Positions 1 to 64,000 of a DNA stretch of 64,000 bases are shown piece after piece; within the stretch, counting starts at the first letter, position 1, and every line of letters starts with the position of its first letter. The translations under genes were made by a program, and so were the position numbers. The stretch lies in IMG/VR virus record IMGVR_UViG_3300027706_000007, positions 1-64,000 of that record. One strand, 5' to 3'. The DNA is from a virus. Under the pieces are notes generated by a model that worked only from the letters and a program-made list of their open reading frames with translations, was not told the origin of the DNA and did no database searches.

Positions 1-382
1 GAGAAACAGTAATATCTTTGCGCGCGTTAGTAGGCGTTCGTCCTCTAATTCATATATCACTCGCGGCAAGTCTGAAAGCGAGTAGCACACCATTCGGTTT
101 TGCGCGCTTAAACTTAACTGCATCATTGATAGCATCTAGTAAAATAGCTTCCGAGATTAATTTATCCTCGCGCGCGTCTTTAATTCAATCTCAGCGCGTT
201 TCTGGAAACGCGAAATTCTCAATTTTAGGTGAGGCAATAAATCACGGCGCGTTTGGAGAAACAGTAATATCTTTGCGCGCGTTAGTAGGCGTTCGTCCTC
301 TAATTCATATATCACTCGCGGCAAGTCTGAAAGCGAGTAGCACACCATTCGGTTTTGCGCGCTTAAACTTAACTGCATCATT
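1..382 (+). repeat. Exact 127-bp direct repeat (1-127 = 256-382), period 255 bp
   Basis: gagaaacagtaatatctttg...aactgcatcatt is present twice, in frame within the first ORF. The first copy is cut by the window edge. Confidence 0.9.
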
Positions 383-1064
383 AGTGAACCATAGTTTGCA
401 AGCGGGCGCGATAAATATACATCTTTTAGCTTCGGAAATCGCTTCATCTAAAATCGCGGGTGAATTAAGTCTATTAACGCGTGCAACATTGCAAAATAAT
501 ACATCAACAGTCACGAGTACTCATTTAAATCTTTTAGCTAAAACGATAATATCTCAAGCAATAAAAGGTGAAATTTCTGTAAGTTTGCACGCGGTCGCGA
601 AATTAACTCAAGTAGTGAAAGGAGTCGAAAGTTTACAATTTCATGGCACAGTTATTGCATCATCTCGCACTAAAGCTGAGACTGATATATCATCGCGCGC
701 AACGTTTGTTACTAATATGCCTCTCAAAGCGTCGGGGATATTCGTTTGTCGCGCTCTCGTAAGAGCACAAATGAAATCACTCGGGGAATCTAATCTTTCA
801 GTTAACGCAAGCGTATATGTAAAGAGCAAACTCGCCTTACAGCTTCAATTACTAAATAAAATAAACGCGTTACAAATATCCAATAAATCAGTTGCGCTCC
901 AAACGCGCACTCTCCAAATTAGCAAATTAATTGCTGTCGGAATAACTGAAAGAGGCGATTTCGCGATTCTGAATACTTCATTTTACACATTAACTGGTGA
1001 TGTTGTAAGCGCGGCGCGTCTAATTGATTACGGCGGATTCGTTGTAACGCAATCTTCTACATGA
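18..1064 (+). CDS. Repeat-containing putative virion structural protein (5' truncated)
   Basis: The frame is open back to the window edge (pos 3, ETVISLR). Ser/Ala/Leu-rich beta-type repeats with an 85-aa duplicated unit; lies upstream of tail-type genes. Confidence 0.55.
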   Translation: MRALVGVRPLIHISLAASLKASSTPFGFARLNLTASLIASSKIASEINLSSRASLIQSQRVSGNAKFSILGEAINHGAFGETVISLRALVGVRPLIHISLAASLKASSTPFGFARLNLTASLVNHSLQAGAINIHLLASEIASSKIAGELSLLTRATLQNNTSTVTSTHLNLLAKTIISQAIKGEISVSLHAVAKLTQVVKGVESLQFHGTVIASSRTKAETDISSRATFVTNMPLKASGIFVCRALVRAQMKSLGESNLSVNASVYVKSKLALQLQLLNKINALQISNKSVALQTRTLQISKLIAVGITERGDFAILNTSFYTLTGDVVSAARLIDYGGFVVTQSST

Positions 1065-1145
1065 TTTTTATATATACTTTCGCGGAAACGTCAATAAATG
1101 TAGAGAAAATAAGACTTAAATAGGAGTTTTTTATAATGCTAACTG

Positions 1146-2060
1146 ATGTCTCAAATCCTATCTACCATAGGACAGCCTTTTACTCTCCCAAACATGGGGC
1201 CGTCGCCCTCACTTGATGGTAGTGCCGTAGCTACCGCGGCAACGGTAACTTCTCTTAGTGCGTCTCTCACAACCACAAAAACTAACGATATAATTATCGC
1301 GTGCGTTTTCGTAAATGGAAGCCCGTCTACAGTTTCAATTTCCGATGGGTACACATTATCTTGGAACACTAAAATAAATGGAGTAAATGGAATTTGGGAA
1401 TTTTGGGCATATTCCGCATCCGCACTTTCGTCCGACTCAATTACAGTTTCATTTGGCTCAAGTGTAACTGCGGGCATAATTGTTTTTGGCGTAAATGGTG
1501 CGAATACAAGTTTGCCATTTGACCCTGCATTAATGCCTTCTGAAACTGGTCAGTCTAAAAGCGCGACAACTTTTAGTTTGTATTTCAACACGGATATTCC
1601 AAATACTTTTGTTTTTCAATTTTGGGGAACAGCTACGACTGGAGAAACATTCACAGTTCAATCGGGATGGACAACAATTCAAACTGCAAACACAAATGTC
1701 TCAATTGGTGCATTCTATCAAACATATACAAGTACTCAAACTCAGGTGCCTGCGACGGCAACAATAAGTACCGCAGCAGTTTTGAGTGGATTAATTGATG
1801 CATTACATTCTGCACCTTCATATATTATACAACCACCTGCGACAGTAGAATGGATAATTCACAACATTTTCTATCGTGCACCATGTGTAGTTGTTTACAC
1901 CAATGGCACAAACACAATAATGACATTTAATCCAACAACTGGAGGACAGACCCTTGGACTAATTTATCATGTTTCAAATGCTCTTTATTTCGTTTTATAT
2001 TGCACGAACGCGAACGCGTCAACAAATCAGTTCGGCTTTAATGGAGTAAGGAGTCTGTGA
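1146..2060 (+). CDS. Putative tail/virion beta-sandwich protein
   Basis: Thr/Ser-rich. The domain DIIIACV...SISDG..LSW...WEFWAYS...DSITVS resembles repeats in the 2128-aa protein. TATA box upstream. Confidence 0.6.
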   Translation: MSQILSTIGQPFTLPNMGPSPSLDGSAVATAATVTSLSASLTTTKTNDIIIACVFVNGSPSTVSISDGYTLSWNTKINGVNGIWEFWAYSASALSSDSITVSFGSSVTAGIIVFGVNGANTSLPFDPALMPSETGQSKSATTFSLYFNTDIPNTFVFQFWGTATTGETFTVQSGWTTIQTANTNVSIGAFYQTYTSTQTQVPATATISTAAVLSGLIDALHSAPSYIIQPPATVEWIIHNIFYRAPCVVVYTNGTNTIMTFNPTTGGQTLGLIYHVSNALYFVLYCTNANASTNQFGFNGVRSL

Positions 2061-2066
2061 TGGAAT

Positions 2067-3626
2067 ATGGCATATCAACCTCCATTTAATACAGATTGGT
2101 CGAGAATAAATTCAAAACCATTCGTAGTTGTTTCTCCCAACGGACCTTATGATGGTGGTGATTTTGGGCCTAATACACCGGGGACGCAGACGGCAGGGTT
2201 TCAGGAAGCTGTAAAGGCACTGGCTCCTTTCGGTGGCATGATATTTGCCAAAGAAGGCGTTTACACTCTTTATCAGGGAATAGACCTTGCTCCTCTGGTT
2301 GGTGCACAAAGCCTTGAAAGTGGAATGATTGGACAGGGAGGCTACCTCATCATTCAGGGTGAGGGAGCAATACACTATGGTACACCCGTCAGCGGTGGCA
2401 ACGCAGCACAGATTTATCTGGGTACGAAGCTAATCTTCGCATCAACGGTCTCAAACCAGACGATGATTTACAACTCGACAGGCTATAACACGAACATAAA
2501 CGCACAGGCTCTGGTGGTCGACCTTGAGCTGAGGGATATAATTCTCTATGGCAACGCCGGTAATGGCACAACTGGATGCAACGGTATAGACTGGTGGAAC
2601 ATCGAGCTTGGCAACGGCGGAGTAACAGGGTTGACAAACGTGCTGATAGCACAGTTCAGCGGTTCTGGTATATTCGCAAGCAACAGTCCACAAAACGGCC
2701 CTCTGTCCATGTACATAGATAATGTACAGATAACTGGTTGTGGTGTTGGCATAGGCACGTATCCGAATGATTTCGGGTTCTATGCGGGGCCAAACTTCAT
2801 AAGAGGACTGACAATCACGGCGTGTAACACAGGAATCTCTGCCGACTACTGGCAGGACATGTACATTAATGTTGAAATCTTAGGATGCAACGTAGCCCTG
2901 AATATAGGGGGCATGGAGTCCTCGATTATTCAAGCGAACATAGAAAACTGTACCACGGCCTTTGAGTGGGCTGGAAGCGGTACTTCGGTTTGGCGTGGCT
3001 CTATCGTTTCCATCACCACTGAAAACTGTGGTTCGTCAAATGCAACAAGTCCGGTGAATGTCTTCAACTTCTCAAGTGTAAGTCTTTATTCCTGTGATGT
3101 TACACTGACCAGCTATCAGGCGCTTGCCACATCTGCCACATACACTACCCAACTGGTATTTACTTATTCAACATTTTTCTATGGGTCGAAGATACACCTG
3201 TTCGCCTACGAAAACAATCAATACGTCAGGCCACTGCTTCTCATCTCGTCACAAATGTATAACACAGAAATAGACGGCGCAGTTTACAATTCATCAACTG
3301 GGGGCTGGTATTACGGTGTGGCTGGTATCGGCAATGTTTCCCCTCTGCCGGTGATAAAGAACCTCATAGGCTACAACCCGCAGGGCTTCAACACCACAAC
3401 TCCAGCAGTTCCAGCATCAGGAACCGCCCAGCAAAACACCAACCCCTACCCAGTCATCGTTTATCTGTACGGAGGAACAGTAACAGCAATCACAATAAAT
3501 GGGAAGACAGTATTCTCGACGACAACAGGCTTAGCATTAGCAGGACAGGACTTCTACCTCAGCCCCGGTGACAGCATAGCAGTCACATACTCAGTAGCAC
3601 CAACATGGATATGGTATGGACTATGA
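2067..3626 (+). CDS. Tail fibre/spike, pectin-lyase-like right-handed beta-helix receptor-binding protein
   Basis: N-terminal GGDFGPNTPGTQTAGFQEA motif, Asn/Gly/Cys ladder repeats (NVQITGCGVGI, ITACNTGI, ILGCNVAL, IENCTTAF) and a C-terminal TPAVPASGTAQQNTNPYPV...TYSVAPTW domain. Confidence 0.7.
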   Translation: MAYQPPFNTDWSRINSKPFVVVSPNGPYDGGDFGPNTPGTQTAGFQEAVKALAPFGGMIFAKEGVYTLYQGIDLAPLVGAQSLESGMIGQGGYLIIQGEGAIHYGTPVSGGNAAQIYLGTKLIFASTVSNQTMIYNSTGYNTNINAQALVVDLELRDIILYGNAGNGTTGCNGIDWWNIELGNGGVTGLTNVLIAQFSGSGIFASNSPQNGPLSMYIDNVQITGCGVGIGTYPNDFGFYAGPNFIRGLTITACNTGISADYWQDMYINVEILGCNVALNIGGMESSIIQANIENCTTAFEWAGSGTSVWRGSIVSITTENCGSSNATSPVNVFNFSSVSLYSCDVTLTSYQALATSATYTTQLVFTYSTFFYGSKIHLFAYENNQYVRPLLLISSQMYNTEIDGAVYNSSTGGWYYGVAGIGNVSPLPVIKNLIGYNPQGFNTTTPAVPASGTAQQNTNPYPVIVYLYGGTVTAITINGKTVFSTTTGLALAGQDFYLSPGDSIAVTYSVAPTWIWYGL

Positions 3627-3985
3627 TGCCCAACGACGACCCTCTCAAGCAGTTCGCAGTCAGAAAGCTGACAGGACATAATCACAATGCACTTCAACCT
3701 TGCACGGTAGCCTGTCCAGCTAACCCGCAGCATAAACGCCTGATACCAACAAAGCAGGAAACAAAAGAACAATTACTTCAACGTCAGGAGATGGCAAAGG
3801 CAGCCTCTTCGTTCACCGTCTGGTATTGCTACAACTGTGGCAAAAGGGTATGGACGAGAACTAAGGATGAAGAAATAGGCTTCTGTGCATTCTGCGGTAG
3901 CGAGAAAATCAAGCGGGAAGCAACGATAAACCTGCTGTTCTCCGAGATGCCAAGAGAAAATGCTTCAGTTGATGCGAATATCTGA
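3605..3985 (+). CDS. Zn-ribbon protein (probable start 3623/3626)
   Basis: CTVAC, CYNC and CAFC motifs; ATG overlaps the stop of the fibre gene. Confidence 0.6.
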   Translation: MDMVWTMMPNDDPLKQFAVRKLTGHNHNALQPCTVACPANPQHKRLIPTKQETKEQLLQRQEMAKAASSFTVWYCYNCGKRVWTRTKDEEIGFCAFCGSEKIKREATINLLFSEMPRENASVDANI

Positions 3986-4117
3986 ATCAGACAGAAAAGT
4001 CATAGGTGCTGACGGAGAGGTCTGTGTAGTTCAAAGCAGAGAATACCATAACATATAAAAGATATTTAATATAGTCGCAAACTTTTTAATTAAGTTTCGC
4101 GTTCATTATTTCCTGTC

Positions 4118-4588
4118 TTGCGCGCGCAAACGTATTCTAAACTTTTTTTATTCGCGCTAATTTACGGGTTTGTGTTAATTAACTGGGTCGATTTAATTGG
4201 TGTGGCGCGTGACCCGCTTCACGTATACCATCTATGGCTAATCGCGATGTATTTCGCGCCGTTTTTACCTCTAGTTCTTTTATATGGTGTTAAAGATTTC
4301 AAATTATTTTTAGCTATGGGGCTTTTAACCTCGCTGATGAATGATTTATTTTACTTTTTCGCGAGTTTTGTTCTTATGACGGGCAACTTTACGTGGTCGC
4401 AACTCTGGTCGTTTTACGCGTTCCAACTCGGACTAGATGGTTGGCAGTATAAATGGGTATTTCAGGGCGGCATAATTCAATTTCCAGTTTATAGTTGGCT
4501 AATGGCGCTATCCATATACGCGCGGATTGCAATAGTTATAATTTCTTCTGAGTTATGGATACGTAAATCGAAAATCAAATCTTTATAA
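4118..4588 (+). CDS. Multi-pass membrane protein
   Basis: About four hydrophobic segments; TTG start with upstream TATA. Confidence 0.6.
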   Translation: MRAQTYSKLFLFALIYGFVLINWVDLIGVARDPLHVYHLWLIAMYFAPFLPLVLLYGVKDFKLFLAMGLLTSLMNDLFYFFASFVLMTGNFTWSQLWSFYAFQLGLDGWQYKWVFQGGIIQFPVYSWLMALSIYARIAIVIISSELWIRKSKIKSL

Positions 4589-4631
4589 ATAGAAATCTTT
4601 AAAAATATATTACGTTTAATACTATTTCAGA

Positions 4632-5183
4632 ATGTCTTTTCCATTAGGTGGACTCGCGGTAAAAATTGTCGCGCGAAATCCGTGCAAAATACATATGGTT
4701 GTTGATGAGTGTCCAGATTCGATTGTGGGTGTTTACGAGAACACGAACGACCTTTCAACTAATCAGTTCGCGGGATGGATAATAAATAACATATTAGATA
4801 CAGCGCAAACAATTAAAAATACATCCGGTACAGGTATAGCTGAAACTGTAAATAAGGCTGTTTCCACTCTCACGATTGTTGCGGGCACGGGTACCACGGC
4901 AGCCTCAGTTGCTGATTATACTCTTCAGACTCCTGTTTCTGGTTCTTCAGGTTCGATAGCTGGAACAGTAAGTTACACTGCGCCATCTTCTGGAACATCG
5001 GGGTCTTTCACGGTAACTGGCACAATTACAAATTCCTCGGGCAACACAATAGCATATTCCGAGGTTGGAATGACCATCTCAGATGGAACAAATACGTTTC
5101 TTATAGCTCACGACGTGTTTTCCGCGTTAAATGTCTCAAATGGCGGAACGCTCGCCGTAACATATACAGCAACTTACTCCTAA
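4632..5183 (+). CDS. Putative tail/baseplate structural protein
   Basis: AGTGTTAASVADYTLQTP and SEVGM...LIAHDVF...GGTLAVTY resemble the N-terminal/collar-type domain of phage tail fibres. Confidence 0.55.
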   Translation: MSFPLGGLAVKIVARNPCKIHMVVDECPDSIVGVYENTNDLSTNQFAGWIINNILDTAQTIKNTSGTGIAETVNKAVSTLTIVAGTGTTAASVADYTLQTPVSGSSGSIAGTVSYTAPSSGTSGSFTVTGTITNSSGNTIAYSEVGMTISDGTNTFLIAHDVFSALNVSNGGTLAVTYTATYS

Positions 5184-5230
5184 ACGCGCGCCAGAAAATT
5201 TAAATACATATTCTTTTATCAATATTCTCA

Positions 5231-5584
5231 ATGTCGCAAAATTTCATTAGTACTACTTCTCATGGACTGCAAATAAAACTTAACAACTACGGGTTCCCAA
5301 TCGATTTTTATATTCAAAACGCGGACGGAACGCCAAAAGATTTAACTGGGTTATCTGCGGCTTTAAATGTGTGGGCTAATGAACAAACGCCCGTTTTAAT
5401 TTTTTCGCATCCGTGCCAAATTTTAAACGCGACGCAGGGAGTAGTAGAATATGTCGTTCAGCAAACTGATTTTACGCAAATTGGAACATTTTATGGAGAA
5501 ATTGAATTAACTGGAACAAACTATTTAGAAGATACACTTACTTTTACTATAGAAGTTATAAATAATGCGCCGGGTGGAATATAA
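5231..5584 (+). CDS. BppU-N-like baseplate protein
   Basis: FYIQNADGTPKDLTG...ILNATQGVVEY...DFTQIGTFYGEIEL matches the BppU N-terminal pattern. Confidence 0.65.
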   Translation: MSQNFISTTSHGLQIKLNNYGFPIDFYIQNADGTPKDLTGLSAALNVWANEQTPVLIFSHPCQILNATQGVVEYVVQQTDFTQIGTFYGEIELTGTNYLEDTLTFTIEVINNAPGGI

Positions 5585-5842
5585 ATGGTTTATCAAAAAC
5601 CGCTGGGAAATTATCCGAGCGTTTATGCGTTTGTTGTCTCATCTATTTTGCGCGGAAAATCTAAAAAGGCGATTATCGATACCCTAGTTTATCGTTACAG
5701 ATATAGTCGCTACAACGCGCGCCACATTTATATGGTGTATAAGCGTAGATATTTCGATAGGGTTATAGAATTTCAAAATAAATTATCGGAAAAATTAGGT
5801 TCTACTGACCTGTTTGAAGACGAGATTCAAGAGTCCGAATGA
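5585..5842 (+). CDS. Small basic helical (HTH-like) protein
   Basis: ILRGKSKKAIIDTLVYRYRYSRYNARHIY resembles the helical repeats of ORF 18987. Confidence 0.45.
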   Translation: MVYQKPLGNYPSVYAFVVSSILRGKSKKAIIDTLVYRYRYSRYNARHIYMVYKRRYFDRVIEFQNKLSEKLGSTDLFEDEIQESE

Positions 5843-6830
5843 TGTCATTAATTTGTTTCTGCGCGTTTTGAATTTCTCTATCCTCAGCAATCATCTTTTC
5901 GATGCGTTTCTTTATTTGCTCTTTTTCTTCTTGTGCGCGTTTGTAAATATTGCTGTCGAAATATGAATTCACTCTCGCGGTTAGTATGCGCCTAAAGTCG
6001 CGCGGTCGAATTGCAGCAAGAGCATCGAGTTCAACACGGAAAAATCCATGTTCCCACTTTCTGAATCGGGGGTCGCGCTGTAACTTCTCGCGTTCTTCTT
6101 CAGATTCGGGGTCGTGCGGGAGAGAGAAATCGTTTATCTGGTCTAGAGTAACTGCAATTTTCTCGACCGAGGCCTTTATTCCAAATTCTTCGATGAGTTG
6201 GTCGGACAAATTACGCGCTATATCTTCTCCGGATGGGTCATAATCAGTTAATTGGAGAATATGTATGGCTTTCTCTTTCGGAATCAGTCTCAACCGTTCA
6301 GCCAAATCATGTATCTGCGTTACACTACTGTATCCTTTCATTACGACGAGCGAAACGCCGAGAGGGTCTAAAATTGAACGAACTGCACTCGCCATCGCAT
6401 CTTTTTCAACCGTACAAATCACATAATTCGGTTGCTCTGTCCAGCGACTCATAGGTAGATTAATTTGTTTCGATGTCGCACTCTGGAGATACTTTATTAT
6501 TTGAGCTATTTTCGCGTTTACTGCGTTATTTGGATGTTCGCGCAACTCGGAAAGTTCATATCCGGTGTCGGACTCGGAAATATATCTCCCCGAATTGTCT
6601 ACAAGATAATTCCACGGAAACGTACCCTGCTTACGTGCGCGCGACAATATTACAGACAGTCGTTGATATGCGCTTCGTACATTAGGAATTACGTTAGTTG
6701 ATACAAGTCTGTAGTAAATTCCTCTCAGTGTTGGATATTGTTTATATTCCGCGTAATATCCGCGTGCTTCTTCGATTGCTCGCTTAACGATTAAGTCGGC
6801 ATCCAGTTGGACTTTCGATTTTTTAGCCAT
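5802..6830 (-). CDS. Topoisomerase VI-A/Spo11-like (Mini-A type) WHD+Toprim protein
   Basis: TLRGIYY (catalytic Tyr region), VEKDA (Toprim Glu), KGYSS, DYDPSG (DxD) and ELDAL. Confidence 0.8.
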   Translation of the reverse strand: MAKKSKVQLDADLIVKRAIEEARGYYAEYKQYPTLRGIYYRLVSTNVIPNVRSAYQRLSVILSRARKQGTFPWNYLVDNSGRYISESDTGYELSELREHPNNAVNAKIAQIIKYLQSATSKQINLPMSRWTEQPNYVICTVEKDAMASAVRSILDPLGVSLVVMKGYSSVTQIHDLAERLRLIPKEKAIHILQLTDYDPSGEDIARNLSDQLIEEFGIKASVEKIAVTLDQINDFSLPHDPESEEEREKLQRDPRFRKWEHGFFRVELDALAAIRPRDFRRILTARVNSYFDSNIYKRAQEEKEQIKKRIEKMIAEDREIQNAQKQINDIIRTLESRLQTGQ

Positions 6831-6887
6831 GGCGCTATAGAACCGGGGCTAACTATATAAATTTAATGTAGAAATTTTAGATTCGGT

Positions 6888-7259
6888 TTGAAAATCTTTT
6901 TATATATCTTATTTCAGAAGGTTTTCGTGTCAACTATATACTTAGACAAAAACGTGATTTTGTTCGAAAATGCGGATGAATCTATCTGCAAACATAAGAA
7001 AAATATAATTAGGGTCAAAAAAGGTTTCACTATAATTTCTTGCGCAAAAACAAAAAACCCAATCGCATTTTATTTCCCAAAAACTTTCACAGTCAGCAAT
7101 GTTATAGATTTTCTAAATGCATCTCTCGATGATTTGGCACTTTTGAATGGAAGTTTTGATAGCGCATATTTGAATAAATTTAGCGCGGCCCTGTTAAAAA
7201 TGAAAAATCTCGAAGTTATTCTACCTACTGAGGACTCACCACAGCGGGCGGTGGGTTGA
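6888..7259 (+). CDS. Hypothetical protein
   Basis: ORF divergent from the Mini-A gene; the true start is probably internal (GTG ~6928). Confidence 0.45.
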   Translation: MKIFLYILFQKVFVSTIYLDKNVILFENADESICKHKKNIIRVKKGFTIISCAKTKNPIAFYFPKTFTVSNVIDFLNASLDDLALLNGSFDSAYLNKFSAALLKMKNLEVILPTEDSPQRAVG

Positions 7260-7785
7260 GAATATCGTATATAATTTCAACATGTAAGTTTTTGATATAA
7301 AGAACAGTACCTAAAGTTTGTACGTTATCTCGCACGGCATCTCCTGTAAATTGCATAAATACATAATTGCGCGCTAGCTGTTTTGCGATTGGCGCGATAA
7401 GTACGTTAAGTAAATTTCGGATTTGGACTTCTATCGCGTAACGTTGTGAAATTGAATAAGCCCAAATCCCGATAATCAGTTTTGCGTACCACCTCTGCCT
7501 TACCGCGGGTATACTTATCCATTTAGCCTCTTGCGTGGTTTGCTGGATATATATAATGGGTCTACCAGTGTTCGCGCCTAAAATCATTTCTCGCGGATAA
7601 GTTGTAACGGCTAAAACGGGCGTACCTGAAACAGGGTCTATAATACGGTTAGAAATTAAATTTGCTAAAAATGAGAGAACATCGATATCTTCGCCTAAAT
7701 TACCAAAAGGTCTGAATACTTGCGCACTAAGACCGAAATTGCTCGTTCCGGAGAAAGACACAAATTCGAGAGACATAAAGTGCAA
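7225..7785 (-). CDS. Putative tail terminator/completion protein
   Basis: Size and the pattern RPIIYI...LIIGIWAYSISQRYAIEVQIRNLL are typical of gp17/gpU-like proteins. Confidence 0.5.
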   Translation of the reverse strand: MHFMSLEFVSFSGTSNFGLSAQVFRPFGNLGEDIDVLSFLANLISNRIIDPVSGTPVLAVTTYPREMILGANTGRPIIYIQQTTQEAKWISIPAVRQRWYAKLIIGIWAYSISQRYAIEVQIRNLLNVLIAPIAKQLARNYVFMQFTGDAVRDNVQTLGTVLYIKNLHVEIIYDILNPPPAVVSPQ

Positions 7786-7871
7786 TAAAAAGCTTTCTGC
7801 GCTAACTTAAATTTAAATCTCTTGCAAAGCTAGTTGCATGATGGAAAAATGAGAAATGCATTATTTAAAAC

Positions 7872-8675
7872 TTACTGCGTTTTTGGCTTGAATTTCGGAG
7901 CGAAATTAGAAATTTTGTTTGGGTCGAGTGGAACATTAGGTTCGGGCGCGGTCAATTGACGTTCTTCTGGCTCCGTAGACATTTCAGATGGTTGCGCGGG
8001 CGCGTCATTAGTCTCTTTTTGCTCATCGCGCAAATCTGGGCGCAAATCATATATGTTACAGCAGCCATCAGGCATATCAGGAATATTTATAGCGCGACAC
8101 CAGTATCCGGTGGGACTATCATCTTTATGTAGAAAATATTCGCAACTTGCACAGTTGAAATGCCCGTTCCAATCTTCTTTACCCTTAAACTCTGGCAACT
8201 CGGCATAGCCATATTCTTCAGCTTGTTTTATGTAATCGCCGCGCCCCGTTTCAGTTAGCACTTTGCGCGTAGCCTTCTTTACATATTCCCCATATTTACC
8301 GCCCTTTTTGCTAGGTTTTTTTGAAGGTTCAATTTTATTTGTTGGAACTTTTTCTTTTGGTTCTGGTTCAGGTTCTTGAATCATACTAGACGAAGTGCTA
8401 CCCGGTGTGGGCGTAAATCCATAATTAACATCAGTATCCAGTCCCTCAGCAGCCGAAGTATCACCCATGCTTGAGACTACTGGCTCTTCTTCTTTCTTTT
8501 TGTTTTTATGATTTTGCTTAAAGTGCTCAGTGGCAATAGCCGCAGCTTCCTCAAGCGTGTTTGGGAAAGCTGAAAAATCGTCTTCATCACATCGAATTAC
8601 ATAGTCATCTGACGCATCTTTATGGAAATATATATGAACCGGCCCCAAAGAATTTAGCCGAACCAATGAAGGCAT
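7872..8675 (-). CDS. Acidic modular protein with a HiPIP-like Cys cluster
   Basis: CASC-x14-C-x11-CC near the C-terminus; Pro/Glu-rich linkers. Confidence 0.55.
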   Translation of the reverse strand: MPSLVRLNSLGPVHIYFHKDASDDYVIRCDEDDFSAFPNTLEEAAAIATEHFKQNHKNKKKEEEPVVSSMGDTSAAEGLDTDVNYGFTPTPGSTSSSMIQEPEPEPKEKVPTNKIEPSKKPSKKGGKYGEYVKKATRKVLTETGRGDYIKQAEEYGYAELPEFKGKEDWNGHFNCASCEYFLHKDDSPTGYWCRAINIPDMPDGCCNIYDLRPDLRDEQKETNDAPAQPSEMSTEPEERQLTAPEPNVPLDPNKISNFAPKFKPKTQ

Positions 8676-8766
8676 ATATTTCGAATAAAAAATTTCGATT
8701 CATATAAACTTTGCTAAAATTGTGTACATAAAAAACCTTAAATAATGGAGCGCGTAAAAATATATC

Positions 8767-9243
8767 GTGTCCGATACAAATACAGTAGTATACACAGATG
8801 CCAGTTATGTCATACGTGAACTTAACTTACAGCAATCTACGACTGACCCTACACAATATTATGTCTGGCTCATTCCGACTAGTGTAGATACAATTAATCA
8901 ATTCGTTTTGCAAGCGAATGAGTATGCAACCGCATTATGGGGCGATTTGACATCGAACGAAACGTCATTTAAATTAGCGCGCCAATATGCCACAAAACTT
9001 GCAAGTTTGCGTTTGCTGCAAGAACAAGCATTAAATTGGCAAATATCGGGTATGCAGATGGGATTGGGAAATCTTACCATAAGTCGTTTAAACGCGTTAG
9101 AGCGCGCGCTAAAAGAAGTTAAACAGCGGCTTATGGAAGACCTTAATAAAATTTACACACTTCTCTCAGAAGTTGAAATGCACAACAATTATCAGCCACG
9201 TAATATCTATGAAGTTACGCACGGTTCCATGTACTGGGGTTGA
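8767..9243 (+). CDS. Putative head-tail adaptor (gp15/gp6-like)
   Basis: N-terminal YTDASYV, helical body and LGNLTIS hairpin; followed by a closure-like gene. Confidence 0.55.
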   Translation: MSDTNTVVYTDASYVIRELNLQQSTTDPTQYYVWLIPTSVDTINQFVLQANEYATALWGDLTSNETSFKLARQYATKLASLRLLQEQALNWQISGMQMGLGNLTISRLNALERALKEVKQRLMEDLNKIYTLLSEVEMHNNYQPRNIYEVTHGSMYWG

Positions 9244-9249
9244 TAGAAA

Positions 9250-9699
9250 ATGGCATCCATTCCAAATTTGGGGCCAGCCGCTTCAAATTTATCTGCTGCG
9301 GAAATAAATTATTTATTACTGTCATACAACCATTTTCTACAAACGCTCGGTACTACAATAACATATATGCAAGCAACATCTACTACAACTGATAGCTATT
9401 TACAGCCGGTCGTCAAATATAACTCATTCCAGATTCTGGCTCAAATAACGGACATTACCGAAAATGAGTATCAATATATGGAACCCGGTCTTGCGCCAGT
9501 TCACTATTGTAGTCTGTGGACAAATCAAGTTACTCCTCAAGTCGGCGACCATTTCATTTATAATCGAATAGAGTGGGAAATAAGAAACGTGTTTCCAGTT
9601 TACGCGGGTACAAATGCTATCATCTACTTTAGAACAATAGCTCGACGCGCTATTATAACTCCCAACTTAACTGCCGGCACAACTACACAGATGACTTAA
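9250..9699 (+). CDS. Putative head closure/stopper protein (gp16-like)
   Basis: Beta-rich; PQVGDHFIYNRIEWEIRNV pattern. Confidence 0.6.
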   Translation: MASIPNLGPAASNLSAAEINYLLLSYNHFLQTLGTTITYMQATSTTTDSYLQPVVKYNSFQILAQITDITENEYQYMEPGLAPVHYCSLWTNQVTPQVGDHFIYNRIEWEIRNVFPVYAGTNAIIYFRTIARRAIITPNLTAGTTTQMT

Positions 9700-9712
9700 G
9701 CCCCTTAATAAC

Positions 9713-9988
9713 TTAGGGGGGTATGGTATCTTTTTCATCTTTCTTAGTTTCTAATTTTGTTATGCGTTCTTCTAGTTTTTTAAATAATTGAAGGAAATCT
9801 AAATCATATTTTATCTTTATCGTGGTTTTTAGGAGATTTAATTGACTCTGAGTAGTCTTATCTAGACGCTCGCTCGCTAAAATGCGCTGAATCCTTTCTA
9901 GCAATTTTGCTTGGTCTTCTGGTTTGGATAAATCCAAATCCTCAATCTCGACTAGCGGGCCGGTATTTTCTATATCTGCCATAGTCAA
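9713..9988 (-). CDS. Small coiled-coil protein (terminase small subunit candidate)
   Basis: KKLEERITKLE coiled coil; the function is a guess. Confidence 0.4.
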   Translation of the reverse strand: MTMADIENTGPLVEIEDLDLSKPEDQAKLLERIQRILASERLDKTTQSQLNLLKTTIKIKYDLDFLQLFKKLEERITKLETKKDEKDTIPP

Positions 9989-10009
9989 TTACCTTAGATG
10001 ATGTTTTGC

Positions 10010-10363
10010 TTAGAATTCTTCGTCATCATCCTCATCGTCGCTATTGCCATTTCCAGCATCTTCTCCGTCAAATAGCGATGGTACACCATAGAGTCTATCA
10101 TCAGATTCCGATGTCGAGTTAAGCATTGGGTCATCTTGGATTACCGAGGGCGCGGAAGATTCTGGCGGAACGTATGTACCCTGAAATGCTTCTGGGGGTG
10201 CATCAACAACAGTTAGTATAATCTGGCGCGTTTCAGGTTTGACTTCAATGGAAACGTCAACCGGGGTCGTTTTTGTTAGTCCCGGTAAGATTTGTCTGAG
10301 CAATGATGCCCGTATTGATACAATTCGCGTTGCCGCGTGTCCTACACTTACTAATTTTACCAT
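10010..10363 (-). CDS. Possible AbrB/SpoVT-like DNA-binding protein with acidic tail
   Basis: MVKLVSVG..TRIVSIRASLLRQI swapped-hairpin-like N-terminus. Confidence 0.4.
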   Translation of the reverse strand: MVKLVSVGHAATRIVSIRASLLRQILPGLTKTTPVDVSIEVKPETRQIILTVVDAPPEAFQGTYVPPESSAPSVIQDDPMLNSTSESDDRLYGVPSLFDGEDAGNGNSDDEDDDEEF

Positions 10364-10411
10364 AAGAGAGGGGTTTATAGAGTTATATATAAAGTTTACC
10401 GAAAAAATTTA

Positions 10412-10675
10412 TCAAATCTTGGTTGGATTCCACAAATCTCTTTGTAAATCTGTCGGAGTTTTACCTAATATATCCATTCTTTGTGCCCATTCTCTATAAC
10501 TTACTTTATCTACGGGTTTTATTTTTGAAGTAATTAAAGCACCGCACCATGGACAGCGTAAAATACCTTCTACCGCACCGTATTTACCCCACCGAAATAT
10601 ATTTTGGCATACTGGGCATCTGAAAAATTCATAACGAGATATTTCTAAATTATAGAGTCCGGCTACGGTTCCCAT
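10412..10675 (-). CDS. Zn-ribbon protein
   Basis: CPVC...CPWC. Confidence 0.6.
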   Translation of the reverse strand: MGTVAGLYNLEISRYEFFRCPVCQNIFRWGKYGAVEGILRCPWCGALITSKIKPVDKVSYREWAQRMDILGKTPTDLQRDLWNPTKI

Positions 10676-11110
10676 TTACCGTATATTTTGTAATACTTGA
10701 CTTATAAGTTTATCTATTGTTGCTCGGTCTAGTTTCGAAATGGTATCATCATCAAGTCCGTATGCAATATTTAACAATCTAAATAAACTATCTTTATAGT
10801 TTCCCTTAATCGCTAAATCTTGAACTTCTAATATCGCAAAAGGAGTAAGGGGTTTAGGTCGCATAACCCAAAATCGCGCAGGTTTAATTAGCCCATAATA
10901 AAGAAAAATTATAGCTACAATAATAGGAACATATAGAAAATCAAATGGAATTACTCTTAAAGATGATAATAACATTATTATCTCAGAGATAATTACCAAA
11001 ATTGCAGAATAAACGTAAGGTTTAACCAAAAAAGGTGCGCGAATTTTGGGAAACTTCATCGTTATGCTCCAGCCCGTTTTCGGACGCGTCGATGTTTGGT
11101 CGTTGCTCAT
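10676..11110 (-). CDS. Two-TM membrane protein
   Basis: Two hydrophobic helices; part of a minus-strand gene run. Confidence 0.55.
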   Translation of the reverse strand: MSNDQTSTRPKTGWSITMKFPKIRAPFLVKPYVYSAILVIISEIIMLLSSLRVIPFDFLYVPIIVAIIFLYYGLIKPARFWVMRPKPLTPFAILEVQDLAIKGNYKDSLFRLLNIAYGLDDDTISKLDRATIDKLISQVLQNIR

Positions 11111-11426
11111 AAAAGTCTATTCTGAAAAACTTATGTGACAATAATAAACATTTCGCATAAAACGCGGGAGACATATATATACCCATTGGCGACTGTCGTA
11201 GATATTCTGTATTGTATAATACAAAATATCCGTTAGAGTCGGGTATTTTAGCGATTAAACCCAATTCTTCAAGATAATTTAATTCTTTTTTAGAGAGAGT
11301 GGGTAATTTCTCTTCGAGAAGGAGCATCGTCTTGATAAAATTTTGGTCTTTTTTAGGCAGGAGAGCTAAAAGATTTACAATACTAGCCGGTAAATATCGT
11401 AAAGGTGGCTTTTTGGAAGCAGTCAA
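11022..11426 (-). CDS. Hypothetical (possible winged-helix) protein
   Basis: LNYLEELGLIAK pattern; ATGA overlap with the upstream gene. Confidence 0.45.
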   Translation of the reverse strand: MTASKKPPLRYLPASIVNLLALLPKKDQNFIKTMLLLEEKLPTLSKKELNYLEELGLIAKIPDSNGYFVLYNTEYLRQSPMGIYMSPAFYAKCLLLSHKFFRIDFYEQRPNIDASENGLEHNDEVSQNSRTFFG

Positions 11427-11743
11427 TCCTTATCAACTTTGGATTTTGGTTTTGTTGTTTCCATCGATTCCTGCATACTATAAGGCGAAGGCATGCGCAC
11501 AACCCATGGCAACTCAGATGAAGTATCTTGCGGCTTTTCAGCTTCTGTTGCCACTTTGACCGGAACATCCAACGCAAGCAAGAGTTCATTTATTGCTTGC
11601 TCTTGGATTGCAGCCACCGCCTGAGCTAGCTTTTGATTGTTGTAAGTGTTACGCGAGATTTTGGAGTTCTCCAAAAGTTCTAAGATTTTAGCATATTCCC
11701 TAAAGTTATTCAGATGTTCTGCCTGCTTTCTATTTATAGACAT
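11423..11743 (-). CDS. Hypothetical protein
   Basis: ORF with upstream TATA (tttatata). Confidence 0.5.
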   Translation of the reverse strand: MSINRKQAEHLNNFREYAKILELLENSKISRNTYNNQKLAQAVAAIQEQAINELLLALDVPVKVATEAEKPQDTSSELPWVVRMPSPYSMQESMETTKPKSKVDKD

Positions 11744-11788
11744 ATAATGTCGTGATATTACTTACTATATATAAATGTTTCCATACTT

Positions 11789-12607
11789 TTAATATTCAAA
11801 AGTCGGCAAAGTTTGGCGCTTCGTATCTGCATAATCGTTTTCGCTGGTTTTTATATCATCCGGGGAATTTTCAAAAGGATTTGCATTACGAATTGGATAG
11901 TTATAATTTTGAGGAATTGAATTTACTGCAATATGTTCTGGCATCCAGTCATTCGTTCCCCGAATTTCTTCTGTTTTCTCTTGAGTTTGCACCGTTTCAG
12001 ATGCCGGTTCTAACCCAGTTTGTGGGGGAACTTTTGTCACATTTTTGCGGTTGTATACAGAATCTAAAAGTGAACTGAAACTATCCAGAAAGTCTGTATT
12101 AGGCCCGACCGAACCCTGAACAAAATCGGATGCTCCATTATTATATTGAATATTTGCATACGCGGAACCTGCATGTATGTTATAGTTATCAGCAATTTTC
12201 AATAACATCGATTGTATTGTTTCAATCGCGTCCATAATTTGCTCGCCATCTCCATAAAGCGATATATTAAATGTATATAGAATTCCCTGACCTTTCGCGG
12301 GTCTGCGCTGAATAGTAGCATTTGGGTCAAACTTCTTCAGTATGTTATAAAATAATTCAGCGTGTTTATCTTGGCGAGACGGCACCGCGCCGAGCCATTC
12401 ATCGTAAATCCAAATTTCCCAATTTTCTAGAGCGTATGAGATTTTTTTACCAGTAGCGGGTTTCATCTCTGGGATGGCGGGAGTTTCTTCAGGCCCTTTA
12501 GGTTGAGTCGGTTTTTGTGGAGAATCCTTCCCTTCTGACGGTAATTCTGTTCGATTTTCCGTCTCAAAAGTCTGAGAAGGTACTTGTGGCGTGCCCGCAT
12601 TACTCAT
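11789..12607 (-). CDS. Acidic modular protein (possible internal head protein)
   Basis: Pro/Glu-rich termini flank a globular core; next to terL. Confidence 0.5.
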   Translation of the reverse strand: MSNAGTPQVPSQTFETENRTELPSEGKDSPQKPTQPKGPEETPAIPEMKPATGKKISYALENWEIWIYDEWLGAVPSRQDKHAELFYNILKKFDPNATIQRRPAKGQGILYTFNISLYGDGEQIMDAIETIQSMLLKIADNYNIHAGSAYANIQYNNGASDFVQGSVGPNTDFLDSFSSLLDSVYNRKNVTKVPPQTGLEPASETVQTQEKTEEIRGTNDWMPEHIAVNSIPQNYNYPIRNANPFENSPDDIKTSENDYADTKRQTLPTFEY

Positions 12608-12670
12608 ATAACTCTCGTATAAAGAAACCGATATATAAATTTTTCATGGTAATAAAGACTTTTTCATATA

Positions 12671-14299
12671 TCACTCATAGTTCGTAAACGCGATATATTG
12701 AGAAATATCATTTGAAATATCGAAGCGTACTAGCTCCCATCCAGTTAGAGCGAAACTAAGAGACATAAGTGTATCGTCAGTCATTCCGGTATCTTTTTTC
12801 CATAACTTCTTCCCAGTTGTTTCGTTTTGCTCCGGATAAACGGACATAAAATCACGAATAATTGACGTTCGTATCTCTTCATTTGGTTCATTATAAAATC
12901 GCACTTTATTTTTGGATAACATATCAAAAGTCTGGTCTATTATCCATGTTTTATCTGCGTAAATTAGAAGTCCCTGTGCCGTTGGCTCCGTTTTTATTGG
13001 CGTTCTAAATGAGCCGAGCCGAATTGTCGATAATTTCGACCCTATTCGTTTATAGAGGTCTGCATTCAGATAGAAGCCTTCTCCTTCATCTGCGATTACT
13101 GTAGTCACTGGAGTAGTTTCAATGAGTTGTAAAATGCGTTTATAATGTTCTGTCACATCAGGCACTGATATCCGTTCACAATTCAAAACATCAAAAGCCC
13201 AATCTCCTTCAAGAGTAGGTCGGGGCCTTATTAATACCCACGTTGTTGTACTTTTCTTTCCGCTGCCCCAATCTATGCCTGCGATGAGAATATCGCCAGT
13301 TTCAAATGCGTTACGAGGTAGCATGGGGTCGAAGAGACTCCACAAACCGGAGATTGTTATAGGATTTCCAACGCCTTCATAAAATTCGCCCATTACTTCA
13401 TTTAACCACTGCTGTTTTGACATAGTTTTGCGTTTCTCTTCGAAATCGCGCTCCGTGAGCCACACACCCAAACCGAGATACTGTGACAAATGATATCCCG
13501 AGAATACGGGGTCTTGGATATCATTTGTTGGAACCCATTTCCCATTGCGCCATTCTTTTTTATCGCTTAAATTCCAATATTCTTCATAGCGCGTCTTCGA
13601 AAGTTTTGGTGTACCTAAAATCCATAAACGATGCAATGAAGAGTGTGAAAGTACCTCTCGCGCAGCACCGAGCGCGTCCGCGTTTATGTCTTGGAACTCA
13701 TCAAGCACGAGCGCATTTGCAGAATAACCTCGTATCGCATCTAAATTTCCATATGCAGAATAAATGTGTATAGTTGAATCTCCCAGTTTGATGTTGTGCA
13801 CATTTGAATCACGTCCAAGAAGCGGTTTTAATTTTGGAGATTTCATTATAGTACGTAAAAGCCTTTCTTTACTGAAATATTTCGCTTTTTCTTGGTCGCT
13901 CGACGTGTATATGTAGAAGCCCGGATATTTTAGCGCGTGATATAAAAGCTGATTTACGATATATGTAGACATCTCGACCTGTCGCCCTTTCACGAGTACT
14001 ATATTTTGGGACGTATCATCATAAAGCGGAATAAGATATTCGCGCCCACGGAACCAATCGGCTTGTGTGAGTTCGCGTCCAGTGAGTCTATCATATTTCT
14101 CTGGTATGGCTACATTTTTAAGCGTAAAAATTGAAGGAGATGCTAAATCAAACTCTTCACTTAACTGTTCTGCATCTTTTAATAGCTTTTTCTGCTCTTC
14201 TTGCTTGGTTTGCTCTTCAAGTTTGGAAATTTTCTCGTCCAAGCGCTTAACCATGTAATTATACGCGTTGCTCACGCCCACTAATGAAAGCACGCACAT
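12671..14299 (-). CDS. terL: Terminase large subunit
   Basis: Deviant Walker A VKGRQVEMST, IRG, Walker B LVLDEFQD, motif III GTP, RNase-H-like GIDWG...DDTLMS. Probable start GTG 14275 or ATG 14254. Confidence 0.9.
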   Translation of the reverse strand: MCVLSLVGVSNAYNYMVKRLDEKISKLEEQTKQEEQKKLLKDAEQLSEEFDLASPSIFTLKNVAIPEKYDRLTGRELTQADWFRGREYLIPLYDDTSQNIVLVKGRQVEMSTYIVNQLLYHALKYPGFYIYTSSDQEKAKYFSKERLLRTIMKSPKLKPLLGRDSNVHNIKLGDSTIHIYSAYGNLDAIRGYSANALVLDEFQDINADALGAAREVLSHSSLHRLWILGTPKLSKTRYEEYWNLSDKKEWRNGKWVPTNDIQDPVFSGYHLSQYLGLGVWLTERDFEEKRKTMSKQQWLNEVMGEFYEGVGNPITISGLWSLFDPMLPRNAFETGDILIAGIDWGSGKKSTTTWVLIRPRPTLEGDWAFDVLNCERISVPDVTEHYKRILQLIETTPVTTVIADEGEGFYLNADLYKRIGSKLSTIRLGSFRTPIKTEPTAQGLLIYADKTWIIDQTFDMLSKNKVRFYNEPNEEIRTSIIRDFMSVYPEQNETTGKKLWKKDTGMTDDTLMSLSFALTGWELVRFDISNDISQYIAFTNYE

Positions 14300-14358
14300 A
14301 TAAAAATATTTTTATTAGAAGGAATCTTTAAATACTAAAAATAAAATATCCAAAATTA

Positions 14359-16386
14359 ATGACTAAAATAATTAGAGAAATTAAACGCGAGACAAACGTA
14401 ACACAAACAACGAGTGGATTGGCAACTTACAATGGAGGGCCACTTTGGCAAACGGGATATAAATGGATAAATATATTTTGGGGTTCTTTCTGGAACGCGC
14501 CAAAAGATTTCACTACCGCACAAGTAGATAAGGCGGTCGCGGATATAGCAACAGACCACTCATACTGGGGAGGTTTACAGGAATATGGAGCATCTGGTGG
14601 AGATATGGGCTACGGTGTATTTGGTAATTCATATATAATTTCACAAGACCCTCCCACAACCATTGATGATAGTGCAATTGGGCCACAGATAAAACAGTGG
14701 GTTGTGTCCGGTACAGTTGCTGACGTAAATGAGAAAGGCGCTTACAACATCTTTTTCCCGCCCGGAGTTACAATAACGTTGCAGGGTTCGTCAAGCTGTT
14801 CCGTCTTTTGCGATTTTCATAACTTCTATAATGATGGCACTAAAAATTATTATTATACAGTTGAACCCTATCCGTGCACGCTTGGTTGCAATCAATGTAC
14901 GGTATCTGCATTTGATACGTTGACACAAGGACTTAGTGAGGAGATGTGTATTTTACCAGAAGAAATTTTGCTTGGTGATAATAAACCGATTTCAGAATAT
15001 GAAATAGGAGATAAAATTGTTGGAATGTCTGGATTGGATACAGTTATAGCTAAATTTAACAGACAATATGATGGAGAACTTATTTCTATTAAAGCACATG
15101 GTATGTTACCTATTATATGTACACCAAATCATCCAATTCTAACTATCGGGGGAATTACCCCAACAAATCATTCAAAACCAATAAGTTACTCTACACCAGA
15201 ATGGAAACATGCAGAATTATTGAAAGAAAAACATACAAACATTAGCGGGAATTATTTATTACTTCCTATAATAGAAGGGGATATAGAAGTTAAAGAAATA
15301 TCATTAGAAAAGTATTTTGAAAATACGGCGCTACTTAAAGCATTAACTATAACAGGAACAACAACACAATTTCCTCTTAATGAAGATACTGCTTGGTTTC
15401 TTGGCTTATATGTTGCTGAAGGCTCAGCAAATTTCAATGATGTTACTCTCGCTTTACATGAAAAAGAAATAGATATTGCAAATAAAGTAAAACTATTATT
15501 AAATAGCTTAGGATACAGAGTTACAATATCTCCAATTAAAAATACTCATGCAATAAGAGTATATATTGGTTCAAGGCATTTGTCTTCTTTCTTAGAAGAG
15601 TTCTGTGGAAAGGGAGCTTTACATAAAAAGATACCTGATTTCATCTTGTATCATAAGAATTTATCCTTAGTACGCGCATTTTTGAACGGATATATTGATG
15701 GTGATGGTTGCCGCTATGTTACCCGAAAGAAATATAAACAAATAATCGTTGAAACTGTCTCTAAAGTTCTAGCATTACAATTACAGTTAGCTTTTGCTCG
15801 ATTGGGGCAATTTTTAGCATTGAGAAAAGGAAAGAAAGGTAAGGAACAATATATTATGGGTCGCCTTTGTCATACACACGATTCTTATCAAGGCTTACTT
15901 TCTAACACAAGTAAAGTAAAGAAAGTAGATAAATATCTTATTTCGCCAATATTATCGATAAAAAGGATACCCTATAAGGGTCAAGTTCGCAACGTTGAAA
16001 CAACAACACACACATATTTAGTATCTAATGCAATAGTACATAATTGTGAGTTGGCTACTGATATGCAGCCCGGCTATGGTTGGGTAATAGGTAATGAAGA
16101 AATTTGCGATTATTGCGATTCCCACTTCGTTTGCCATCAAATCAACTCTGGAGAATATGTAAATGCGTGGTACAGTGGCAAATATAATACTTGTTGGACA
16201 CCAAACTGGCCTCCTTCGAGTCCGTCTCCGCCTCCCCCTTCAACATGCCCAATAGCCAAAATATTTACAGGTACGTATAATACCTTCGCGAAACTTCTTC
16301 ATCGTAAAACGCGATTATTTGCAGTTGTACCAGATGACGTAAAAAATGAAATAGAGAAAGACGATGATTGCGATTGCAATAAGTGA
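14359..16386 (+). CDS. Intein-containing Phi-1/EXORDIUM-like (HExxE-type) putative metallopeptidase
   Basis: Exteins: YNGGP..., IFWG, LQEYG, FFPPG, SCSVFCDFH, then SEEM|CELATD...GW...EICDYC (family consensus SHExxExxTDP...GW...EIGD.C). Confidence 0.7.
   Translation: MTKIIREIKRETNVTQTTSGLATYNGGPLWQTGYKWINIFWGSFWNAPKDFTTAQVDKAVADIATDHSYWGGLQEYGASGGDMGYGVFGNSYIISQDPPTTIDDSAIGPQIKQWVVSGTVADVNEKGAYNIFFPPGVTITLQGSSSCSVFCDFHNFYNDGTKNYYYTVEPYPCTLGCNQCTVSAFDTLTQGLSEEMCILPEEILLGDNKPISEYEIGDKIVGMSGLDTVIAKFNRQYDGELISIKAHGMLPIICTPNHPILTIGGITPTNHSKPISYSTPEWKHAELLKEKHTNISGNYLLLPIIEGDIEVKEISLEKYFENTALLKALTITGTTTQFPLNEDTAWFLGLYVAEGSANFNDVTLALHEKEIDIANKVKLLLNSLGYRVTISPIKNTHAIRVYIGSRHLSSFLEEFCGKGALHKKIPDFILYHKNLSLVRAFLNGYIDGDGCRYVTRKKYKQIIVETVSKVLALQLQLAFARLGQFLALRKGKKGKEQYIMGRLCHTHDSYQGLLSNTSKVKKVDKYLISPILSIKRIPYKGQVRNVETTTHTYLVSNAIVHNCELATDMQPGYGWVIGNEEICDYCDSHFVCHQINSGEYVNAWYSGKYNTCWTPNWPPSSPSPPPPSTCPIAKIFTGTYNTFAKLLHRKTRLFAVVPDDVKNEIEKDDDCDCNK
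14947..16044 (+). mobile_element. Intein with LAGLIDADG homing endonuclease (366 aa)
   Basis: Starts CILPEE; block B CTPNHP; LAGLIDADG motifs LGLYVAEGS and LNGYIDGDG; ends VRNVET..HTYLVSNAIVHN|C. Confidence 0.93.
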
Positions 16387-16389
16387 GAA

Positions 16390-16539
16390 ATGGTTTTGAG
16401 TTTTATTACACAGGGATTCACTATTGGAACAATCACTGGAGCCGCATTAGGTACCATTTTCAGTGTTAATGGTCTTTTTCTTGGAGCGCTCATCGGAGCT
16501 ATTGTTGGAATTTATATAGGGTCGAAAATAAAGAGATAA
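16390..16539 (+). CDS. Small glycine-zipper membrane protein (49 aa, not in ORF track)
   Basis: MVLSFITQGFTIGTITGAALGTIFSVNGLFLGALIGAIVGIYIGSKIKR; GxxxG repeats; starts 3 nt after the previous stop. Confidence 0.7.
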   Translation: MVLSFITQGFTIGTITGAALGTIFSVNGLFLGALIGAIVGIYIGSKIKR

Positions 16540-16559
16540 AAAAGTTAGCGTGAATATAA

Positions 16560-16880
16560 TTGACACTAAAGCTCAGTTTTAAAATTGTTTGGGGCGATAA
16601 AAAATATACATATAATGAAAAACCTCTATATCCCGGTATAGATGGTATCATTGAATATTATTTTAATGATGGCGACTTTCCTTTCGTATTTCAACCATTT
16701 AAACAGGGTAATCATTACATACTAAACGGCAGAAATGCGTGGGGATGGGATGGCAACAAAGACGAGCCAACTTTAATGCCTTCAATTGTAATAGACCAAT
16801 CACCGCGTTTTCGTGCGCATCTGTATTTTAAAAAAGGTAAAATAGAATTGTTGAGCGATTCTTTTAATATCGAAATTTGA
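16560..16880 (+). CDS. DUF6527-like protein
   Basis: WGWDGNKDEPTLMPSI...HLYFKKGKIELLSD. Confidence 0.55.
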   Translation: MTLKLSFKIVWGDKKYTYNEKPLYPGIDGIIEYYFNDGDFPFVFQPFKQGNHYILNGRNAWGWDGNKDEPTLMPSIVIDQSPRFRAHLYFKKGKIELLSDSFNIEI

Positions 16881-16980
16881 ACGCGCTCAATGTTAACAAA
16901 GCCCTGAAACTAATAGAAGTATTTGAATCAAAAGGAAATAAAGCAATATTTAAAAAGAGCCAAACTACCCGAATTGAACC

Positions 16981-17325
16981 ATGGATTTTGAAGATTATCA
17001 AGAATATGCACATTCTACCGCGCGGTATAGTTATCCAAAATTGCATGGAAAGGAAATAAATTGGTTATATCCCGCGCTCGGTTTGGCTGGGGAAGCGGGA
17101 GAATTATCAAATAAGTTTAAAAAGATTTTGCGCGATTATGATGGTGATATGCCAAATGATATCTTATATGACATAAAAAGTGAAATGGGCGACGTTCTAT
17201 GGTATCTAGCCGAAGTAGCTACCTGCTTAAATATCAGTTTGGAGGATGTAGCTTCATCCAATATTACTAAATTGCAGAGACGCCTAGCTAATGGAACAAT
17301 TTCTGGGTCGGGCGACCACAGATAA
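16981..17325 (+). CDS. mazG: MazG-like NTP pyrophosphohydrolase
   Basis: YQ...LGLAGEAGE...EMGDVLWY...NITKL. Confidence 0.9.
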   Translation: MDFEDYQEYAHSTARYSYPKLHGKEINWLYPALGLAGEAGELSNKFKKILRDYDGDMPNDILYDIKSEMGDVLWYLAEVATCLNISLEDVASSNITKLQRRLANGTISGSGDHR

Positions 17326-17327
17326 AA

Positions 17328-18020
17328 TTAAGGCACATATGGAACCATTCCGCGCCATATCGGTTCCGCGCCATGAAACAAGATAACCTCATGCGCTTTT
17401 AAATTACGTAAAATTTGTTCATCTATATTATACCATTCTCGCAAAACTTCCAAATCTTGCGGCAAAATATGTTGAAATACAAAACTAAATTCTGCGTTTG
17501 ATAGAAAATCTTTTGAAACTGTCGCGGTGCGTCGCGCGGCAACTATATATCCGACTCCATAATTGCGTCCAATATTAACCAAATCATTTAGCGCTGAAGT
17601 GCGCATATAATCAAATCTGTCAATCTCGTCAGAAACTAGCATTTTATTGCGCTCTTCAAGTACTTTATTTATAATTTTATTTACATCTTGGGTTCGTCTC
17701 GGATTTACTACGTAATATTCCACATTTGGTTGCCCCTCTAAAGATTTAAGTGACCCCACAACATCTAGCACAACGAACTTGTATGATTTTAAAGGCCCTT
17801 TAACGAGATAACGTATAATATTAGATTTTCCCGACCCTCTGCGACCTAGTATCACAATACCATCTTCGATTTTTACTTTTAATTTCTGTGATTGCGCTGC
17901 GTCGCTCGGAGACCCATTTTGTGGCGCGTTCTGCGACGGCGTTTCGGGTGCTTTAGAATCCTCGGCACTGTCAGATGGAATATCTAATGCGCGCGGTTTG
18001 GGGCCGCGTGTCTCGCTCAT
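17328..18020 (-). CDS. FtsK/HerA-superfamily P-loop ATPase (STIV B204/A32-like)
   Basis: GRRGSGKS, VSDEID, GRNYG (Arg finger) and hhhAARR. Confidence 0.75.
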   Translation of the reverse strand: MSETRGPKPRALDIPSDSAEDSKAPETPSQNAPQNGSPSDAAQSQKLKVKIEDGIVILGRRGSGKSNIIRYLVKGPLKSYKFVVLDVVGSLKSLEGQPNVEYYVVNPRRTQDVNKIINKVLEERNKMLVSDEIDRFDYMRTSALNDLVNIGRNYGVGYIVAARRTATVSKDFLSNAEFSFVFQHILPQDLEVLREWYNIDEQILRNLKAHEVILFHGAEPIWRGMVPYVP

Positions 18021-18041
18021 AATATTTTGAAAAAACGTACA

Positions 18042-18443
18042 TTAACTATTTAAAGTTTTAGGTTTCGCAGGGCGCACTAAATGCAAATCTGCCGGTCTAA
18101 CTGTAAATGTTGTTTTATCTAGAGGCGTTTCCAGTTCAAACGAGACTGAAACTACGTAGATATCTTCTCGCGAATATGAATACTCGAAAATCTGTTTCGC
18201 GAGCGCGTGAAGAGATAGTTTCGAAGTATCTATATGTTTATCAAAGAATTCAAGAAAGAAAATTTTAAATTTCACAAATACATCGAAAGACAATTCATTA
18301 TCGGGGCCGAGGGGATATTCGAATGCGATTGTAATTTTTGGGAGCGCGAGGTCGTTAATTTTAAAAAATTGCTGCTCTATTAGCATGATACTTTTTTTGA
18401 AAATGCGGTATATAAAGATAACGTTTAAATTTAAGTAATCCAT
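18042..18443 (-). CDS. Hypothetical protein, possible degenerate T-fold
   Basis: Weak QueF/FolB-like pattern (KITIAFEY...SLHALAKQIF...VSVSF). Confidence 0.35.
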   Translation of the reverse strand: MDYLNLNVIFIYRIFKKSIMLIEQQFFKINDLALPKITIAFEYPLGPDNELSFDVFVKFKIFFLEFFDKHIDTSKLSLHALAKQIFEYSYSREDIYVVSVSFELETPLDKTTFTVRPADLHLVRPAKPKTLNS

Positions 18444-18454
18444 TCTCCTATCTC

Positions 18455-18949
18455 GTGAGTTACGTAACTCTTACACAGGGGTCTACCCAGAAACAGGGCG
18501 GAGGTTTAGGGTTTCCAATTTTTATTCAGCAATCAACACAAAATAATCCCAGCAACGATTTATTGCAGATTGTTTCCGATGTTGCATTAAATTACATTAT
18601 TTACGATATTAGAAATGTATATATTGCACAAATTCAGGGAATAAGTTATACATCTACACAAGGCCCATATACCGCTCAACTCCATTTAGCGCCTTACAAT
18701 ATACATTATCCGTCACTTATATATGTTCTAGTTCAAACTGCCGATTCGCATCTTAGATTTCCACAAATCAGTCCAGCATTACAAGTTTTTGGTGGCGATG
18801 TTTACAAATGCGTAATTGCATACAGAATGGCAAAGCCGCGCGGTGTATTAATGAATGTTGACGGACAGAGATTACTAGTTACAAGTTCAACTATGCCATC
18901 AATCTTCCTCGAATCGAGTGATACCTATCTCCTGACGGGCGGCGACTAA
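18455..18949 (+). CDS. Putative virion (neck/tail completion) protein
   Basis: Composition resembles the other structural genes; weak. Confidence 0.4.
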   Translation: MSYVTLTQGSTQKQGGGLGFPIFIQQSTQNNPSNDLLQIVSDVALNYIIYDIRNVYIAQIQGISYTSTQGPYTAQLHLAPYNIHYPSLIYVLVQTADSHLRFPQISPALQVFGGDVYKCVIAYRMAKPRGVLMNVDGQRLLVTSSTMPSIFLESSDTYLLTGGD

Positions 18950-18986
18950 AAGATTTAAATAGAAGAATCTAGAAAAATATATAAAA

Positions 18987-20759
18987 ATGCCTAAGCATGG
19001 AGATTTCGCCAAAATATATAGCAACTTTAAAAAACAGTATGGCGACCGCGCAGAAGAAGTGTTTCATCGCTGGCTAAATAAGTATGGACTCGACGACACA
19101 AAATCGCTCGATAGTCAGCGCGACAAATTAAAGTCGGAAGAGAAGCCCGGACAATATAGTTATGTGGTTCCGTATAAAGGTACGATATATAAGGTAGTCG
19201 CGGATATAGCATTAAATTATATTTCCGTAAGTCCTGAAGATAATCCAACGGACGAATTTTTTGTTCAGGGCGACCAAGTAAAGGAAATTTTTGGCCCGCA
19301 TTGGGAAAAACTTAGCCCCGAACAGATTATAGGTTTTCTCGATTCCGCGGGAGCGCTTCCATCGAAAGAGATGATAAAAAGCGACGAACCACCACTTGAG
19401 GTTGAAGGCATAACAGACAGTCGATATGGCGAAGGTATTTCTTCTCCTCTAAGTCCGGCCCCGAAAATGGGTGTTCAAGGGCCGCCCATCGAAACAAGTC
19501 AACCGCGCTACCCGGGCAGTGGAACGGGGCCTGAACCTAAAGAATATGAAGAAGTTGAGAAGTGCCCTTATGATAGCTTCCAGACATCTAACCCAGATGA
19601 AATGGATAAACATATGCAAGAACATTTTGAACGCGTAAGACGGACTGGACATTTTACTGAAGAAGTAAGTGAGAATCAGGGTACGCCTGTTGATATAGCG
19701 TTTCATTTATTGCAAAATGGCTTTTCTGTAAATGATGTGGCACTCGAACTTGTCAAACAATTTGATATGAGTATATCACAAGCACGCCGAACCGCGAATG
19801 AGGTATTGAAAACTATGCCACCATTTAAGGGTGAGGAATATGATTTGTCCGCGCGCTGTCCGTGGTGCAGTCAAATGTTTAGTTCGTTTCCCGAGATGGT
19901 AAGGCATTTCAATAGCGAACATAAGCATGAAGAAAACGCATTTGTCCCGCAAGAAATCATAACTAACATTAAATCTTTCATAACTAATAGTTTAGACGCG
20001 GGTTACGACATCTTTTCAATTGTAGAGTGGATACAGCGCTATTACGATTTATCGCGCAATGAGGCAGCTAAAATAGTTGAAGAATTATCCGGAAAAGACA
20101 TAAAAGAAAAACATGAAAAAACTCGATTTCCCGGAAAACGTGAAGGTTTTGATGATAGAGTTTTCAAAATTTTCGCGAATTATGATATAATTCTCAGTGC
20201 ACTAGGCGATTATTTAATCATAAAGAACGCGAAAACGGGAGATACGTTAGGATTAATAACGGGACAAGATTTAGATGATATGCTCGGTTTTCCACCAGAT
20301 GCAAATGACGTAGAACGCGAGCGGTTGGCGCGACAGGTTTCTCCAGCTACAATTAAAGCCGTAGTTGGTGAATGGTTATGGCGTACGGGCTTCCCAATAG
20401 AGAAACCGCTACCAGATTACGAGGAAAAATCAGAAGAAAAATCAGACCTTCAACCTCCAACTTCTCCATCGCAACCAAGTCCGCCAATGCCACCTTTAGG
20501 TACGGTCGTAGGTGGTGAACCCGAACCAAATCCTGAGGAGATACCTATAAAAGCAGGTAATGGAGTAGCTACAAACGATTTAATGCGCCAAGAAGAACGA
20601 GATGACGCGCCACTGAGTTTACTACAAAGAGAAGCGCGCGAATTATTGAGAAATCATAATTTTGAGACAACTGTAGCAACTCTCGCTGGTAAATACAATC
20701 TACCAATTTCAGTTGCACACGCGCTTGTAAGCGAGGTTTCATTAAGTCGCGCGGGATAA
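18987..20759 (+). CDS. Modular acidic multidomain protein (putative head-associated polyprotein)
   Basis: N-terminal MPKHGDF..YG..WLNK..LDDTK module, a C2H2 finger (CPWC..H..H), three helical repeats and Pro-rich linkers. Confidence 0.65.
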   Translation: MPKHGDFAKIYSNFKKQYGDRAEEVFHRWLNKYGLDDTKSLDSQRDKLKSEEKPGQYSYVVPYKGTIYKVVADIALNYISVSPEDNPTDEFFVQGDQVKEIFGPHWEKLSPEQIIGFLDSAGALPSKEMIKSDEPPLEVEGITDSRYGEGISSPLSPAPKMGVQGPPIETSQPRYPGSGTGPEPKEYEEVEKCPYDSFQTSNPDEMDKHMQEHFERVRRTGHFTEEVSENQGTPVDIAFHLLQNGFSVNDVALELVKQFDMSISQARRTANEVLKTMPPFKGEEYDLSARCPWCSQMFSSFPEMVRHFNSEHKHEENAFVPQEIITNIKSFITNSLDAGYDIFSIVEWIQRYYDLSRNEAAKIVEELSGKDIKEKHEKTRFPGKREGFDDRVFKIFANYDIILSALGDYLIIKNAKTGDTLGLITGQDLDDMLGFPPDANDVERERLARQVSPATIKAVVGEWLWRTGFPIEKPLPDYEEKSEEKSDLQPPTSPSQPSPPMPPLGTVVGGEPEPNPEEIPIKAGNGVATNDLMRQEERDDAPLSLLQREARELLRNHNFETTVATLAGKYNLPISVAHALVSEVSLSRAG

Positions 20760-20795
20760 AATATAAATATGAGTTCCGAAAAATAGTAAATATAC

Positions 20796-21782
20796 ATGCC
20801 CCGTAGAGATGCAGATAAAGAATTAAAAGCATGGTTAAATAAAGTGGGTCATATAGGAGAAGAATATCTTTCGTTCTTTGAAGCTAAATCATATCCATGG
20901 AATAAGTGTATTCGCGACCAGATGAAGCGATATGGAAATAAAAAGACCGCGGAAAAGGTTTGCGGCTATATACGCGCTAAATATGGAAAACATGAAGATG
21001 CGCCCGATGATATTGAAAAAGAAGTATATGAATGTGTAGAAGATGGCTATGTTGGAAAATTTGAAGAAGTATCTGACCATATTTATAATATTCATGTAAA
21101 AGGCAAGAAGAAAGAAGAAGAATTAACATGTGAAAATTGTGGCTCTTCTGACAATGTACATTTAGACCCACATACCGACAAAGCCTTATGTCGTGAGTGT
21201 TATAATATTGTTCGGGGTAGATATGAAGAAGAGGAAGCCGAACCTAAAGTCAAACATCAAACTGTAGATAAGAGCGCGCTGGAGAATTTACTACATGATG
21301 ATTCCATTCAAGTATTATCATGGGTTCCCGTTGGTGAGTCTAGTTACAAAATATCATGGCGCGATAAAACGCCTGAAACATCAGTACTTAGTCATCCGAG
21401 ACGAGAAGACGAAGAAACCACCAAAAAAGAAGCTGCGCTCGTAATAGAAACGTGGGATAGCTTGAATCAGCTTATAAAAGACACAGTTAATGCGGTCTAT
21501 AAAGCCGAGTCCAACTTAACACAACCCGCTTTTACGCCCGCAACATTGGCACCTCCGCGTGCGCAGCCCGTACCAGAAGCAATGGTAGATACTGTTATAA
21601 ACGTCCCAAAGGACGAATATCCAACATTTCCAAAATCAATGTTCTTTGGCCCGGATTTCGATAAAATTGGAGATATCGTAAAAGATTTCAGAAAATACTT
21701 GATAGATATAGGCTATAATAACCCAGAGATATTGAAACAGTGGCTCGAACATGCGAAGAAAGCAGGCGCTGATTGGATGTAA
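20796..21782 (+). CDS. Modular acidic protein (putative head-associated)
   Basis: YPWNKCIRDQ..YG...AEKVCG module, CENC...CREC finger, and a domain shared with ORF 48405. Confidence 0.6.
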   Translation: MPRRDADKELKAWLNKVGHIGEEYLSFFEAKSYPWNKCIRDQMKRYGNKKTAEKVCGYIRAKYGKHEDAPDDIEKEVYECVEDGYVGKFEEVSDHIYNIHVKGKKKEEELTCENCGSSDNVHLDPHTDKALCRECYNIVRGRYEEEEAEPKVKHQTVDKSALENLLHDDSIQVLSWVPVGESSYKISWRDKTPETSVLSHPRREDEETTKKEAALVIETWDSLNQLIKDTVNAVYKAESNLTQPAFTPATLAPPRAQPVPEAMVDTVINVPKDEYPTFPKSMFFGPDFDKIGDIVKDFRKYLIDIGYNNPEILKQWLEHAKKAGADWM

Positions 21783-21826
21783 AAAATTAGAAAGATTTAT
21801 AAGTCTCACATAAAACCTATAGTACA

Positions 21827-22186
21827 ATGCCAATTATATGTCAAACGCATCACGTGATTATAACAGATGATAACGCAGTAGACCATGAGAACCCTGAATG
21901 TGTCCTAATCTCAGCAGGTGGGTCGGTAATAGGAGCCTCGGGGGTTCAAGAACTTAAAAATACGCGTCCACCCGCTGAACTTCTGACCGAACAAAATAAA
22001 CCGTTAAACAATTCTGCTCAACCTCCGAAAGACCCGATAATCACTACACCCGGAAATGGGCCGATAGTAGCAAATAGTCAAACTGTAGCACCATCTACAG
22101 TACAAGAGCGTAAAGTTGAGATTGTGGGTCAATATATAGTAGACCCAAAAACGGGGAAATTAATTCCGATGAATCAAAAAACGTAA
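21827..22186 (+). CDS. Hypothetical protein
   Basis: Own TATA box; Pro-rich. Confidence 0.5.
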   Translation: MPIICQTHHVIITDDNAVDHENPECVLISAGGSVIGASGVQELKNTRPPAELLTEQNKPLNNSAQPPKDPIITTPGNGPIVANSQTVAPSTVQERKVEIVGQYIVDPKTGKLIPMNQKT

Positions 22187-22208
22187 ATAGGGGCGCGCGA
22201 TTAGCTAC

Positions 22209-22442
22209 TTGATGAGCGATATCTATAAGACTAACGTAACCTTTTACCAGAAAAGTGATAATTTACAACTTTTTATGGTAAAATCTGAGAATTCTCCGCT
22301 GTCATATATGGTAATTTTCAATGGAGACGAGAAAATCTGTAGTTGTCCAGACTATTTCTTTAGAAAAAATGAATGTAAGCACATAAAAAATGCTACTTTA
22401 TTTTTACAATTAGAGGATGCAATAACGGGGCTGCTTCAATAA
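22209..22442 (+). CDS. SWIM zinc-finger protein
   Basis: CSCPDY...CKHI. Confidence 0.8.
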   Translation: MMSDIYKTNVTFYQKSDNLQLFMVKSENSPLSYMVIFNGDEKICSCPDYFFRKNECKHIKNATLFLQLEDAITGLLQ

Positions 22443-23092
22443 AAGAAAGATTCCAAAGGTAGTGGGAGTAAATCTGATGGTGTTATTTTATTCGCGGCCA
22501 ACAGATAAGCGCGCGCGAGCAAATAATAAAATACGCCAATTGCTCGCGTGTTGAACGTGTTAAACGGAACAATGTAATCAACATGCTCCAAAATTGCGTT
22601 TGAATTGCAACCCGAGTACACAGGTATATGTTGTTTGCTCGCTTCGAGAGCTAGCCGCGCCTCATTTTTGAAATCTTCTTCAGTTATACTTACTGACCTT
22701 TGCGGATTAGCCATATGGAAAACTTCTGGTCTGCCGCGCATGATGTCCATTAAAAGAACTACGCCCGTGTTAGATGAGAGTTGTGGATTAGATAAAATCC
22801 CGGGCAAAACACGCTTAAAAACGGTGTTAACTCCGGTTAGCTGTTTGAATGAGTCTAGTGCGTTCTCCGCATTCGGATGGCTTGAATAAACAAGTACTTC
22901 ATTGGGATTATATTCGTTCAAAACTTTCCCGAGAAGATGTATTCTGCGCAAAATAAAACTGAGTGGAAATATATTCGCGCCATTAACCTGTTCAACATAC
23001 GGACGCATATATCGCGAAACACGAGGTGATGCTATATGCAATCCAAATTCACGTAACTTCTCTTCTGATAATATTTCTGTTATGGATGCCAA
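22436..23092 (-). CDS. rps2: Divergent archaeal-type 30S ribosomal protein uS2
   Basis: GLHIA (GxHIG), MRPYV, RVLPGILSNP (RFxPGxLTNP), EASKQHIPV, VDYIVPFN, YYLLAR, LPLPLESF. Lacks the bacterial coiled-coil insert. Confidence 0.88.
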   Translation of the reverse strand: MASITEILSEEKLREFGLHIASPRVSRYMRPYVEQVNGANIFPLSFILRRIHLLGKVLNEYNPNEVLVYSSHPNAENALDSFKQLTGVNTVFKRVLPGILSNPQLSSNTGVVLLMDIMRGRPEVFHMANPQRSVSITEEDFKNEARLALEASKQHIPVYSGCNSNAILEHVDYIVPFNTFNTRAIGVFYYLLARAYLLAANKITPSDLLPLPLESFFY

Positions 23093-23143
23093 TTTCTAGG
23101 AATCGTTTAAATAGACCCTTATAAAAAGTTTGTTAGAAATTTT
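23093..23143. promoter_or_regulatory. Overlapping divergent BRE/TATA promoters for uS2 and the Cas4-like gene
   Basis: tttaaata on + (~23106) and tttttataag on - (~23127-23118), each about 25-35 nt from its start codon. Confidence 0.6.
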
Positions 23144-23872
23144 ATGTTGACACACAGCGAGGTCGAAAAAAACGTAGAAGCTTTATTCATGGATAAAATG
23201 ATAAATTATGTCTCAGCCGATAGGCGCGGATTGCACGTATCAAATTTAGTATATTCATGTATGCGCAAAGGATATTGGGATATGGTGCGTGAAAGCACGA
23301 GCACAAATCCGGTTCGGTCACTTGACGAAGACCAAGTTCTTACATTTGCGCTAGGAAAGATGGTTCACGAAGTACCGATTACTGATGCACATGAAACACC
23401 ACTACAAATTAGCACACTAACGGGCACGACTGACGAGATTCTGAACAATGAAGATGGGAGCATTACAATTATCGATAAGAAAACTTGCACTACGCTACCG
23501 CTAAAACCTTATGAGCAGCATCTGAACCAAATCAAGTACTACGCGGTGATGCTTTATGAAAAACCGGAATATAAAGGCAAAGTTATGTGGGGTTGCGTAC
23601 TTTATATCCAGCTTGGAACAGACAAATCTAGCACTGGAAAACATATAAAAGCTTTCGCCTTCCCTATAGATGTAACAGAAACGCGCGAAGAGTTAATAAG
23701 AAAAATCTCAATTATGAATGAAGCGATGAAAACTAAAGTGCCTCCAGACAGTACTTATAGCTGGCTCTGTAATTATTGTGAGTGGTATACACCCTGTAGA
23801 TTACGAGATGCGAAAGATAAAAGATGGCGCGAGTTCTTTCCGCCTTCAGAACTCCCACCGGAAAACGAATAA
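23144..23872 (+). CDS. Cas4-like PD-(D/E)xK exonuclease
   Basis: N-terminal C (SCMRK), GTTD...IIDKKT, QIKYYA, C-terminal CNYCEWYTPC (Fe-S ligands). Confidence 0.85.
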   Translation: MLTHSEVEKNVEALFMDKMINYVSADRRGLHVSNLVYSCMRKGYWDMVRESTSTNPVRSLDEDQVLTFALGKMVHEVPITDAHETPLQISTLTGTTDEILNNEDGSITIIDKKTCTTLPLKPYEQHLNQIKYYAVMLYEKPEYKGKVMWGCVLYIQLGTDKSSTGKHIKAFAFPIDVTETREELIRKISIMNEAMKTKVPPDSTYSWLCNYCEWYTPCRLRDAKDKRWREFFPPSELPPENE

Positions 23873-23875
23873 AAA

Positions 23876-24172
23876 TTATTGTTTACTATACAAGTAGAGA
23901 GATATACGATTCGCGTATCCTCCCGCGTTACGTCTGCTCACATATTGAGTTTTCACCAGTTTCATCTCACGAAGAACTGCCAACGCTTCATAGATACGTC
24001 CTATTGAATAGCCCGTGATTATTCGTAGTTGAGCTACACTTAGAGGTTTTTTAGAGTTTTTTAACGCGCCCAAAACGATGCGCTCGCGCTCGGTAAGGAT
24101 AACTCGATGATTTTCGAGAATTGTCTCATCTGCAACTGAATCCAGCGTTTCGCCAAATCTCCTTTTAAGCAT
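23876..24172 (-). CDS. Winged-helix (TrmB/MarR-like) transcription regulator
   Basis: LTERERIVL...LSVAQL...GYS..RIYEALAVLREMKLV. Confidence 0.75.
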   Translation of the reverse strand: MLKRRFGETLDSVADETILENHRVILTERERIVLGALKNSKKPLSVAQLRIITGYSIGRIYEALAVLREMKLVKTQYVSRRNAGGYANRISLYLYSKQ

Positions 24173-24178
24173 TTGTTA

Positions 24179-24982
24179 TCACTCATGTACATATACTTGT
24201 TGCGCGGCAGGATGGAATGAGATTGTTACAGTACCAACTTTCTTTGCAGGCAATAGTCGTTTTTCTGGATATGTATCCGTGCCTTCCATATAAGATTCTA
24301 AAAATGAACCGGCTGATACAAATATTTTCGGAACTTTGAGTAATTTTCCGCGTGAATCTATAGTTAACACGGGGCGTTTTTCCGCAATCACGTTATGAGT
24401 ATGCCCTGTGATATATATGTCTGCTTCAAATCCTGTCATCAATTCTTCAAGTTTATTTAAATTTCCACCCACTTTAGTTCCACCATAATAACTGTGCCCA
24501 CTAAAGATTCTAGTTTGTGCCATAATTTTTTTGTTATAACGAAAACGTAAAAGTGTAAATGCAGAAAATCCTAGATATGGGAGACCTAAATCGCGCGCCA
24601 ACTCTAGAACATATCTGTGTCCCGTCTTATCCGCTAGTGCCCAATCGTGATTACCTTCATGTAGTCCGAGTCCTCTGGTTTTTATACGCTCAAAATATTC
24701 TCGAACTTTATTATACTGTTCGTCAGGAGTTAAAAATTCGCGTGAAACTTCCATGTATGAAAATCTCTTATCAGTTTGCAATCCAGATTGTGCAATAATC
24801 GCGTCCGCGAAATCACCCAATCCTATCCAATAGCGCGTGGGGTCGGTCTCTATCGCGCGTAACCGTTCTTCAAATTTAGCTTTCGCAAAATTAACCTGCC
24901 CCACATGGATATCGGAGAGGGGTTCCAAGTTAATTATATCATCCTTTTTTTGTAGTTCTATTTCGTAAATTTGGGTATGCAA
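24179..24982 (-). CDS. Calcineurin-like metallophosphoesterase
   Basis: SDIHVG, GDFAD, GNHD, GH and GHTH. Confidence 0.88.
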   Translation of the reverse strand: MHTQIYEIELQKKDDIINLEPLSDIHVGQVNFAKAKFEERLRAIETDPTRYWIGLGDFADAIIAQSGLQTDKRFSYMEVSREFLTPDEQYNKVREYFERIKTRGLGLHEGNHDWALADKTGHRYVLELARDLGLPYLGFSAFTLLRFRYNKKIMAQTRIFSGHSYYGGTKVGGNLNKLEELMTGFEADIYITGHTHNVIAEKRPVLTIDSRGKLLKVPKIFVSAGSFLESYMEGTDTYPEKRLLPAKKVGTVTISFHPAAQQVYVHE

Positions 24983-25021
24983 GTGCGACAGCAGCCTTAG
25001 AAATGAGCTATAATATAAGAG

Positions 25022-25651
25022 TTATGCGTGTTTTGGAGTATCAAACGCGCGGATGTCAACATCATGCGTTTTTAAGTATGCAATAAGTTCGGGAAAAGAA
25101 GCATTAACAGGTATGGGGGCCACTCGGAGTAATTCTTTAACGGAAATAAATAAATTTGGAGCTACCATGTAAGTAGGATAAATCACGCCTTTTACATATT
25201 TTTCAAACATGTTAGGTTTGTTTTGCGAGCAATTTTTTAATTTATGCGACCAGCGATTGACCTCTGCGTATATATTATTACTCGTATAATTATATATTAT
25301 ATTATTATATAATAGTATATTATACTTACTATATAATATATCGCGTATACTATTACTAGTGTAACTATCTACGAGTATTAATATATGCGAATAGTCGAGT
25401 CCGTTTGCAATCCCCGTAACTAAATTTAGCGCTTTAACAATTTTGTTATCCGTGAGAAAGAAAAGCGACGTACGCTCAAAAGAATTCGAATAAAATAACT
25501 GAGTCCAAAAAGTTTTATAGTCGTTGGAAGTTACTACAATTTTATCTATGTCCTTATCTAACATAAGTGAACGTTTAATAAAAGGTTCTCCATTGACGGT
25601 TAATAGTTCAGAGGGTATAGCAGCTATAAGAAATGCTATAAGCAGTTTCAA
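25022..25651 (-). CDS. Degenerate MobA/IspD-like nucleotidyltransferase fold
   Basis: LLTVNGEPFI...IDKIVVTS...TGIANGL..ILILVD; the Gly-rich nucleotide loop is missing. Confidence 0.45.
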   Translation of the reverse strand: MKLLIAFLIAAIPSELLTVNGEPFIKRSLMLDKDIDKIVVTSNDYKTFWTQLFYSNSFERTSLFFLTDNKIVKALNLVTGIANGLDYSHILILVDSYTSNSIRDILYSKYNILLYNNIIYNYTSNNIYAEVNRWSHKLKNCSQNKPNMFEKYVKGVIYPTYMVAPNLFISVKELLRVAPIPVNASFPELIAYLKTHDVDIRAFDTPKHA

Positions 25652-25731
25652 TATGCAGCTACGCGTACAATTTCACTTTAAAAAGGTATCGTAAAAAACT
25701 TTAAATATATAAATTATATTTTGAATAAATA

Positions 25732-27597
25732 ATGGCAACGGATACCGAGGAAAAGCAAAAGCGCTCATTTTTCGGAAATATTTCACGTTTATTTTCGAGC
25801 GCTCCTAAAAGCGAGACCACTCCTAGCACATTTACTGCGAGCTATAAACCACCAACGTGGTCACAATATGAACAGGCTGACCGAGGTGAAGCGTGGTGGA
25901 GACAATATGCATGGGAAGAATATGCTACAAAAACTCTCCCGGGTTTAGGTCTCGGATTCACAGTTTATCCATATATAGCTATTTGGGAAAAGATTTGGGG
26001 AGCCGTACCAACAGAAGATTACGGTAAATATAAGCAGCTATTTGTGCAAGACCCTCTAGTTGGCCAGACTATAATTTTACATTCGATTATGACACTGGGA
26101 CAGGGTTTTGATATTGAATATCCGCTCGACATGGTTAAACGGGATGTTGAAGCATTTTTCCATAGACACGACATTTTCAACTTGCTTAAAATCGTCGTTT
26201 CAAATCAGCTTCTATTCGGGAATGCGTATGTTGAAGTAGTTAGAACGTGGGTATGTCCCGAGACTGGCCATGACTTAGAAGCGCTGCGCGTAAGTTGGGA
26301 AATGGATTATAGTCCGGAAACTGGGAAAGGTGGCTATTGGTGGACTGACCGAATGGATGTCGCATATAAACACAATCTTTTGTATCCTAGTCACAAATTA
26401 GTAAATCCATATGGAGAAATTTTGCGTCTTCGGCCGCTTGACCCGAGCTATATGAGAGTGCGAAGAGATGCCTATGGGACAATTCTCGGTTATATACAGT
26501 ATTACGTCTTTCCTCTCGTAACTTTTCTAGCAGATGAGGTACTACATTTCCGCTGGTGGCCTTCATCGTGGACATATGAGAGCGTTTATGGAACATCAAT
26601 GCTAAGGCCAATTCTATTTTACGAAGAAGCAATTCGAAGTTTCGAAACTCAGATGGTGCAGGTTACAAATGTCTATCTAAAACCTTATTTCCTCGTTCAT
26701 GTTGGTGGCCCAAAAAATCAAGAAGCCACCGTTGAACAGTTCAATGCAATCAAACGCGCTTTTGAGAGTCAGCCGCCCGGCAGTAATATCTTCGTTCGTT
26801 CGGGCGCATTAATCGATGTAAAACCACTTGAAGCTCCAATTCAGCATTTGCCCGCGATAGAATTTTGGCTCAAATGGGCGCACAATATGCGATATTACGC
26901 GTTGATGGTTCCAAAAGCCCTCGTTGACCCGCAGGGTCTTAATCGTGCAACCGCGAGAACACTTGAGAATGCTTATTTCACATTTATATCAAATATTCGT
27001 TCATCTCTTAGCGCGCAACTAGAAAATCCGGAAGGCGGACTAATGGTGTTAATATTAAAATCTTTGTATGGGGAACTCGCAGACGAATTAATTAAGCAAT
27101 TTGGCGTTCCACGCATAATTTGGAAAGCATTACATCAAGAGAACATTCAAGATAAAATTGCGAATATTTCAGTTCTGTATGAAAAAGGTTTAGTTACATT
27201 TAATGAAGCGCGCGAATATCTCGGATGGAGACAACTTTCTCGTAGCGAGATACGCGAACTAACGGAAATGAGACTCGGAATGAGTGGTGGAGGCCCCGTT
27301 AGAAAGACTCCCAGCATGGCAGGGGGTTCTCTCGAAGGCCTAATTGAAACTGGCGCTCCTGAGATGGAACTTTCTTCACAAGAAGTCGAAGGAACTTCAC
27401 CACCAGCACCAGCAAAAGGAAAAATGGAAGCATTTAATTCGATAGAAGGCACATTTAATGCGATGCGGAACTATGACGTAGATTTATATATCGCTCACCT
27501 TTTAGACCAGATACAAAAAGAGATGGCAAAAGGTAATGTAGAGACAGCCAAATATCTACAAAATATAGTCGATGAAGAACTCGAAGATGAAGAATAA
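25732..27597 (+). CDS. Portal protein
   Basis: LLFGNAYVEV, LRPLDPSYMRVRRD.YG, EVLHFR, YGTS, VPKAL, NRATA, GLVTFNEAREYLG. Confidence 0.92.
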   Translation: MATDTEEKQKRSFFGNISRLFSSAPKSETTPSTFTASYKPPTWSQYEQADRGEAWWRQYAWEEYATKTLPGLGLGFTVYPYIAIWEKIWGAVPTEDYGKYKQLFVQDPLVGQTIILHSIMTLGQGFDIEYPLDMVKRDVEAFFHRHDIFNLLKIVVSNQLLFGNAYVEVVRTWVCPETGHDLEALRVSWEMDYSPETGKGGYWWTDRMDVAYKHNLLYPSHKLVNPYGEILRLRPLDPSYMRVRRDAYGTILGYIQYYVFPLVTFLADEVLHFRWWPSSWTYESVYGTSMLRPILFYEEAIRSFETQMVQVTNVYLKPYFLVHVGGPKNQEATVEQFNAIKRAFESQPPGSNIFVRSGALIDVKPLEAPIQHLPAIEFWLKWAHNMRYYALMVPKALVDPQGLNRATARTLENAYFTFISNIRSSLSAQLENPEGGLMVLILKSLYGELADELIKQFGVPRIIWKALHQENIQDKIANISVLYEKGLVTFNEAREYLGWRQLSRSEIRELTEMRLGMSGGGPVRKTPSMAGGSLEGLIETGAPEMELSSQEVEGTSPPAPAKGKMEAFNSIEGTFNAMRNYDVDLYIAHLLDQIQKEMAKGNVETAKYLQNIVDEELEDEE

Positions 27598-27636
27598 AAT
27601 TTTACATAAACATTTATGTACCGCACGCACGGCTGA

Positions 27637-28440
27637 TTGCCTATGTCCGACAATGACAAAGATTTCCTGAAAACGTTTCTAAATGAGCGAATGAATTATT
27701 ATGCAAATAAAAAAGCCCCTACCACAATTTCTGACATAACAGAAATTGGGCAAACTATGACTGATGTTGAGGCTCAGGTTTTGGCACTCCAATATTATTA
27801 CGTATACTGGGGTTGTCCATATTCCACTGCGGGCCTGCATGTGGATGGCCCTGTGAAGACCATATGCAATTGTAAAAAGTGTAACGGGCGCGAAGTTATA
27901 GCACAACAAGAGCGACGTTTTTCACTTTTAGCTAGCACAGGTACAGATAATACCGTGCTTTTGATACGCGTTCCAGCTTTCTTATCGACGTTCCCCTATT
28001 CGCCGACCGAAGTTCGAGACGAATTCGAAAAACAGTTCTTAGGAAAGATTGTGGTTTTTTCTGGAAAATTTGATGGAATGCGTGAAATAACTATCCAAGC
28101 CACGCCAAAGTCACCGTCTATGCGAGTAAATGCTATGGAAATTAGTGTGAGCAAATTAAAGATTAAAGATGTTAATCCAGCAAAGTCTGTTACTTCGACC
28201 GGTGATAGTAGCTCCTACCCCTCGAAGTCATTTTTGGATGACCCTGCAGCCCAAGCAACAATAGCAACACTGAAAACTTGGATTAAATTTATTGCTCCTG
28301 ATTATACAGTTGCTGAAAGCGTTTTGCGCGAATATGTCACAAATAGACTTCATCTAGCTTTTGAAATGGTACAACCGATGTTTGAAGTTAAAGAAGTTGA
28401 TGGAATAAAGAAATATAAATTTAAATCAGAATATTTCTAG
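27637..28440 (+). CDS. RPA-like OB-fold/Zn-finger ssDNA-binding protein (putative)
   Basis: YWGCP...CNCKKC...RFSL...TGTD resembles the RPA C-terminal OB fold with Zn insert. Confidence 0.5.
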   Translation: MPMSDNDKDFLKTFLNERMNYYANKKAPTTISDITEIGQTMTDVEAQVLALQYYYVYWGCPYSTAGLHVDGPVKTICNCKKCNGREVIAQQERRFSLLASTGTDNTVLLIRVPAFLSTFPYSPTEVRDEFEKQFLGKIVVFSGKFDGMREITIQATPKSPSMRVNAMEISVSKLKIKDVNPAKSVTSTGDSSSYPSKSFLDDPAAQATIATLKTWIKFIAPDYTVAESVLREYVTNRLHLAFEMVQPMFEVKEVDGIKKYKFKSEYF

Positions 28441-28580
28441 TGAGATTGTCTACATATATTCTTTCGCTCTATCCACGTTTTCCAATCTGCGCGCGCTTTT
28501 GCTAGGTGACACGCGCCACAAAGTTTGCGCGTTCGTTTACTGTTGAACGCACAACCACACCAAACGCACGTAAGTTTCAT
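28437..28580 (-). CDS. Small Zn-finger protein (47 aa, not in ORF track)
   Basis: MKLTCVWCGCAF...LCGACH...; ATGA overlap with the acetyltransferase stop. Confidence 0.65.
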   Translation of the reverse strand: MKLTCVWCGCAFNSKRTRKLCGACHLAKARADWKTWIERKNICRQSH

Positions 28581-29050
28581 AGCGCGCGAGTAAATAGATA
28601 CGCACTTTCGCCATCAGGATAGTATGCCGGAATAAGAATTTCAAGTTGCCAGCTAGCCTTACGATACACACGTTGTGCATTCTCATTAGATACGCGAACA
28701 TGTAGATAGGCTAATTTAAGATGAGCATTTTTCGCGGCAGATAAGAACGCATGAATTAAATTTGTCGCGATTCCTAATTTCCTATATCTCGTTTCAACTG
28801 CTATTGACGCGAGCAGTGCAGCTTCAAAATTTGCGTTTAGATAATTAAATTGCTGTTTAATCCCGAGTAAATAACCTAATACTTTATTACTTTTTTTATC
28901 TACCGCAACAAAACTTAGATGTGGAGGTTTGGTAAGCCAAACTTGCCAAAACTCGCGAGGATAGTGTTCGGGCATAGATTTTTCATTAATTTTAATCATA
29001 TCATCTAAATGGTTTAAAGTTGCTGGTATTATTATATACAAAACTTGCAC
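28577..29050 (-). CDS. ard1: Ard1/Naa10-type N-terminal acetyltransferase (GNAT)
   Basis: INEKSMPEHY (LPENY), SIAV..RYRKLGIA, LHVRVSNENA..Y and YYPDGESAY. Confidence 0.85.
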   Translation of the reverse strand: MQVLYIIIPATLNHLDDMIKINEKSMPEHYPREFWQVWLTKPPHLSFVAVDKKSNKVLGYLLGIKQQFNYLNANFEAALLASIAVETRYRKLGIATNLIHAFLSAAKNAHLKLAYLHVRVSNENAQRVYRKASWQLEILIPAYYPDGESAYLFTRAL

Positions 29051-29721
29051 AACATTTAAAAAGTGGGATATTTAAAGTTTTTCTAATTTTGATTATCGCA
29101 AATAAAAACGAACCCGAAAATTATAAAAGTTTGGCTGCGCAATTAGCAAATCCGGATGAAATAAAGATAGATTTCCTAATCGTGGGTGAAAGTAAAAAAT
29201 ATGCGATAGAGCGTAAAACTTTAGCCGATTTAATTGCAAGTCACCGTGACGGGAGAATATGGGAACAGTGCAGTTATTTAAGTGAGTTGCGCGAACAGGA
29301 TTATAAACCAATTATAATTATTGAAGAAATTGACCGCTGGAAAATTTTCAAATTCCAGCATGTAACACTCGCACAATTAGATGGTATATATATTGGAATC
29401 GCATCTTTCGGAATTCCTACTATTCGCGTTAATTCGGTTTCTGAATTTATTATGGTAATTAAAAAATTAGATGAAAAAGCAGGTAAAGAAACAAAATATG
29501 TCGCGCCAATATTTAAAGCTAAAAACAGAACCCCATATGAGATACGTGTAGATATGTTACGCCAATTAGAAGGAATTGGCCAAGTTACCGCGGAAAAAAT
29601 TTGGGAATACTGCAAAACATGGGAAAATCTTATAGAATGTATTATAGAAGAGGACGGTCAATTGATGGAAATTGTGGGGGCTAAACGTTTTAATCATTTG
29701 CGCGAAATTTTTGTTAGCTAA
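29020..29721 (+). CDS. xpf: ERCC4/XPF structure-specific nuclease with HhH (probable start TTG 29089)
   Basis: DF...IERKT..DL.AS..DGRIWEQ; HhH LEGIGQVTAEKI. Confidence 0.88.
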   Translation: MLVLLYTKLAQHLKSGIFKVFLILIIANKNEPENYKSLAAQLANPDEIKIDFLIVGESKKYAIERKTLADLIASHRDGRIWEQCSYLSELREQDYKPIIIIEEIDRWKIFKFQHVTLAQLDGIYIGIASFGIPTIRVNSVSEFIMVIKKLDEKAGKETKYVAPIFKAKNRTPYEIRVDMLRQLEGIGQVTAEKIWEYCKTWENLIECIIEEDGQLMEIVGAKRFNHLREIFVS

Positions 29722-29767
29722 ATTTAACATAACGTTTATATAAAAAGCAAAATTAGCGGAGAGTACA

Positions 29768-30352
29768 ATGAACTTCTCAACATCTGCAACAAAAAGTGCG
29801 AGCCTCGTGACATTCTTCGTAATCGTAGGCTTCGTTCTGATACAGTTCGGCACGCTGAATTTCGCTTCACATCCAACTTTGAACGCCACTCTCATGGTAC
29901 TGAGTGTAATTGGCGTTGTAATATTGTTCCAATTCGACCATAATGTACCGGGTCTGTCTGCGCAAGAACAGACATATTTAGTCATGGTCTCAACCCTTCT
30001 CATCGTCGTTGGAAATATAACTCTCCCAATGAATGTACCATGGTACTACCCTGTAGCGCTCCAAATACTCGGTGTCATTGGTTTCGGCCTAAAGGAAGCA
30101 CTCGGCGAACTACCGCCACCAACTACTTCCACAGACGGTCTAGAAAGTGTTAAGCGATTTCTCCGACAATCCGACGTTGCTCTGGTAACATTTCTTGGTG
30201 GCGTAGTAACACTAGTAGTTCTAGTTATGCGGCTGTTCGGAACAGTGGTACCATCTCTGAGCTTATCTATAGCATTTCCTGCATTGGCAACGACAGTTGT
30301 ATGGCTTATAATCAGTGCCGTTGTAGCATTTTATGCAGCAATTTCAAAGTAA
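29768..30352 (+). CDS. Multi-pass membrane protein
   Basis: About six hydrophobic helices; T-rich terminator downstream. Confidence 0.65.
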   Translation: MNFSTSATKSASLVTFFVIVGFVLIQFGTLNFASHPTLNATLMVLSVIGVVILFQFDHNVPGLSAQEQTYLVMVSTLLIVVGNITLPMNVPWYYPVALQILGVIGFGLKEALGELPPPTTSTDGLESVKRFLRQSDVALVTFLGGVVTLVVLVMRLFGTVVPSLSLSIAFPALATTVVWLIISAVVAFYAAISK

Positions 30353-30380
30353 GAAACACAATAATAAAATATTCACCAAA

Positions 30381-30396
30381 TGTTTTTTATTTTTTA
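30381..30396 (+). terminator. Oligo-T archaeal-type terminator
   Basis: tgttttttattttttaa after the stop at 30352. Confidence 0.45.
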
Positions 30397-30463
30397 AAAG
30401 CTTTACTGTAAAGTTTAATAGAGAAAAGGTTTAAATATAACAAAATAAAAAATAAAAATTGAT

Positions 30464-30682
30464 ATGTCGTCTGTAAGTCTTTCGATTATATCGTATGCGC
30501 CAATACCCGGAGTTAGGATATTTTACTGGGCGAATCACACTGGTTCGCTTGGTGTACTTTCTACCGGCACGGTTACTGAAAACTGGGCCAACTCCAACAC
30601 GCCAACCTATACCGAATCCCATAGCGGTACTGTAACAGCGTTTGGGTCGGGTGGGTCAGGGCAGGTTCTCTGGACATCCTAA
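30464..30682 (+). CDS. Small Ser/Thr/Gly-rich putative virion protein
   Basis: TATA (tttaaata) about 30 nt upstream. Confidence 0.5.
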   Translation: MSSVSLSIISYAPIPGVRIFYWANHTGSLGVLSTGTVTENWANSNTPTYTESHSGTVTAFGSGGSGQVLWTS

Positions 30683-30729
30683 GCGCTACAAAATATTTAA
30701 ATAAAACGTTTTTATATTTCCTTTTACGT

Positions 30730-33204
30730 ATGTCTAATAATCAGTCTCCTTATCCGTACGCACAAGTTCTTGAAGTAAATCAACCTTCTGGGTCACTTCC
30801 CCCTGAACAGCAACCACCTCAAAAAGAACCTCCCACAAGAGAGCCGTCTCCTGAACTGCCGCCAAAAGAGCCGCCAGAAAAAGAACCCGAACCAGAAAAA
30901 TCGTCATCATCGTTTGAGGTTCCGCGGAAAATAAGAATACCCGATAGGTTAGCGAATGATGTAAAAATTTTGGCGGAATATGCAATTAAGACTGATGGAG
31001 AAGCGGGAGGTTTCTTGGTAATTGGATTGCATGGAAATGTCGGGGTTATCTCAGAACAATTGGGAGAAAACCGCGAGATTGTGCTAAAACCGAATGAAAA
31101 ATTACATGAGGGAGAATTATATATAGGAACTGTTCACTCACACCCTGTATGCGTAATAGGAGATTTTGTTTTGATAGAAACGGAACGAGGTCGTATTCCT
31201 ATAAAGGATGTAAGAGTAGGAGATTCGGTATTATCATATGGTGGTGTTTATCGCAAAGTAATCGACAAGATAACTTTCCCATACAGAGGAAAACAAACAA
31301 CTGTGACAATTGATTTAAGAAAGCCGAAGGAACATAAGTTTCAAAAACTTACGACAACTTTCAACCACCCATATAGGATTTTTAGAGAAGGAAAAGAGCT
31401 TTGGGTACTTGCTGAAGAACTTAGAATAGGAGACGAAATATTTGTCCCGGAATATCTACTCAATTTCTGTCTAGTTTGTAAAAAACCGATAAATAACATC
31501 AGCCAATATTGTTCTAGAAAATGCCGTTTTATTCACAATTATAATCCAAAAAATCCAAGCGAAAAATGCTTTTATTGTGGAAAACAAATCTCTGGTCGCT
31601 ATCCATATAATAAAAAGTATTGTTCTTTGAGTTGCCACATGAAAGATGCTCATCAAAAAGGACTAGTTCCTATTCACAAGTTTGACAATTTTAATCCAGA
31701 ATTCCAAAGAAAAGCCAAATTAGCAAGATTCAAAACAGCAAAGGGAGGAAGTCGTTGGGAGCGCGTTGTTTTTGATTATTTAAAAAAGATGGGCGTGACT
31801 GGACTTGAGAAACAATATCCTGTTCAAATTGGAACGTATACTACCTATGCTGGAAAACGAACTATACCTAGATTCATTTTTATGGATATTGCTATTCCAG
31901 AACGAAAGATTGACATTGAGATAGACGGCGAATTATGGCACAGAATGAGAAAAGAAGAAGATGAACAACGAGATAAGAAGCTCGAAGAAATGGGCTGGAC
32001 AGTTATTCGAATTCCTGCTCGTCAAGTAGCTTCTAACGCATTTAGTGAAATTCTTGCTCCCTTATTTAACATCCCTCTTCTTGCAGACCCCCCAATTAAT
32101 TTTGTTAAAATACCCATATTGAAAGTTGAAACTAAGACAGCTTCTCATGCACATGCTATAGGATTAACAATAGAAGGAAATAACTATGATGAAAATTCGG
32201 TAGTAACTAACGGAATTCTAACTCATAACACAGATTTACAATCGACTGGCGACGTTATTAGTTTTCTCGCGGATGAAAAAGAGAAAGTAATGCTCGTTAC
32301 GGGCGCGGATAGTTCAATTAATATTTCATTCAAAACACAATTTACAAAAGAAGGCGATTTCTCACGAGATATACGCGAGCATTTCAAACAAAAAGATATG
32401 TTAGAAATGTCGAAAATATATGGATTTTTGTGGTATCGCGGAGAAAATTTCTCAACCGAATTGGAATTACAAACAAAAGAACTTGGCGAGTTAAAGTTGC
32501 AACCCATAGAAGAAACGTGGAATATAGAAGATTTGCTAGAAGCGCTCGATATTAAAGGCTCGCCCGAGTTGCCAAATGATTATTCAACAAAGAAGTATCC
32601 GAAGAAATCTAAGCAAGATGAATCGCGTGGAATGACTCAACTCGAATTAAAACATTATATGGATAACTCATTTAAATTGCTCTCGGATATTGAAGAAGGT
32701 TACGCTAGCGCGGGAGGATTTAGTAGAGATATGGCTACGCGGATAGCTAACACATTTCCTAAGTGGATAAATTCTCTCAATCGTGTTCTAGAAGGCGTTG
32801 ATGACCCCGAGTTATATAAGCGCGCGATAGAATTACTAGACCGAATACAAAATGTTTATGGGCTTGCGGTCGATACGCTTGGTGGAAAAACGATGGTCGA
32901 AGATTATAGCGATGTCGCGGAAAATTTGTTAACCAGATTACGTCCTAAACTTCAAAAACTATTTAATGAGCTAAATTATCTAGAGTCTATATACTCAAAA
33001 CAGGGCTATTTCGATTCTAAAGAGTTAAACTACATTCTGTCCGATTTTCCCGAAATGGTGGAGTTAATTAATAAATTGAATTTCGAGAAAATAGATAACG
33101 CGACCGCTTCAAAACTTTTTGAAGCAGTTGAACGCGCGTCAAGTCTTTATAATTTAGCACTGGCTCAAACACAAGAACGTGACCCATTAGTCGAAGAGAA
33201 ATAA
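30730..33204 (+). CDS. Intein-containing JAB/JAMM (MPN+) metalloprotease with Pro-rich N-terminus and two helical C-terminal repeats
   Basis: E in DGEAGG; after splicing HSHPV|TDLQSTGD = HxH...SxxD. Confidence 0.8.
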   Translation: MSNNQSPYPYAQVLEVNQPSGSLPPEQQPPQKEPPTREPSPELPPKEPPEKEPEPEKSSSSFEVPRKIRIPDRLANDVKILAEYAIKTDGEAGGFLVIGLHGNVGVISEQLGENREIVLKPNEKLHEGELYIGTVHSHPVCVIGDFVLIETERGRIPIKDVRVGDSVLSYGGVYRKVIDKITFPYRGKQTTVTIDLRKPKEHKFQKLTTTFNHPYRIFREGKELWVLAEELRIGDEIFVPEYLLNFCLVCKKPINNISQYCSRKCRFIHNYNPKNPSEKCFYCGKQISGRYPYNKKYCSLSCHMKDAHQKGLVPIHKFDNFNPEFQRKAKLARFKTAKGGSRWERVVFDYLKKMGVTGLEKQYPVQIGTYTTYAGKRTIPRFIFMDIAIPERKIDIEIDGELWHRMRKEEDEQRDKKLEEMGWTVIRIPARQVASNAFSEILAPLFNIPLLADPPINFVKIPILKVETKTASHAHAIGLTIEGNNYDENSVVTNGILTHNTDLQSTGDVISFLADEKEKVMLVTGADSSINISFKTQFTKEGDFSRDIREHFKQKDMLEMSKIYGFLWYRGENFSTELELQTKELGELKLQPIEETWNIEDLLEALDIKGSPELPNDYSTKKYPKKSKQDESRGMTQLELKHYMDNSFKLLSDIEEGYASAGGFSRDMATRIANTFPKWINSLNRVLEGVDDPELYKRAIELLDRIQNVYGLAVDTLGGKTMVEDYSDVAENLLTRLRPKLQKLFNELNYLESIYSKQGYFDSKELNYILSDFPEMVELINKLNFEKIDNATASKLFEAVERASSLYNLALAQTQERDPLVEEK
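31150..32229 (+). mobile_element. Intein with Zn fingers and a DUF559/Vsr-like endonuclease (360 aa)
   Basis: Starts CVIGD..IETERG; block B TFNHP; CxxC..YCSxxC twice; MDIAIP..KIDIEIDGELWH...RD..LEEMGWTVIRI; ends GILTHN|T. Confidence 0.9.
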
Positions 33205-33252
33205 CCGCGCAAACGAAATATTTATAATGTTAAAGTCTATTAGTATATTTAA

Positions 33253-33744
33253 TTGAGCGCGAGCGGAGAAGTTTCTTTATCAACGACAGCTTCAATAGGT
33301 GGTACCTATTATCTAAATACAGAAAGTTCCGTATCTTTAACCGCGTCAATTATAGGTCAAAATCCGCCCGGGCAAATTCAAATAAATAACATATCTTTTA
33401 ACGTAAAATCATTTCAAATTTCTAAAGCCGCGAAATATAGAATTTATAGATTGCCTGCGTATGGGTATAGTACCCCATCCGGATTCACGTATGCAAAATC
33501 GTATTCAGATTCAATACTTATGCTCGGAGCATCCAATCGCGTATTTACTTTAACATTTGAAATTATTTCTTCCGCGCAATTAGAAAGTCTTCTTCAGCAA
33601 TTTCAAGCTCCCAGTTTGCAGTTATCAGAAGTGGACGGTACATTACATTTAGTCGCAGTTAAAGATATACAATCAATAACATTCACGGGTGGACTCGTGC
33701 AAATATACGAGGTTCAAGTCGAATTTGTTGAATTAAACGCGTAG
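33253..33744 (+). CDS. Putative distal-tail (Dit-like) protein
   Basis: LGASNRVFTLTF...YEVQVEFVEL pattern; directly upstream of the giant tail protein. Confidence 0.5.
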   Translation: MSASGEVSLSTTASIGGTYYLNTESSVSLTASIIGQNPPGQIQINNISFNVKSFQISKAAKYRIYRLPAYGYSTPSGFTYAKSYSDSILMLGASNRVFTLTFEIISSAQLESLLQQFQAPSLQLSEVDGTLHLVAVKDIQSITFTGGLVQIYEVQVEFVELNA

Positions 33745-33799
33745 ATGTGCACGCTAATAAAGAAATGTTTTTATACTTTAAATGCGCGATTAAAAACAA

Positions 33800-36700
33800 T
33801 TGAGCCAAATCGTAAGCAGCCAAACAGCAGGTATCTACCAGCAAAATGGACAGGATGAACAGGTTCTAACTGGTAGCAGCCCCGGATTATCAATAAATAA
33901 TATTGCATTTAATAAACCAGTACAAGCAGGAAGTTTACTTGTGGTAGCTGTAACTGCTACATTACCTTTCGGAGGATTTCAAAATTACGCTTCTTCTATA
34001 ACTGATGCACTCGGTCTCTCTTGGTTTACAACCGAAGAGAGAACTAATAATACAGTCGCTAGTATATATTATGCATGGGCATCAGTTGGAGGTAACGAAT
34101 CTATGACAGTTGGATACAGCACAAATAACTCGGGTTATACGGCTTATGTTAGTTGGGAAGTTTATGAAATTCGTGGCGCATTAAATTATAATACAATAGG
34201 ACAAACAGGTAATGGAACCTCGCCACCGGCTGGTGTTGCGCAGGTTATTAATTATAATATAGGAGGTCTCTTAATATCTGCTACTGGATTATACGAACTC
34301 GGGGGTTTACCTACCCCAACTTTAGGTTTTACCACTGATAGAGTTGTTTCTTCATATAGTCTTATTCAACATAATATACCTTCTTTAAATGGTTCAACGC
34401 AATGTCTAGTTAATTTCCCTTCTTCTAGTACGCAATATTGGGCTAGTGCGGCAGTATTCTTCCCCGCAGGTATTCTACCGGTTTCTTCTCCAAATAATGT
34501 AGATTATACAAATCAAGTAGAGTTATTTAGTGATTTCACGATTCCTTCTAATGTTCTTAAAACAAATATTATAAACGGTCAACCAGATGATATGTATCTC
34601 TTTGCGGGTTGCTATACTTATCCGACACTAGTAAATGCCACAACAGCAAGTGACCAAGCTTCAGCATCAACCACATTATCTATATTATTACAACAGACTA
34701 CAGAACCGTGTGTAATAATTGCATGTGCGGTTACTAATGGTAGCGGAGTTTTTTTGAGTAGTACTTCGCTCGTATGGCAACAGCGTTTTGCAGATTCTAC
34801 AACGGGTTTATATGAATGGTACGCTATCGCCGATTCTCCACTATCTAATGAGATTATCACATTGACAACATCAAATGTATCTGATTCCTATTTACAAGCT
34901 ATTGCATTATATGGTGTTACTTCCGAATTCACACTATCTACTCCCGTCGAAACGACCTTAACTAGTGCAAGCAGCACTTTGAATTATTCTTCATCGGGAA
35001 ATGGAATGACAGTAATTTTTGTGTTTGATAGCGATACAAATGCGGGTATTTATGCGCCCGTAAATTACGGATATGTTACAGTTGCTGGTAGTTATGTAAA
35101 TCCATATTCTCAATTACGTTCATACATTGCTGCTACTGGCCCCGGTAATAATATTCAAGTACCCTTCTCTTTTTCAGGACAACAACTTTATGGTGTTCCA
35201 GCTTTAATAGATGGAATATTTATCGCTTCTCCATTTTTACAGATATCAGATACGTCGAATCAGACATGGAATGTCCGACTTGCAAAATTGGCTCCATTAC
35301 CAGACGCGAGCGAAACTAATTATACTCAGGCAGGTGATGGTTTGATGTTTTTTGAAATTTATACAATATTAACTTCAAATATTGTTCATAGTACTGTTAC
35401 TTTATCTTTACCCCACTTTAATCTTCATGGTTCCGGTTATAGTGAAGTATACGTATGGAGATTGCGTGGCGTTAATATTAGTAATCCTTTTGATACAGAT
35501 GCATCTCTAACTCAAATACAAGATTTGGGTGCAGTTCAGCCAACAATTACTTTTAGTACTATAAATTCTAATACTTTCGTTTTTCCTATATTTTTCAATG
35601 AACATCATAACGACCTTTTTGAATCTGTATCTTCTTCATCTTCTAATCCATTTTATACTATTATTGGAGATTTTTCTATGGGCGGATATACATTATTTTC
35701 TTCTTCTCAAAATAATGTAACATTTACAGCGAATGTTTCATCTATAGATTCCAGCTATCGTACTTTCATCGATGCCGTTGTTGGGAATGGCAATTTATCA
35801 GTGATTTCCGAAGGTTTTACCCAAATAAATAATGGAAATCCAATACCTTATTATATCACAATGCCTTTAACGACACAGCATTCTAATGAAGGCGTTGTTT
35901 TAGTAGCGTTAGCACAAGCCGATACGACTCCCACACAATTTTATGTACCACCGCCCCATTTAATAGTTGATACACTAAATACAAACTGGAATATAAGATT
36001 TGAAAAAACATCCCCGTTTTTCTTAAAAGAATTATGGACATATTCAACATCCATAATAACTAATGATATAATATCGTTTTATATTGAACCTAATGCTAGT
36101 TATATAGCTTTAGCAGCTATGACATGTATTAATACGCCTCCGACAGTTTTTGATAGTTCTTTTTCCAATCCTAATCTTACAACTACTATCAATTCGCAAC
36201 TCGCTTATAGTGGAGTGCCTGTATCATGTATAAAACCTCCTGCTACAGTGTTTTTATTAAGTCCTATTGGAGTTGATGGGGGATTTGACCCAAATGCGAC
36301 TTATTTTCCTAATACACCTCCTTTCTCAAGTGGCGGAGCATATTATATTGTTAATAGCGCATTTGAAAATGTGCCAATCGGGGGCGTAACATCGTTTTCA
36401 GATATATATTTTATCTTTAGCGACGTAATCTCCAATAATTATCCTCAAGTATCCGCGACCGGATTTCAGGTTGGCACTGACACAACAATGTTAGTTGTTC
36501 CTCAACAGCATAGTAATAGTTTTAATTTGTATGTATCAGGTATAGAAGGATTTGACCAGCCAGTTTCTATCGCGTATGAAATTGTGCCAATAGCAGGAAC
36601 TACAGCGCCATGGCAGGGGTCGATAACTTTTTCACCTTATCCGCCTTTACCTGCACCATATTATACAACAGTAACGGTAAACGCGGGTAATACTCCTCCC

Positions 36701-39700
36701 ACAATTACTTCCGCGCAGGTTAATCCAAATCCGCTCACACAGGGAGCGAATACGCTCGTTCCCGCGTCATATCAGATTAACTTTTATGGATATTATTTAA
36801 ATGGTAATGTAATTGAAACGTCGGCAACACCAACTGTAGTTTCTGTAGTTGTTCAGCAAGCACTTCAATATTCAATCGGGATTTCGCTTGAAAGCGAGAC
36901 CGGAGTAACCTTATCACCACAATCTTATTCGATTACGGATGCTTCATATTATGAACCAGCAAACATGCTTTATCTATGGTCTGCTAAAATTCCTTTACCA
37001 TATCAAAAGAACATATGGTACACAAACGACGGTTTATGGTGGCTGTTCTTTTTAGATGGTGTGAACGCAACTCTATCATATGCAACTAGCCCCGACGGGC
37101 AAACATGGACAGTTAACAATAGCGCGCCTCTAGGATACAATGGAAATTCTGCCATGATAAATAGTACAAGCGCATCACGGGGTGGAAACGCATCACTTTT
37201 CTCTATATCCTATGACCCAATAAATAATCTATTTTATTACGCGTGGGTAGATAACGCAACCCCGACACTCATTAACGTTGGTTCATTTAACCCAGATGCA
37301 TTCGGAAACGCGAACAACATAACGCTGCTAACCGCGCAGAGTTCGCCCTCATCTGAAATGATACAGCTTGCAACGAACGCATCAAATATATATATCGATT
37401 CAGATTCTGCTGGAGACGTATATGTTGGCGCACGTTGTTCGGGCAGTAACACACAAGTATTTTATTCCGCACTCCCCATTAGTCCGAATGTTCCTCCGCG
37501 AACATGGTCACAAATAACGGGTATAGCGAAAGTAACGGATGGAAACTATTTTATCGCGCTTAAACATTTAACGGATGCAAACGGAAATGGACATGAAATG
37601 GCTATCACTGGAACTGGAACGGGGCCGATTAATATAGTTGATATATCCGGCACTTTAACTCCAGTTTCCACGATAAATAACTATGAAATAAATCAGGGCG
37701 GAATAGCCGCGTTAACTAAGGATAGCGCTAATACAATATACTTTGCCATGCCTGAATATATTCAGCAAGTATCATCATCTACTACGTTTCCAATGTCGAT
37801 TGGTTCTTCCAGTAATGAATACTGGGCTGAAGTAGGTGCCGTATTCAATGGCGTTGCAACTCTATATAATGTCTATACTTCATCTAGTAGCTCTAACTTA
37901 ACTTCTGCGATATCTGTGACTCAGGGACGGACATATATTTGTGCAGCTACACAGAGTGTAGGGTCATCTAATACGAGTATGACAATATCGGATTCTTTAG
38001 GAAATACATGGACTTTAGTGGGAAGTATAATAGATACTAGTTCTGGTCAATACGAAGGCGCGGCTATTTGGTATATGATAGCAGCAAATACAGGAATTGA
38101 TACCGTAACTGTAACTACGATAGGAACTAGAAATAGCATGGCTATATATGAAGTGAGCGGTGTCAATTATACAAGTGAAAGTCAAGCAACAGGAAATGGA
38201 ACTTCTATTTCCGTATCAAATCAATCTTATAGCTCAGGCGCATTCTTAGTCGCAGCCACCGGTCTATATTCGAGTGGTAGTACTCAAAATGGTACACCTA
38301 ACTTTACTATCGATATTAATAATATGAGCTATTCTATAATTGAACATTTTGCTTCTTCTACTATTACCAATAATTGTACATACTTCACATATTCAGTTAA
38401 TACAAATGAGATTTCTCCCGAAACTATATTAAATACTAGTGCGTTAGCATCGCCTACTATCGCGCTCGCGTCTATAGCTTATGATGGCGCACAAACGTTA
38501 GCTATTACCGCGCTCAGTGTAAGTGGAACAGATGAATATATTTCCGTTAGTACTGACGGGGGTACAACGTGGAGCAGTTTCTATCCATTTGACACGGATG
38601 AAGCTATTGTCACACCCGCGCTTGATGTAAATAATGGCGCAGGAAACGGATTTAATTTCGCTTTTGTTATGTCGCAACTAGAAAATTCGCGCGGGCCATG
38701 GTTCGGGCAAAATATTCTAAGTTTTGCATCTCCAACTACTACGTTGGATAATTTGGCTCCTTTCATTCCGATTCGCGGGCCTACCATATATTGGGCTAGC
38801 ACAGGTTATCAGTTCGTGGGAACACAAGCCTCAACGTCCTTAAACCAGCCTACGACTATAACTGCTAATCTATTGGGAGCATATCCAAACGGTGTGAGTC
38901 CTTCTAAATTATTTGGCGATACAATTGAAGCCAGTCAGCCCATAACGATAGCAGCGCATACTGGAACGGCCACATTACCTTCGGGTAAAACTACGACTGT
39001 AACTATTTCTGCATCCTCTTTACAATCTAATTCGATGGTAGTTGTTATATTTGGCGCGGATGGAACGCCCGGAACTGTTTCTATTAATGATGCGACATTT
39101 AACTCTCGCTTTTCTGACACTCAATTAAATCTATATTCATGGTATAAATCAATTACGGCTTCGAGCTATGCAAACACGATTACAATTACCACAACAAATG
39201 CAGTCGCAACTGCATTAGAAGTTTTTATCTTAACAACCAACGGTATTATACAATATCCAGCATCTTCATCGGGGATTAGTTTGCAAAATGCTCCATCGTC
39301 ATATACTATCTCTGTCGAAGAGCAAATATTGCCTTCATTCAGCGCAACTTTGAGCGGATTAACATTATCTCCGCTCATTGTAAATAATACAATAATACCT
39401 TCATGGCAATTACATATGACCGAAACTGACTTTAATATACCTGTAAATGTACTAGTTCGAACAAATATAATAGATATTTCACAAGTTCCTGATTCGCTTC
39501 CTGAAAATGCCCCAGTAAATTCGATTCAATTACAACCCGGAGCATTAGCCGCGCTTTTAGTAAAAATATATCCTATTGATGATATAATCATATCAATGCC
39601 TCCACTACCTAACGACCCCATCTTTATTCAATTAGTGCCTGTCTTAAATGCACAATTAACAACATCTTTAGCAGATAAAATAATAATAAAAGAAAATACA

Positions 39701-40186
39701 GTTTCTCGCGATAGCCCATTTGTAACAACTTTATCCGTTAGTGCTATCCACCAGACAACTCAGGTACCGTATGCTACTCCCGTTGGACAGTATTTCTTAA
39801 TGATAATTGCACAAGATGCTCAACAGCTTAATTCTGCACAAACCGGACAGCAGGGTGGATATGGTGAATCGATGTTAGCTGTTTCTGTAGTAGATATAGC
39901 TTCAATTGTGATTTCACCTACTTCTGTAGCAAGCGGAACTGCGACAATATCAGTAAGTGGTGCAGGTTTTACACCAAGCAGTTCTATTTCTATCACATTA
40001 TCTGAACCCAATGGTACAATCATTTCTCCAAATAACCCACCAACAGTCACAACCGATACGCTAGGTTCATTTCCTGCAACATCATATAGCTTTTCTATAC
40101 CAGTTTTCAGCCAATCTACTACTTTAATAGTTAATGCGAAAGATTCGGCTAATAAAATAGCTAATGCAACTCTTATCGTGACTTAA
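33800..40186 (+). CDS. Giant multidomain tail adhesin/receptor-binding protein (2128 aa)
   Basis: Repeated beta-sandwich domains, Asp-boxes YATSPDGQTW and SVSTDGGTTW, and a C-terminal Ig-like domain (ISPTS...VSGAGFTPSS). Confidence 0.7.
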   Translation: MSQIVSSQTAGIYQQNGQDEQVLTGSSPGLSINNIAFNKPVQAGSLLVVAVTATLPFGGFQNYASSITDALGLSWFTTEERTNNTVASIYYAWASVGGNESMTVGYSTNNSGYTAYVSWEVYEIRGALNYNTIGQTGNGTSPPAGVAQVINYNIGGLLISATGLYELGGLPTPTLGFTTDRVVSSYSLIQHNIPSLNGSTQCLVNFPSSSTQYWASAAVFFPAGILPVSSPNNVDYTNQVELFSDFTIPSNVLKTNIINGQPDDMYLFAGCYTYPTLVNATTASDQASASTTLSILLQQTTEPCVIIACAVTNGSGVFLSSTSLVWQQRFADSTTGLYEWYAIADSPLSNEIITLTTSNVSDSYLQAIALYGVTSEFTLSTPVETTLTSASSTLNYSSSGNGMTVIFVFDSDTNAGIYAPVNYGYVTVAGSYVNPYSQLRSYIAATGPGNNIQVPFSFSGQQLYGVPALIDGIFIASPFLQISDTSNQTWNVRLAKLAPLPDASETNYTQAGDGLMFFEIYTILTSNIVHSTVTLSLPHFNLHGSGYSEVYVWRLRGVNISNPFDTDASLTQIQDLGAVQPTITFSTINSNTFVFPIFFNEHHNDLFESVSSSSSNPFYTIIGDFSMGGYTLFSSSQNNVTFTANVSSIDSSYRTFIDAVVGNGNLSVISEGFTQINNGNPIPYYITMPLTTQHSNEGVVLVALAQADTTPTQFYVPPPHLIVDTLNTNWNIRFEKTSPFFLKELWTYSTSIITNDIISFYIEPNASYIALAAMTCINTPPTVFDSSFSNPNLTTTINSQLAYSGVPVSCIKPPATVFLLSPIGVDGGFDPNATYFPNTPPFSSGGAYYIVNSAFENVPIGGVTSFSDIYFIFSDVISNNYPQVSATGFQVGTDTTMLVVPQQHSNSFNLYVSGIEGFDQPVSIAYEIVPIAGTTAPWQGSITFSPYPPLPAPYYTTVTVNAGNTPPTITSAQVNPNPLTQGANTLVPASYQINFYGYYLNGNVIETSATPTVVSVVVQQALQYSIGISLESETGVTLSPQSYSITDASYYEPANMLYLWSAKIPLPYQKNIWYTNDGLWWLFFLDGVNATLSYATSPDGQTWTVNNSAPLGYNGNSAMINSTSASRGGNASLFSISYDPINNLFYYAWVDNATPTLINVGSFNPDAFGNANNITLLTAQSSPSSEMIQLATNASNIYIDSDSAGDVYVGARCSGSNTQVFYSALPISPNVPPRTWSQITGIAKVTDGNYFIALKHLTDANGNGHEMAITGTGTGPINIVDISGTLTPVSTINNYEINQGGIAALTKDSANTIYFAMPEYIQQVSSSTTFPMSIGSSSNEYWAEVGAVFNGVATLYNVYTSSSSSNLTSAISVTQGRTYICAATQSVGSSNTSMTISDSLGNTWTLVGSIIDTSSGQYEGAAIWYMIAANTGIDTVTVTTIGTRNSMAIYEVSGVNYTSESQATGNGTSISVSNQSYSSGAFLVAATGLYSSGSTQNGTPNFTIDINNMSYSIIEHFASSTITNNCTYFTYSVNTNEISPETILNTSALASPTIALASIAYDGAQTLAITALSVSGTDEYISVSTDGGTTWSSFYPFDTDEAIVTPALDVNNGAGNGFNFAFVMSQLENSRGPWFGQNILSFASPTTTLDNLAPFIPIRGPTIYWASTGYQFVGTQASTSLNQPTTITANLLGAYPNGVSPSKLFGDTIEASQPITIAAHTGTATLPSGKTTTVTISASSLQSNSMVVVIFGADGTPGTVSINDATFNSRFSDTQLNLYSWYKSITASSYANTITITTTNAVATALEVFILTTNGIIQYPASSSGISLQNAPSSYTISVEEQILPSFSATLSGLTLSPLIVNNTIIPSWQLHMTETDFNIPVNVLVRTNIIDISQVPDSLPENAPVNSIQLQPGALAALLVKIYPIDDIIISMPPLPNDPIFIQLVPVLNAQLTTSLADKIIIKENTVSRDSPFVTTLSVSAIHQTTQVPYATPVGQYFLMIIAQDAQQLNSAQTGQQGGYGESMLAVSVVDIASIVISPTSVASGTATISVSGAGFTPSSSISITLSEPNGTIISPNNPPTVTTDTLGSFPATSYSFSIPVFSQSTTLIVNAKDSANKIANATLIVT

Positions 40187-42210
40187 TGAACCAAAAATTC
40201 TTTCGGCGTTTGTACCCATTGTTGCGTTTTCTGGAGAATTACAGACTGCGCCTGTCTTTGCGCTGACAAAAATCTAACTTGCGCTGATGTATCTTTATGA
40301 TAAGTTACTTCTACTACAACATTAAACTGTCCATGAGTATTTGATACTTGATTTGCAGATAACGCTTTTCCGTTAGATATAACGAACAAATATTTTCCGC
40401 TTAAATTATTAACTAAATCGCCCGAGCTATTTCTAGCACTAATCAAAGAAGGTAGCAAATCTATTTTATAATTCGTTTGTATCGGAGCGTCATAGAAAAC
40501 GATACCATCTGGTTGCACACAACGTAAATACACATTTTGGATGCTCGGAGTTGTTGTATAAATTGTTACCCATAAACCTTCAATTAGAGCTTGTTCTGGG
40601 AAATATTGCGATACGACACTACCAAATGTTTTAAGTGTCATTACTTGCGCGGTAATATCTACTGGTGCAACAGCAACCCCCGGAATTAGGAGATTTGAAT
40701 TAAGATAAAATATATTGTTATTTTTTAGCGAGAGCGGGAAAGTTAAACTAACGTTTTCAATTGGGCCTTCTGGCGGGTTGTATACTGAATCGTGTATTTG
40801 TTGTGCATATCTCGCTGCTATAGAATTGCCACTAGGATTAGTTTGTGGATAAAGAAATTGGGTACCTTCTCCATGAACCGTACTAGCCACAATTGGAAGT
40901 ATAAACGTGTAAGTTACATCTTCGCCGTTTTGTGTATCCCAAGTTACGGAAATTCGTCTAACGCGCGCAACAAAATTTGGTTGTGAAAGTACATTTCCGT
41001 TCATATCTTTTACTACACCTACAAAACTTGGGATATTTAATATGACTAAATCGCCCGGATTTATTCTTGGTAATTGAGGATAGGTCGGAGAACCATAAGT
41101 ATCTGGGGGCGCAAAGGTTGATTCTGCTTTAATAACTATATTAGGAATAGGACGTTGAAAGAGCGGAGTAACGTCTTTGATATATGTATTAATTTCTTCG
41201 GGGTCGATAACGTTTCCTAATGTTTTGTTCTGCTGTTTTAATCCGAGTTGCGCGATTGAAGACGGATTTTCAACGGGGACGGCTACAATTTGCGCACCTC
41301 GAAAGTTCGCGCCCGAGTAAACGAAGCTGTTTGCCATATCATCATAATCATATTCCAAAGTAGCTGAAACGATATTTTCCGCTTCAGAAAATATAATTGT
41401 ATCTACGGGCGCGGAACCCGGAGTGGGCGAGGACGCACGGGGGTCATATATTGTATTGGGGCCATTTCCCACCGGTTGCCCAGTTTTATTTTGGCCGATA
41501 CCAAACGCAGATTGAATTGGGTCGTAATATTCGATATTAAGCGTAGGATAAAATGGTATAGTATCTAACAACGCTTCTGCAATATAAGGTGCGGTAGAAC
41601 TAGAAGAATCGAATAGCGCGGATTGCCATAATCTTTCTATTGCAGACGCGACACTAAAATATTGTAAAATTAATTGGTCATTTACAGTTGCGTTATCAAA
41701 CAGCGAATATACAGTCCCGGGTACAATAGGGGGTAAATGCCCTGTTGAATAACTCTGTGTAAATCCATTCCACACCAAAAAGTCAAATAAATATCCGAAT
41801 GTTAAATTCAATAACGGATTCAAACGAACTAAGTAAGGGTTCGTGTTTGGCGCGAAAGGTGGCGGCGCTAAACCTTCTATCTTAACGAGACGATATTCCA
41901 AAAGTTTCCAATATGATTCTACATAAATTGTCGTTTGAACGCCAGTTTCACTATCCAACGCATATGTTACATTTCCCGAGAATCCGCGAAACATTTGTAT
42001 TTGGCTACCATCCCTGTTAACTCGATAAATTGTAATATCGCGTGCGGGTTCAATATCTTGCGCGCCTGCTAAGGTGATAGTTGCTGTATTTTCGCGCGGA
42101 TGTAAATTTGTCTGAAACTCAATTGAGACGATATTATTTGTAAATTTCGTTTGTCCATCATATTGCACGATATAAGTTATTGTTGAATAAGTTGGGTTGC
42201 TCATTTTCAC
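40183..42210 (-). CDS. Tail hub/baseplate (Tal-like) protein
   Basis: Follows the tape measure gene; MFRG, ENIVS...Y, SIAQLGLKQ and INPGDLV...RVRRISVTW. Probable start ATG 42204 with SD GGTGA. Confidence 0.7.
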   Translation of the reverse strand: MKMSNPTYSTITYIVQYDGQTKFTNNIVSIEFQTNLHPRENTATITLAGAQDIEPARDITIYRVNRDGSQIQMFRGFSGNVTYALDSETGVQTTIYVESYWKLLEYRLVKIEGLAPPPFAPNTNPYLVRLNPLLNLTFGYLFDFLVWNGFTQSYSTGHLPPIVPGTVYSLFDNATVNDQLILQYFSVASAIERLWQSALFDSSSSTAPYIAEALLDTIPFYPTLNIEYYDPIQSAFGIGQNKTGQPVGNGPNTIYDPRASSPTPGSAPVDTIIFSEAENIVSATLEYDYDDMANSFVYSGANFRGAQIVAVPVENPSSIAQLGLKQQNKTLGNVIDPEEINTYIKDVTPLFQRPIPNIVIKAESTFAPPDTYGSPTYPQLPRINPGDLVILNIPSFVGVVKDMNGNVLSQPNFVARVRRISVTWDTQNGEDVTYTFILPIVASTVHGEGTQFLYPQTNPSGNSIAARYAQQIHDSVYNPPEGPIENVSLTFPLSLKNNNIFYLNSNLLIPGVAVAPVDITAQVMTLKTFGSVVSQYFPEQALIEGLWVTIYTTTPSIQNVYLRCVQPDGIVFYDAPIQTNYKIDLLPSLISARNSSGDLVNNLSGKYLFVISNGKALSANQVSNTHGQFNVVVEVTYHKDTSAQVRFLSAQRQAQSVILQKTQQWVQTPKEFLVH

Positions 42211-42214
42211 TCAC

Positions 42215-43090
42215 CTAATAGCTGCCACGCGTTCTAAATAATGTCGCGAATTGTTTCTCTATTTCAGATACAATCGATTTCGCGGTCGCGACAGGACTTG
42301 AACTGCCGCTAATATTAAACTGCATAGATATTGGCGCGTTTCCACCAGCACCACGCAAACCTTTTAGCGCGTCAACTAATTCTGCGGTCACAACTTCTTC
42401 ACCTTTATGGATGACTGCGAGACCGCTTTCTTGTACCGTTCCTCCACCCTGAGCACCGGCTATTGTCGCAAATCCGCTCGCCGTTTTAACGGCTGCCTGT
42501 GCCGGAGCCATTGCTGCTTGAATTATAGTTCCGAAGGTGTTTAACCATGCATATTGCAAACCGGTTGCAGCAACAGTTTGATTTTTCAGCGCCTGATTAT
42601 AAAGTGCTAGATTATAGTTGAGTGCAATTTGTGTAGATAAAGCCTCAGAAGAATATCGTCCAGTTGCCTGAACTGCAAATGCATTTAGAGCTAGTGCCTG
42701 TGTGTACATATTCTGTTGCTGAATCGCGTTTATTTGCGCATCGTAGAGTTGTACTTGCTGGTCTACATATCCCATATTCATATTTATAAGCTGGTTTTGT
42801 ATTGTGAGAATCGAGTTATATGTAGTTACTAATGTATTTCCTACGCTAGAAAGTGTTGATAGTATTCCACTAACTCCCGATAAAGAACTCTGTAAAGCAT
42901 TGGAATGACTTGCGGTCTGTCGTATGATTTGAGCAAGCTGATTTTGAGCCTGTGTCATAGCTTCTAATTGCATCGAAACCTGAACGGTTGCCAAACCGAT
43001 GGCATTGAGGATACTAATCATTGTTTGATACTCGGGCATATACTCCGAGAAATTCCCATCACTCTCATCGTTGGAAGAATCTGCGCTCAA
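42215..43090 (-). CDS. Short tail tape measure protein
   Basis: Ala/Gln-rich helical body with C-terminal AQGGG.V..SGLAVIHKGEEVV; lies downstream of the chaperone. Confidence 0.75.
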   Translation of the reverse strand: MSADSSNDESDGNFSEYMPEYQTMISILNAIGLATVQVSMQLEAMTQAQNQLAQIIRQTASHSNALQSSLSGVSGILSTLSSVGNTLVTTYNSILTIQNQLINMNMGYVDQQVQLYDAQINAIQQQNMYTQALALNAFAVQATGRYSSEALSTQIALNYNLALYNQALKNQTVAATGLQYAWLNTFGTIIQAAMAPAQAAVKTASGFATIAGAQGGGTVQESGLAVIHKGEEVVTAELVDALKGLRGAGGNAPISMQFNISGSSSPVATAKSIVSEIEKQFATLFRTRGSY

Positions 43091-43114
43091 TATTTAAAAT
43101 TAAGACGTGCTTAC

Positions 43115-43602
43115 TTAAAAGTTTTTCAGATTAGATTTCCTTTTTGCTTGTTTTAAGATTTTATCATTCTCGGCTTGATTTATAAATAAGAACGCGTCCC
43201 TATCTCGCGCTGAGAGTTTAGATAGCTCCCATGGTTTGATTCCGAGCATTAAGAGGTTGTATTTTCTGACGGCTTCGATTGCATCTTGTTTTGCTCGCGC
43301 GTTACGAGTGTTTGTAGTGCCGGAGGCAACAATGTCAGCGAGCGCGCTAAAAAATCGTAATAGGTGTTATTAAATTGTAACCATTCTATCCACAATCCCG
43401 TTACTACCTCTCGGGGCAGTTGTTTATACCACGCAACGTCGTGTGCAGGTTCCACACCCATAGCCAGTTCTAAATAGCGCGCATCTGAACTTTTAGATTT
43501 AGATTTTAGCTCGCTCAATTCATCATCTTGAGCCGCAGTTAATCTTTTAAGTGTAAACTTATATCCTAAAATTTCAACTTCTTTACGCTCAGGATAGGAC
43601 AT
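43115..43602 (-). CDS. Tail assembly chaperone -1 frameshift product (gpGT-like, ~162 aa)
   Basis: T TTT TTA at 43354-43348; the -1 frame is open to the stop at 43117-43115 and encodes LGIKPWELSKLS. Confidence 0.75.
43249..43602 (-). CDS. Tail assembly chaperone (gpG-like)
   Basis: KEVEILGYKFTLKRLT; position before the tape measure gene; slippery site. Confidence 0.75.
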   Translation of the reverse strand: MSYPERKEVEILGYKFTLKRLTAAQDDELSELKSKSKSSDARYLELAMGVEPAHDVAWYKQLPREVVTGLWIEWLQFNNTYYDFLARSLTLLPPALQTLVTREQNKMQSKPSENTTS

Positions 43603-43635
43603 TAAGATATACGCGGAAAACGCGCCTTATAAATT

Positions 43636-43854
43636 TTATGTAGAATGTTTCTGTTGGTGTAGGATATCATCTAACGTGGGTTGATTGAAAACTCCATTAG
43701 TATATAGTTGGAGTAAGTATAAATTGTTCGAGGTTTCGCGAGCCTCTGACGGAGTAATTTTTAAAGAATTTCTGTAGGAAGAAATTAACGCGAGTAGAGC
43801 AACTAAACTAAGGAAACCAAACATTATCAACATATATTCTTCTATGAATCCCAT
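43636..43854 (-). CDS. Small membrane protein
   Basis: N-terminal TM helix. Confidence 0.5.
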   Translation of the reverse strand: MGFIEEYMLIMFGFLSLVALLALISSYRNSLKITPSEARETSNNLYLLQLYTNGVFNQPTLDDILHQQKHST

Positions 43855-43937
43855 GGTAATGAGAATGGACTCGCATGCTATATAAAGTTTTCTCGGAAAT
43901 AGAAATATTTAAAAGGTCGGCGCGCTGAATTTTTTAT

Positions 43938-44824
43938 ATGAGAATTGTCGCGCTCGCGTGGAAAGATGATTCTTTTAAAGCGCAAAACTGGATTCCCCAA
44001 TCTGGTACCAGCGCATCCACCACAGGAGACGAGATTACGCTAAATGGAACCATTACGCGCACATTAACTGAATCCTTACTACCATACAGTTTTAATTTTA
44101 TGTCTGTTCGCAGCTATTCCACGAGTAGCGCGAATATAACAATAAATCTTAATTATAATTCCACTACTGAAGCTTCTGTATCTTTTACCCCAGCAACAGT
44201 TTATTCGCGCCAAGGATTTCTCTTAACTCCCATTCCTTCAAACATAAACAGCATACAAATAATTAGTTCCGCATCTGCAACAGTTGATTATATAGCTTTA
44301 GCTGATTTGTCAGCTTTTCCTAATGGCTATGCGTCCGAAATAGACTTCGGAGGTGATTTACTCACTATCAGCGCAAATTTCCGCACAACATCTCAATCAG
44401 TTCCAAACTCTACAGATGTTATCCAGCAACTCGGAATAGCTAGCAAAGAATATAAGTTACAGTTACCTAAAGTTCCGAAAGAAGTATATAATTGGCTTGA
44501 ATATTTAGAACAAAATCATATTCCTGTTGAATTTGTTTCTAATAGTTTATCTGCTACCGGTTACCTAGTCAATGTTTCCGCACTAACTAATTGGGGCTGG
44601 GTCTCACAGCCCGTGGGTCAATATATTTACGGGGAAGCACAAACGTGATAAAGATGGTTGAAAAATTTACGCAAATTGGAGGAAGCAACCTCGCATCTGG
44701 CTCAATGGGTCTAAGCTTATCTGTATACATTATAAGTCTACAGCCACCACTACCAGAACAACAACTCTATGATGTTACAGCGACTTTGATTAAAGCTGAT
44801 GCAGATGTAGATGAATCATATTAA
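43938..44824 (+). CDS. Tail protein (carbohydrate-binding-like + Dit-like), split over two frames (43938-44648, 44591-44824)
   Basis: The C-terminal half parallels ORF 33253, but its last strand (LYDVTATLIKAD) lies in the -1 frame. Confidence 0.5.
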
Positions 44825-45681
44825 GTGTGTACTGTCGCGTTTTCTCCCGCGAAACTCATATCGAACTTCACAATATCGCCGGGGCTGAATTTCATGTTGT
44901 TCGATGCAACATATTTGGTAACTGTACATTCGAGATAATAATTCGTACTACCGTTCGTTCCGATTAAGAGTTCTAAATCAAACGGAGACATATTCATCAT
45001 CTGACCAAATTCTGATACATCTTGCAGCGTGAAAGTGATTGTACCTTCAATTGTCGCGTTGAGTGCGGGATTGGCTCGGATATATGGTTGGTCGAATTGA
45101 TATACGCGCTGCAAATTGTTGCTAATTGTTACATCAAAACTTAAAGGACGCACAGAAACTACTCCACCCAATATTACTTCTTGTTCAACGAAATAGAAAG
45201 GAGTAACCCCGGGGTCAGTCGCAAACGTTACTCCAGTTGGCGCAGTATTTGTAACGTTTTGTCCCCAATATTGTACGTCAACATAAAAAGGCTGATTAGT
45301 GCGACCCTGCATCTGAACCCGATTTGCGCGTGCACCATTCACGAGAAAGTATTGATTTATATCGGTATCATAAATTAAAACGCTATGAGAAGTGGTTGGT
45401 ACATTGTTAATTTGGTCTGTTAAAAGAACAATATCCTGTGGATTATATCCCACTTCAAGATTGACTTCTCGCGGCCCCTGCAAAATGTTATTAGGATATC
45501 TTCCGGTTCCGTCAAGTGGCCATGTGTAGAATTTTTTCTGGTCTACCGATAATGTAATTCCGCCCTGTGTTGGCTGAAAACTGCCGACCCAGTTATATGT
45601 AGTATTTGTTGGACTTACGCCATACGAACTCTCGGCCGCGAATCCTACTTGGGAACGCCAGCCGACCGCGATAAGAGACAT
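44821..45681 (-). CDS. Major tail tube protein
   Basis: GWRSQVGFAAESSYG, GPREV, SFDVTISNNL and IEGTITF. Confidence 0.8.
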   Translation of the reverse strand: MSLIAVGWRSQVGFAAESSYGVSPTNTTYNWVGSFQPTQGGITLSVDQKKFYTWPLDGTGRYPNNILQGPREVNLEVGYNPQDIVLLTDQINNVPTTSHSVLIYDTDINQYFLVNGARANRVQMQGRTNQPFYVDVQYWGQNVTNTAPTGVTFATDPGVTPFYFVEQEVILGGVVSVRPLSFDVTISNNLQRVYQFDQPYIRANPALNATIEGTITFTLQDVSEFGQMMNMSPFDLELLIGTNGSTNYYLECTVTKYVASNNMKFSPGDIVKFDMSFAGENATVHT

Positions 45682-45768
45682 ATAAATATAAATTTCTATC
45701 GCTAATATTTAAATTTTTGTATCCGCGAATGTTTCATAAAAGTAAAAAGGATATAAAGTTCTTTACTT

Positions 45769-46479
45769 TTATGGAACATCAAATACATTTACAAGTTCAT
45801 CATTATGCCATATTTCGACTTTCGGAAATGTGCCAGATGTATAAATCGCATAATGCTGTTCTTTTTGACTGCTATCTACACGAATCGATAACGTTCTGCC
45901 AAATCTCGCAATCGTGTATGGGCCGCTGATGTGGCCACTAAACGCGAGTTTTGGTTGCAATTTATTTAGCGCACTTTCCATAATCCGCAATCCTGTCATA
46001 GGCTCGTGAACAAAACTCAAATATTCCTTAGTTAGCGGACTTTCGTGAGTACAAACAACATCAACGTTTGTTAATTTTTGCAGAAAAGATTCGTAAACCC
46101 ATGGAAACTGACGCGGGGTTTGGTCTTTTATTAAACTTTTCTCGCTTACAATACCATTTACAAATCCCCACGTTAATCCCGCAATTTCCCGACGCTCTGC
46201 ATCGTGACACCATATACTTGTGTTATCACGATTCCGTGCACGTGTGAGCGTAAATAGATTATCGTGGTTTCCATAAATAATATTTAGGCGCGCTAAAGTT
46301 GCTAAATCTTCCCATTCTTCAACCGTCCATGCATGACCCAAATCCCCAACCGCGACAACTTCATTAATATTCTGTTTCTTGATAATTCCACGCAACCAAT
46401 CTAATGCGTAACCCTGATATATTTTATGGTGTTCTCCATGCTCGTAATGTATGTCACTCACGATTAGTACTTTGGTCAT
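45769..46479 (-). CDS. Metallophosphoesterase (second)
   Basis: MTKVLIVSDIH, GDLG, GNHD, THE and SGHI; start reassigned to ATG 46479. Confidence 0.85.
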   Translation of the reverse strand: MTKVLIVSDIHYEHGEHHKIYQGYALDWLRGIIKKQNINEVVAVGDLGHAWTVEEWEDLATLARLNIIYGNHDNLFTLTRARNRDNTSIWCHDAERREIAGLTWGFVNGIVSEKSLIKDQTPRQFPWVYESFLQKLTNVDVVCTHESPLTKEYLSFVHEPMTGLRIMESALNKLQPKLAFSGHISGPYTIARFGRTLSIRVDSSQKEQHYAIYTSGTFPKVEIWHNDELVNVFDVP

Positions 46480-46573
46480 TCCGCGAAAATTTAAATATCT
46501 AACTATTAACGTTTTCGTATGTTTTAAAATATACCAGAAACTTTTATATAAAGACTCGCTATTACAGAAGGCC

Positions 46574-46804
46574 ATGGACACATGGCTCTCGAACTTTAAA
46601 AATTTCAAAAGACATGCATGGCTCGAAAACTCGCGCGTTTCTTGGTTTCTGGTACGCACTTATTCAGATTATAACTCATATGAACGAGAAAGCCGACAAC
46701 TATTTGACGTTAATCTATATTACGTGTCCAGAATAGAGAAAAAAATTGGCGGTCGTTTCGCGCGCATAAGACAAATTAACAAGAATAGTGTGCAACTTTA
46801 CTGA
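46574..46804 (+). CDS. Hypothetical protein
   Basis: ATG about 24 nt after TATA ttttatata. Confidence 0.4.
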   Translation: MDTWLSNFKNFKRHAWLENSRVSWFLVRTYSDYNSYERESRQLFDVNLYYVSRIEKKIGGRFARIRQINKNSVQLY

Positions 46805-46862
46805 ACATCCGCTATTGATTCTATCCATAAATTTATATATTTTGAAAGCCTAACCAAATACC

Positions 46863-47081
46863 ATGGACGGAGATATGTATAGAATGCAACTTTTACTGAG
46901 AAATCAGCTTTTAGATTTTAATAATGAAGTATCAGAGTTTCTAAACAAACATTATAATCAATATCATAATTATAATATGGATTTAATAAGCAGATTTGAA
47001 GTTCCATTATGGATATCTTTAGATTTTAAAATGCTAGTAGAGAATCATGTAATACATATATACCATGAATGGTACTACTGA
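46863..47081 (+). CDS. Hypothetical protein
   Basis: TATA tttatata upstream. Confidence 0.45.
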   Translation: MDGDMYRMQLLLRNQLLDFNNEVSEFLNKHYNQYHNYNMDLISRFEVPLWISLDFKMLVENHVIHIYHEWYY

Positions 47082-48076
47082 ACATCTATATCGGGTCTAG
47101 CAACATCGTTCGCAGTGACGAGTTGTCTGCGCGACGCGAGTTCGCGTTTCAGTGTAGCTCTCTCTTCTTCTGATGACCGTCGGAATCCATTCGAGTCAAT
47201 CTGTAAAAGATATACTTTACTCCATTCTTGTATTGTCGGATAGCGAAGAACCCAAATATTACGCGCGCCCGTAGGAAATGGTATCGTAACTTCACGTTCT
47301 TCTTTTTTAATTGTTTTAGTTTGTTTTAAGATATTAAGAAAGTCGTTACTACGTTCGATTGCAAATAGTACTTTTACATGATGACCAACCGCGCTGCCCC
47401 CCTTAACGACGGCAGAGGTTATCGTCTGGAACGGTACCGTAGGATTCATAGATAGGTGATGTGTAGTAAATATGTATATTTGCTCTTTCGTTAGTTCGAC
47501 AACTTTCATAAGATAAATGAAGAATGCCTCTTCAAGTGCCTGTCTCAGTGGAAAATTTTGCTGGCCACCCATTAGAAGAATATCAAACGCGGCCGTGATT
47601 GAATCGATTACTATAAGGCCAATGTTATTTTCTCTTATGAAATCTAATAGTGGAGATGTCTCAGGCGCGACAGAAATCGGAACGAATTCTGCTTTAGTTG
47701 CTTTAACTTTAGTTTCTTGTTCTTCATTTTCTTCAACTTTCTTTGGTGTATGTTTTGTCATCATAAGATTTCCTGATATACCTACAAGTCTCAGCAAATC
47801 GAGTGGCATGGGTACATATTTATAGTGCAGTGTGAGTTTTGTGTTATATTTTACCTCAAGCGACGGTGCCCACAAATCTTGGAAATAATGAGACGATTCT
47901 TCCGAACTGATATATAGAGTATCTTTTCCGGTCTCGCGTTTAATTTGATAAGCTAATTCTAGCGCGTATAAGGATTTCCCAGATTGCTTCCTACCCATCA
48001 TACCCGTAATTATGCCAGCAGGCATCGTTTCGTCGAGATATGGAAATTGCATCGGCACTATGTAAAATAATCCCAT
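47075..48076 (-). CDS. RadA/RadB-like RecA-superfamily ATPase (no N-terminal HhH)
   Basis: GRKQSGKS, LYISSE, IVIDSIT and KGGSAVGH. Confidence 0.8.
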   Translation of the reverse strand: MGLFYIVPMQFPYLDETMPAGIITGMMGRKQSGKSLYALELAYQIKRETGKDTLYISSEESSHYFQDLWAPSLEVKYNTKLTLHYKYVPMPLDLLRLVGISGNLMMTKHTPKKVEENEEQETKVKATKAEFVPISVAPETSPLLDFIRENNIGLIVIDSITAAFDILLMGGQQNFPLRQALEEAFFIYLMKVVELTKEQIYIFTTHHLSMNPTVPFQTITSAVVKGGSAVGHHVKVLFAIERSNDFLNILKQTKTIKKEEREVTIPFPTGARNIWVLRYPTIQEWSKVYLLQIDSNGFRRSSEEERATLKRELASRRQLVTANDVARPDIDVQ

Positions 48077-48088
48077 TAATAAATATAA

Positions 48089-48427
48089 TCAAAGATTTTG
48101 CTGTGAGCGATTGCGCATACGATTTATATCTTCTCGTATTGCAGCTATATCGGCACTCATTTGCGTGGAATTGTGATTTAGAACGACTATCGATTTATTA
48201 ATTGACTCTATATCAATTTTTATATCTGCTATTTCTTTTCCGGTAACTTGCTGAAGAACTTCTAATTTAGCTAATGCGACTGCGGTATCTATTTGCTTGC
48301 GTGTATTTTCTCTAATAATATGATGAAAATACCACAGGATTGTCGCGATTAAACCCACTACAGGTGTGATAGTAATTGCAAAATATGATAAAATAGTACT
48401 CATCTCACTCACCGACATGATAAGCAT
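48089..48427 (-). CDS. TM + coiled-coil protein (holin-like candidate)
   Basis: One TM helix followed by heptad repeats. Confidence 0.45.
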   Translation of the reverse strand: MLIMSVSEMSTILSYFAITITPVVGLIATILWYFHHIIRENTRKQIDTAVALAKLEVLQQVTGKEIADIKIDIESINKSIVVLNHNSTQMSADIAAIREDINRMRNRSQQNL

Positions 48428-49115
48428 CAGGTTCTTCTTTTTTCACATAAACCACCTCAAATAAATCTGTGTTTTGTATCGGCGCGTAAGAACGGACTTC
48501 AATTGTAGGAGACCTCAATAAATTATTAAGTGCCTCTTTAGATACGCGTCGAGTTAATTTTTTTGATTTTCTCGCAGCCTCGCGAGAACTATGCGCTTCA
48601 TTTATATGTTTTGCAAAATCATCCAACAGTTTATTAGCTTCTTTCATATCCTGTCTCCCTATCGCGGCTTCAATTACCTGCTGAAAATTTGCGCACGTTG
48701 GACAGTCCTCTTCCCATAATCTATAAACTCCCATGTCAGGAGTTCCATATATCGCATTTTCATCTCCTGTCGGTTTAGTCGGTGGATTATATTGCGCCAA
48801 AAAAGATAGTATATCATCTAAGAATGCTGAGACTTCTTCATATAAAGTATTACGTTGACTCCATTGAGTACTTGGGCCAGCCGAAACTGGCTGGTGTGTA
48901 TCTTGTACAACAGTGACTGGCTGTGTTGGTTCTGGTTTTTGTAATTCTCCATATTCTTCAGGTTTCTTATCGTCGTAGTATGCTTGCTCGACCCCGCGCA
49001 GTTCTTCTACAACGGATTGCGGTTCCATTTCTTTCTTCTGCGTCTTTTCTTTGGGCGCAGCTATCTGTTCCAGTTCCATTATGAGGTTCCCGAGTTCTGC
49101 GATGATGTCAGCCAT
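48405..49115 (-). CDS. Acidic modular protein (putative head-associated)
   Basis: CPTC...H..H module; C-terminal domain paralogous to ORF 20796. Confidence 0.55.
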   Translation of the reverse strand: MADIIAELGNLIMELEQIAAPKEKTQKKEMEPQSVVEELRGVEQAYYDDKKPEEYGELQKPEPTQPVTVVQDTHQPVSAGPSTQWSQRNTLYEEVSAFLDDILSFLAQYNPPTKPTGDENAIYGTPDMGVYRLWEEDCPTCANFQQVIEAAIGRQDMKEANKLLDDFAKHINEAHSSREAARKSKKLTRRVSKEALNNLLRSPTIEVRSYAPIQNTDLFEVVYVKKEEPDAYHVGE

Positions 49116-49203
49116 ATATTAATAAAAAATTGAAACCTATATTTAAATTTATAGGGGCGAAAGTAGCGATGGGTTTAAAAATACAAACCTCGGAGTTCTG
49201 CCG

Positions 49204-50598
49204 TTGATACCCATTAATAACATAATTTTTCCAAGCGTTTCATTCGAAGTAGTTGATTTGCTTTACACGCCCGCACATTTAGATAACGAAGGACGAACAA
49301 ATATAGGCAATTCTTTTTATGCTATATATCCGCGCCGAGAATCTACTATATATTATATAGTCGATTTAGCTAAGAGCATACATGCTAATAAACATGAATT
49401 AACTATTGAACGTATTACGAGAGCAGAATTAGATACGCTTTTCAATGCGACAGACCAAACTATAATCTTAGCCAAAATAAAGCAACATGTGCGCGACCCA
49501 AAAATTAACACGTGGGAAGATTTAGCGTTATGGACATATAAAACAATTAAAAGCTTGCGTCCCGAAGGATTATACTACTTTTTTGATGTGGCAAATTGTG
49601 CGATTAAACCTGAATGGAACACTTTAGTAGATAGCGTAATAGCATATAAAGCAATAAAAGACCCAACTATATATTTGGTTCATAAAGCAACATTGCCACG
49701 TGGGTATGTGATGCATTATCAGCCACATAGCATAATTCTCGCGCCACTCAGTGTAGGTAAAACAAGTTTCGCGAAACAGCTAGGATTATGGTATGAAAGA
49801 GTCACAGCCAATGCACTCAGCGCTACAGCACGTTGGAAAGATGATGTTTCATATGGCCCATTTAACGACCAATATTACGCGCTAACAATTGAGCAAATCG
49901 AATCACAAAATATCGAAAACGCGCTCGGTCGTTTAATTAACTTTCTAGATGAAGGTGTGGGACATACTCGCGCAGGTGGAACACAAATAAGTTATCGGGG
50001 AGCGGCTCCTTTAATCATAACGGGGAACGGGCCGGTAAACGCGCCACGTAGTAAAAAACTCAGCCGCTTTCGAGAATTACTCGTGCCATATCTAGTTTAT
50101 AATAATACACACGCGCTCGGAAAGCGGTTTGGAATAATTGCCTACGGTGAATACCAACGAATTAAATCCATACTTGAAAATAATGTACCGGTTGCATATA
50201 ATCAAACCGAACAAACAGACCTTTTTAAAATCTTTCGCGCGGTAGAAGAAGAAGGAGACGCGTGGCTGCACAAGTTTTGGAACGATGAAGCTATATTGAA
50301 TTTCATAATGAATGCGAAAGTCTATACAGACGAAGATAAAAAAGTGGTAGAAAGTTGTGAATTTCCTGAGGTTCGAGATTTCTGGCTCGGTCATATGAAT
50401 GAGGCTTATTATCACATTGCAGGTGCCGCTCTAAATTGTGCTGTCGTGGATTGTTTACCACTTTTTGCCGCGCTAACCAACCACGTTCCCGCGCTAACTT
50501 ATGAGATTGTACGAGATAAGATATTTTCTCTGGCGACCGATTATTTGCAAAAAATCAAAGAAATAAATATCAATAGCTTGAAATACATGTTATCTTAA
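49204..50598 (+). CDS. Divergent MCM-like AAA+ helicase
   Basis: HSIILAPLSVGKTS, TANALSAT, GPF...LTIEQIE (deviant Walker B), IITGN and KRFG. Confidence 0.55.
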   Translation: MIPINNIIFPSVSFEVVDLLYTPAHLDNEGRTNIGNSFYAIYPRRESTIYYIVDLAKSIHANKHELTIERITRAELDTLFNATDQTIILAKIKQHVRDPKINTWEDLALWTYKTIKSLRPEGLYYFFDVANCAIKPEWNTLVDSVIAYKAIKDPTIYLVHKATLPRGYVMHYQPHSIILAPLSVGKTSFAKQLGLWYERVTANALSATARWKDDVSYGPFNDQYYALTIEQIESQNIENALGRLINFLDEGVGHTRAGGTQISYRGAAPLIITGNGPVNAPRSKKLSRFRELLVPYLVYNNTHALGKRFGIIAYGEYQRIKSILENNVPVAYNQTEQTDLFKIFRAVEEEGDAWLHKFWNDEAILNFIMNAKVYTDEDKKVVESCEFPEVRDFWLGHMNEAYYHIAGAALNCAVVDCLPLFAALTNHVPALTYEIVRDKIFSLATDYLQKIKEININSLKYMLS

Positions 50599-50641
50599 AA
50601 TAGAGAAAGATTTTTATATACCCCATCTTTCAGCAAATACA

Positions 50642-50953
50642 ATGCGAAAACTCCGAGTCGTAATTTTAGACCCCAAAAAGGTTGTCATTGAAGAAGAATC
50701 TGAAGAGAATAAATCCGTGCCAACACCTCCCGCTGACGCAACACCGCCAAACAATCCTAATGCTCCTTCAATTGGTACTTATCTTTATCCTACCCCGAGT
50801 ATATGGTATGACGCAACTAATGCTGCAACATGGAACAATATGTGCGTTTTTACGGTAGGTAGCGGTGCCGGAAGTACTCCAATGGTAACTTTTAATACTA
50901 TCCCCCTTCCCGCAACAAACACAATCCAGCTTTCTTATTCCTATAGTTATTAA
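50642..50953 (+). CDS. Hypothetical protein
   Basis: Own TATA box. Confidence 0.5.
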   Translation: MRKLRVVILDPKKVVIEEESEENKSVPTPPADATPPNNPNAPSIGTYLYPTPSIWYDATNAATWNNMCVFTVGSGAGSTPMVTFNTIPLPATNTIQLSYSYSY

Positions 50954-51001
50954 ATCAAAAGTCAGGCAACCTTTTAATATTTATTTTTCTATAGTCGATA
51001 T

Positions 51002-51694
51002 GTGAATAGCTCATTTCTTGAAATTGCTAACGCATACTGGTTGCGCGAATTTCGCGACACAAGTGGGTTACATTGTGTGCGCCCCGAGAATCCGACGTAT
51101 GAAATTTTTGCGCAAAATCAATTTGACTTTCTAAAGTTTATACATTACAACATAGTAACGGGGGGGCATATTTTCGCAGGATTTTACACTGAACGTGAAC
51201 GCAAGACAGGAATTGTGCCGTCGATTTTTTTAGATATAGATGTTGCTGAAAGAGAAGCACCCGAGTCAATTTGGGAAAATCTGCAACTCGCCTTTCTGCC
51301 TATATTTTTCTCTAACACGGAAGTTTATTTCTCGGGGTCGAAAGGATTTCATTTTAGAATATATATCAGCCCGACACAATTCGAATTATTACGTAAGGAG
51401 CGCGAAAAAATGTATTTAGTGTTTTCTGCGTGGGTTCAACATTATGTAGATAAATCGACGTTTTTATCTCTCAAGCGTTTATATCGCGTACCTTTAACCG
51501 TGCATCCTAAAACGCAGTTATGGAAAATTCCGGTTACAAAAGATTTAAAGTGGAACGAGATTAAACAGATAGCTAATTCACCATATAGTTATGTTACATA
51601 CTTAGAAGAGCAATTTGCGCGTCCGATAAAACCTATTGATGTAAATATATTTACAAAAAATCCAGTCGATTTAGTGACACAGACTACACTTTAA
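51002..51694 (+). CDS. priS: Archaeo-eukaryotic primase catalytic subunit
   Basis: FLDID, FSGSKGFH, D...RLYRVPLTVHPKT. Confidence 0.88.
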   Translation: MNSSFLEIANAYWLREFRDTSGLHCVRPENPTYEIFAQNQFDFLKFIHYNIVTGGHIFAGFYTERERKTGIVPSIFLDIDVAEREAPESIWENLQLAFLPIFFSNTEVYFSGSKGFHFRIYISPTQFELLRKEREKMYLVFSAWVQHYVDKSTFLSLKRLYRVPLTVHPKTQLWKIPVTKDLKWNEIKQIANSPYSYVTYLEEQFARPIKPIDVNIFTKNPVDLVTQTTL

Positions 51695-51697
51695 AGC

Positions 51698-51952
51698 TTA
51701 GCCATAAAAAGCGTTTCGTTTTTGTTTACTGAACATTTTCCGCAGTTGGTCTTGCATCATTGTATCTAAATCTCGCGCCAAATCATCATCGTTGGTGGTA
51801 TACGTGACTACAACATGCACAACAGTATTTTCATCGGTCTCCGGCCCTATAAGTCGTTTATATTTCTTATCTCTTTCATCATCGGCACACTTTGCGCATA
51901 GTCCATGCTCATCTACTCGCTTCGTTTCCAGCTTGCAACTTTGACATTGCAT
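51698..51952 (-). CDS. Zn-finger protein
   Basis: CQSC...CAKC; SD aaggag upstream. Confidence 0.55.
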   Translation of the reverse strand: MQCQSCKLETKRVDEHGLCAKCADDERDKKYKRLIGPETDENTVVHVVVTYTTNDDDLARDLDTMMQDQLRKMFSKQKRNAFYG

Positions 51953-51980
51953 GATATCCTAGAATAAATTATCTCCTTAT

Positions 51981-52283
51981 TTAAGCCTTTCTCCATTTAA
52001 AAATAACTTTCTCCGCGGATACATCAAGCAAAGTCTCAGGCGCAGAACAATGAGGACATTTTCCAGTGAAATGCGTGCGACATACACAGTGCGCAAAACC
52101 GCATTTTGGACATATATGTAATAGAAGATGATGTATTTTTTTCTCTCTAGTTTCTTCGACTTCTGTTTTAACTTGGCGCAATTCTGTAAAGCAGCGCGGA
52201 CAAAATCCGCGAAAATGCTGAGAACAAACGCAGTGAGCCATCCCACAATCGGGACAAACGCGTAATAGTAATTTATGGGACAT
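51981..52283 (-). CDS. Protein with two tandem Cys/His-rich Zn-binding repeats
   Basis: CPxCGxAHCVCxxHFxGxCPxC occurs twice; start ATG 52283. Confidence 0.7.
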   Translation of the reverse strand: MSHKLLLRVCPDCGMAHCVCSQHFRGFCPRCFTELRQVKTEVEETREKKIHHLLLHICPKCGFAHCVCRTHFTGKCPHCSAPETLLDVSAEKVIFKWRKA

Positions 52284-52330
52284 GGCTCGCGCTTCTATGA
52301 TGTTTATATAAAAATATATCTTCATTTTAA

Positions 52331-52564
52331 TTGCGAAATATTTTTAAGGAGCGCGTATTAACTTACTATATAATGAGTTTCGATTTACGGAATATTTACT
52401 GTTCAAACTGCGGGCATCCTCTTTCTGCACATATTGTGTCGAAAGATAGCCAATGGATAAAAACTAGCGGGAAATATATTTTATTGGGAGAGCATGTTAG
52501 TTGCGCCGAATGTTTAAATCAGGAACAACCGAATTTTTGTAACAAAATTGTGATACAAACATAA
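52331..52564 (+). CDS. Small Zn-binding protein
   Basis: CSNCGH...H...CAEC...C. Confidence 0.55.
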   Translation: MRNIFKERVLTYYIMSFDLRNIYCSNCGHPLSAHIVSKDSQWIKTSGKYILLGEHVSCAECLNQEQPNFCNKIVIQT

Positions 52565-53062
52565 TTATAACAATTTACTTATAGATACAAGATAAAATTT
52601 CTTTAACACATTAAAATAATTTTTTGAAAAGCACTCGAAGCAAACGGGGCCATTATCATAATGCGCCCCGTTAAAATATGTTCCATGGGATGAAACCTTC
52701 TTCTTTTTATCCACTTTCTTCTCTTTCTTAACAAAAACGCCTCTCACAAATTCGTCACAAATGTTGCATCTAAATACAAATCCAGTATCCAAATCATCTA
52801 CTATTCGTACAAATAACCAATCATCAATAACATTAATAACCTTTACATAAGAAATATTATCGAACAAATCGAAATATTTTACTATTGCCACATTATACAA
52901 TCTCTCATCCATAATTCTAGTTATAAAAGGTAATATCACTTTTAGCTCTTTTTTTCTTTCTTTTATTTCTTTTCTCCTTCCAAGATATTCTGCTAATGAT
53001 GGCCACCTATTAACTATGCCAGAAGTAAAAGACGCGTAAAACTTTTGGGGGCTTCTTTTCAA
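52565..53062 (-). CDS. Hypothetical Zn-binding protein
   Basis: CNIC...CFEC. Confidence 0.5.
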   Translation of the reverse strand: MKRSPQKFYASFTSGIVNRWPSLAEYLGRRKEIKERKKELKVILPFITRIMDERLYNVAIVKYFDLFDNISYVKVINVIDDWLFVRIVDDLDTGFVFRCNICDEFVRGVFVKKEKKVDKKKKVSSHGTYFNGAHYDNGPVCFECFSKNYFNVLKKFYLVSISKLL

Positions 53063-53126
53063 TGCGCCAGTAACACTAAATCCTCTTCTTTAGAAGCAAT
53101 TATAAAAAAGTTTCTTAAATTCCAAT

Positions 53127-53351
53127 ATGGACAACAAAACATTTTTAAATAGGAATCTGGTAATAATGTCAGTTAAGGTCAGTTCGAACATGAGCAAGAA
53201 AAATCCAACCAAATTTAAGGAAGAGCTAGAAAAATTGGGCATCCATGAGGAAATCTTTAGCGCCACATTAGCTCTATCACCAACTAGAAAAATCACAGTT
53301 GGATATCCACAAGAAAAAATTAACACCATATCGGTACAACAGAACTGGTAA
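53127..53351 (+). CDS. Hypothetical protein
   Basis: Short ORF; the start is uncertain. Confidence 0.35.
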   Translation: MDNKTFLNRNLVIMSVKVSSNMSKKNPTKFKEELEKLGIHEEIFSATLALSPTRKITVGYPQEKINTISVQQNW

Positions 53352-53416
53352 TCTTCCTGTTGAATTCTACAGTTTTATTTTAAAAGTTTAAATATTATTT
53401 TGTTAAAATCTTTCTT

Positions 53417-53872
53417 ATGTCCGCGCCAGTCTATGAATTTATGTATCCACTAATGGATGGAGGTGCACTTCACGTGTACTATCCCATGGGCGAAACTGAA
53501 GAGGTTAAAATAAATGATATGACTGAACGTGAGGTAGATTTACTGCGTAAAGATTTGGAGCGTAAAATAGATAACCGACTCGCAACTGTTTATCATGTTG
53601 ATAATGAAGCCCTCCGACAGAGTTTACTCGATACAATCTACGATGAGTACCCTGAGTTACCCAAAGGCGTTTCGCGTAAAAAATTTAGAACTTTACAGGA
53701 ATATCTTTCGCGAGATACTACTATATTAGATTGGCTCAGCGATTTAAGACTCTTAAATACTATTAGTGATGTTTTCGATGAACTCGACAGCTATTCACTA
53801 GAAGATTTGAAAGAATCATTTAATGTAACTTCAGGAGAACCTGAAATAGATGAACTCGCAGAAGAATTTTAG
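53417..53872 (+). CDS. Acidic hypothetical protein
   Basis: TATA tttaaata upstream. Confidence 0.55.
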   Translation: MSAPVYEFMYPLMDGGALHVYYPMGETEEVKINDMTEREVDLLRKDLERKIDNRLATVYHVDNEALRQSLLDTIYDEYPELPKGVSRKKFRTLQEYLSRDTTILDWLSDLRLLNTISDVFDELDSYSLEDLKESFNVTSGEPEIDELAEEF

Positions 53873-55011
53873 CGCGGTATAATTCTAATTGTATCTTTAC
53901 TTTTGAAATAAATAGATTTAGAGATTGGTGTGTTTTCGTCTATATCTCCATCGACATAATTCATGTTGTCTAAGTTCATTCTAATATTATCGACTATTTC
54001 ATCCAGCGATTGCGATTGTAAGAATTCGCGCATATTGCGCCGTACAAATGGGCTGGAGTAAACCACGCCACCATGTTCTTTGAACATGAAAGATAAGCGC
54101 GCTATAATATCTGCCAACGTGAAAGATGCAGGAATGAAAAATGTAAATGGTAAATTCCAAACATACAACTTATAAAGTTTTGAAGAAAGAGGCAAATGAA
54201 ATTGTATATCATCACCATGTATTATGAACTGAAACCCCAGTTGAGCCTCTTGCCACATTAATTTAATTAATTTACGATTTAATACCTTTCTACGTATAAA
54301 TAATATATGTTTAGGTGTTCCGCTACATAAAAATATGTCGTTTGACATTATTTTAGGATTAGAAATTTTATCTTCGATATCCGTGTTAAAAAGATTGTTG
54401 CATGCGTTACATCTCACATCCAATGCCCCCCCGTTACTATCCGTACCTACTTCGGGCATCAAATATATTCCAGTTGCAAAAACTTCATCAAATTGTGTTC
54501 GCACATTTAATTGTAAAGCCTCTAACAATTTTCCAGAGTCGTCGCGGCGTAAACGTGCGGCAGGATAAACTAGAAAATCTAGAGGAAAAAAAAGCTGGGC
54601 AAACGTTTGTAATGTGAGGGGCACCTGCGCGACGGAGGGAATCACGTGCGGAGTTAGAAGTATCTTTTTCTGGATTCCTTTCTCAATAATTTTATTGATA
54701 TTTTCATTCGTAATTGCGCGAGTAGTAATATACTGTTCGCGGTTTTTAATATTATGTTCATTAATATTAGCCGCTAGTAAATTGCCCATATGTTTTAAGT
54801 GGAAAGAGACTGCCTGCGATATAATATCGTCCCAGAATTTTAAAATATCTTGGTCTATCTTCTCCTCGCCGCGCAATAATCGTAATAATGTTTTCATTTC
54901 AGCGAGCCTAGAAAAATTCTCGACCACATTTCCATTTGCCAACAAATTCAATAGTACATCATATTGTTCGCTTGTAAAGGTTTGTTTTTTTGGGGGCGAG
55001 TCTCCCATCAA
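53869..55011 (-). CDS. Hypothetical protein with Zn ribbon
   Basis: 380-aa ORF; CNAC...C...H. Confidence 0.6.
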   Translation of the reverse strand: MMGDSPPKKQTFTSEQYDVLLNLLANGNVVENFSRLAEMKTLLRLLRGEEKIDQDILKFWDDIISQAVSFHLKHMGNLLAANINEHNIKNREQYITTRAITNENINKIIEKGIQKKILLTPHVIPSVAQVPLTLQTFAQLFFPLDFLVYPAARLRRDDSGKLLEALQLNVRTQFDEVFATGIYLMPEVGTDSNGGALDVRCNACNNLFNTDIEDKISNPKIMSNDIFLCSGTPKHILFIRRKVLNRKLIKLMWQEAQLGFQFIIHGDDIQFHLPLSSKLYKLYVWNLPFTFFIPASFTLADIIARLSFMFKEHGGVVYSSPFVRRNMREFLQSQSLDEIVDNIRMNLDNMNYVDGDIDENTPISKSIYFKSKDTIRIIPR

Positions 55012-55301
55012 GCAACACCTGCATATTCCACTATTTTCTTTTTCGCTTTTCGCGCCATCAGTTTCCGTTTAGCTTCTTCGATAGCTGCTCGTAATTCGTC
55101 ATCCGTTAAACTGCGCATGTAAGAATAAAATTCATCCGCGTTCTGTGTACCCCAAATATTACACATTTCAGATACAATATTATGTGCATCTAAACCAAGC
55201 CAAATCTTTAGACGCCGCTGAATCTCTCGTGCTTTACCCCAGCACGAATGAGAATCCTTATCGTAGTTGCGTCCAATCACATTTCCTTCATCTTCTGACA
55301 T
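55008..55301 (-). CDS. Hypothetical protein
   Basis: Overlaps the start of the next gene. Confidence 0.5.
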   Translation of the reverse strand: MSEDEGNVIGRNYDKDSHSCWGKAREIQRRLKIWLGLDAHNIVSEMCNIWGTQNADEFYSYMRSLTDDELRAAIEEAKRKLMARKAKKKIVEYAGVA

Positions 55302-55397
55302 TTATGCTCTATTTAATTAGAATAATCGTATTTAAACTTTGTTTCCATTCTTTATTCACAGAAAACTTTAAATGTAAAAAAGCTGACAAAGTAAAGT

Positions 55398-55760
55398 ATG
55401 CGAATCTTCAAAAAATCCGATGCGCTAAAAGAAAAACATGTAAAAGGTTTACCACCTAAATGGCTTCTTGCACTGGACTCACATATAGCGTGGGGAGCCG
55501 CGATTCCAGTTATATTTGCTCTCAGTTATTATGTACATTTATACGGGCTTGCTGCTTTACAGCTATTCTCGCTTGGAGCCGTAGTCATTCTGAGTGTAGA
55601 TTTGATTAAAGAAGTTATCTTAGACCCGTATTTCGAAGGGGAACCTTTCTTTTTCGACGGGTTAGTTGATTGGTTAGAATATTGGGCTGGTATAGGTTTA
55701 TCGTTGTTTTTACTATTCGTACTCGCAAACTATATTATTCCTTTTTTCTTTAAAATATAA
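55398..55760 (+). CDS. Membrane protein
   Basis: Three TM helices; H...KE..D motif. Confidence 0.55.
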   Translation: MRIFKKSDALKEKHVKGLPPKWLLALDSHIAWGAAIPVIFALSYYVHLYGLAALQLFSLGAVVILSVDLIKEVILDPYFEGEPFFFDGLVDWLEYWAGIGLSLFLLFVLANYIIPFFFKI

Positions 55761-55795
55761 CAAGCTTTATATACAGATACTTCCAATTTAATAAC

Positions 55796-55966
55796 GTGGC
55801 TCAATATTATATACCATATCGAAAAACAACAGGTTTAGCACGTTGTAGTTGTCCCTATTGTGAGCACGTTTTTATTGACGAATGTAAAAATGAAACCTGT
55901 CTGTGCGAACTTGTAGATAATTTAATCTATCATAATGAAAGAAAACATACAGCCCGTAAAAAATAG
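55796..55966 (+). CDS. Small Cys-rich protein (56 aa, not in ORF track)
   Basis: GTG start after TATA; CSCPYCEH...C....CLC. Confidence 0.5.
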   Translation: MAQYYIPYRKTTGLARCSCPYCEHVFIDECKNETCLCELVDNLIYHNERKHTARKK

Positions 55967-56047
55967 TTCGCCATATTTTATTACTGTTCGCTCTCGGCGA
56001 ACAAAAATTTCAGAAACCCTTAAATAAAATAACTTTGTAGCAGATTC

Positions 56048-56118
56048 GCGGACAGGGGACAAAGACAGGGGGTGCCTCGGCGCCCCGCAACCGGTGCTGT
56101 TCTTTGTTCTCTGCCTGC
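56048..56118 (+). ncRNA. Candidate small structured RNA (~71 nt)
   Basis: GC-rich intergenic island 21 nt after BRE/TATA gaaacccttaaata; ~21-bp outer stem with G-U pairs and an inner 7-bp hairpin. Confidence 0.55.
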
Positions 56119-56165
56119 TTAAATTATCAACAAAGTTTAAATAAATAGGAAACTACTTTTAGAAC

Positions 56166-56579
56166 ATGGAATTGGCTGATTTTTTGCGGCGTTTCAATAT
56201 CCAAAACTGGGAAACGAAACACGTAACGGAAAATAGAATAGAAAGTAGCGTAAAAACTAATGGCTATGAGTACATTGAACGATTGCTATCGACTCCAGTA
56301 AGTGATGGTAGACACCGCATAATTTGGCTAATCCTTACTCCATACTTAATTAATGTAAAAAAATTATCTGAAGAAGACGCATCCATGTTAATAATGAAAT
56401 ATATAGACAAGTGTAACGAATTAACTAATACGAATGCGATTGACCGCTTACAATATTATATTCAATACGCAACTGTAACAGGATTAATGCCACCTAAACT
56501 CGTGACTTTGCAACAAACGGAGCCTGATTTATATAATATAATAACTAAAGCCATCGGTGAAACACAGCATGCAGATTGA
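56166..56579 (+). CDS. priX: Primase non-catalytic subunit PriX-like
   Basis: YIERLLSTPVSDGRHRIIWLILTPYLINVKKLSEEDA...YIDKC. Confidence 0.8.
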   Translation: MELADFLRRFNIQNWETKHVTENRIESSVKTNGYEYIERLLSTPVSDGRHRIIWLILTPYLINVKKLSEEDASMLIMKYIDKCNELTNTNAIDRLQYYIQYATVTGLMPPKLVTLQQTEPDLYNIITKAIGETQHAD

Positions 56580-58644
56580 TTCCGCGAATTATATTATTGA
56601 TGAAGGCAAACTAAAGGTTAAGTATTTCATAGATGGCAAAGAGTACATTGAATCAGACCCTACGCCCGCGCCCTATATGTTCGTACCGCGTAGATATGCA
56701 ATAAATAGCACACATCGAGAAATGGTCGATTTAACTACATTTGATACTGACGAATTAGTATACAGATACAATTATCCGCGTCCGTCCGCCGTTAAAAATG
56801 CGCGCTTATTACTTGAGCGCCGCGGAATACCTACTTACGAAGCTGACGTTCTTTATCGTAAAAATTGGATGCGCGATAATGATATTATTTGTGGAAATTA
56901 TCCGCGACAAATCACAATGGATACAGAAGAAATGGATGTTCCCTCACTACCAGATGTAGCGACGGCGCAGCAACCCATTATAGCAATAGGCGTGATTTAC
57001 AATGGTAAACAACTAGTATGGACAGGAGAGGAAAAGTCTATGCTTGAGGATTTTTTTACATTTCTACAAAGCGAACGCATCCAGATGATAAAAACGTGGA
57101 ACGGCAAAGCATGGGATTGGCCATATTTAATTAAGCGCGTCCAAAATTATCCTTCACTGGTCACAAAAGTAGATTTTTTACAATTTCGACATTTAGATTT
57201 AAGCCTTTTGTATAGAATATCACAAAAAACCTTTAAAACTGGATGGAGCCTCGAAAAAGTAGGAAAACGATTTTTAAATCGCGAAAAGCCTTTCGTTAAT
57301 CAGCGCATGGGTATGCTTTCAAAAGAGCAGTTAAAGGAACGCGTTTTGTGGGATGCAGAAATAACGGATTTGATTGACAGTCGCGTTGGACAAAGTAAGT
57401 ATAGCGATTTGGCAATCGAACTCGCAAAAATGTCATATATATTTCCAGATGAAACTGTCTCGGAAAATCCAAATTCAGGTAATTTAACTATCACACCGGT
57501 ATTAGACCAAATCTTTCTGAAACAAGCTAGAATTTCTGGTTTCGTTCTTCCCTGTAAGCAACAATTTCAAGGCGCATATCAGGGCGCAGTTGTACTCGAA
57601 ACCGAATATGGTATCTTCTCAGATGTATTACAATTTGATTTCTCATCTCTGTATCCCAACATAATGCTTGCTTATAAAATTGCCCCTTATGGAAAATTTG
57701 AGAATTTTTGGGAGCCTATTATACGTAAATTTTTAAATCAAAAGGAATTAGCAAAAAAGCTTGCAGATAAAGCGAAATATTGGTCTTCCAAAATAGCATC
57801 AAATTCGCTATATGGAATTATGGCAAGTAAAAATTACAGATTCGATGCATTAGCCGAAGCGCGACGCGTCGCAGCACAGGGACGAACAGTTCTTTTATCG
57901 CTTAAAGATTTTCTTCCCACACTAAATTATTATATACGTTACGGAGACACTGATAGCACATTTATCCCCGCTAAATACAGCGAGAAAGATGTGTTAAGTA
58001 CTATACTCAACACATATATCGCTCAGAACTTCTCTCCAAATTTGAAACTAGAATTTGCCGCATTTTGGGATAAAATCGCCTTTACGCGCGGCATGGATGC
58101 GAAAGCTGTCAAAAAGAGATACTTCGGTCGCATAAAATATAATGAGAAAGGTGAATTAGTTAATACAATAGAAATAGTAGGACTCGAAAGTATGAGAAAT
58201 GATTGGTGCGAACTGGCGCAAGAAATCCAAGAAATGGCCATCCATGAAATACTTAATGATGTACCGAAAGAGAAGATAATGGAAAAAGTATACACGATAC
58301 TCGATGATATGTATGCAGGTAAATTAGATTCAAAATTAGTACTTGAGAAACATCTAAAAAAGGACATATCTCAATATAAGGTCAGAACACAACACTTGAA
58401 AGCATATCTATCAGCGTTAGAGTCTGGCTGGGTTCCAGTCGATATGCTCCAATATCACGTCATACGCTATTATCTCACGCGTAACGGGCCAAAACTAGTT
58501 AATCTCACACAGCCTAGCGAAATTGATTATGGTTTATATTGGGCGAAACAAATCGCTCCAATCTTGTATCGTCTGAATATACTCGACGAACTACCTAAAT
58601 ATAAAAACAAAATTCTCGCTGACCCAAAACAGAAAACGCTATAG
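56557..58644 (+). CDS. polB: Family B DNA polymerase
   Basis: Exo DTE and WNG..WDWPYL; motif A DFSSLYP, B KIASNSLYG, C YGDTDS; KKRY. Confidence 0.95.
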   Translation: MKHSMQIDSANYIIDEGKLKVKYFIDGKEYIESDPTPAPYMFVPRRYAINSTHREMVDLTTFDTDELVYRYNYPRPSAVKNARLLLERRGIPTYEADVLYRKNWMRDNDIICGNYPRQITMDTEEMDVPSLPDVATAQQPIIAIGVIYNGKQLVWTGEEKSMLEDFFTFLQSERIQMIKTWNGKAWDWPYLIKRVQNYPSLVTKVDFLQFRHLDLSLLYRISQKTFKTGWSLEKVGKRFLNREKPFVNQRMGMLSKEQLKERVLWDAEITDLIDSRVGQSKYSDLAIELAKMSYIFPDETVSENPNSGNLTITPVLDQIFLKQARISGFVLPCKQQFQGAYQGAVVLETEYGIFSDVLQFDFSSLYPNIMLAYKIAPYGKFENFWEPIIRKFLNQKELAKKLADKAKYWSSKIASNSLYGIMASKNYRFDALAEARRVAAQGRTVLLSLKDFLPTLNYYIRYGDTDSTFIPAKYSEKDVLSTILNTYIAQNFSPNLKLEFAAFWDKIAFTRGMDAKAVKKRYFGRIKYNEKGELVNTIEIVGLESMRNDWCELAQEIQEMAIHEILNDVPKEKIMEKVYTILDDMYAGKLDSKLVLEKHLKKDISQYKVRTQHLKAYLSALESGWVPVDMLQYHVIRYYLTRNGPKLVNLTQPSEIDYGLYWAKQIAPILYRLNILDELPKYKNKILADPKQKTL

Positions 58645-58896
58645 TTAGTTATATGCACTGAGGTCTACCTTATTCTGCGGTTCCGTGGGTTCTATCATAT
58701 TTCCTTCGCGCATAATTTCGGTCATAATGCCTGTTATTCGGTGTGTTAATTCGCGCGTGTCGTCCATGTCAGTTTTATAATTTAGCAATATTACTTTCAA
58801 TTCATTTGAATAGCGCGTAGTGTAAATATTTCGAGCGACTAAAAAACCCACTACAAAAGCTAATGCGCCAACCGCAAATGCAAGAAGGTCAATCAT
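58645..58896 (-). CDS. Single-TM protein
   Basis: N-terminal hydrophobic helix. Confidence 0.5.
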   Translation of the reverse strand: MIDLLAFAVGALAFVVGFLVARNIYTTRYSNELKVILLNYKTDMDDTRELTHRITGIMTEIMREGNMIEPTEPQNKVDLSAYN

Positions 58897-58999
58897 ATCT
58901 ACGCCCCATTAAAATGCGTGGGTTATAAAGTTTGTCAAACCTTTTAGATTAAAAAATTGAGGAATTCTTATATAGTCGGCTGATGCTAAATTTATAGTT

Positions 59000-59494
59000 A
59001 TGAAAAAGACACACTCGTTTTCAGACATAAATCCATTTACTGGCCGCGCTTCAATTGATAGACGCACGGAAACTGAATTAATAGAGCAATCGTTAGGATT
59101 CTCCGGTATGTTAATTGCTTATTCGAAATCAACTTACTTGCGTAAATTTCCTACACATGTTGTATATTTTAATGGATGCATTTTTATAATTGAGAATGAA
59201 CAACCTGTACAAATTTGGTGGGGAGATTTGGATATATCAGATAAGTTCGAAGCTATACGCGAACTAGCTCGCGCGCTGCAAAAAGATATATATGTAGCAC
59301 CGGAGCATCCATTCAGAAGCGACTTTTATCGAGTAGGTATAAAAGACTTAAATCATTCAGTCGTTGTATTTCGCTTCACACCGAATGGAGATGTTTTTGT
59401 GCATGGCGACATTCCGATTAAAACTAAAAAACTTACGACTTCATACTTCTCGCACGTAAAGGATGAATTCTATGAAACGTTGCGCGCAAAATAA
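59000..59494 (+). CDS. Hypothetical viral protein
   Basis: SKSTY...VYFN...IWWGDLDI; own TATA box. Confidence 0.55.
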   Translation: MKKTHSFSDINPFTGRASIDRRTETELIEQSLGFSGMLIAYSKSTYLRKFPTHVVYFNGCIFIIENEQPVQIWWGDLDISDKFEAIRELARALQKDIYVAPEHPFRSDFYRVGIKDLNHSVVVFRFTPNGDVFVHGDIPIKTKKLTTSYFSHVKDEFYETLRAK

Positions 59495-59551
59495 AATATA
59501 CGACACTATTTAGCGACATCCTGCGCAGGTCTAGCAAAAGCTGGAAATCTT

Positions 59552-60473
59552 TCACCAATCGCCATTTTTCATCATTATTTGTGTACCCGTGTCAATAAAA
59601 TGCATATTGGTGGAGAAACTAAAATCGGACTTTTCCTTACGCAGATAATTGTCAACTTCAAAACACAATACAGTTAAATCATAACTAAGCGGCCACTTTT
59701 TTACAAATACTTTTATGCGCATCGCCATTTTAAAATGAGTTATCATATAATATCTACTCTATTCCGAAAAAAACTTGTATTCGTTCATGTTGGGCAAATC
59801 TGAACATATGGTGAAAAGTAGCCGCATCAAGAATATCTATGCTTGATAGTCTAACATCGTTATTATCGCGGAAGCATTTAGCATATTTTTCAAGCTTATG
59901 TGATATATTGTAACCATACATTAACTCTAAATATACGCTGTTCCTGTTCGTTGTGTAATATTCCAGACCTATTATTCTAACTTTCATATGTTTCACTTTT
60001 GATTATAATTTCTTCAAGCTTTTCTGAGTCCGCTAAATATTCAACAGTTGCAGTATTAACGCGCCATATTCTAAGTAGCGGCTGTTCTAAGTCTACAAAA
60101 TTGGGAAATAAGCCCACATGGGAATATTCCCACGTTGCTATACGCTGCATATCTCTTATCTTTAAAGGTATAACGGTTCTCATTTCAAGCGGCCTAATTT
60201 CCGCGTTGAATATCTGTTTTTTCATATCTTTCACTCAAAACCACAACATTCAATTTCTATTACGCATTCTGTAAAATCTTCTATAGTATCGAAAATCCCA
60301 AGAAAATCAAATGCATTTATTTCTTCTTCTTCGAGCGAAGCGTCATCCCATAAATAATAGAATACATCCTGTCTTAACTGCGAAATATCTAAAGGTAACT
60401 CACAGGTAAAATGTTCAAAGCTATAATAGGTATGGAAAGCGCTCTTAAATATATTTCGTATCTCAGGACTCAT
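59552..60473 (-). CDS. Run of four small hypothetical genes (59552-59746, 59754-59996, 59977-60234, 60231-60473)
   Basis: Abutting or overlapping ORFs of 64-85 aa. Confidence 0.45.
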
Positions 60474-60947
60474 ATCCCATCCATGTCTAACAAATGACTA
60501 TATTAATATTTACGATTAATTTTGCAGATTGCGCGCAGTATAAAAGTCTAGCGCTTTTTTGGATTTATACGCCACCATTCGATTTGATTTATTGGCACAC
60601 GTTCGTCGATTTCATGTGTAAGATTGGTTTCGATATCATTAACAATAGCGCGGAACCAATTTAGTTCACTGAATCTGATTTTGATAATTTGTTCTTGTAT
60701 CGCATATTTAACCAAGACCCGCGCACGCTTACGCTCGCGTCGCAGCGCCTTACTAATCGCGCGTATAACTCTTAAATCGGACTCATGTCCTCTTGTATCA
60801 ATTTTTGGTTTCGTTGCATCTGCGGCTATAAGCGGGTAGCATATAAAAGCTTTTTTAAATTTAAAAATCGCAAAAACCTTATAAAGATAAGTGACATAAG
60901 AGCCACGTGATGAGCACGGGTGCTGTGCTGGGAGTGCGTATAAAAAT

Positions 60948-61211
60948 ATGAAAGTACGTGAAATTTTTTTCTGGTGGCAACTGCAGCCTATTGGCGCGTT
61001 AGAATGCGCGTATCGTCTATCACGTAAGATGAATGTACCTTTTACTGCGCTAGCTTATGAGGCGAAAGAATATCTTACATGTAAGGATTCTTCGCCACTT
61101 CCTGATTTTGAGCCATTCTGGGAAGACATCGCTTATGATATGCGCTTAGGGACGCGCGATTTAATCATAGCAAATAAATTACGCGCATCTCTAAAAATGT
61201 GCGCGGTCTAA
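60948..61211 (+). CDS. Hypothetical protein
   Basis: 87-aa ORF. Confidence 0.45.
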   Translation: MKVREIFFWWQLQPIGALECAYRLSRKMNVPFTALAYEAKEYLTCKDSSPLPDFEPFWEDIAYDMRLGTRDLIIANKLRASLKMCAV

Positions 61212-62173
61212 GGTTTTCCCAATCTGTATCCGTACCCGTTAATAAGTTCCATGTAGCATAATATAACGATGATGTAATCTCTGCCATTCTACGGAAATCG
61301 GAATAGGGCGCGCGGTCATAACCAAACGAGTTCACTAGAAAATCTCTCCCTACAATCATATCATCTTGTAGTTCGCGCTCTACTAGCTCTTTTAGAAGTC
61401 GTGGATATAATTCCCGCTCAGAAAGATTTCGCAGTTTTCTCTTCATCACAATTCACCTCTATTATTTAAGTCCGAAAAGTATATAGTATGTTTCGCGTTC
61501 AACTTGCCTCGTTCTATATGTTATATGTATTATATCGCGTTCTACTCCGCGCAAAAGATTAAGGTTGCTCCGTGACATATCGTATACTAGCGTATCTGGG
61601 GTCACCGAAAGATACATATCAGATATTTTACCTAATATCTTTTTGATAAGTTCCTCGCTGTTTTCGCGCAGAATCAACATATCAAAGTCCTCCACTTTTC
61701 TCATATTTTATTCGCTAAGGAAATTGTCCCATGTCCAATAATTATAGTTCTAAAAGTAATATAATACAAGTCGCCTTCTAATATGTCTAAGTATAGATAT
61801 AGATATCCTCGCGCTAAAACGTAATCTTCTTGTATCCTTTTATCTAGCTCGCCAAACATCTCCCGTAATCTAAATATAACTCGGAGATTAACTCCCCCGT
61901 TATCTTCATGCGTTAGAAATAGCATTTCTATCTGTGCTCCATTAGTCTTAGACGGGGGTTATTTCTTTTCTGCGCTAGATATTTAATGTACCTGATATAT
62001 GTTACGTCGTTAATTTGTGAATATAATATCGACCAAATTAATGCTATATGGTTCCCAAATCTCTCAGCAAAATTGCTTGCGGCTAACAAAGTATTATCTT
62101 TTAGTTGTTCCTCTACACTAGAAAAAGTATCTCGCAGTTTCTCTTTCACCTTATCATCCGAATATACTATCAT
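61165..62173 (-). CDS. Tandem array of four small, probably paralogous genes (61165-61449, 61462-61704, 61701-61925, 61928-62173)
   Basis: Similar size, a shared helical pattern ending [IL]xx[IVA]T[YFW], SD GAGGTGA at 61459-61453. Confidence 0.5.
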
Positions 62174-62249
62174 ACACTAAGCATCGTTCTTACTGAAATA
62201 GCAATATATATAGCTTATGATAAAAATAAAAAAATAAAAAAACGTATGT

Positions 62250-62546
62250 TTAATCTGCCAGCCGTCGCATTTCTACAGGGTTGTATTCAACAGGCTGAAT
62301 GATTCTGTACATTCCCGCTGGAAGTTCGATTGGCTTGTGCTCTTCGTGAACAACAACGGCGCGTTCCGCTACTTGTGCGTACTTGTTGTTCTGTAGCTGG
62401 AGTAGTTGCGCGCCCTGTATTCTGTGGTGATGGCCAGTCGCCTCACCGTATGCAACGATATCAGTGTTGAGCGGAGTCGCTTCGGGGGGAAGTGTGTCTA
62501 CTCTCAGAAACATTACATCACCCTGTCGATATAGTTGTTTTGTCAT
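62250..62546 (-). CDS. RQGDV-motif protein (usual partner of DUF6745)
   Basis: YRQGDV...AYGEATGHHH...HEEH..IELPAG.Y...Q.EY. Confidence 0.8.
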   Translation of the reverse strand: MTKQLYRQGDVMFLRVDTLPPEATPLNTDIVAYGEATGHHHRIQGAQLLQLQNNKYAQVAERAVVVHEEHKPIELPAGMYRIIQPVEYNPVEMRRLAD

Positions 62547-62650
62547 ATCGGGCTACCTTAAAATTATGGATTATATAAATGTTTTTACGGTTTTAATCAC
62601 GCAGAAAAAAGATAAAACTTTATAGAGGTCTGTATAAAGGATATAGGAGT

Positions 62651-62917
62651 GTGCGAACTAAAAATTTGAATGTAACTTCCGCAGCCAACGTTTCAGTTAT
62701 AAAGACAGTCGCTGATACTTTGCGCACAGAAAATATTTACGCGAACCGCGCCGGATTTAATTTTGAAAGCGAAGACGAACAAGTAGATATGATAAATGAA
62801 CTGTTCATATTTTATTGGCCGCTTGCGGAGCGAATACGACGTATTATACAACGGGAAGCAAAACGGATGTTAGAAAGGAAATCGCAAAAGCTTTATAAAC
62901 CAAAAGCGCGCACCTAA
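62651..62917 (+). CDS. Hypothetical protein
   Basis: GTG start after TATA; upstream of the DUF6745 gene. Confidence 0.45.
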   Translation: MRTKNLNVTSAANVSVIKTVADTLRTENIYANRAGFNFESEDEQVDMINELFIFYWPLAERIRRIIQREAKRMLERKSQKLYKPKART

Positions 62918-62924
62918 ATGCGCA

Positions 62925-63911
62925 ATGTCTGAACTAACAGAAGAAGCGAAAAAAGAAATCCTAGAGCGAGTAAAGAACGAATGGTACAAGCTGATTTTCG
63001 AGTCGGGCAAAATTCCAGATGAGAAAGAAATCAGACCTCTCATGGACAGACTATACGAACTAAGCGGCGAAAAGCCACCACGCAAAATAAAGATTTTCTT
63101 GTCTCTCATTGATGAAAAAATAGCAATCCACAACGTGCTACGAAAGCGTAAAAAGTATCAACAATACAAAGGCGAGTTCTTGTATCTCAGCAGCTATCAG
63201 GGTGGTGGCTGGGACGCGGCGTGGTTAGCAAAACTTGAAGCTGCCGAACAAATGGGTTTCAAACCATCGAAAGAACTATTTTTCGTTTACAAAGACCTAG
63301 TGAAAAAAGGTGTGTACGATTTCGTCCCAGACCGAGACGTATATGTTTGCGCGTATCCGAAAAAGATACGAATGGATGACCGCATGAGACTACATTCCAC
63401 GAACGGCCCCGCTGTAGAATGGCACAACCACCGCGGAGACCTCTATTTCATACATGGAGCACTCTTCCCCGAAGACTTATACTGGCGCGTGGTAAAGCGC
63501 GAAATATCGGCTGAAGAAGTTCTGAAAATAGAGAACATTGAAGTGCGAACACGAGCAATCGAAATACTAGGATATGAACGAATGCTGCGTGAACTGGATG
63601 CAAAGGAACTCGAAAAAAGAACGACAACGTCCAGACCCCCGCTAAACGTCCCAATCACATATGCACTATACGAAGTTCAATTGAACGATGACCAACAAGA
63701 TGGCGAAAATCTGCCCGCGAAAATTCTCCAAGTGCAGTGTCCATCAACTTCGAAGATAACCTTCATACGCGTACCACCGTTTCTTACACAGGAACGGGGC
63801 CGAGACCGCAAACCCCTTAAGACCATCGATGATGCACTTACAGCGATGTTCCAACTCAACAACGAAATCAATCCGGAAGAATATTTCAATTCGCTGCTAG
63901 CTGAAACATAA
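62925..63911 (+). CDS. DUF6745-family protein
   Basis: RLHSTNGPAVEW...YFIHG..P...ENIEVR..AIEILGYER...VQCPST...FIRVPP. Confidence 0.8.
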   Translation: MSELTEEAKKEILERVKNEWYKLIFESGKIPDEKEIRPLMDRLYELSGEKPPRKIKIFLSLIDEKIAIHNVLRKRKKYQQYKGEFLYLSSYQGGGWDAAWLAKLEAAEQMGFKPSKELFFVYKDLVKKGVYDFVPDRDVYVCAYPKKIRMDDRMRLHSTNGPAVEWHNHRGDLYFIHGALFPEDLYWRVVKREISAEEVLKIENIEVRTRAIEILGYERMLRELDAKELEKRTTTSRPPLNVPITYALYEVQLNDDQQDGENLPAKILQVQCPSTSKITFIRVPPFLTQERGRDRKPLKTIDDALTAMFQLNNEINPEEYFNSLLAET

Positions 63912-64000
63912 TTTTTTATCGCGATTTTTATTTTATTTTATTATTTAGAGAAAACCATATATTCTACAATATTATCCCATTACTTTATGCGAGTCTGTGT

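What the first reader, a model, noticed from the sequence alone, without database searches (positions are those of the whole stretch)
22436..23092. Virus-encoded, divergent ribosomal protein uS2
Seen: the ORF keeps the uS2 motifs in order (GLHIA, MRPYV, RVLPGILSNP, EAS..IPV, VDYIVPFN, YYLLAR, LPLPLESF). It lacks the bacterial coiled coil, so it is archaeal type. It has substitutions at usually invariant positions (GxHIG>GLHIA, RFxPGT>RVLPGI, NNKG>NTFN) and an insertion of about 20 aa after the conserved Asp. It sits between a SWIM gene and a Cas4-like gene, with its own promoter and no other ribosomal genes, so it is not a captured host operon. Known: viral ribosomal proteins are mostly small exchangeable ones (bS21, bL12). 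uS2 is a late-binding surface protein near the mRNA/anti-SD platform, and in E. coli S2 deficiency favours leaderless mRNA translation. I know of no described viral uS2 but cannot check this. Inference: it could swap into host 30S subunits to bias translation, act as a dominant negative, or be repurposed as an RNA-binding regulator.
Basis: partly seen in the sequence, partly recalled or inferred. Interest (0 to 1): 0.92.

Follow-up and report, generated by a model that had tools for sequence, protein, structure and literature searches.

The report
Archaeal virus carries ribosomal protein uS2
A roughly 94-kb tailed virus from soil and mine metagenomes, probably infecting ammonia-oxidiser-type archaea (Nitrososphaeria), carries its own divergent but intact copy of ribosomal protein uS2, shared with at least five related virus contigs; I found no report of a viral uS2 in the papers I could search.

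Summary
ORF 22436-23092 (-) encodes a 218-aa archaeal/eukaryal-type uS2 homologue. It scores above the Pfam PF00318 cut-off, matches TIGR01012 at E 1.5e-23 (below the equivalog cut-off), and its AF2 model fits archaeal uS2 at TM 0.80-0.88.

The contig is a real tailed virus with TerL, portal and PolB. About 40% of its genes have an archaeal TATA box around -30 from the start codon, the pattern of leaderless genes.

The gene is not a recent capture. Five other IMG/VR contigs (two closed by terminal repeats, TerL about 40% identical) carry homologues. With 11 metagenomic representatives they form one clade (100/93). That clade groups with Nitrososphaeria uS2 against the other archaea sampled (100/99).

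All 17 clade members have 16-34 residues in a loop that is exactly 8 residues in all 152 cellular sequences compared. dN/dS between two viral copies is 0.13. A RimI/Ard1-like acetyltransferase is conserved in the same viruses.

Function is inferred, not shown. My best guess is that the protein replaces host uS2 at the mRNA exit of the 30S subunit. Mizuno et al. 2019 searched with PF00318 and listed no uS2; papers on archaeal viruses report only L21e, bL19 and a few others.

First-reader notes elsewhere in this scan (e1-5997515, e1-5997505, e1-6000396) describe the same family on other DNA. Two tools (look-up of encoding contigs, complex prediction) were closed.

The parts
22436..23092 (-). Viral uS2 homologue, 218 aa, TTG start, stop included
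   Evidence: ORF and translation. PF00318 above cut-off. TIGR01012 E 1.5e-23. PDB archaeal uS2 E 6e-19. AF2 model pLDDT 87 with Foldseek TM 0.80-0.88 to archaeal uS2. The N-terminal 28 residues align with homologues, which supports the TTG start over the ATG at Met29 used in one public gene call.
22673..22744 (-). Clade-specific insertion, about residues 117-140, in the loop between the strand ending in Asp116 and the helix that carries the conserved Glu150-Ala151
   Evidence: Unmatched in the PDB phmmer alignments. pLDDT is below 50 for residues 120-136. This loop is 8 residues in all 152 cellular uS2 sequences compared and 16-34 residues in all 17 viral-clade members. In the relative from L002 the loop is modelled with high confidence, pLDDT 96-98.
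23119..23127 (-). TATA-like promoter box (TTTTTATAA) about 33 nt upstream of the TTG start; implies a leaderless or nearly leaderless transcript
   Evidence: Sequence read directly. The same spacing (motif start at -34 to -29) is the dominant class genome-wide, found before 62 of 153 ORFs.
28577..29050 (-). RimI/Ard1-like GNAT N-acetyltransferase. Kept alongside uS2 in the related viruses. A possible second translation-related gene; no link to uS2 is shown.
   Evidence: TIGR01575 rimI E 1.4e-16, 60.8 bits, below the equivalog cut-off of 86.4. Homologues at 33-36% identity in all four related virus records searched.
22209..22442 (+). Small convergent neighbour (77 aa) with a CxC...CxH motif; overlaps the uS2 stop by 7 nt. 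Context only.
   Evidence: ORF list. The SWIM Pfam hit is sub-threshold, E 0.078.
23144..23872 (+). Divergently transcribed Cas4-like PD-(D/E)XK nuclease. Context only.
   Evidence: PF12705 37.7 bits and PF01930 25.0 bits, both above cut-off. phrog_1706 E 2.6e-16.

Best explanation
This is a genuine virus-encoded paralogue of ribosomal protein uS2. An ancestor of a lineage of roughly 90-107-kb tailed archaeal viruses acquired it once, from a Nitrososphaeria (thaumarchaeal) type host, and the lineage has kept it under purifying selection since.

Most likely mechanism (inferred, not shown): the gene is transcribed from its own leaderless-type promoter during infection. [quoted passage not shown] Its enlarged loop and altered surface motifs change what that face of the 30S subunit does or binds. 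The virus's own genes are overwhelmingly leaderless, so the effect may be to favour viral mRNAs or to keep ribosomes active during host shut-off. The conserved viral RimI/Ard1-like acetyltransferase may belong to the same remodelling of the translation apparatus.
For: Shown:
- uS2 homology and fold.
- Viral context: an IMG/VR virus record with TerL, portal and PolB.
- Homologues in five other IMG/VR contigs. Four of these share 8-12 further genes with this virus within 10 kb of the uS2 gene, and their TerL is 39-41% identical. Two are closed by direct terminal repeats.
- The viral-type clade is monophyletic (bootstrap 100 / SH-aLRT 93). The split {viral clade + Nitrososphaeria} against the other archaea sampled has 100/99 (a quick tree gave 99).
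- dN/dS is 0.13 between the L002 and L003 copies, with dS 0.78.
- The near-invariant family residues are retained: R94, P97, G98, N102, E150, A151, D172, P176, N178.
- The loop is longer in 17 of 17 clade members and in none of 152 cellular sequences.
- The virus is dominated by leaderless-type promoters: 41% of ORFs have a TATA-like box at -35 to -28, and only 14% have an SD-like motif.
- The exact protein is recorded on 11 contigs, with longest contigs of 94,051 and 94,123 bp from different sources. The 5.2-kb stretch is held completely (share 1.00 or 0.99) by runs from four studies.

From the literature:
- uS2 and eS17 lie at the end of the archaeal mRNA exit chamber (PMC7531240).
- In E. 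coli, loss of bS1 and uS2 favours leaderless translation (PMC7531240).
- Two other virus-encoded ribosomal proteins, bS21 and bL12, do enter host ribosomes (PMC6375957).
Against: Nothing here shows that the protein binds a ribosome.

The window's copy keeps only 27 of the 48 positions that are at least 80% identical among cellular uS2 sequences. The cellular median is 44.5; other clade members keep 25-38. Two conserved Arg positions are lost across nearly the whole clade, and NNKG is NTFN in this copy.

It scores far below the NCBI equivalog cut-off, 83 against 211.5 bits.

The E. coli link between uS2 and leaderless mRNAs works through bS1, which archaea lack (my own knowledge).

Host assignment rests mainly on the uS2 tree and on habitat. 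TerL homologues in Nitrososphaeria genomes (28-32% identical) are barely closer than those of Bacillus phages.

For 11 of the 17 clade members the genomic context could not be fetched.
Confidence: 0.5

Rival explanations
1. Repurposed or decoy uS2. The protein keeps the fold but no longer works as a stoichiometric ribosomal protein. It could bind something that normally recognises uS2, such as a host assembly or quality-control factor, a defence protein, or the host rps2 mRNA leader. It could also act as a dominant negative that blocks maturation of host 30S subunits as part of host shut-off.
For: The divergence is strong: 27 of 48 conserved positions kept, two conserved Arg positions lost clade-wide, and altered GxHIG and NNKG loops. 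The new loop varies between members in length and sequence. The branches are long, 1.9 substitutions per site for the window copy. The score is below the equivalog cut-off.
Against: The near-invariant residues and the whole fold are retained. Selection is purifying. Other viral ribosomal proteins that have been tested do incorporate into ribosomes (PMC6375957). No partner other than the ribosome is indicated by any result here.
Confidence: 0.27
2. The uS2-like clade is really a second cellular copy from an unsampled archaeal lineage, and the viruses picked it up repeatedly. On this view the insertion is a cellular trait, not a viral one.
For: Eleven of the 17 clade members are known only as proteins. 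One of them, P0005, lies on a 161,867-bp metagenome contig, which is longer than the viruses seen here.
Against: All six members whose context could be read lie on related virus contigs. I saw no viral-type second copy in the listed matches from 201 sampled Nitrososphaeria genomes. All 160 fetched cellular and metagenome loci with uS2 lacked other genes of this virus.
Confidence: 0.08
3. A neutral passenger: a host gene captured by chance and now drifting or decaying.
For: It is the most divergent member of the clade, and its insertion is modelled as disordered.
Against: The reading frame is intact. The gene is conserved across viruses whose TerL is only about 40% identical. dN/dS is 0.13 in relatives. 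It is at most 37% identical to any other protein among 1.84 billion representatives, which rules out a recent capture.
Confidence: 0.04
4. An assembly chimera or cellular contamination of a viral contig.
For: read laying could not confirm contig continuity across the gene; the tool's filter left the contigs out.
Against: The same gene sits among homologous viral genes in five other contigs from other samples. The exact protein is recorded on 11 contigs from several sources. The whole 5.2-kb stretch is held by runs from four studies. Its promoter spacing matches the rest of the virus.
Confidence: 0.02

Closest known systems
Cellular archaeal uS2 (Rps2p; Pfam PF00318, NCBIfam TIGR01012), in particular that of Nitrososphaeria
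   Same: Same alpha/beta fold (TM 0.80-0.88). No bacterial coiled-coil insert. Shares the near-invariant R..PG..TN and D...P.N motifs and the E-A helix start. It is the nearest cellular relative in the trees.
   Different: At most 33% identical. Carries 8-26 extra residues in a loop that is invariably 8 residues long in cells. Has lost 10-23 of the 48 family-conserved positions. Is encoded on a virus, away from the conserved cellular gene neighbourhood of uS2. Scores below the equivalog cut-off.
Virus-encoded ribosomal proteins of bacteriophages (bS21, bL12, bS1, bL9, bL31, bL33 and others; Mizuno et al. 2019, PMC6375957)
   Same: A host-derived ribosomal protein gene fixed in a tailed-virus genome as a single stand-alone gene under purifying selection.
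   Different: Those are mostly small, loosely bound, exchangeable bacterial proteins. uS2 is a roughly 200-aa universal protein. It was among that study's 106 search profiles but no hit is listed for it. The host here is archaeal, and the viral copies carry a clade-specific structural insertion.
Ribosomal proteins reported from archaeal viruses: L21e in Hafunaviridae (PMC8651126), bL19 in a Bathyarchaeia virus (PMC10541130), and S6e/L15/L15e/L30 in archaeal proviruses (PMC13573593)
   Same: Archaeal tailed viruses or proviruses that carry a single ribosomal-protein homologue.
   Different: A different protein on the small subunit, at the mRNA exit. Here it is conserved across a deep viral lineage rather than seen in a few close isolates or in provirus calls whose boundaries are uncertain.
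Phage-encoded bacterial uS2 clade noted by this scan (AI note e1-5861713; unpublished, not checked by me)
   Same: A viral copy of uS2 that is conserved and altered on part of its surface.
   Different: That one is a bacterial-type uS2 in a large phage, and its changes lie at the bS1-docking surface. Archaea have no bS1 (my own knowledge). It appears to be an independent acquisition.

Membership tests
Ribosomal protein uS2 (Pfam PF00318) | Sequence match above the Pfam gathering score | tested here: met
   38.1 bits against 26.1. Also above the cut-off in all four related virus records searched.
Ribosomal protein uS2, archaeal/eukaryal equivalog (NCBIfam TIGR01012) | Score above the curated equivalog cut-off of 211.5 bits | tested here: not met
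   83.3 bits, E 1.5e-23. It is a homologue, but not an equivalog by NCBI's criterion.
Ribosomal protein uS2 | The uS2 alpha/beta fold | tested here: met
   AF2 pLDDT 87 and pTM 0.85. Foldseek to 9fhl_B and 9e71_BB: E about 3e-16, TM 0.80-0.88. The relative from L002 has pLDDT 93.8.
Ribosomal protein uS2 | Near-invariant residues: the R-x2-P-G-x2-T-N loop, E-A, and D-x3-P-x-N | tested here: met
   R94, P97, G98, N102, E150, A151, D172, P176 and N178 are all present; T101 is Ser.
Ribosomal protein uS2, archaeal/eukaryal type | Family-typical G-x-H-I-G-T and N-N-K-G loops, and an 8-residue loop between D-P and E-A | tested here: not met
   The window copy has GLHIAS and NTFN. The loop is 16-34 residues in the viral clade and 8 in all 152 cellular sequences.
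Ribosomal protein uS2 | Encoded in the conserved cellular gene neighbourhood of uS2 | tested here: not met
   The gene stands alone between viral genes. No other virus ORF matches the flanks of 80 cellular loci. Synteny around the gene is conserved among Nitrososphaeria loci.
Ribosomal protein uS2 | Physical component of the small ribosomal subunit | not testable with these tools
Virus-encoded ribosomal proteins | Gene lies on a bona fide viral genome and is not contamination | tested here: met
   Virus record with TerL, portal and PolB. Homologues in five related virus contigs, two closed by terminal repeats.
Virus-encoded ribosomal proteins | Purifying selection on the viral copy | tested here: met
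   dN/dS 0.13 for L002 against L003. For the window's own copy no close variant with DNA was available, so this is shown for the clade only.

The most novel reading that the evidence does not exclude
A lineage of archaeal viruses builds virus-specialised ribosomes. [quoted passage not shown] It replaces the host protein, perhaps together with a viral N-terminal acetyltransferase, and shifts initiation toward the virus's leaderless mRNAs or protects ribosomes from host shut-off. This would be the first case of ribosome reprogramming in Archaea by replacement of a universal small-subunit protein.
Probability: 0.25. Interest if true: 0.85.

Novelty: new member of a known kind. Interest (0 to 1): 0.62.

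Why it matters
Virus-encoded ribosomal proteins are known, but mostly as small, exchangeable bacterial proteins. In archaeal viruses only a few scattered cases have been reported.

This one is a universal, roughly 200-residue small-subunit protein that sits at the mRNA exit. It is kept as a conserved gene in a deep lineage of archaeal viruses and carries a structural insertion that none of the cellular copies compared has.

That gives a concrete, testable handle on two questions. Do archaeal viruses reprogramme ribosomes? What does uS2 contribute to mRNA selection in Archaea, where the initiation of leaderless mRNAs is still not understood?

It also gives a phylogenetic link between an uncultured group of soil viruses and Nitrososphaeria, the class that contains the ammonia-oxidising archaea.

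Tried and rejected
The contigs carrying P0003-P0007, P0009, P0014, P0021 and P0043 could therefore not be read.
The planned test of viral uS2 against Nitrososphaeria eS17 (alignment A6) was not run.
- Single-protein scans of IMG/VR with the window protein, P0005 and P0158 found nothing. The 11-sequence alignment A2 was too diverse to scan with.
- The word-index search of 5.8 billion proteins found only the protein's own cluster.
- Read laying placed a single contig piece that ends before the gene, and the tool says its filter drops contigs. It gives no evidence either way on continuity.
- No RNA holder is listed for the stretch, so nothing can be said about expression.
- BFVD holds no viral structure of this fold; the best TM is 0.45.
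- PHROGs has no family for the protein.
- TerL searched in 401 Nitrososphaeria genomes gave 23 genomes with matches, at only 25-32% identity in those listed. That is barely closer than Bacillus phages, so it is not usable as host evidence.
- The protein atlas gave only a weak hint: the nearest cluster is mostly Thermoproteota.
- No tRNA genes in the genome.
- I looked for papers linking archaeal uS2 to ribosome hibernation. The aRDF and Sri papers give uS2 no such role in archaea.

Full report
**The observation.** The ORF at 22436-23092 (minus strand) is intact, 218 codons long, and starts with TTG.
- It matches Pfam Ribosomal_S2 above the gathering score (38.1 against 26.1 bits).
- It matches the archaeal/eukaryal model TIGR01012 at E 1.5e-23. 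The bacterial model TIGR01011 reaches only E 1.5e-6. The TIGR01012 score of 83 bits is far below the equivalog cut-off of 211.5.
- phmmer against PDB sequences puts archaeal uS2 chains first (9fhl_B, E 6e-19).
- An AF2 model built on a 91-sequence alignment has pLDDT 87 and pTM 0.85. Only residues 120-136 are disordered.
- Foldseek places the model on archaeal uS2 from Saccharolobus, Pyrobaculum, Pyrococcus and Methanosarcina ribosomes at TM 0.80-0.88.

**Start codon.** One public gene call starts at Met29. Residues 8-28 align with the N-termini of homologues, so the TTG start is the better one.

**The contig is a virus.** The window is the first 64 kb of a 94,123-bp IMG/VR virus record.
- It encodes a large terminase (12671-14299), a portal (25732-27597), a family B DNA polymerase (56557-58644), an Mre11-like phosphoesterase, a Cas4-like nuclease and a Hef/XPF-like nuclease.
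- A crude gene call gives 153 ORFs with enough upstream sequence to score. Of these, 62 have a TATA-like motif starting 35-28 nt before the start codon, and only 21 have an SD-like motif. This is the pattern of archaeal leaderless transcription units.
- The uS2 gene follows it, with TTTTTATAA at 23127-23119.
- The genome has no tRNA genes.
- None of the virus's other ORFs matches anything in the 8-kb flanks of 80 cellular uS2 loci. The gene is therefore not part of a captured operon.

**The gene is conserved in a viral lineage.** An exhaustive HMMER search of 1.84 billion cluster representatives found 186 hits. The best is only 37% identical. The top hits align end to end and share an enlarged loop.
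- A profile scan of IMG/VR found homologues on four virus contigs of 91-107 kb. A second scan found a fifth, of 37.5 kb.
- Within 10 kb of the gene, the first four share 8-12 other genes with the window's virus. These include homologues of window ORFs 21827-22186, 20796-21782 and 18455-18949.
- Their TerL is 39-41% identical to this virus's.
- Two of the records are closed by direct terminal repeats, and one is classed as a provirus.
- dN/dS between the L002 and L003 copies is 0.13 at dS 0.78.
- The exact window protein is on record on 11 contigs from JGI, NCBI, ENA and Logan. The longest are 94,123 and 94,051 bp.
- The surrounding 5.2 kb is held completely (share 1.00 or 0.99) by soil (2017) and mine (2024) metagenome runs from four studies.

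Chimerism, contamination and pseudogene decay are therefore all unlikely.

**Origin.** A motif-restricted scan of one genome per GTDB species returned only cellular loci. The best, at 33% identity, are Nitrososphaerota loci with conserved gene order around the gene.
- In a careful IQ-TREE analysis (78 rows, LG+C20+F+G4 by PMSF), the 17 viral-type sequences form one clade (bootstrap 100 / SH-aLRT 93).
- All the other archaea sampled (Thermoprotei, a few Euryarchaeota, DPANN) form the opposite side of a 100/99 branch. The viral clade therefore groups with Nitrososphaeria. A larger quick tree gave 99 for the same grouping.
- Where the clade sits within Nitrososphaeria is only weakly resolved (85/55 and 54/85).
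- Sampling outside Thermoproteota and DPANN is thin, and the viral branches are long.
- I saw no viral-type second copy in the listed matches from 201 sampled Nitrososphaeria genomes.
- The soil and mine provenance fits a Nitrososphaeria host. So does the promoter-to-start spacing, which matches Nitrososphaerota loci rather than Thermoprotei loci. Both are soft evidence.
- TerL gave no usable host signal.

Some genomes in the class-level tallies are flagged unpublished: G134, and G237, G289 and G333. No tree row and no specific claim rests on them.

**What is unusual about the protein.** In all 152 cellular uS2 sequences in my alignment, the loop between the conserved D-P and the E-A that starts the next helix is exactly 8 residues. 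In all 17 viral-clade members it is 16-34 residues.
- In the L002-type protein AF2 models this loop with pLDDT 96-98, as an ordered coil. In the window protein it is longer and of low confidence.
- Forty-eight columns are at least 80% identical among cellular sequences. Cellular proteins keep a median of 44.5 of them, viral-clade members keep 25-38, and the window copy keeps 27.
- The near-invariant positions are kept: R94, P97, G98, N102, E150, A151, D172, P176, N178.
- Several positions typical of archaeal and eukaryal uS2 have changed across all or nearly all of the clade. W190 is Tyr or Phe in 16 of 17 members. Two conserved Arg positions are lost in nearly all. The GxHIGT and NNKG loops are loosened.
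- From my own knowledge of the bacterial protein, these loops lie at the C-terminal edge of the central sheet, the face that docks bS1 in E. coli. I could not map them onto an archaeal 30S here.

**A second conserved gene.** A first-reader note (e1-6012651) pointed to an Ard1/RimI-type acetyltransferase at 28577-29050. I confirmed the family hit (TIGR01575, E 1.4e-16, below cut-off). I also found homologues at 33-36% identity in all four related virus records searched. Its co-conservation with uS2 is shown. A functional link is not.

**Mechanism.** A review (PMC7531240) places uS2 and eS17 at the end of the archaeal mRNA exit chamber. It also recalls that E. coli ribosomes lacking bS1 and uS2 favour leaderless mRNAs. 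Tested viral bS21 and bL12 enter host ribosomes (PMC6375957).
- The fold and the invariant residues are retained, selection is purifying, and the virus is almost wholly leaderless. On that basis I rate incorporation at the uS2 site, giving virus-modified small subunits, as the most likely mechanism (about 0.5).
- A decoy, dominant-negative or repurposed role is the main rival (about 0.27). The loss of many conserved positions supports it.
- The remaining rivals are a cellular paralogue sampled by viruses, a neutral passenger, and a chimera. All are minor.

**Novelty.** Mizuno et al. 2019 listed PF00318 among their 106 search profiles but reported no uS2 among 14 viral ribosomal proteins.
- For archaeal viruses, the papers I found report L21e (PMC8651126), bL19 (PMC10541130), and S6e/L15/L15e/L30 in proviruses (PMC13573593).
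- A 2025 survey of Nitrososphaeria viruses does not mention a viral ribosomal protein in its main text.
- The 2026 jumbo-cyanophage set has no uS2.
- BFVD has no viral structure of this fold.
- Within this scan, first-reader notes on other genomes describe the same family. Their quoted insertion sequences match my loci L005 and L002. A follow-up agent also reported a separate, bacterial-type phage uS2 clade (e1-5861713), which I did not check.

I class this as a new member of a known kind (virus-encoded ribosomal proteins), with a distinctive structural variant.

**Limits.** No RNA run was listed.

Noticed in passing
window 14359-16386 (+): A 675-aa ORF carries two LAGLIDADG_3 stretches (Pfam E 7e-15), which suggests an intein or homing endonuclease inserted in a larger protein. 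A first-reader note (e1-6012653) reads it as an intein.
   Followed up: no
window 30730-33204 (+): An 824-aa ORF has a DUF559/Vsr-like endonuclease domain at residues 384-436 (Pfam E 2e-6). First-reader notes read it as an intein inside a JAB/JAMM protease.
   Followed up: no
G000 genome ends (window 1-360 and the last 100 bases of the 94,123-bp record): The first 100 bases recur at offset 255, so the head holds a direct or tandem repeat. Bases 116-175 of the head match the last ~100 bases of the record at 98-100% identity. The contig may therefore break inside a repeat, and the genome may be more complete than CheckV's 68%. An independent assembly of 94,051 bp has nearly the same length.
   Followed up: partly
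whole G000 genome: TATA-like motifs pile up 34-29 nt before start codons (62 of 153 ORFs) and SD-like motifs are rare (14%). The virus is built almost entirely of leaderless transcription units.
   Followed up: yes
window 33800-40186 (+): A very large ORF of 2128 aa follows the structural genes. Not annotated here.
   Followed up: no
window 29020-29721 (+): A Hef/XPF-type nuclease homologue (NF010337, E 5e-14). Its start overlaps the start of the RimI/Ard1-like gene on the other strand.
   Followed up: no
L006-L011, L013 and L015, about positions 6720-7915: In one group of Nitrososphaerota genomes, about 1.2 kb separates the small ORF upstream of uS2 from the uS2 gene, and nothing there matched the reference loci. 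In L069 the two ORFs are 13 bp apart. This could be an extra gene or element inserted in the otherwise conserved cluster.
   Followed up: no
G206 (the record holding L005), IMGVR_UViG_3300021476_000423: This uS2-carrying relative is classed by IMG/VR as a provirus. Its original flanks, if retrievable, would name the host directly.
   Followed up: no
Nitrososphaeria genomes G139, G196, G229, G334, G373 and others (L196-L201): Of 401 sampled Nitrososphaeria genomes, 23 hold TerL homologues. Those listed are 25-32% identical to this virus's TerL. They are presumably other proviruses or virus contigs placed in the bins.
   Followed up: no

Follow-up and report, generated by a model that had tools for sequence, protein, structure and literature searches.

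A predicted viral JAMM/MPN+ protease precursor split at its metal-binding motif by a class-1 intein with an in-frame Vsr-like endonuclease

We analysed a 64,000-nucleotide stretch of a virus record (hereafter the window), in which an open reading frame at positions 30730-33204 of the plus strand encodes 824 residues plus a stop codon, arranged as an N-extein, an intein and a C-extein. The same 824-aa protein is present on six contigs in public collections, the longest of which is 94,123 bp. The features of the precursor are listed below; L002, to which several of them are compared, is an intein-free homologue.

30730..33204, plus strand: whole precursor ORF (N-extein, intein, C-extein)
30730..30900, plus strand: variable Pro/Glu-rich N-terminal linker, aa 1-57; the alignment to L002 begins at aa 58
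30901..31149, plus strand: predicted MPN/JAMM domain, N-terminal part, aa 58-140; 58% identity to L002 residues 243-325
31000-31002, plus strand: predicted catalytic Glu E91, within DGEAGG; family column E34
31135-31143, plus strand: predicted zinc ligands H136 and H138; family columns H79 and H81
31150..32229, plus strand: class-1 intein, 360 aa, with Cys1, TxxH (ORF aa 210-213), His-Asn and +1 Thr
31150..31449, plus strand: Hint N-terminal lobe, blocks A and B; weak Pfam PT-HINT match, pLDDT 83-91, structural matches
31465..31635, plus strand: pair of Zn-ribbon modules at 31465-31524 and 31564-31635, through which the homing endonuclease may bind DNA
31747..32079, plus strand: predicted Vsr-like/EDxHD-type (DUF559) nuclease domain, in frame; Pfam DUF559 and structure matches
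32080..32229, plus strand: Hint C-terminal lobe, blocks F and G, ending in NGILTHN
32230..32601, plus strand: predicted MPN/JAMM domain, C-terminal part, aa 501-624; 54% identity to L002 residues 326-450
32602..33201, plus strand: C-terminal extension of about 200 aa, only in this virus; sub-threshold Pfam match only

The N-terminal linker region is unconserved, its place in relatives being taken by Zn-ribbons or by nothing at all. The C-terminal part of the MPN/JAMM domain holds the +1 Thr501, Ser505, the zinc ligand Asp508 and a conserved Glu, and ends in a family-specific C-terminal tail of the form G-I/V-x-G...P...KK. The extension that follows has no counterpart in L002 (tblastn), and the idea that its 200 aa exist there as a separate gene downstream of the shorter L002 gene was rejected, as tblastn found none.

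The two junctions, HSHPV/C (aa 136-141) and HN/T (aa 499-501), delimit the inserted block as nt 31150-32229 (360 aa), exactly where the original prediction had placed it. Its removal rebuilds H136-S-H138-PVTDLQ-S505-TG-D508, which is the JAMM motif HxH-x6-S-xx-D, with the upstream Glu provided by E91 in DGEAGG, and the point of insertion is the V/T step of HxHPV-TxxxSxxD. Residues 243-325 and 326-450 of L002 align without gaps to aa 58-140 and 501-624 of the window protein, and intein-free forms, which the prediction had proposed to look for, were found among homologues: 15 further loci, on other IMG/VR contigs, are likewise uninterrupted across V/T (16 in total). All of the class-1 splicing residues are present, namely Cys141, T210-F-N-H213 (intein residues T70 and H73, which do not vary in a four-sequence alignment) and H499-N500 followed by T501. 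A model of the intein adopts the Hint fold, superposing on the gp41-1 intein (6riz) with a Z-score of 19.3 and an rmsd of 1.4 Å over 125 aa (VIA); about 28 intein or Hint chains match at a Z-score of at least 11.8, all of them spanning model residues 1..360 (VIA), and the top Foldseek matches are inteins without exception. These observations support the presence at 31150-32229 of a class-1 intein that splits the JAMM metal-binding motif.

The best Pfam Hint match of the insert is PT-HINT and a BIL domain is found among the close structures, both of which would suit a non-splicing autoprocessing domain of the Hint/BIL type that only cuts the protein into two fragments and never produces a working JAMM site. 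We consider this highly improbable given the full class-1 set, the precise in-frame insertion relative to the 16 uninterrupted homologues, the conservation of catalytic residues on both sides of the split, and the existence of intein-plus and intein-free sister alleles that are otherwise identical. In a splicing intein, an N-S shift at Cys141 would be followed by attack by Thr501 and by cyclisation of Asn500, and the joining of V140 to T501 would yield a protease of 464 aa. Because the intein parts the HSHPV histidines from the TDLQSTGD segment with the motif's Ser and Asp, no metal site can be built in the precursor, which supports the earlier view that activity depends on splicing: the active site would form only once the intein had been excised. 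For protein engineers, such a naturally splicing-gated metalloprotease could be of interest, as could the new Thr+1 intein.

With other class-1 inteins of phage and archaeal proteins, such as gp41-1, DnaB, VMA and PI-PfuI, the window intein shares the Hint fold (Z 19.3-13), the Cys1/TxxH/HN/+1 Thr signature, insertion at a catalytic motif and the placement of an endonuclease between the Hint lobes. It differs from known class-1 inteins in its host protein, a predicted JAMM/MPN+ protease, and in its endonuclease, which is neither of the LAGLIDADG nor of the HNH type. No report of a JAMM/MPN+ protease as an extein was found in the literature searched, and for intein biology such a protease would represent an added host class that is not a nucleotide-handling enzyme.

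Prok-JAB (PF14464), the corresponding Pfam profile, is not significant on the window protein, in which the domain is split by the intein (11.7-14.4 bits against a gathering score of 25, E 0.04-0.24), and the JAB assignment was therefore made through a family profile and structure prediction. The JAB/JAMM identity given in the original prediction thus stands on the family profile and on the model of L002, and not on a direct Prok-JAB match. The family itself became visible only when the intein-free core of L002 was used to seed an exhaustive HMMER search; of its 46 matches among 1.84 billion proteins, one is spurious (P0023, a eukaryote-type repeat protein of 3125 aa with 13 matched stretches). 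The family comprises about 45 clusters with a core of about 200 aa and variable N- and C-terminal extensions. Columns E34, H79, H81, S88, D91 and E101 are invariant among 32 aligned members, the catalytic-motif columns E, H, H, S and D being invariant in a 39-sequence set as well. Prok-JAB matches 18 of the 32 members at E <= 0.01 (best 1.6e-6), and on the L003 allele it reaches the gathering score (25.0 bits).

The structure search that had been proposed as a check on the spliced sequence was made with the natural intein-free homologue L002. The AlphaFold (AF2) model of L002 has a pLDDT of 92.8, and all 50 VIA matches listed for it are MPN proteins (Z 8.8-7.3). Its top Foldseek and VIA matches are all MPN/JAMM proteins: AF2198, PfJAMM1, Cap3, Rpn11, AMSH and CSN5, with a Foldseek probability of about 1.0 against AMSH, Sst2, PfJAMM1 and Cap3. 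Because Z-scores of 7-9 are moderate, and such values can by themselves be common, the case for an MPN fold rests on every top match being an MPN protein and on the invariant motif. Searched against the PDB, the family profile found Cap3 at E 0.005, and a single-sequence search with the JAB core gave noise only. The conserved region past core residue 125 was also considered as a separate ubiquitin-like domain, which was rejected because MPN structures align through model residue 185. The combined evidence supports the predicted identity of the host protein, a viral zinc metalloprotease of the JAMM/MPN+ type, and the 824-aa ORF as a whole is very probably a JAMM/MPN+ protease precursor interrupted by a mobile class-1 intein with an in-frame endonuclease.

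No cellular or proviral copy turned up when genome contigs were scanned with the L002 core, tblastn found no homologue of the JAB core in 50,697 isolate phage genomes, PHROGs holds no family for this core and no related family with a functional label, and a word-index homology search with the C-extein returned nothing. Judged by these searches, the protease family is new, separate and purely viral, and occurs only in uncultured viruses. With prokaryotic and archaeal JAMMs (AF2198, PfJAMM1, Caldiarchaeum Rpn11, CBASS Cap3) it shares the predicted MPN fold and the E...HxH-x6-S-xx-D motif; it differs from them in its G-I/V-x-G...P...KK tail, in its variable extensions and in being found without Ubl, E1 or E2 partners.

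We then considered what the protease might do. The record encodes a eukaryotic/archaeal-type uS2, a Hef/Xpf-like nuclease and PolB, which suggest that the host is probably archaeal; the identity of TerL to that of isolate phages is at most 27%. A portal gene lies about 1.4-5 kb from the JAB gene at 16 of the 16 loci holding both, and in the window as well, making this, for virology, a new candidate family of portal-linked JAMM proteases. The portal gene and ORF 27637 are the only neighbours of the window gene that recur beside JAB in related loci, and the JAB neighbours in L002, L003, L008 and L020 differ from those in the window. In L020 the order is portal, JAB, a 468-aa protein, cement and capsid, and in L003 the capsid gene lies 3 kb downstream of the JAB gene. 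Because the gene is found near the portal gene, and between portal and capsid in two lineages, the function that we rank first is one in virion morphogenesis, or that of a peptidase or isopeptidase associated with the virion, with a confidence that falls a little short of even. The case is a weak one, in that the capsid gene is 60 kb away from the JAB gene in the window genome and in that L002-type loci have JAB bordering replication-like genes (an ATPase and two ORFs resembling primase and RPA, as read from the ORF sequences alone). Morphogenesis had been among the roles originally put forward, and our tests left it unsupported, portal proximity and the head-module position in two lineages being the sole positive clue. 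The usual prohead proteases were not detected in the 94-kb record.

The original prediction had also raised counter-defence, in which the protein would act as an isopeptidase removing host Ubl conjugates, be they of the archaeal SAMP/Urm1/Ub-like or of the bacterial Bil or CBASS Cap2 type. The intact catalytic motif, the purely viral distribution of the family, and the presence of Ubl-specific JAMMs among the closest solved structures (PfJAMM1-SAMP2, Caldiarchaeum Rpn11-Ub, Cap3 and BubCD) are all consistent with this; a shared fold, however, does not give the substrate. No ThiF/E1, ThiS-type or ubiquitin-type gene was found in the 94-kb record, which thus offers no Ubl, E1 or E2 partner, and the genes with which JAB is linked are structural ones, not recognisable early or anti-defence genes. 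Matches to the PADLOC profiles for defence JABs (Cap3, BilC) are marginal (E >= 1e-3), the best, at 1.2e-3, involving single members only, and the linked E1/Ubl families are absent. We judge counter-defence unlikely, though second in rank among the functions considered.

A third proposal was that of a lambda gpK-like JAB acting on tail-tip or fibre components during tail assembly. After an AT-rich gap of 378 nt, the window holds a co-directional run of the JAB gene, a 163-aa ORF (33253-33744) and a 2128-aa fibre/adhesin-like ORF, an arrangement that recalls lambda K-I-J, and the gene resembles that of lambda gpK (MPN plus NlpC/P60) both in being phage-encoded with an MPN domain and in being followed closely by a very large fibre-like gene. 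The window protein differs from gpK in having no NlpC/P60 domain (Pfam search), the related loci examined do not keep the giant ORF beside JAB and show no conserved tail-tip cluster, and no PHROG tail family was matched, all of which makes a gpK-like role very unlikely.

Turning to the intein, the nuclease was predicted to be of the Vsr/DUF559 rather than the LAGLIDADG type and to be accompanied by two CxxC-type Zn modules, and both expectations were borne out. The modules (CxxC...CxxxC) occupy ORF aa 246-265 and 279-302, the first being the only one kept in homologous inteins, and intein aa 106-197 match the PHROG family phrog_1271 ('HNH endonuclease', 7e-13). Pfam DUF559 matches aa 384-436 at 28.1-29.8 bits against a gathering score of 20.6, far beyond chance. 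The nuclease domain superposes on the catalytic domain of I-Bth0305I (3r3p_B) with a Z-score of 11.5 and an rmsd of 2.2 Å for 90 of 98 residues, and matches Vsr (1cw0_A) and 3hrl_A at Z-scores of 10.5 and 10.4, respectively (VIA), these Vsr-like matches covering intein residues 199-308. A single-sequence PDB search with the nuclease gave noise only, and the EDxHD/Vsr assignment is one of fold and DUF559/Vsr signature with conserved acidic and His residues. The results support a predicted in-frame endonuclease composed of putative DNA-binding Zn-ribbon modules and a Vsr-like (EDxHD/DUF559) nuclease.

EDxHD/Vsr-like homing endonucleases, including those of 'fractured genes', have been described (Dassa et al. 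2009; PMC2677866; PMC3239194), their published locations being free genes between split-intein halves, group I introns, and the antisense strand of actinophage inteins (PMC2677866; bioRxiv 10.1101/2025.01.02.630785). The window nuclease shares its predicted fold and DUF559/Vsr signature with I-Bth0305I (PDB 3R3P) and other Vsr-like endonucleases, and the N-terminal DNA-binding region of free-standing phage endonucleases is similar to that of the window intein. In contrast to the published free-standing, group I intron or antisense cases, however, the window nuclease is encoded in the reading frame of a single, unsplit intein, an arrangement that the 'fractured gene' model predicts as its final stage.

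Whether the element still moves was approached through its relatives. Family inteins occupy three sites, all within six residues of the JAMM motif, and two of these sites hold homologous inteins; together with the invariance of the motif in the 32 members, this agrees with the earlier suggestion that intein invasion marks a conserved and important site. The nuclease is the best-conserved block among three homologous inteins, which keep the motif D..K.DIE.DGE..H...D..RD..L...GW..IRIP at an overall identity of just 31-36%. At a second site (site b), the spliced form of P0038 shows six differences from the intein-free L003 allele, which all fall in the interval from -1 to +21 around the junction, the 225 positions elsewhere being identical (Fisher p 5e-6), a pattern resembling a co-conversion tract and a sign of recent mobility for that pair, as distinct from the window's copy. 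On the basis of the conserved nuclease block and of this tract we propose homing, in which the endonuclease would cut intein-free alleles during co-infection and the intein would then be copied into the cut allele by recombination.

The window intein could instead splice and yet be a fixed, immobile remnant, inherited only vertically, whose nuclease no longer cuts. Only two near-identical copies of the window's allele are on record, and no near-identical intein-free allele of its own gene was found by homology search or by IMG/VR pattern scans; scans with the C-extein and with P0018 gave no matches, and a word-index homology search with the intein returned only the window's own cluster. In the variant P0009, one of the Zn-ribbon ligands is changed from Cys to Ser, and the intein model has low pLDDT from aa 130 on, in the Zn-ribbon and linker part. 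We hold a remnant to be unlikely, since the nuclease block is the part best conserved among such divergent inteins, is modelled confidently as a Vsr/EDxHD fold, and has a homologue in the site-b intein, which shows a tract like that of co-conversion when compared with an intein-free allele that is identical elsewhere.

The three closely spaced sites, two of them with homologous inteins, offer a natural system for studying how homing elements change target position. A broader and more doubtful reading would see in the family a morphogenesis or capsid-delivered protease of probably archaeal tailed viruses, replacing or supplementing prohead proteases, whose zinc-site loop is a recurrent landing pad, a single lineage of Vsr-type inteins having shifted there between sites that lie four codons apart. 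If so, a viral protease would necessarily be activated through splicing, and the family would offer a case from nature in which a homing element changes its target. Finally, an Atlas cluster of viral proteins carries DUF559 in 98% and Intein_splicing in 47%, which suggests, as a lead only, that more in-frame DUF559 inteins exist unreported.

The precursor is encoded in a linear IMG/VR virus record of 94,123 bp (68% complete by estimate), of which the window covers the first 64 kb, and is laid out as follows.

30730..33204, + strand: precursor ORF, 824 aa
31150-32229, + strand: intein, 360 aa, running from HSHPV/C (aa 136-141) to HN/T (aa 499-501)
aa 246-265 and 279-302 of the ORF: two Zn-ribbon modules

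Joining V140 to T501 yields H-S-H-PVTDLQ-S-TG-D, an HxH-x6-SxxD motif, while E91 in DGEAGG corresponds to the upstream Glu of the JAMM motif. The original prediction, which had proposed that removal of nt 31150-32229 rebuilds this motif, is exact with respect to both junctions, and the two Zn modules and DUF559-like nuclease that it ascribed to the intein were also located, the latter scoring above the Pfam gathering score. A search for intein-free alleles identified the IMG/VR contig L002, which encodes a 467-aa homologue reading ...GTVHMHPV-TPTASTGD... and aligns without gaps on both sides of the insert (58% identity between window aa 58-140 and L002 243-325, and 54% between aa 501-624 and 326-450). 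A further 15 viral loci are likewise contiguous across the V/T site, and the 360 aa have therefore been inserted precisely, and in frame, after V and before T.

The Pfam Prok-JAB model does not match the window protein significantly (E 0.04–0.24), and the 208-aa intein-free core of the L002 protein was therefore used to seed an exhaustive search with HMMER, covering 1.84 billion proteins. This returned 46 matches, including one spurious repeat protein (P0023) which was rejected. In an alignment of 32 sequences, with identity down to 21%, the invariant columns are E34, G55, G76, H79, H81, S88, D91 and E101, which include the whole JAMM catalytic set. Prok-JAB matches 18 of the 32 members at E ≤ 0.01 (best 1.6e-6), and the allele in contig L003 scores exactly the gathering value. 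The family profile matched Cap3 (9ild) and an archaeal Rpn11 homologue weakly when compared with the PDB. An AlphaFold model of the L002 core (pLDDT 92.8, pTM 0.90) retrieved AMSH, AMSH-LP, Sst2, PfJAMM1, Cap3, the Prp8 Jab1/MPN domain and Rpn11 with Foldseek, and MPN proteins made up all 50 of the matches listed by VIA-align, with moderate Z scores of 8.8–7.3 over model residues ~3–185. The predicted fold, the uniform match list and the invariant motif together support assignment of the host protein to the JAMM/MPN+ proteases, and bear out structurally the claim that the intein splits a JAMM metal-binding motif. In the model, the insertion point falls after the His-bearing strand (E73-80) and before the Asp-bearing helix (H89-97), and the unspliced precursor would therefore be unable to assemble the zinc site. 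These host proteins form a new viral family of ~45 clusters, with no corresponding PHROGs family and no members among 50,697 isolate phage genomes or in the prokaryote reference genomes scanned. After the last MPN helix there is a conserved tail, L..G-(I/V)-x-G....P......KK (window 32530-32601, aa 601-624), and many members stop a few residues beyond it, while the window protein runs on for 200 aa; we raise only as an idea that this tail may be an autoprocessing or docking site.

The insert contains a complete set of class-1 intein residues (Cys1, TxxH, His-Asn and +1 Thr). It was modelled with AlphaFold from a four-sequence alignment (mean pLDDT 69; 80–91 in the Hint and nuclease parts, and poor in the Zn-ribbon/linker part) and compared with 48,161 PDB representatives. 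The two terminal lobes of the model jointly match intein/Hint structures, of which ~28 chains have Z ≥ 11.8 and the best is the gp41-1 intein (Z 19.3, rmsd 1.4 Å, 125 aa). Modelled residues 199–308 resemble the I-Bth0305I catalytic domain (3r3p; Z 11.5), E. coli Vsr (1cw0; Z 10.5) and a DUF559 protein (3hrl; Z 10.4), and the stretch ahead of them is similar to phage homing endonucleases of the free-standing kind, in their N-terminal parts (phrog_1271, 7e-13). Residues and predicted folds thus agree with the proposed intein carrying a Vsr/DUF559-type homing endonuclease.

Vsr-like (EDxHD) endonucleases have been reported as free-standing genes between split-intein halves and in group I introns (PMC2677866, PMC3239194), and also antisense inside actinophage inteins, in a 2025 preprint according to which no others had been reported in association with inteins (10.1101/2025.01.02.630785). 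The arrangement seen here, in frame within a contiguous intein, differs from these three settings and is thus a variant not described there. A viral protein cluster in the ESM Atlas (DUF559 98%, Intein_splicing 47%) suggests, as a lead only, that databases hold further in-frame cases, and a cyanobacterial genome paper ambiguously mentions a DUF559/EDxHD gene under 'intein-containing genes' (PMC9403480).

Inteins are present in 4 of the ~45 family clusters, at three sites within one motif.

Inteins in G-T-(a)-V-H-(b)-x-H-P-V-(c)-T
Site a: P0005; 354 aa; LAGLIDADG endonuclease; +1 Cys
Site b: P0018; 364 aa; Zn ribbon and DUF559; +1 Thr
Site b: P0038; 382 aa; Zn ribbon and DUF559; +1 Cys
Site c: window and P0009; 360 aa; Zn ribbon and DUF559; +1 Thr

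Site-b and site-c inteins are homologous, although their insertion points are separated by four codons; they share 31–34% identity (36.5% between the two at site b) and a common order of Hint-N, Zn ribbon, helical linker, DUF559, DPP(I/V)xF and Hint-C. Conservation among the three inteins is highest in the nuclease block (26% three-way identity), an argument that endonuclease function is under selection. An intein-free allele of P0038 is present in L003. Compared with this allele at the protein level, the P0038 exteins after splicing show six differences, every one of them within -1 to +21 of the junction, and 0 at the 225 other positions (Fisher p 5e-6). Either co-conversion during homing or precise loss would be expected to leave such a pattern, and the hotspot thus shows signs of recent mobility. 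While intein, EDxHD homing endonuclease and JAMM protease are each of a known kind, the extein class is new for inteins and merits attention, as do the in-frame Vsr-type endonuclease and the three nested insertion sites in a single catalytic motif. The sole other copy of the window allele, P0009, has an intein 99% identical to that of the window, but 18 aa are missing from its first MPN strand region, and its first Zn ribbon has three substitutions, with one Cys ligand lost.

Other inteins and mobile nucleases were observed in the window and in related contigs.

Window 14359-16386, + strand: second intein-containing ORF, 675 aa, Pfam LAGLIDADG_3 7e-15
L020:1557-5942, + strand: portal gene, 1461 aa, of an 87-kb related virus
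L020:12074-12763, + strand: free-standing NUMOD3 and Vsr/DUF559 homing-endonuclease gene in the head module
L004:4090-6213, 7203-8420 and 8735-10402: mini-intein in TerL and broken-gene regions of a 122-kb viral contig
L002:2433-2807 and 4231-4689: homing-endonuclease-like ORFs flanking the intein-free JAB gene, HNH-like by eye, without Pfam match
L003:6991-8004: NUMOD3 protein directly upstream of the intein-free JAB gene

The 675-aa ORF matches only intein-containing NCBIfam models, its host protein being without a family match. The alignment of the window portal to that of L020 falls into three blocks with two insertions in between, of which one is LAGLIDADG-like, and portal genes in the clade therefore carry two inteins. 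The free-standing L020 nuclease is of the window intein's type and may be where the in-frame domain came from. In L004, the broken gene contains an N-terminal Hint lobe and Zn ribbon, 30% identical to the window intein, while the C-terminal lobe opens the next ORF, which holds another LAGLIDADG intein; by appearance it is related to the window type but fractured or in decay. Mobile nucleases seem to be drawn to the JAB locus even when it contains no intein.

The virus probably infects an archaeal host, since it encodes a Hef/Xpf-like ERCC4 nuclease, a PolB and the following gene.

Window 22436-23092, - strand: uS2-like ribosomal protein gene, NCBIfam uS2_euk_arch 83 bits, bacterial model 28 bits

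Both scores are under curated cut-offs, 83 bits falling far below the equivalog cut-off of 211, and the protein is a divergent one that scores as the archaeal/eukaryotic type. For the JAB protein itself we rank first, at slightly under an even chance, a morphogenetic or virion-associated protease. A portal gene lies ~1.4–5 kb from the JAB gene in the window and in 16/16 related loci holding both; the order in L020 is portal (with two inteins), small ORFs, JAB, a 468-aa ORF, cement protein and major capsid protein; a capsid gene lies 3 kb downstream of JAB in L003; and several 'minor capsid proteins' with an MPN domain, from uncultured siphoviruses, are among the closest structures in BFVD. However, the capsid gene is 60 kb from JAB in the window's own genome, and in L002-type loci JAB adjoins primase-like, RPA-like and ATPase ORFs, replication genes by reading of the sequences alone. 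The record, which is incomplete, yielded no prohead protease of the S78 or ClpP type. A counter-defence deconjugase ranks second and is considerably less probable; PADLOC defence-JAB models match the family marginally, and the record contains no ThiF/E1, ThiS-type or ubiquitin-type genes. A tail role like that of lambda gpK, ranked third, is unlikely: gpK has an NlpC/P60 domain, whereas Pfam finds none in the window JAB protein. The JAB ORF is preceded by a 378-nt AT-rich gap (window 30353-30729), and the last 45 nt before the ATG contain TTTAAATA and TTTTTATAT elements that may be TATA boxes of archaeal type. These would point to a unit of JAB, a 163-aa ORF and a giant ORF, with a transcript that starts without a leader.

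Follow-up and report, generated by a model that had tools for sequence, protein, structure and literature searches.

A candidate small structured RNA gene upstream of priX-polB in an uncultivated virus genome

Directly upstream of the replication genes priX and polB of an uncultivated virus, which we take to be a tailed virus of archaea, a promoter-like sequence is followed by a GC-rich inverted repeat in place of a gene. This raises the question as to what is made from the locus, if anything: a free-standing small RNA, a leader of the replication genes, a replication start, an element acting as DNA, or nothing of use to the virus. The original prediction, drawn from the letters of a 64-kb window (the whole stretch of DNA analysed, being the first 64 kb of a 94,123-bp IMG/VR contig), favoured a viral non-coding RNA or a structured replication origin.

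The promoter and its surroundings

The contig has a GC content of 39% and an estimated completeness of 68%. Its genes are closely packed, with ORFs of at least 50 aa covering 93% of the genome, and the 199-nt ORF-free gap in which the hairpin resides is the third longest present. As had been claimed, no ORF follows the promoter: none of at least 40 aa was found on the + strand between positions 55966 and 56166. The GC-rich 71-mer described in the original prediction is likewise present, at 56048-56118, and is itself the second-highest GC island of the contig.

PriX and PolB are the only products of the neighbouring ORFs that match Pfam or PHROG families. The priX gene (56166-56579, + strand) encodes 137 aa (PF18689, E = 3.6e-14) and is leaderless, with no Shine-Dalgarno (SD) sequence upstream, while polB (56557-58644, + strand) encodes a family B DNA polymerase of 695 aa (PF00136, E = 1.5e-34), its start overlapping the end of priX and its own TATA being located at 56528. 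On the other side of the gap lies a 56-aa, cysteine-rich ORF (55796-55966, + strand) with a zinc-ribbon-like arrangement (C-x-C-x2-C ... C-x5-C-x-C); it matches no family and is preceded by the top-scoring promoter of the genome. The spacer following this ORF (55967-56003, + strand) carries a T-rich tract, ATTTTATT, which is likely to be the terminator of the cysteine-rich gene, and a small hairpin formed by the inverted repeat GTTCGC-TCTCG-GCGAAC at 55987-56003. The motif GTTCGC[CT] occurs three times within these 37 nt, twice as a direct and once as an inverted copy, just 5' of the promoter discussed below, and may represent an operator. A search with the viral uS2 protein recovered nothing beyond the query itself.

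In order to assess the promoter, a position weight matrix (PWM) was built from 61 viral promoters, the promoter in question (P1) being excluded from the training set. The promoter 8-mer of this genome takes the form [CT]TTA[AT]A[AT]A, and TATA-like 8-mers display a sharp peak 28-37 nt 5' of ORF start codons, implying that most genes are leaderless; transcription would be expected to start about 29-32 nt downstream of the 8-mer's first base. P1 (56004-56026, + strand) consists of an A-rich BRE-like stretch followed by the TATA sequence CTTAAATA at 56019-56026. Its score of 18.5 exceeds the median of the training set, 15.7, and places it 12th among 188,190 positions. The BRE/TATA string that had been proposed, gaaacccttaaata, is part of a genuine, very strong promoter at the standard spacing of this genome, the only adjustment being that it occupies 56013-56026 and begins one base later than the 56012 first given. 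About 36-40 of the top 45 PWM matches sit 26-42 nt before an ORF start, which indicates that such matches are nearly always working promoters, and several of those that seem not to fit reflect miscalled start codons or genes led by an SD sequence. P1, 60878 (+ strand) and 7869 (- strand) are the true orphans among these 45.

The start predicted from P1 falls within 56048-56051. Archaeal transcription starts prefer a purine after a pyrimidine (PMC7289017), and the G at 56048 on the + strand, which follows a C and lies 29 nt from the first base of the TATA sequence, is the predicted start site. This G is also the first base of the hairpin stem, which thus begins exactly at the predicted +1.

The claim that priX possesses its own TATA downstream of the hairpin proved correct. 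Promoter P2 (56121-56145, + strand) contains the TATA sequence TTTAAATA at 56136-56143, 30 nt before the ATG, and ranks 13th by PWM, immediately after P1. The two promoters are arranged in tandem, 117 nt apart, and their modules are 72% identical over 25 nt. SD-led genes of this genome carry GAGGTGA, which priX does not; given that priX is leaderless, has its own top-ranked promoter and lacks an SD sequence, P1 appears to be both unneeded and ill-suited for its translation.

The 3' end of a P1 transcript is less readily assigned. No run of four or more Ts was found between the stem and the priX promoter; the first such runs after the hairpin, TTTT at 56157-56160 and TTTTTT at 56180-56185 (codons 5-7 of priX), both on the + strand, are candidate 3' ends should the U-rich 3' arm of the hairpin not stop the transcript. 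However, 41% of the ordinary promoters of this genome also have no T run of at least four upstream of them, so that the missing run says little. In archaea, a poly-U stretch is sufficient for intrinsic termination and hairpins are not used (PMC7289017).

Fold of the 71-nt hairpin

Minimum free energy (MFE) folding and pair probabilities of the + strand RNA from 56048 to 56118 yield a rod of 71 nt with an MFE of -41.4 kcal/mol. Its purine-rich 5' arm (56048-56068, + strand), in which GACAGGGG occurs twice, pairs with a pyrimidine- and U-rich 3' arm (56097-56118, + strand) to form a lower stem of 20 bp that includes three G-U pairs, one A56052/C56114 mismatch and one bulged U. The irregularities are those of the original prediction, which had counted a stem of about 21 bp. 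Enclosed by the arms is an apical hairpin (56069-56086, + strand), the GGGGUGC-CUCG-GCGCCCC element foreseen earlier, in which a 7-bp stem (56069-56075 / 56080-56086) with one U-G pair is topped by a CUCG loop. It is followed by a 10-nt internal loop, GCAACCGGUG, present on the 3' side only (56087-56096, + strand). In all, 54 of the 71 nt are paired, amounting to 27 bp. The original prediction had further proposed a GCA/UGC mini-stem and hence a three-way junction. The pair probabilities of this mini-stem reach only 0.33-0.41, and in the computed ensemble the rod with its one-sided internal loop is the dominant form, with the three-way junction persisting as a minority conformer. When a 153-nt leader is folded, the hairpin is retained as an independent domain. 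An alternative hairpin at 56078-56099, followed by TTCTTTGTTC, displays the pattern of a bacterial-type terminator.

The hairpin ranks first by MFE among 23,512 windows of 80 nt covering both strands of the 94-kb contig. Relative to dinucleotide shuffles, the + strand RNA has a z-score of -3.84, with one of 200 shuffles folding as well, in comparison with -1.49 for the - strand RNA. Single-stranded DNA folds of the two strands attain z-scores of -1.68 and -0.24, neither of which is significant. The fold is thus specific to the RNA of one strand, which agrees with the argument that the G-U pairs favour an RNA over a protein-binding DNA palindrome; the same argument had been extended to a single-stranded DNA structure, and this extension gains no support. 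At the DNA level, the inverted repeat has arms of 18 nt that are 78% complementary. Three of the four opposed non-Watson-Crick positions of the lower stem are G-U, and these pair only in the + strand RNA, although the excess of G-U over A-C (3 to 1) is not statistically decisive. Following correction for GC content, the residual z-score of the hairpin window is -3.5, a value which some 15-20 other loci equal.

Known RNA families, further copies and relatives

The Rfam 15 covariance models were run at the gathering threshold against the whole window and the rest of the contig, without a match. Within 55900-56250, and with the cut-off relaxed to E <= 10, the sole match was a chance one to VrrA on the - strand, whose 14.5 bits fall well short of the threshold of 50. 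A known Rfam family would have removed the novelty of the RNA originally proposed, and this check accordingly leaves that novelty in place. ARAGORN reported no tRNA or tmRNA genes in the window or in the whole contig and the Rfam tRNA model did not match, so that a tRNA, a tmRNA or a tRNA-derived att site, for which neither tool provided a cloverleaf, was rejected. Archaeal C/D box sRNAs carry a C box (RUGAUGA) close to the 5' end and a D box (CUGA) close to the 3' end, which together form a k-turn; neither TGATGA nor CTGA occurs in 56048-56118, and this class was also rejected. Archaeal H/ACA sRNAs are characterized by a pseudouridylation pocket with two sides, an upper stem that contains a k-turn or k-loop, and an ACA directly 3' of the lower stem. 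The present loop is one-sided, no GA/AG k-turn is seen, and the first ACA lies 12 nt past the stem, which led us to reject this assignment. A mini-ORF of 16 codons, from a GTG at 56072 to a TAA at 56120, was dismissed, as it lacks ribosome-binding-site spacing and its GTG is buried within the apical stem.

Neither blastn-short nor a single-sequence covariance model of the hairpin (R1) detected a second copy in the 94-kb contig. The proposal of a structured replication origin gained no support either: besides the insignificant single-stranded DNA folds, no genome-scale flip in GC skew was seen at 56 kb (not a strong negative in a contig that is 68% complete), and a small local rise in skew at this position coincides with the + strand priX-polB block. 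In place of repeated initiator boxes, the only short repeats found are the two copies of GACAGGGG and the three of GTTCGC. Hence, features of neither an R-loop nor an Orc-type origin were recovered on this incomplete contig.

The hairpin might, in principle, act as an antisense RNA. The 9-mer ACCGGTTGC, the complement of the internal loop, occurs on the + strand at 41471, 42560 and 50187, three copies as opposed to the approximately 0.15 expected by our own estimate. Two of the three are in minus-strand genes of the tail region, whose mRNA shares the loop's sense, and no coherent set of complementary targets thus emerges from the viral genome, for which reason the antisense reading is disfavoured.

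In a collection of 5.8 billion proteins, the nearest PolB outside the protein's own cluster is 44% identical. The other members of that cluster are identical save for the start-codon call and consequently provide no strain variation. An alignment-based PolB scan recovered nine IMG/VR loci at 41-44% identity, all of which keep priX-polB. Scans of viral and metagenome contigs with the single PolB protein found nothing, a scan of genome contigs found only a distant haloarchaeal PolB, and named phage and virus records gave distant PolB matches and no DNA match. In the nine relatives, a 326-aa ORF directly precedes priX with no gap. Its homologue in the present virus (33% identity) is located at 47123-48052 on the - strand, 8 kb away and in opposite orientation, and the replication module of this virus has evidently been rearranged. 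The hairpin was not found in the full records of five relatives by blastn or by model R1, and the relatives' priX-polB operons have no such leader; among the sequences compared, the element is specific to this virus. Exact and degenerate DNA patterns had no match in viral contigs, and their 57 matches in metagenomes are about the number expected by chance for GC-rich DNA (a rough estimate). The three of these 57 that have full-length model matches were rejected as homologues, being perfect REP-like palindromes beside a separate terminator hairpin, and they sit in GC-rich contigs that are apparently bacterial.

The relatives have genomes of 46-48% GC with the same promoter grammar and leaderless spacing. 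In G003, a complete genome flagged as a provirus, a tRNA-Lys(CTT) (L082:10215-10292, - strand) begins 30 nt after a viral-type TATA, which implies that this clade drives RNA genes in the same manner. Furthermore, a small RNA of about 75 nt behind an orphan promoter is common to G002 and G004 (L080:8932-9022 and L088:2324-2414, both - strand). Within its outer stem, GCCAG/CUGGC, lie two inner hairpins, the first of which shows three compensatory pairs; the UAAUGACCGAAUGAC spacer is invariant, and a T4/T5 terminator ends the RNA. No Rfam family matches this RNA, and searches of G000, G001, G003, G005 and G006 did not recover it. A covariance model derived from it (R2) found nothing in the present genome, and the idea that the hairpin is a divergent copy of it was accordingly rejected. 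The same two genomes contain ORF-poor stretches of about 2.5-3 kb (L088:2300-4800 in G004 and L080:8900-12100 in G002), with several orphan promoters and short tandem repeats such as GGGCTTGACTAGG. These stretches may serve as a control or origin region, and the present, incomplete contig showed nothing equivalent.

A small RNA and the alternatives

Past the end of the window, at 65278-65412 (+ strand), the contig contains a second unit of comparable layout. Behind an orphan promoter (sequence TTTAAATA at 65278, PWM rank 61) come a GC-rich segment of 104 nt with several hairpins and no ORF, and then a promoter and a leaderless 52-aa ORF, in the tandem arrangement also shown by P1 and P2. Its first stem is placed at the predicted +1 and opens with 5'-GCGG, as does the hairpin at 56048, and the fold has z-scores of -2.31 on the + strand and -1.59 on the - strand. 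The two elements share a design and not a sequence, and the 5' end of the 65.3-kb unit is not purine-rich.

We consider the element at 56048 to be, tentatively and at somewhat short of an even chance, an independent, ORF-less unit from which a small structured RNA is made; the viral non-coding RNA of the original prediction, backed by the promoter, the lack of an ORF, the RNA fold and the want of an Rfam or tRNA match, is in this respect still the best hypothesis. Of the roles first suggested for such an RNA, as a decoy, in packaging or in ribosome binding, none gained support. It is favoured by the coincidence of the most stable window of the contig, a fold specific to one strand and a stem placed exactly at +1, by a promoter of rank 12 in the third-longest ORF-free gap of a compact genome, and by the tRNA-Lys of G003, the RNA of G002 and G004, and the 65.3-kb unit of like design. 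Counted against it are the lack of a T run of at least four before P2, when the G002/G004 RNA ends in its T4/T5 terminator, the 15-20 or so loci that equal its GC-corrected score, and the indecisive G-U excess. We infer transcription, both RNA ends and any function from the sequence. The host's archaeal RNA polymerase would be recruited by viral P1 (TATA at 56019) and would start at G56048, whereupon the first 71 nt would fold co-transcriptionally into the rod, its stem flush with the 5' end. Transcription might then terminate within the U-rich descending arm or immediately beyond it, or stop at the T runs at 56157 and 56180 with subsequent trimming back to the stem; either route would leave a stable RNA of about 71-75 nt. 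As 54 of the 71 nt are paired and no coherent viral target is apparent, such an RNA is likelier to be bound by protein than to act as antisense, and the protein would probably contact the 10-nt internal loop and the apical stem with its CUCG cap. Its position suggests that the partner may take part in replication or its control, proximity to priX-polB being what links the element to these proteins.

This small-RNA reading finds its closest parallels among the relatives. The RNA of G002/G004 and the tRNA-Lys of G003 show the same promoter grammar, a 30-nt spacing from TATA to 5' end, a length of about 70-75 nt and no ORF, and together they indicate that this viral clade encodes stand-alone RNA genes. 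The hairpin nevertheless differs from the G002/G004 RNA in lacking any similarity of sequence or structure (R2 has no match here, and R1 none in the relatives) as well as a T4/T5 end. A more distant resemblance is that to adenovirus VA RNA, a transcript of about 160 nt made by Pol III that targets PKR, and to viral rod-like decoys in general, which also combine their own promoter with a long imperfect hairpin, G-U pairs, an apical stem-loop and a central irregularity. There is no homology to VA RNA, which differs in its length, its polymerase and its PKR target, and to our knowledge archaea lack PKR.

A P1 transcript could alternatively run through P2 into priX-polB, the hairpin serving as a 5'-terminal domain for 5'-end protection or as a processivity or timing signal, or P1 could occlude P2 and in this way tune priX-polB. 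We deem this unlikely, while according it some weight. No T run of at least four precedes 56157, the tandem promoters are alike, the hairpin keeps its shape within the 153-nt leader, and the 65.3-kb unit repeats the layout. In bacterial mRNAs, 5'-flush stems block 5'-end-dependent decay, and by analogy the geometry seen here might do so too. Yet the missing T run is equally a feature of 41% of ordinary promoters, the relatives' operons manage without such a leader, and a leader of 118 nt would render the AUG of priX internal, with no ribosome-binding signal to serve it. Since priX, which lacks an SD sequence, is arranged to be translated without a leader from its P2 transcript, an independent small RNA is favoured over a leader. 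The purine-rich first 25 nt of the P1 RNA, with GGGG and GGGGG, the AT-rich flanks and the location directly before replication genes bring to mind a further possibility, namely an R-loop replication start in which these G-clusters stay on the C-rich template beside AT-rich DNA and the RNA 3' end primes PolB. The R-loop origins of phage T4 (oriF and oriG) and ColE1 RNA II similarly pair a promoter with a short, G-rich, non-coding transcript by AT-rich DNA near replication genes. Such a start seems improbable here, as it leaves the precisely complementary 3' arm unexplained, a fold-back arm being absent from those origins. Neither a skew nor a repeat signature of an origin was found: the contig, which is only 68% complete, has no genome-scale skew inflection at 56 kb, and the local rise fits the orientation of priX-polB. 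The insignificant single-stranded DNA folds and the 5' end of the 65.3-kb unit, which is not purine-rich, also weigh against it.

The locus might also act as DNA, either as a protein-bound or cruciform imperfect palindrome or as a recombination cassette that in addition terminates upstream transcription. The relevant model is that of the PeSL (promoter-early stem-loop) cassettes of T4-type phages (Arbiol et al. 2010, PMC2839356), in which a strong viral promoter and a stable stem-loop are likewise found between genes in a plastic region of a large tailed-virus genome; here, a second similar promoter additionally flanks the element. PeSLs, however, occur as multi-copy families of similar sequence, are driven by sigma-70 promoters and have stem-loops proven to terminate transcription (PMC2839356). 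At 56048, a promoter directly before a stem-loop is indeed seen and a dispersed multi-copy family is not: the element is single-copy, driven by an archaeal BRE/TATA and, at 27 bp in all, much longer, and archaeal termination does not use hairpins (PMC7289017). The 18-nt inverted repeat, the two flanking promoter modules, which recall PeSL cassettes (PMC2839356), and a gene order that differs from that of the relatives, and hence a rearranged region, do speak for this explanation. It is nonetheless very unlikely in our estimation, with arms that are only 78% complementary as DNA, G-U at three of four opposed non-Watson-Crick positions, and an upstream gene already provided with a T tract of its own. 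A recent GC-rich insertion, or a chance palindrome behind a duplicated promoter, would account without any function for an element that is unique to this virus, that relatives do without, and that about 15-20 other loci match in fold after GC correction. We give this only a slim chance, for the compact genome, the recurrence of the design at 65.3 kb and the joining of a top-12 promoter, at the exact +1, to the most stable hairpin (a coincidence with a probability of about 0.01 by rough estimate) all argue against it.

The small-RNA reading thus amounts to a candidate viral ncRNA gene belonging to no known family, a well-founded prediction from a single genome. A bolder and decidedly less probable extension, which we offer as speculation, is that the hairpin and the 65.3-kb unit represent a previously unseen class of small, rod-shaped RNAs, with a canonical viral promoter and a helix flush to the 5' end, that work with the neighbouring PriX/PolB as a priming or initiation RNA or as a protein decoy that times replication. 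If true, this would make them the first functional ncRNAs of a tailed archaeal virus to be linked with replication. We know of hardly any functional non-coding RNAs of archaeal viruses, and a highly stable hairpin RNA with its own strong promoter beside primase-polymerase genes would be a concrete candidate for RNA-based control or priming of archaeal viral replication. Taken with the 65.3-kb unit and the conserved small RNA of the relatives, it suggests that this uncultivated clade of tailed viruses of about 100 kb routinely carries its own RNA genes.

Two other loci of this contig were noted in passing. At 60878-60947 (+ strand), about 40 ORF-free nt containing a C-box-like GTGATGA lie between an orphan promoter and a second TATA with an ATG at 60948. 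At 67761-67845 (+ strand), a GC-rich double hairpin, ranking fourth by stability among 80-nt windows, precedes a promoter and a leaderless ORF at 67911, and a short stretch of it, GTGGCCCC ... TTCACC, resembles part of the 65.3-kb unit.
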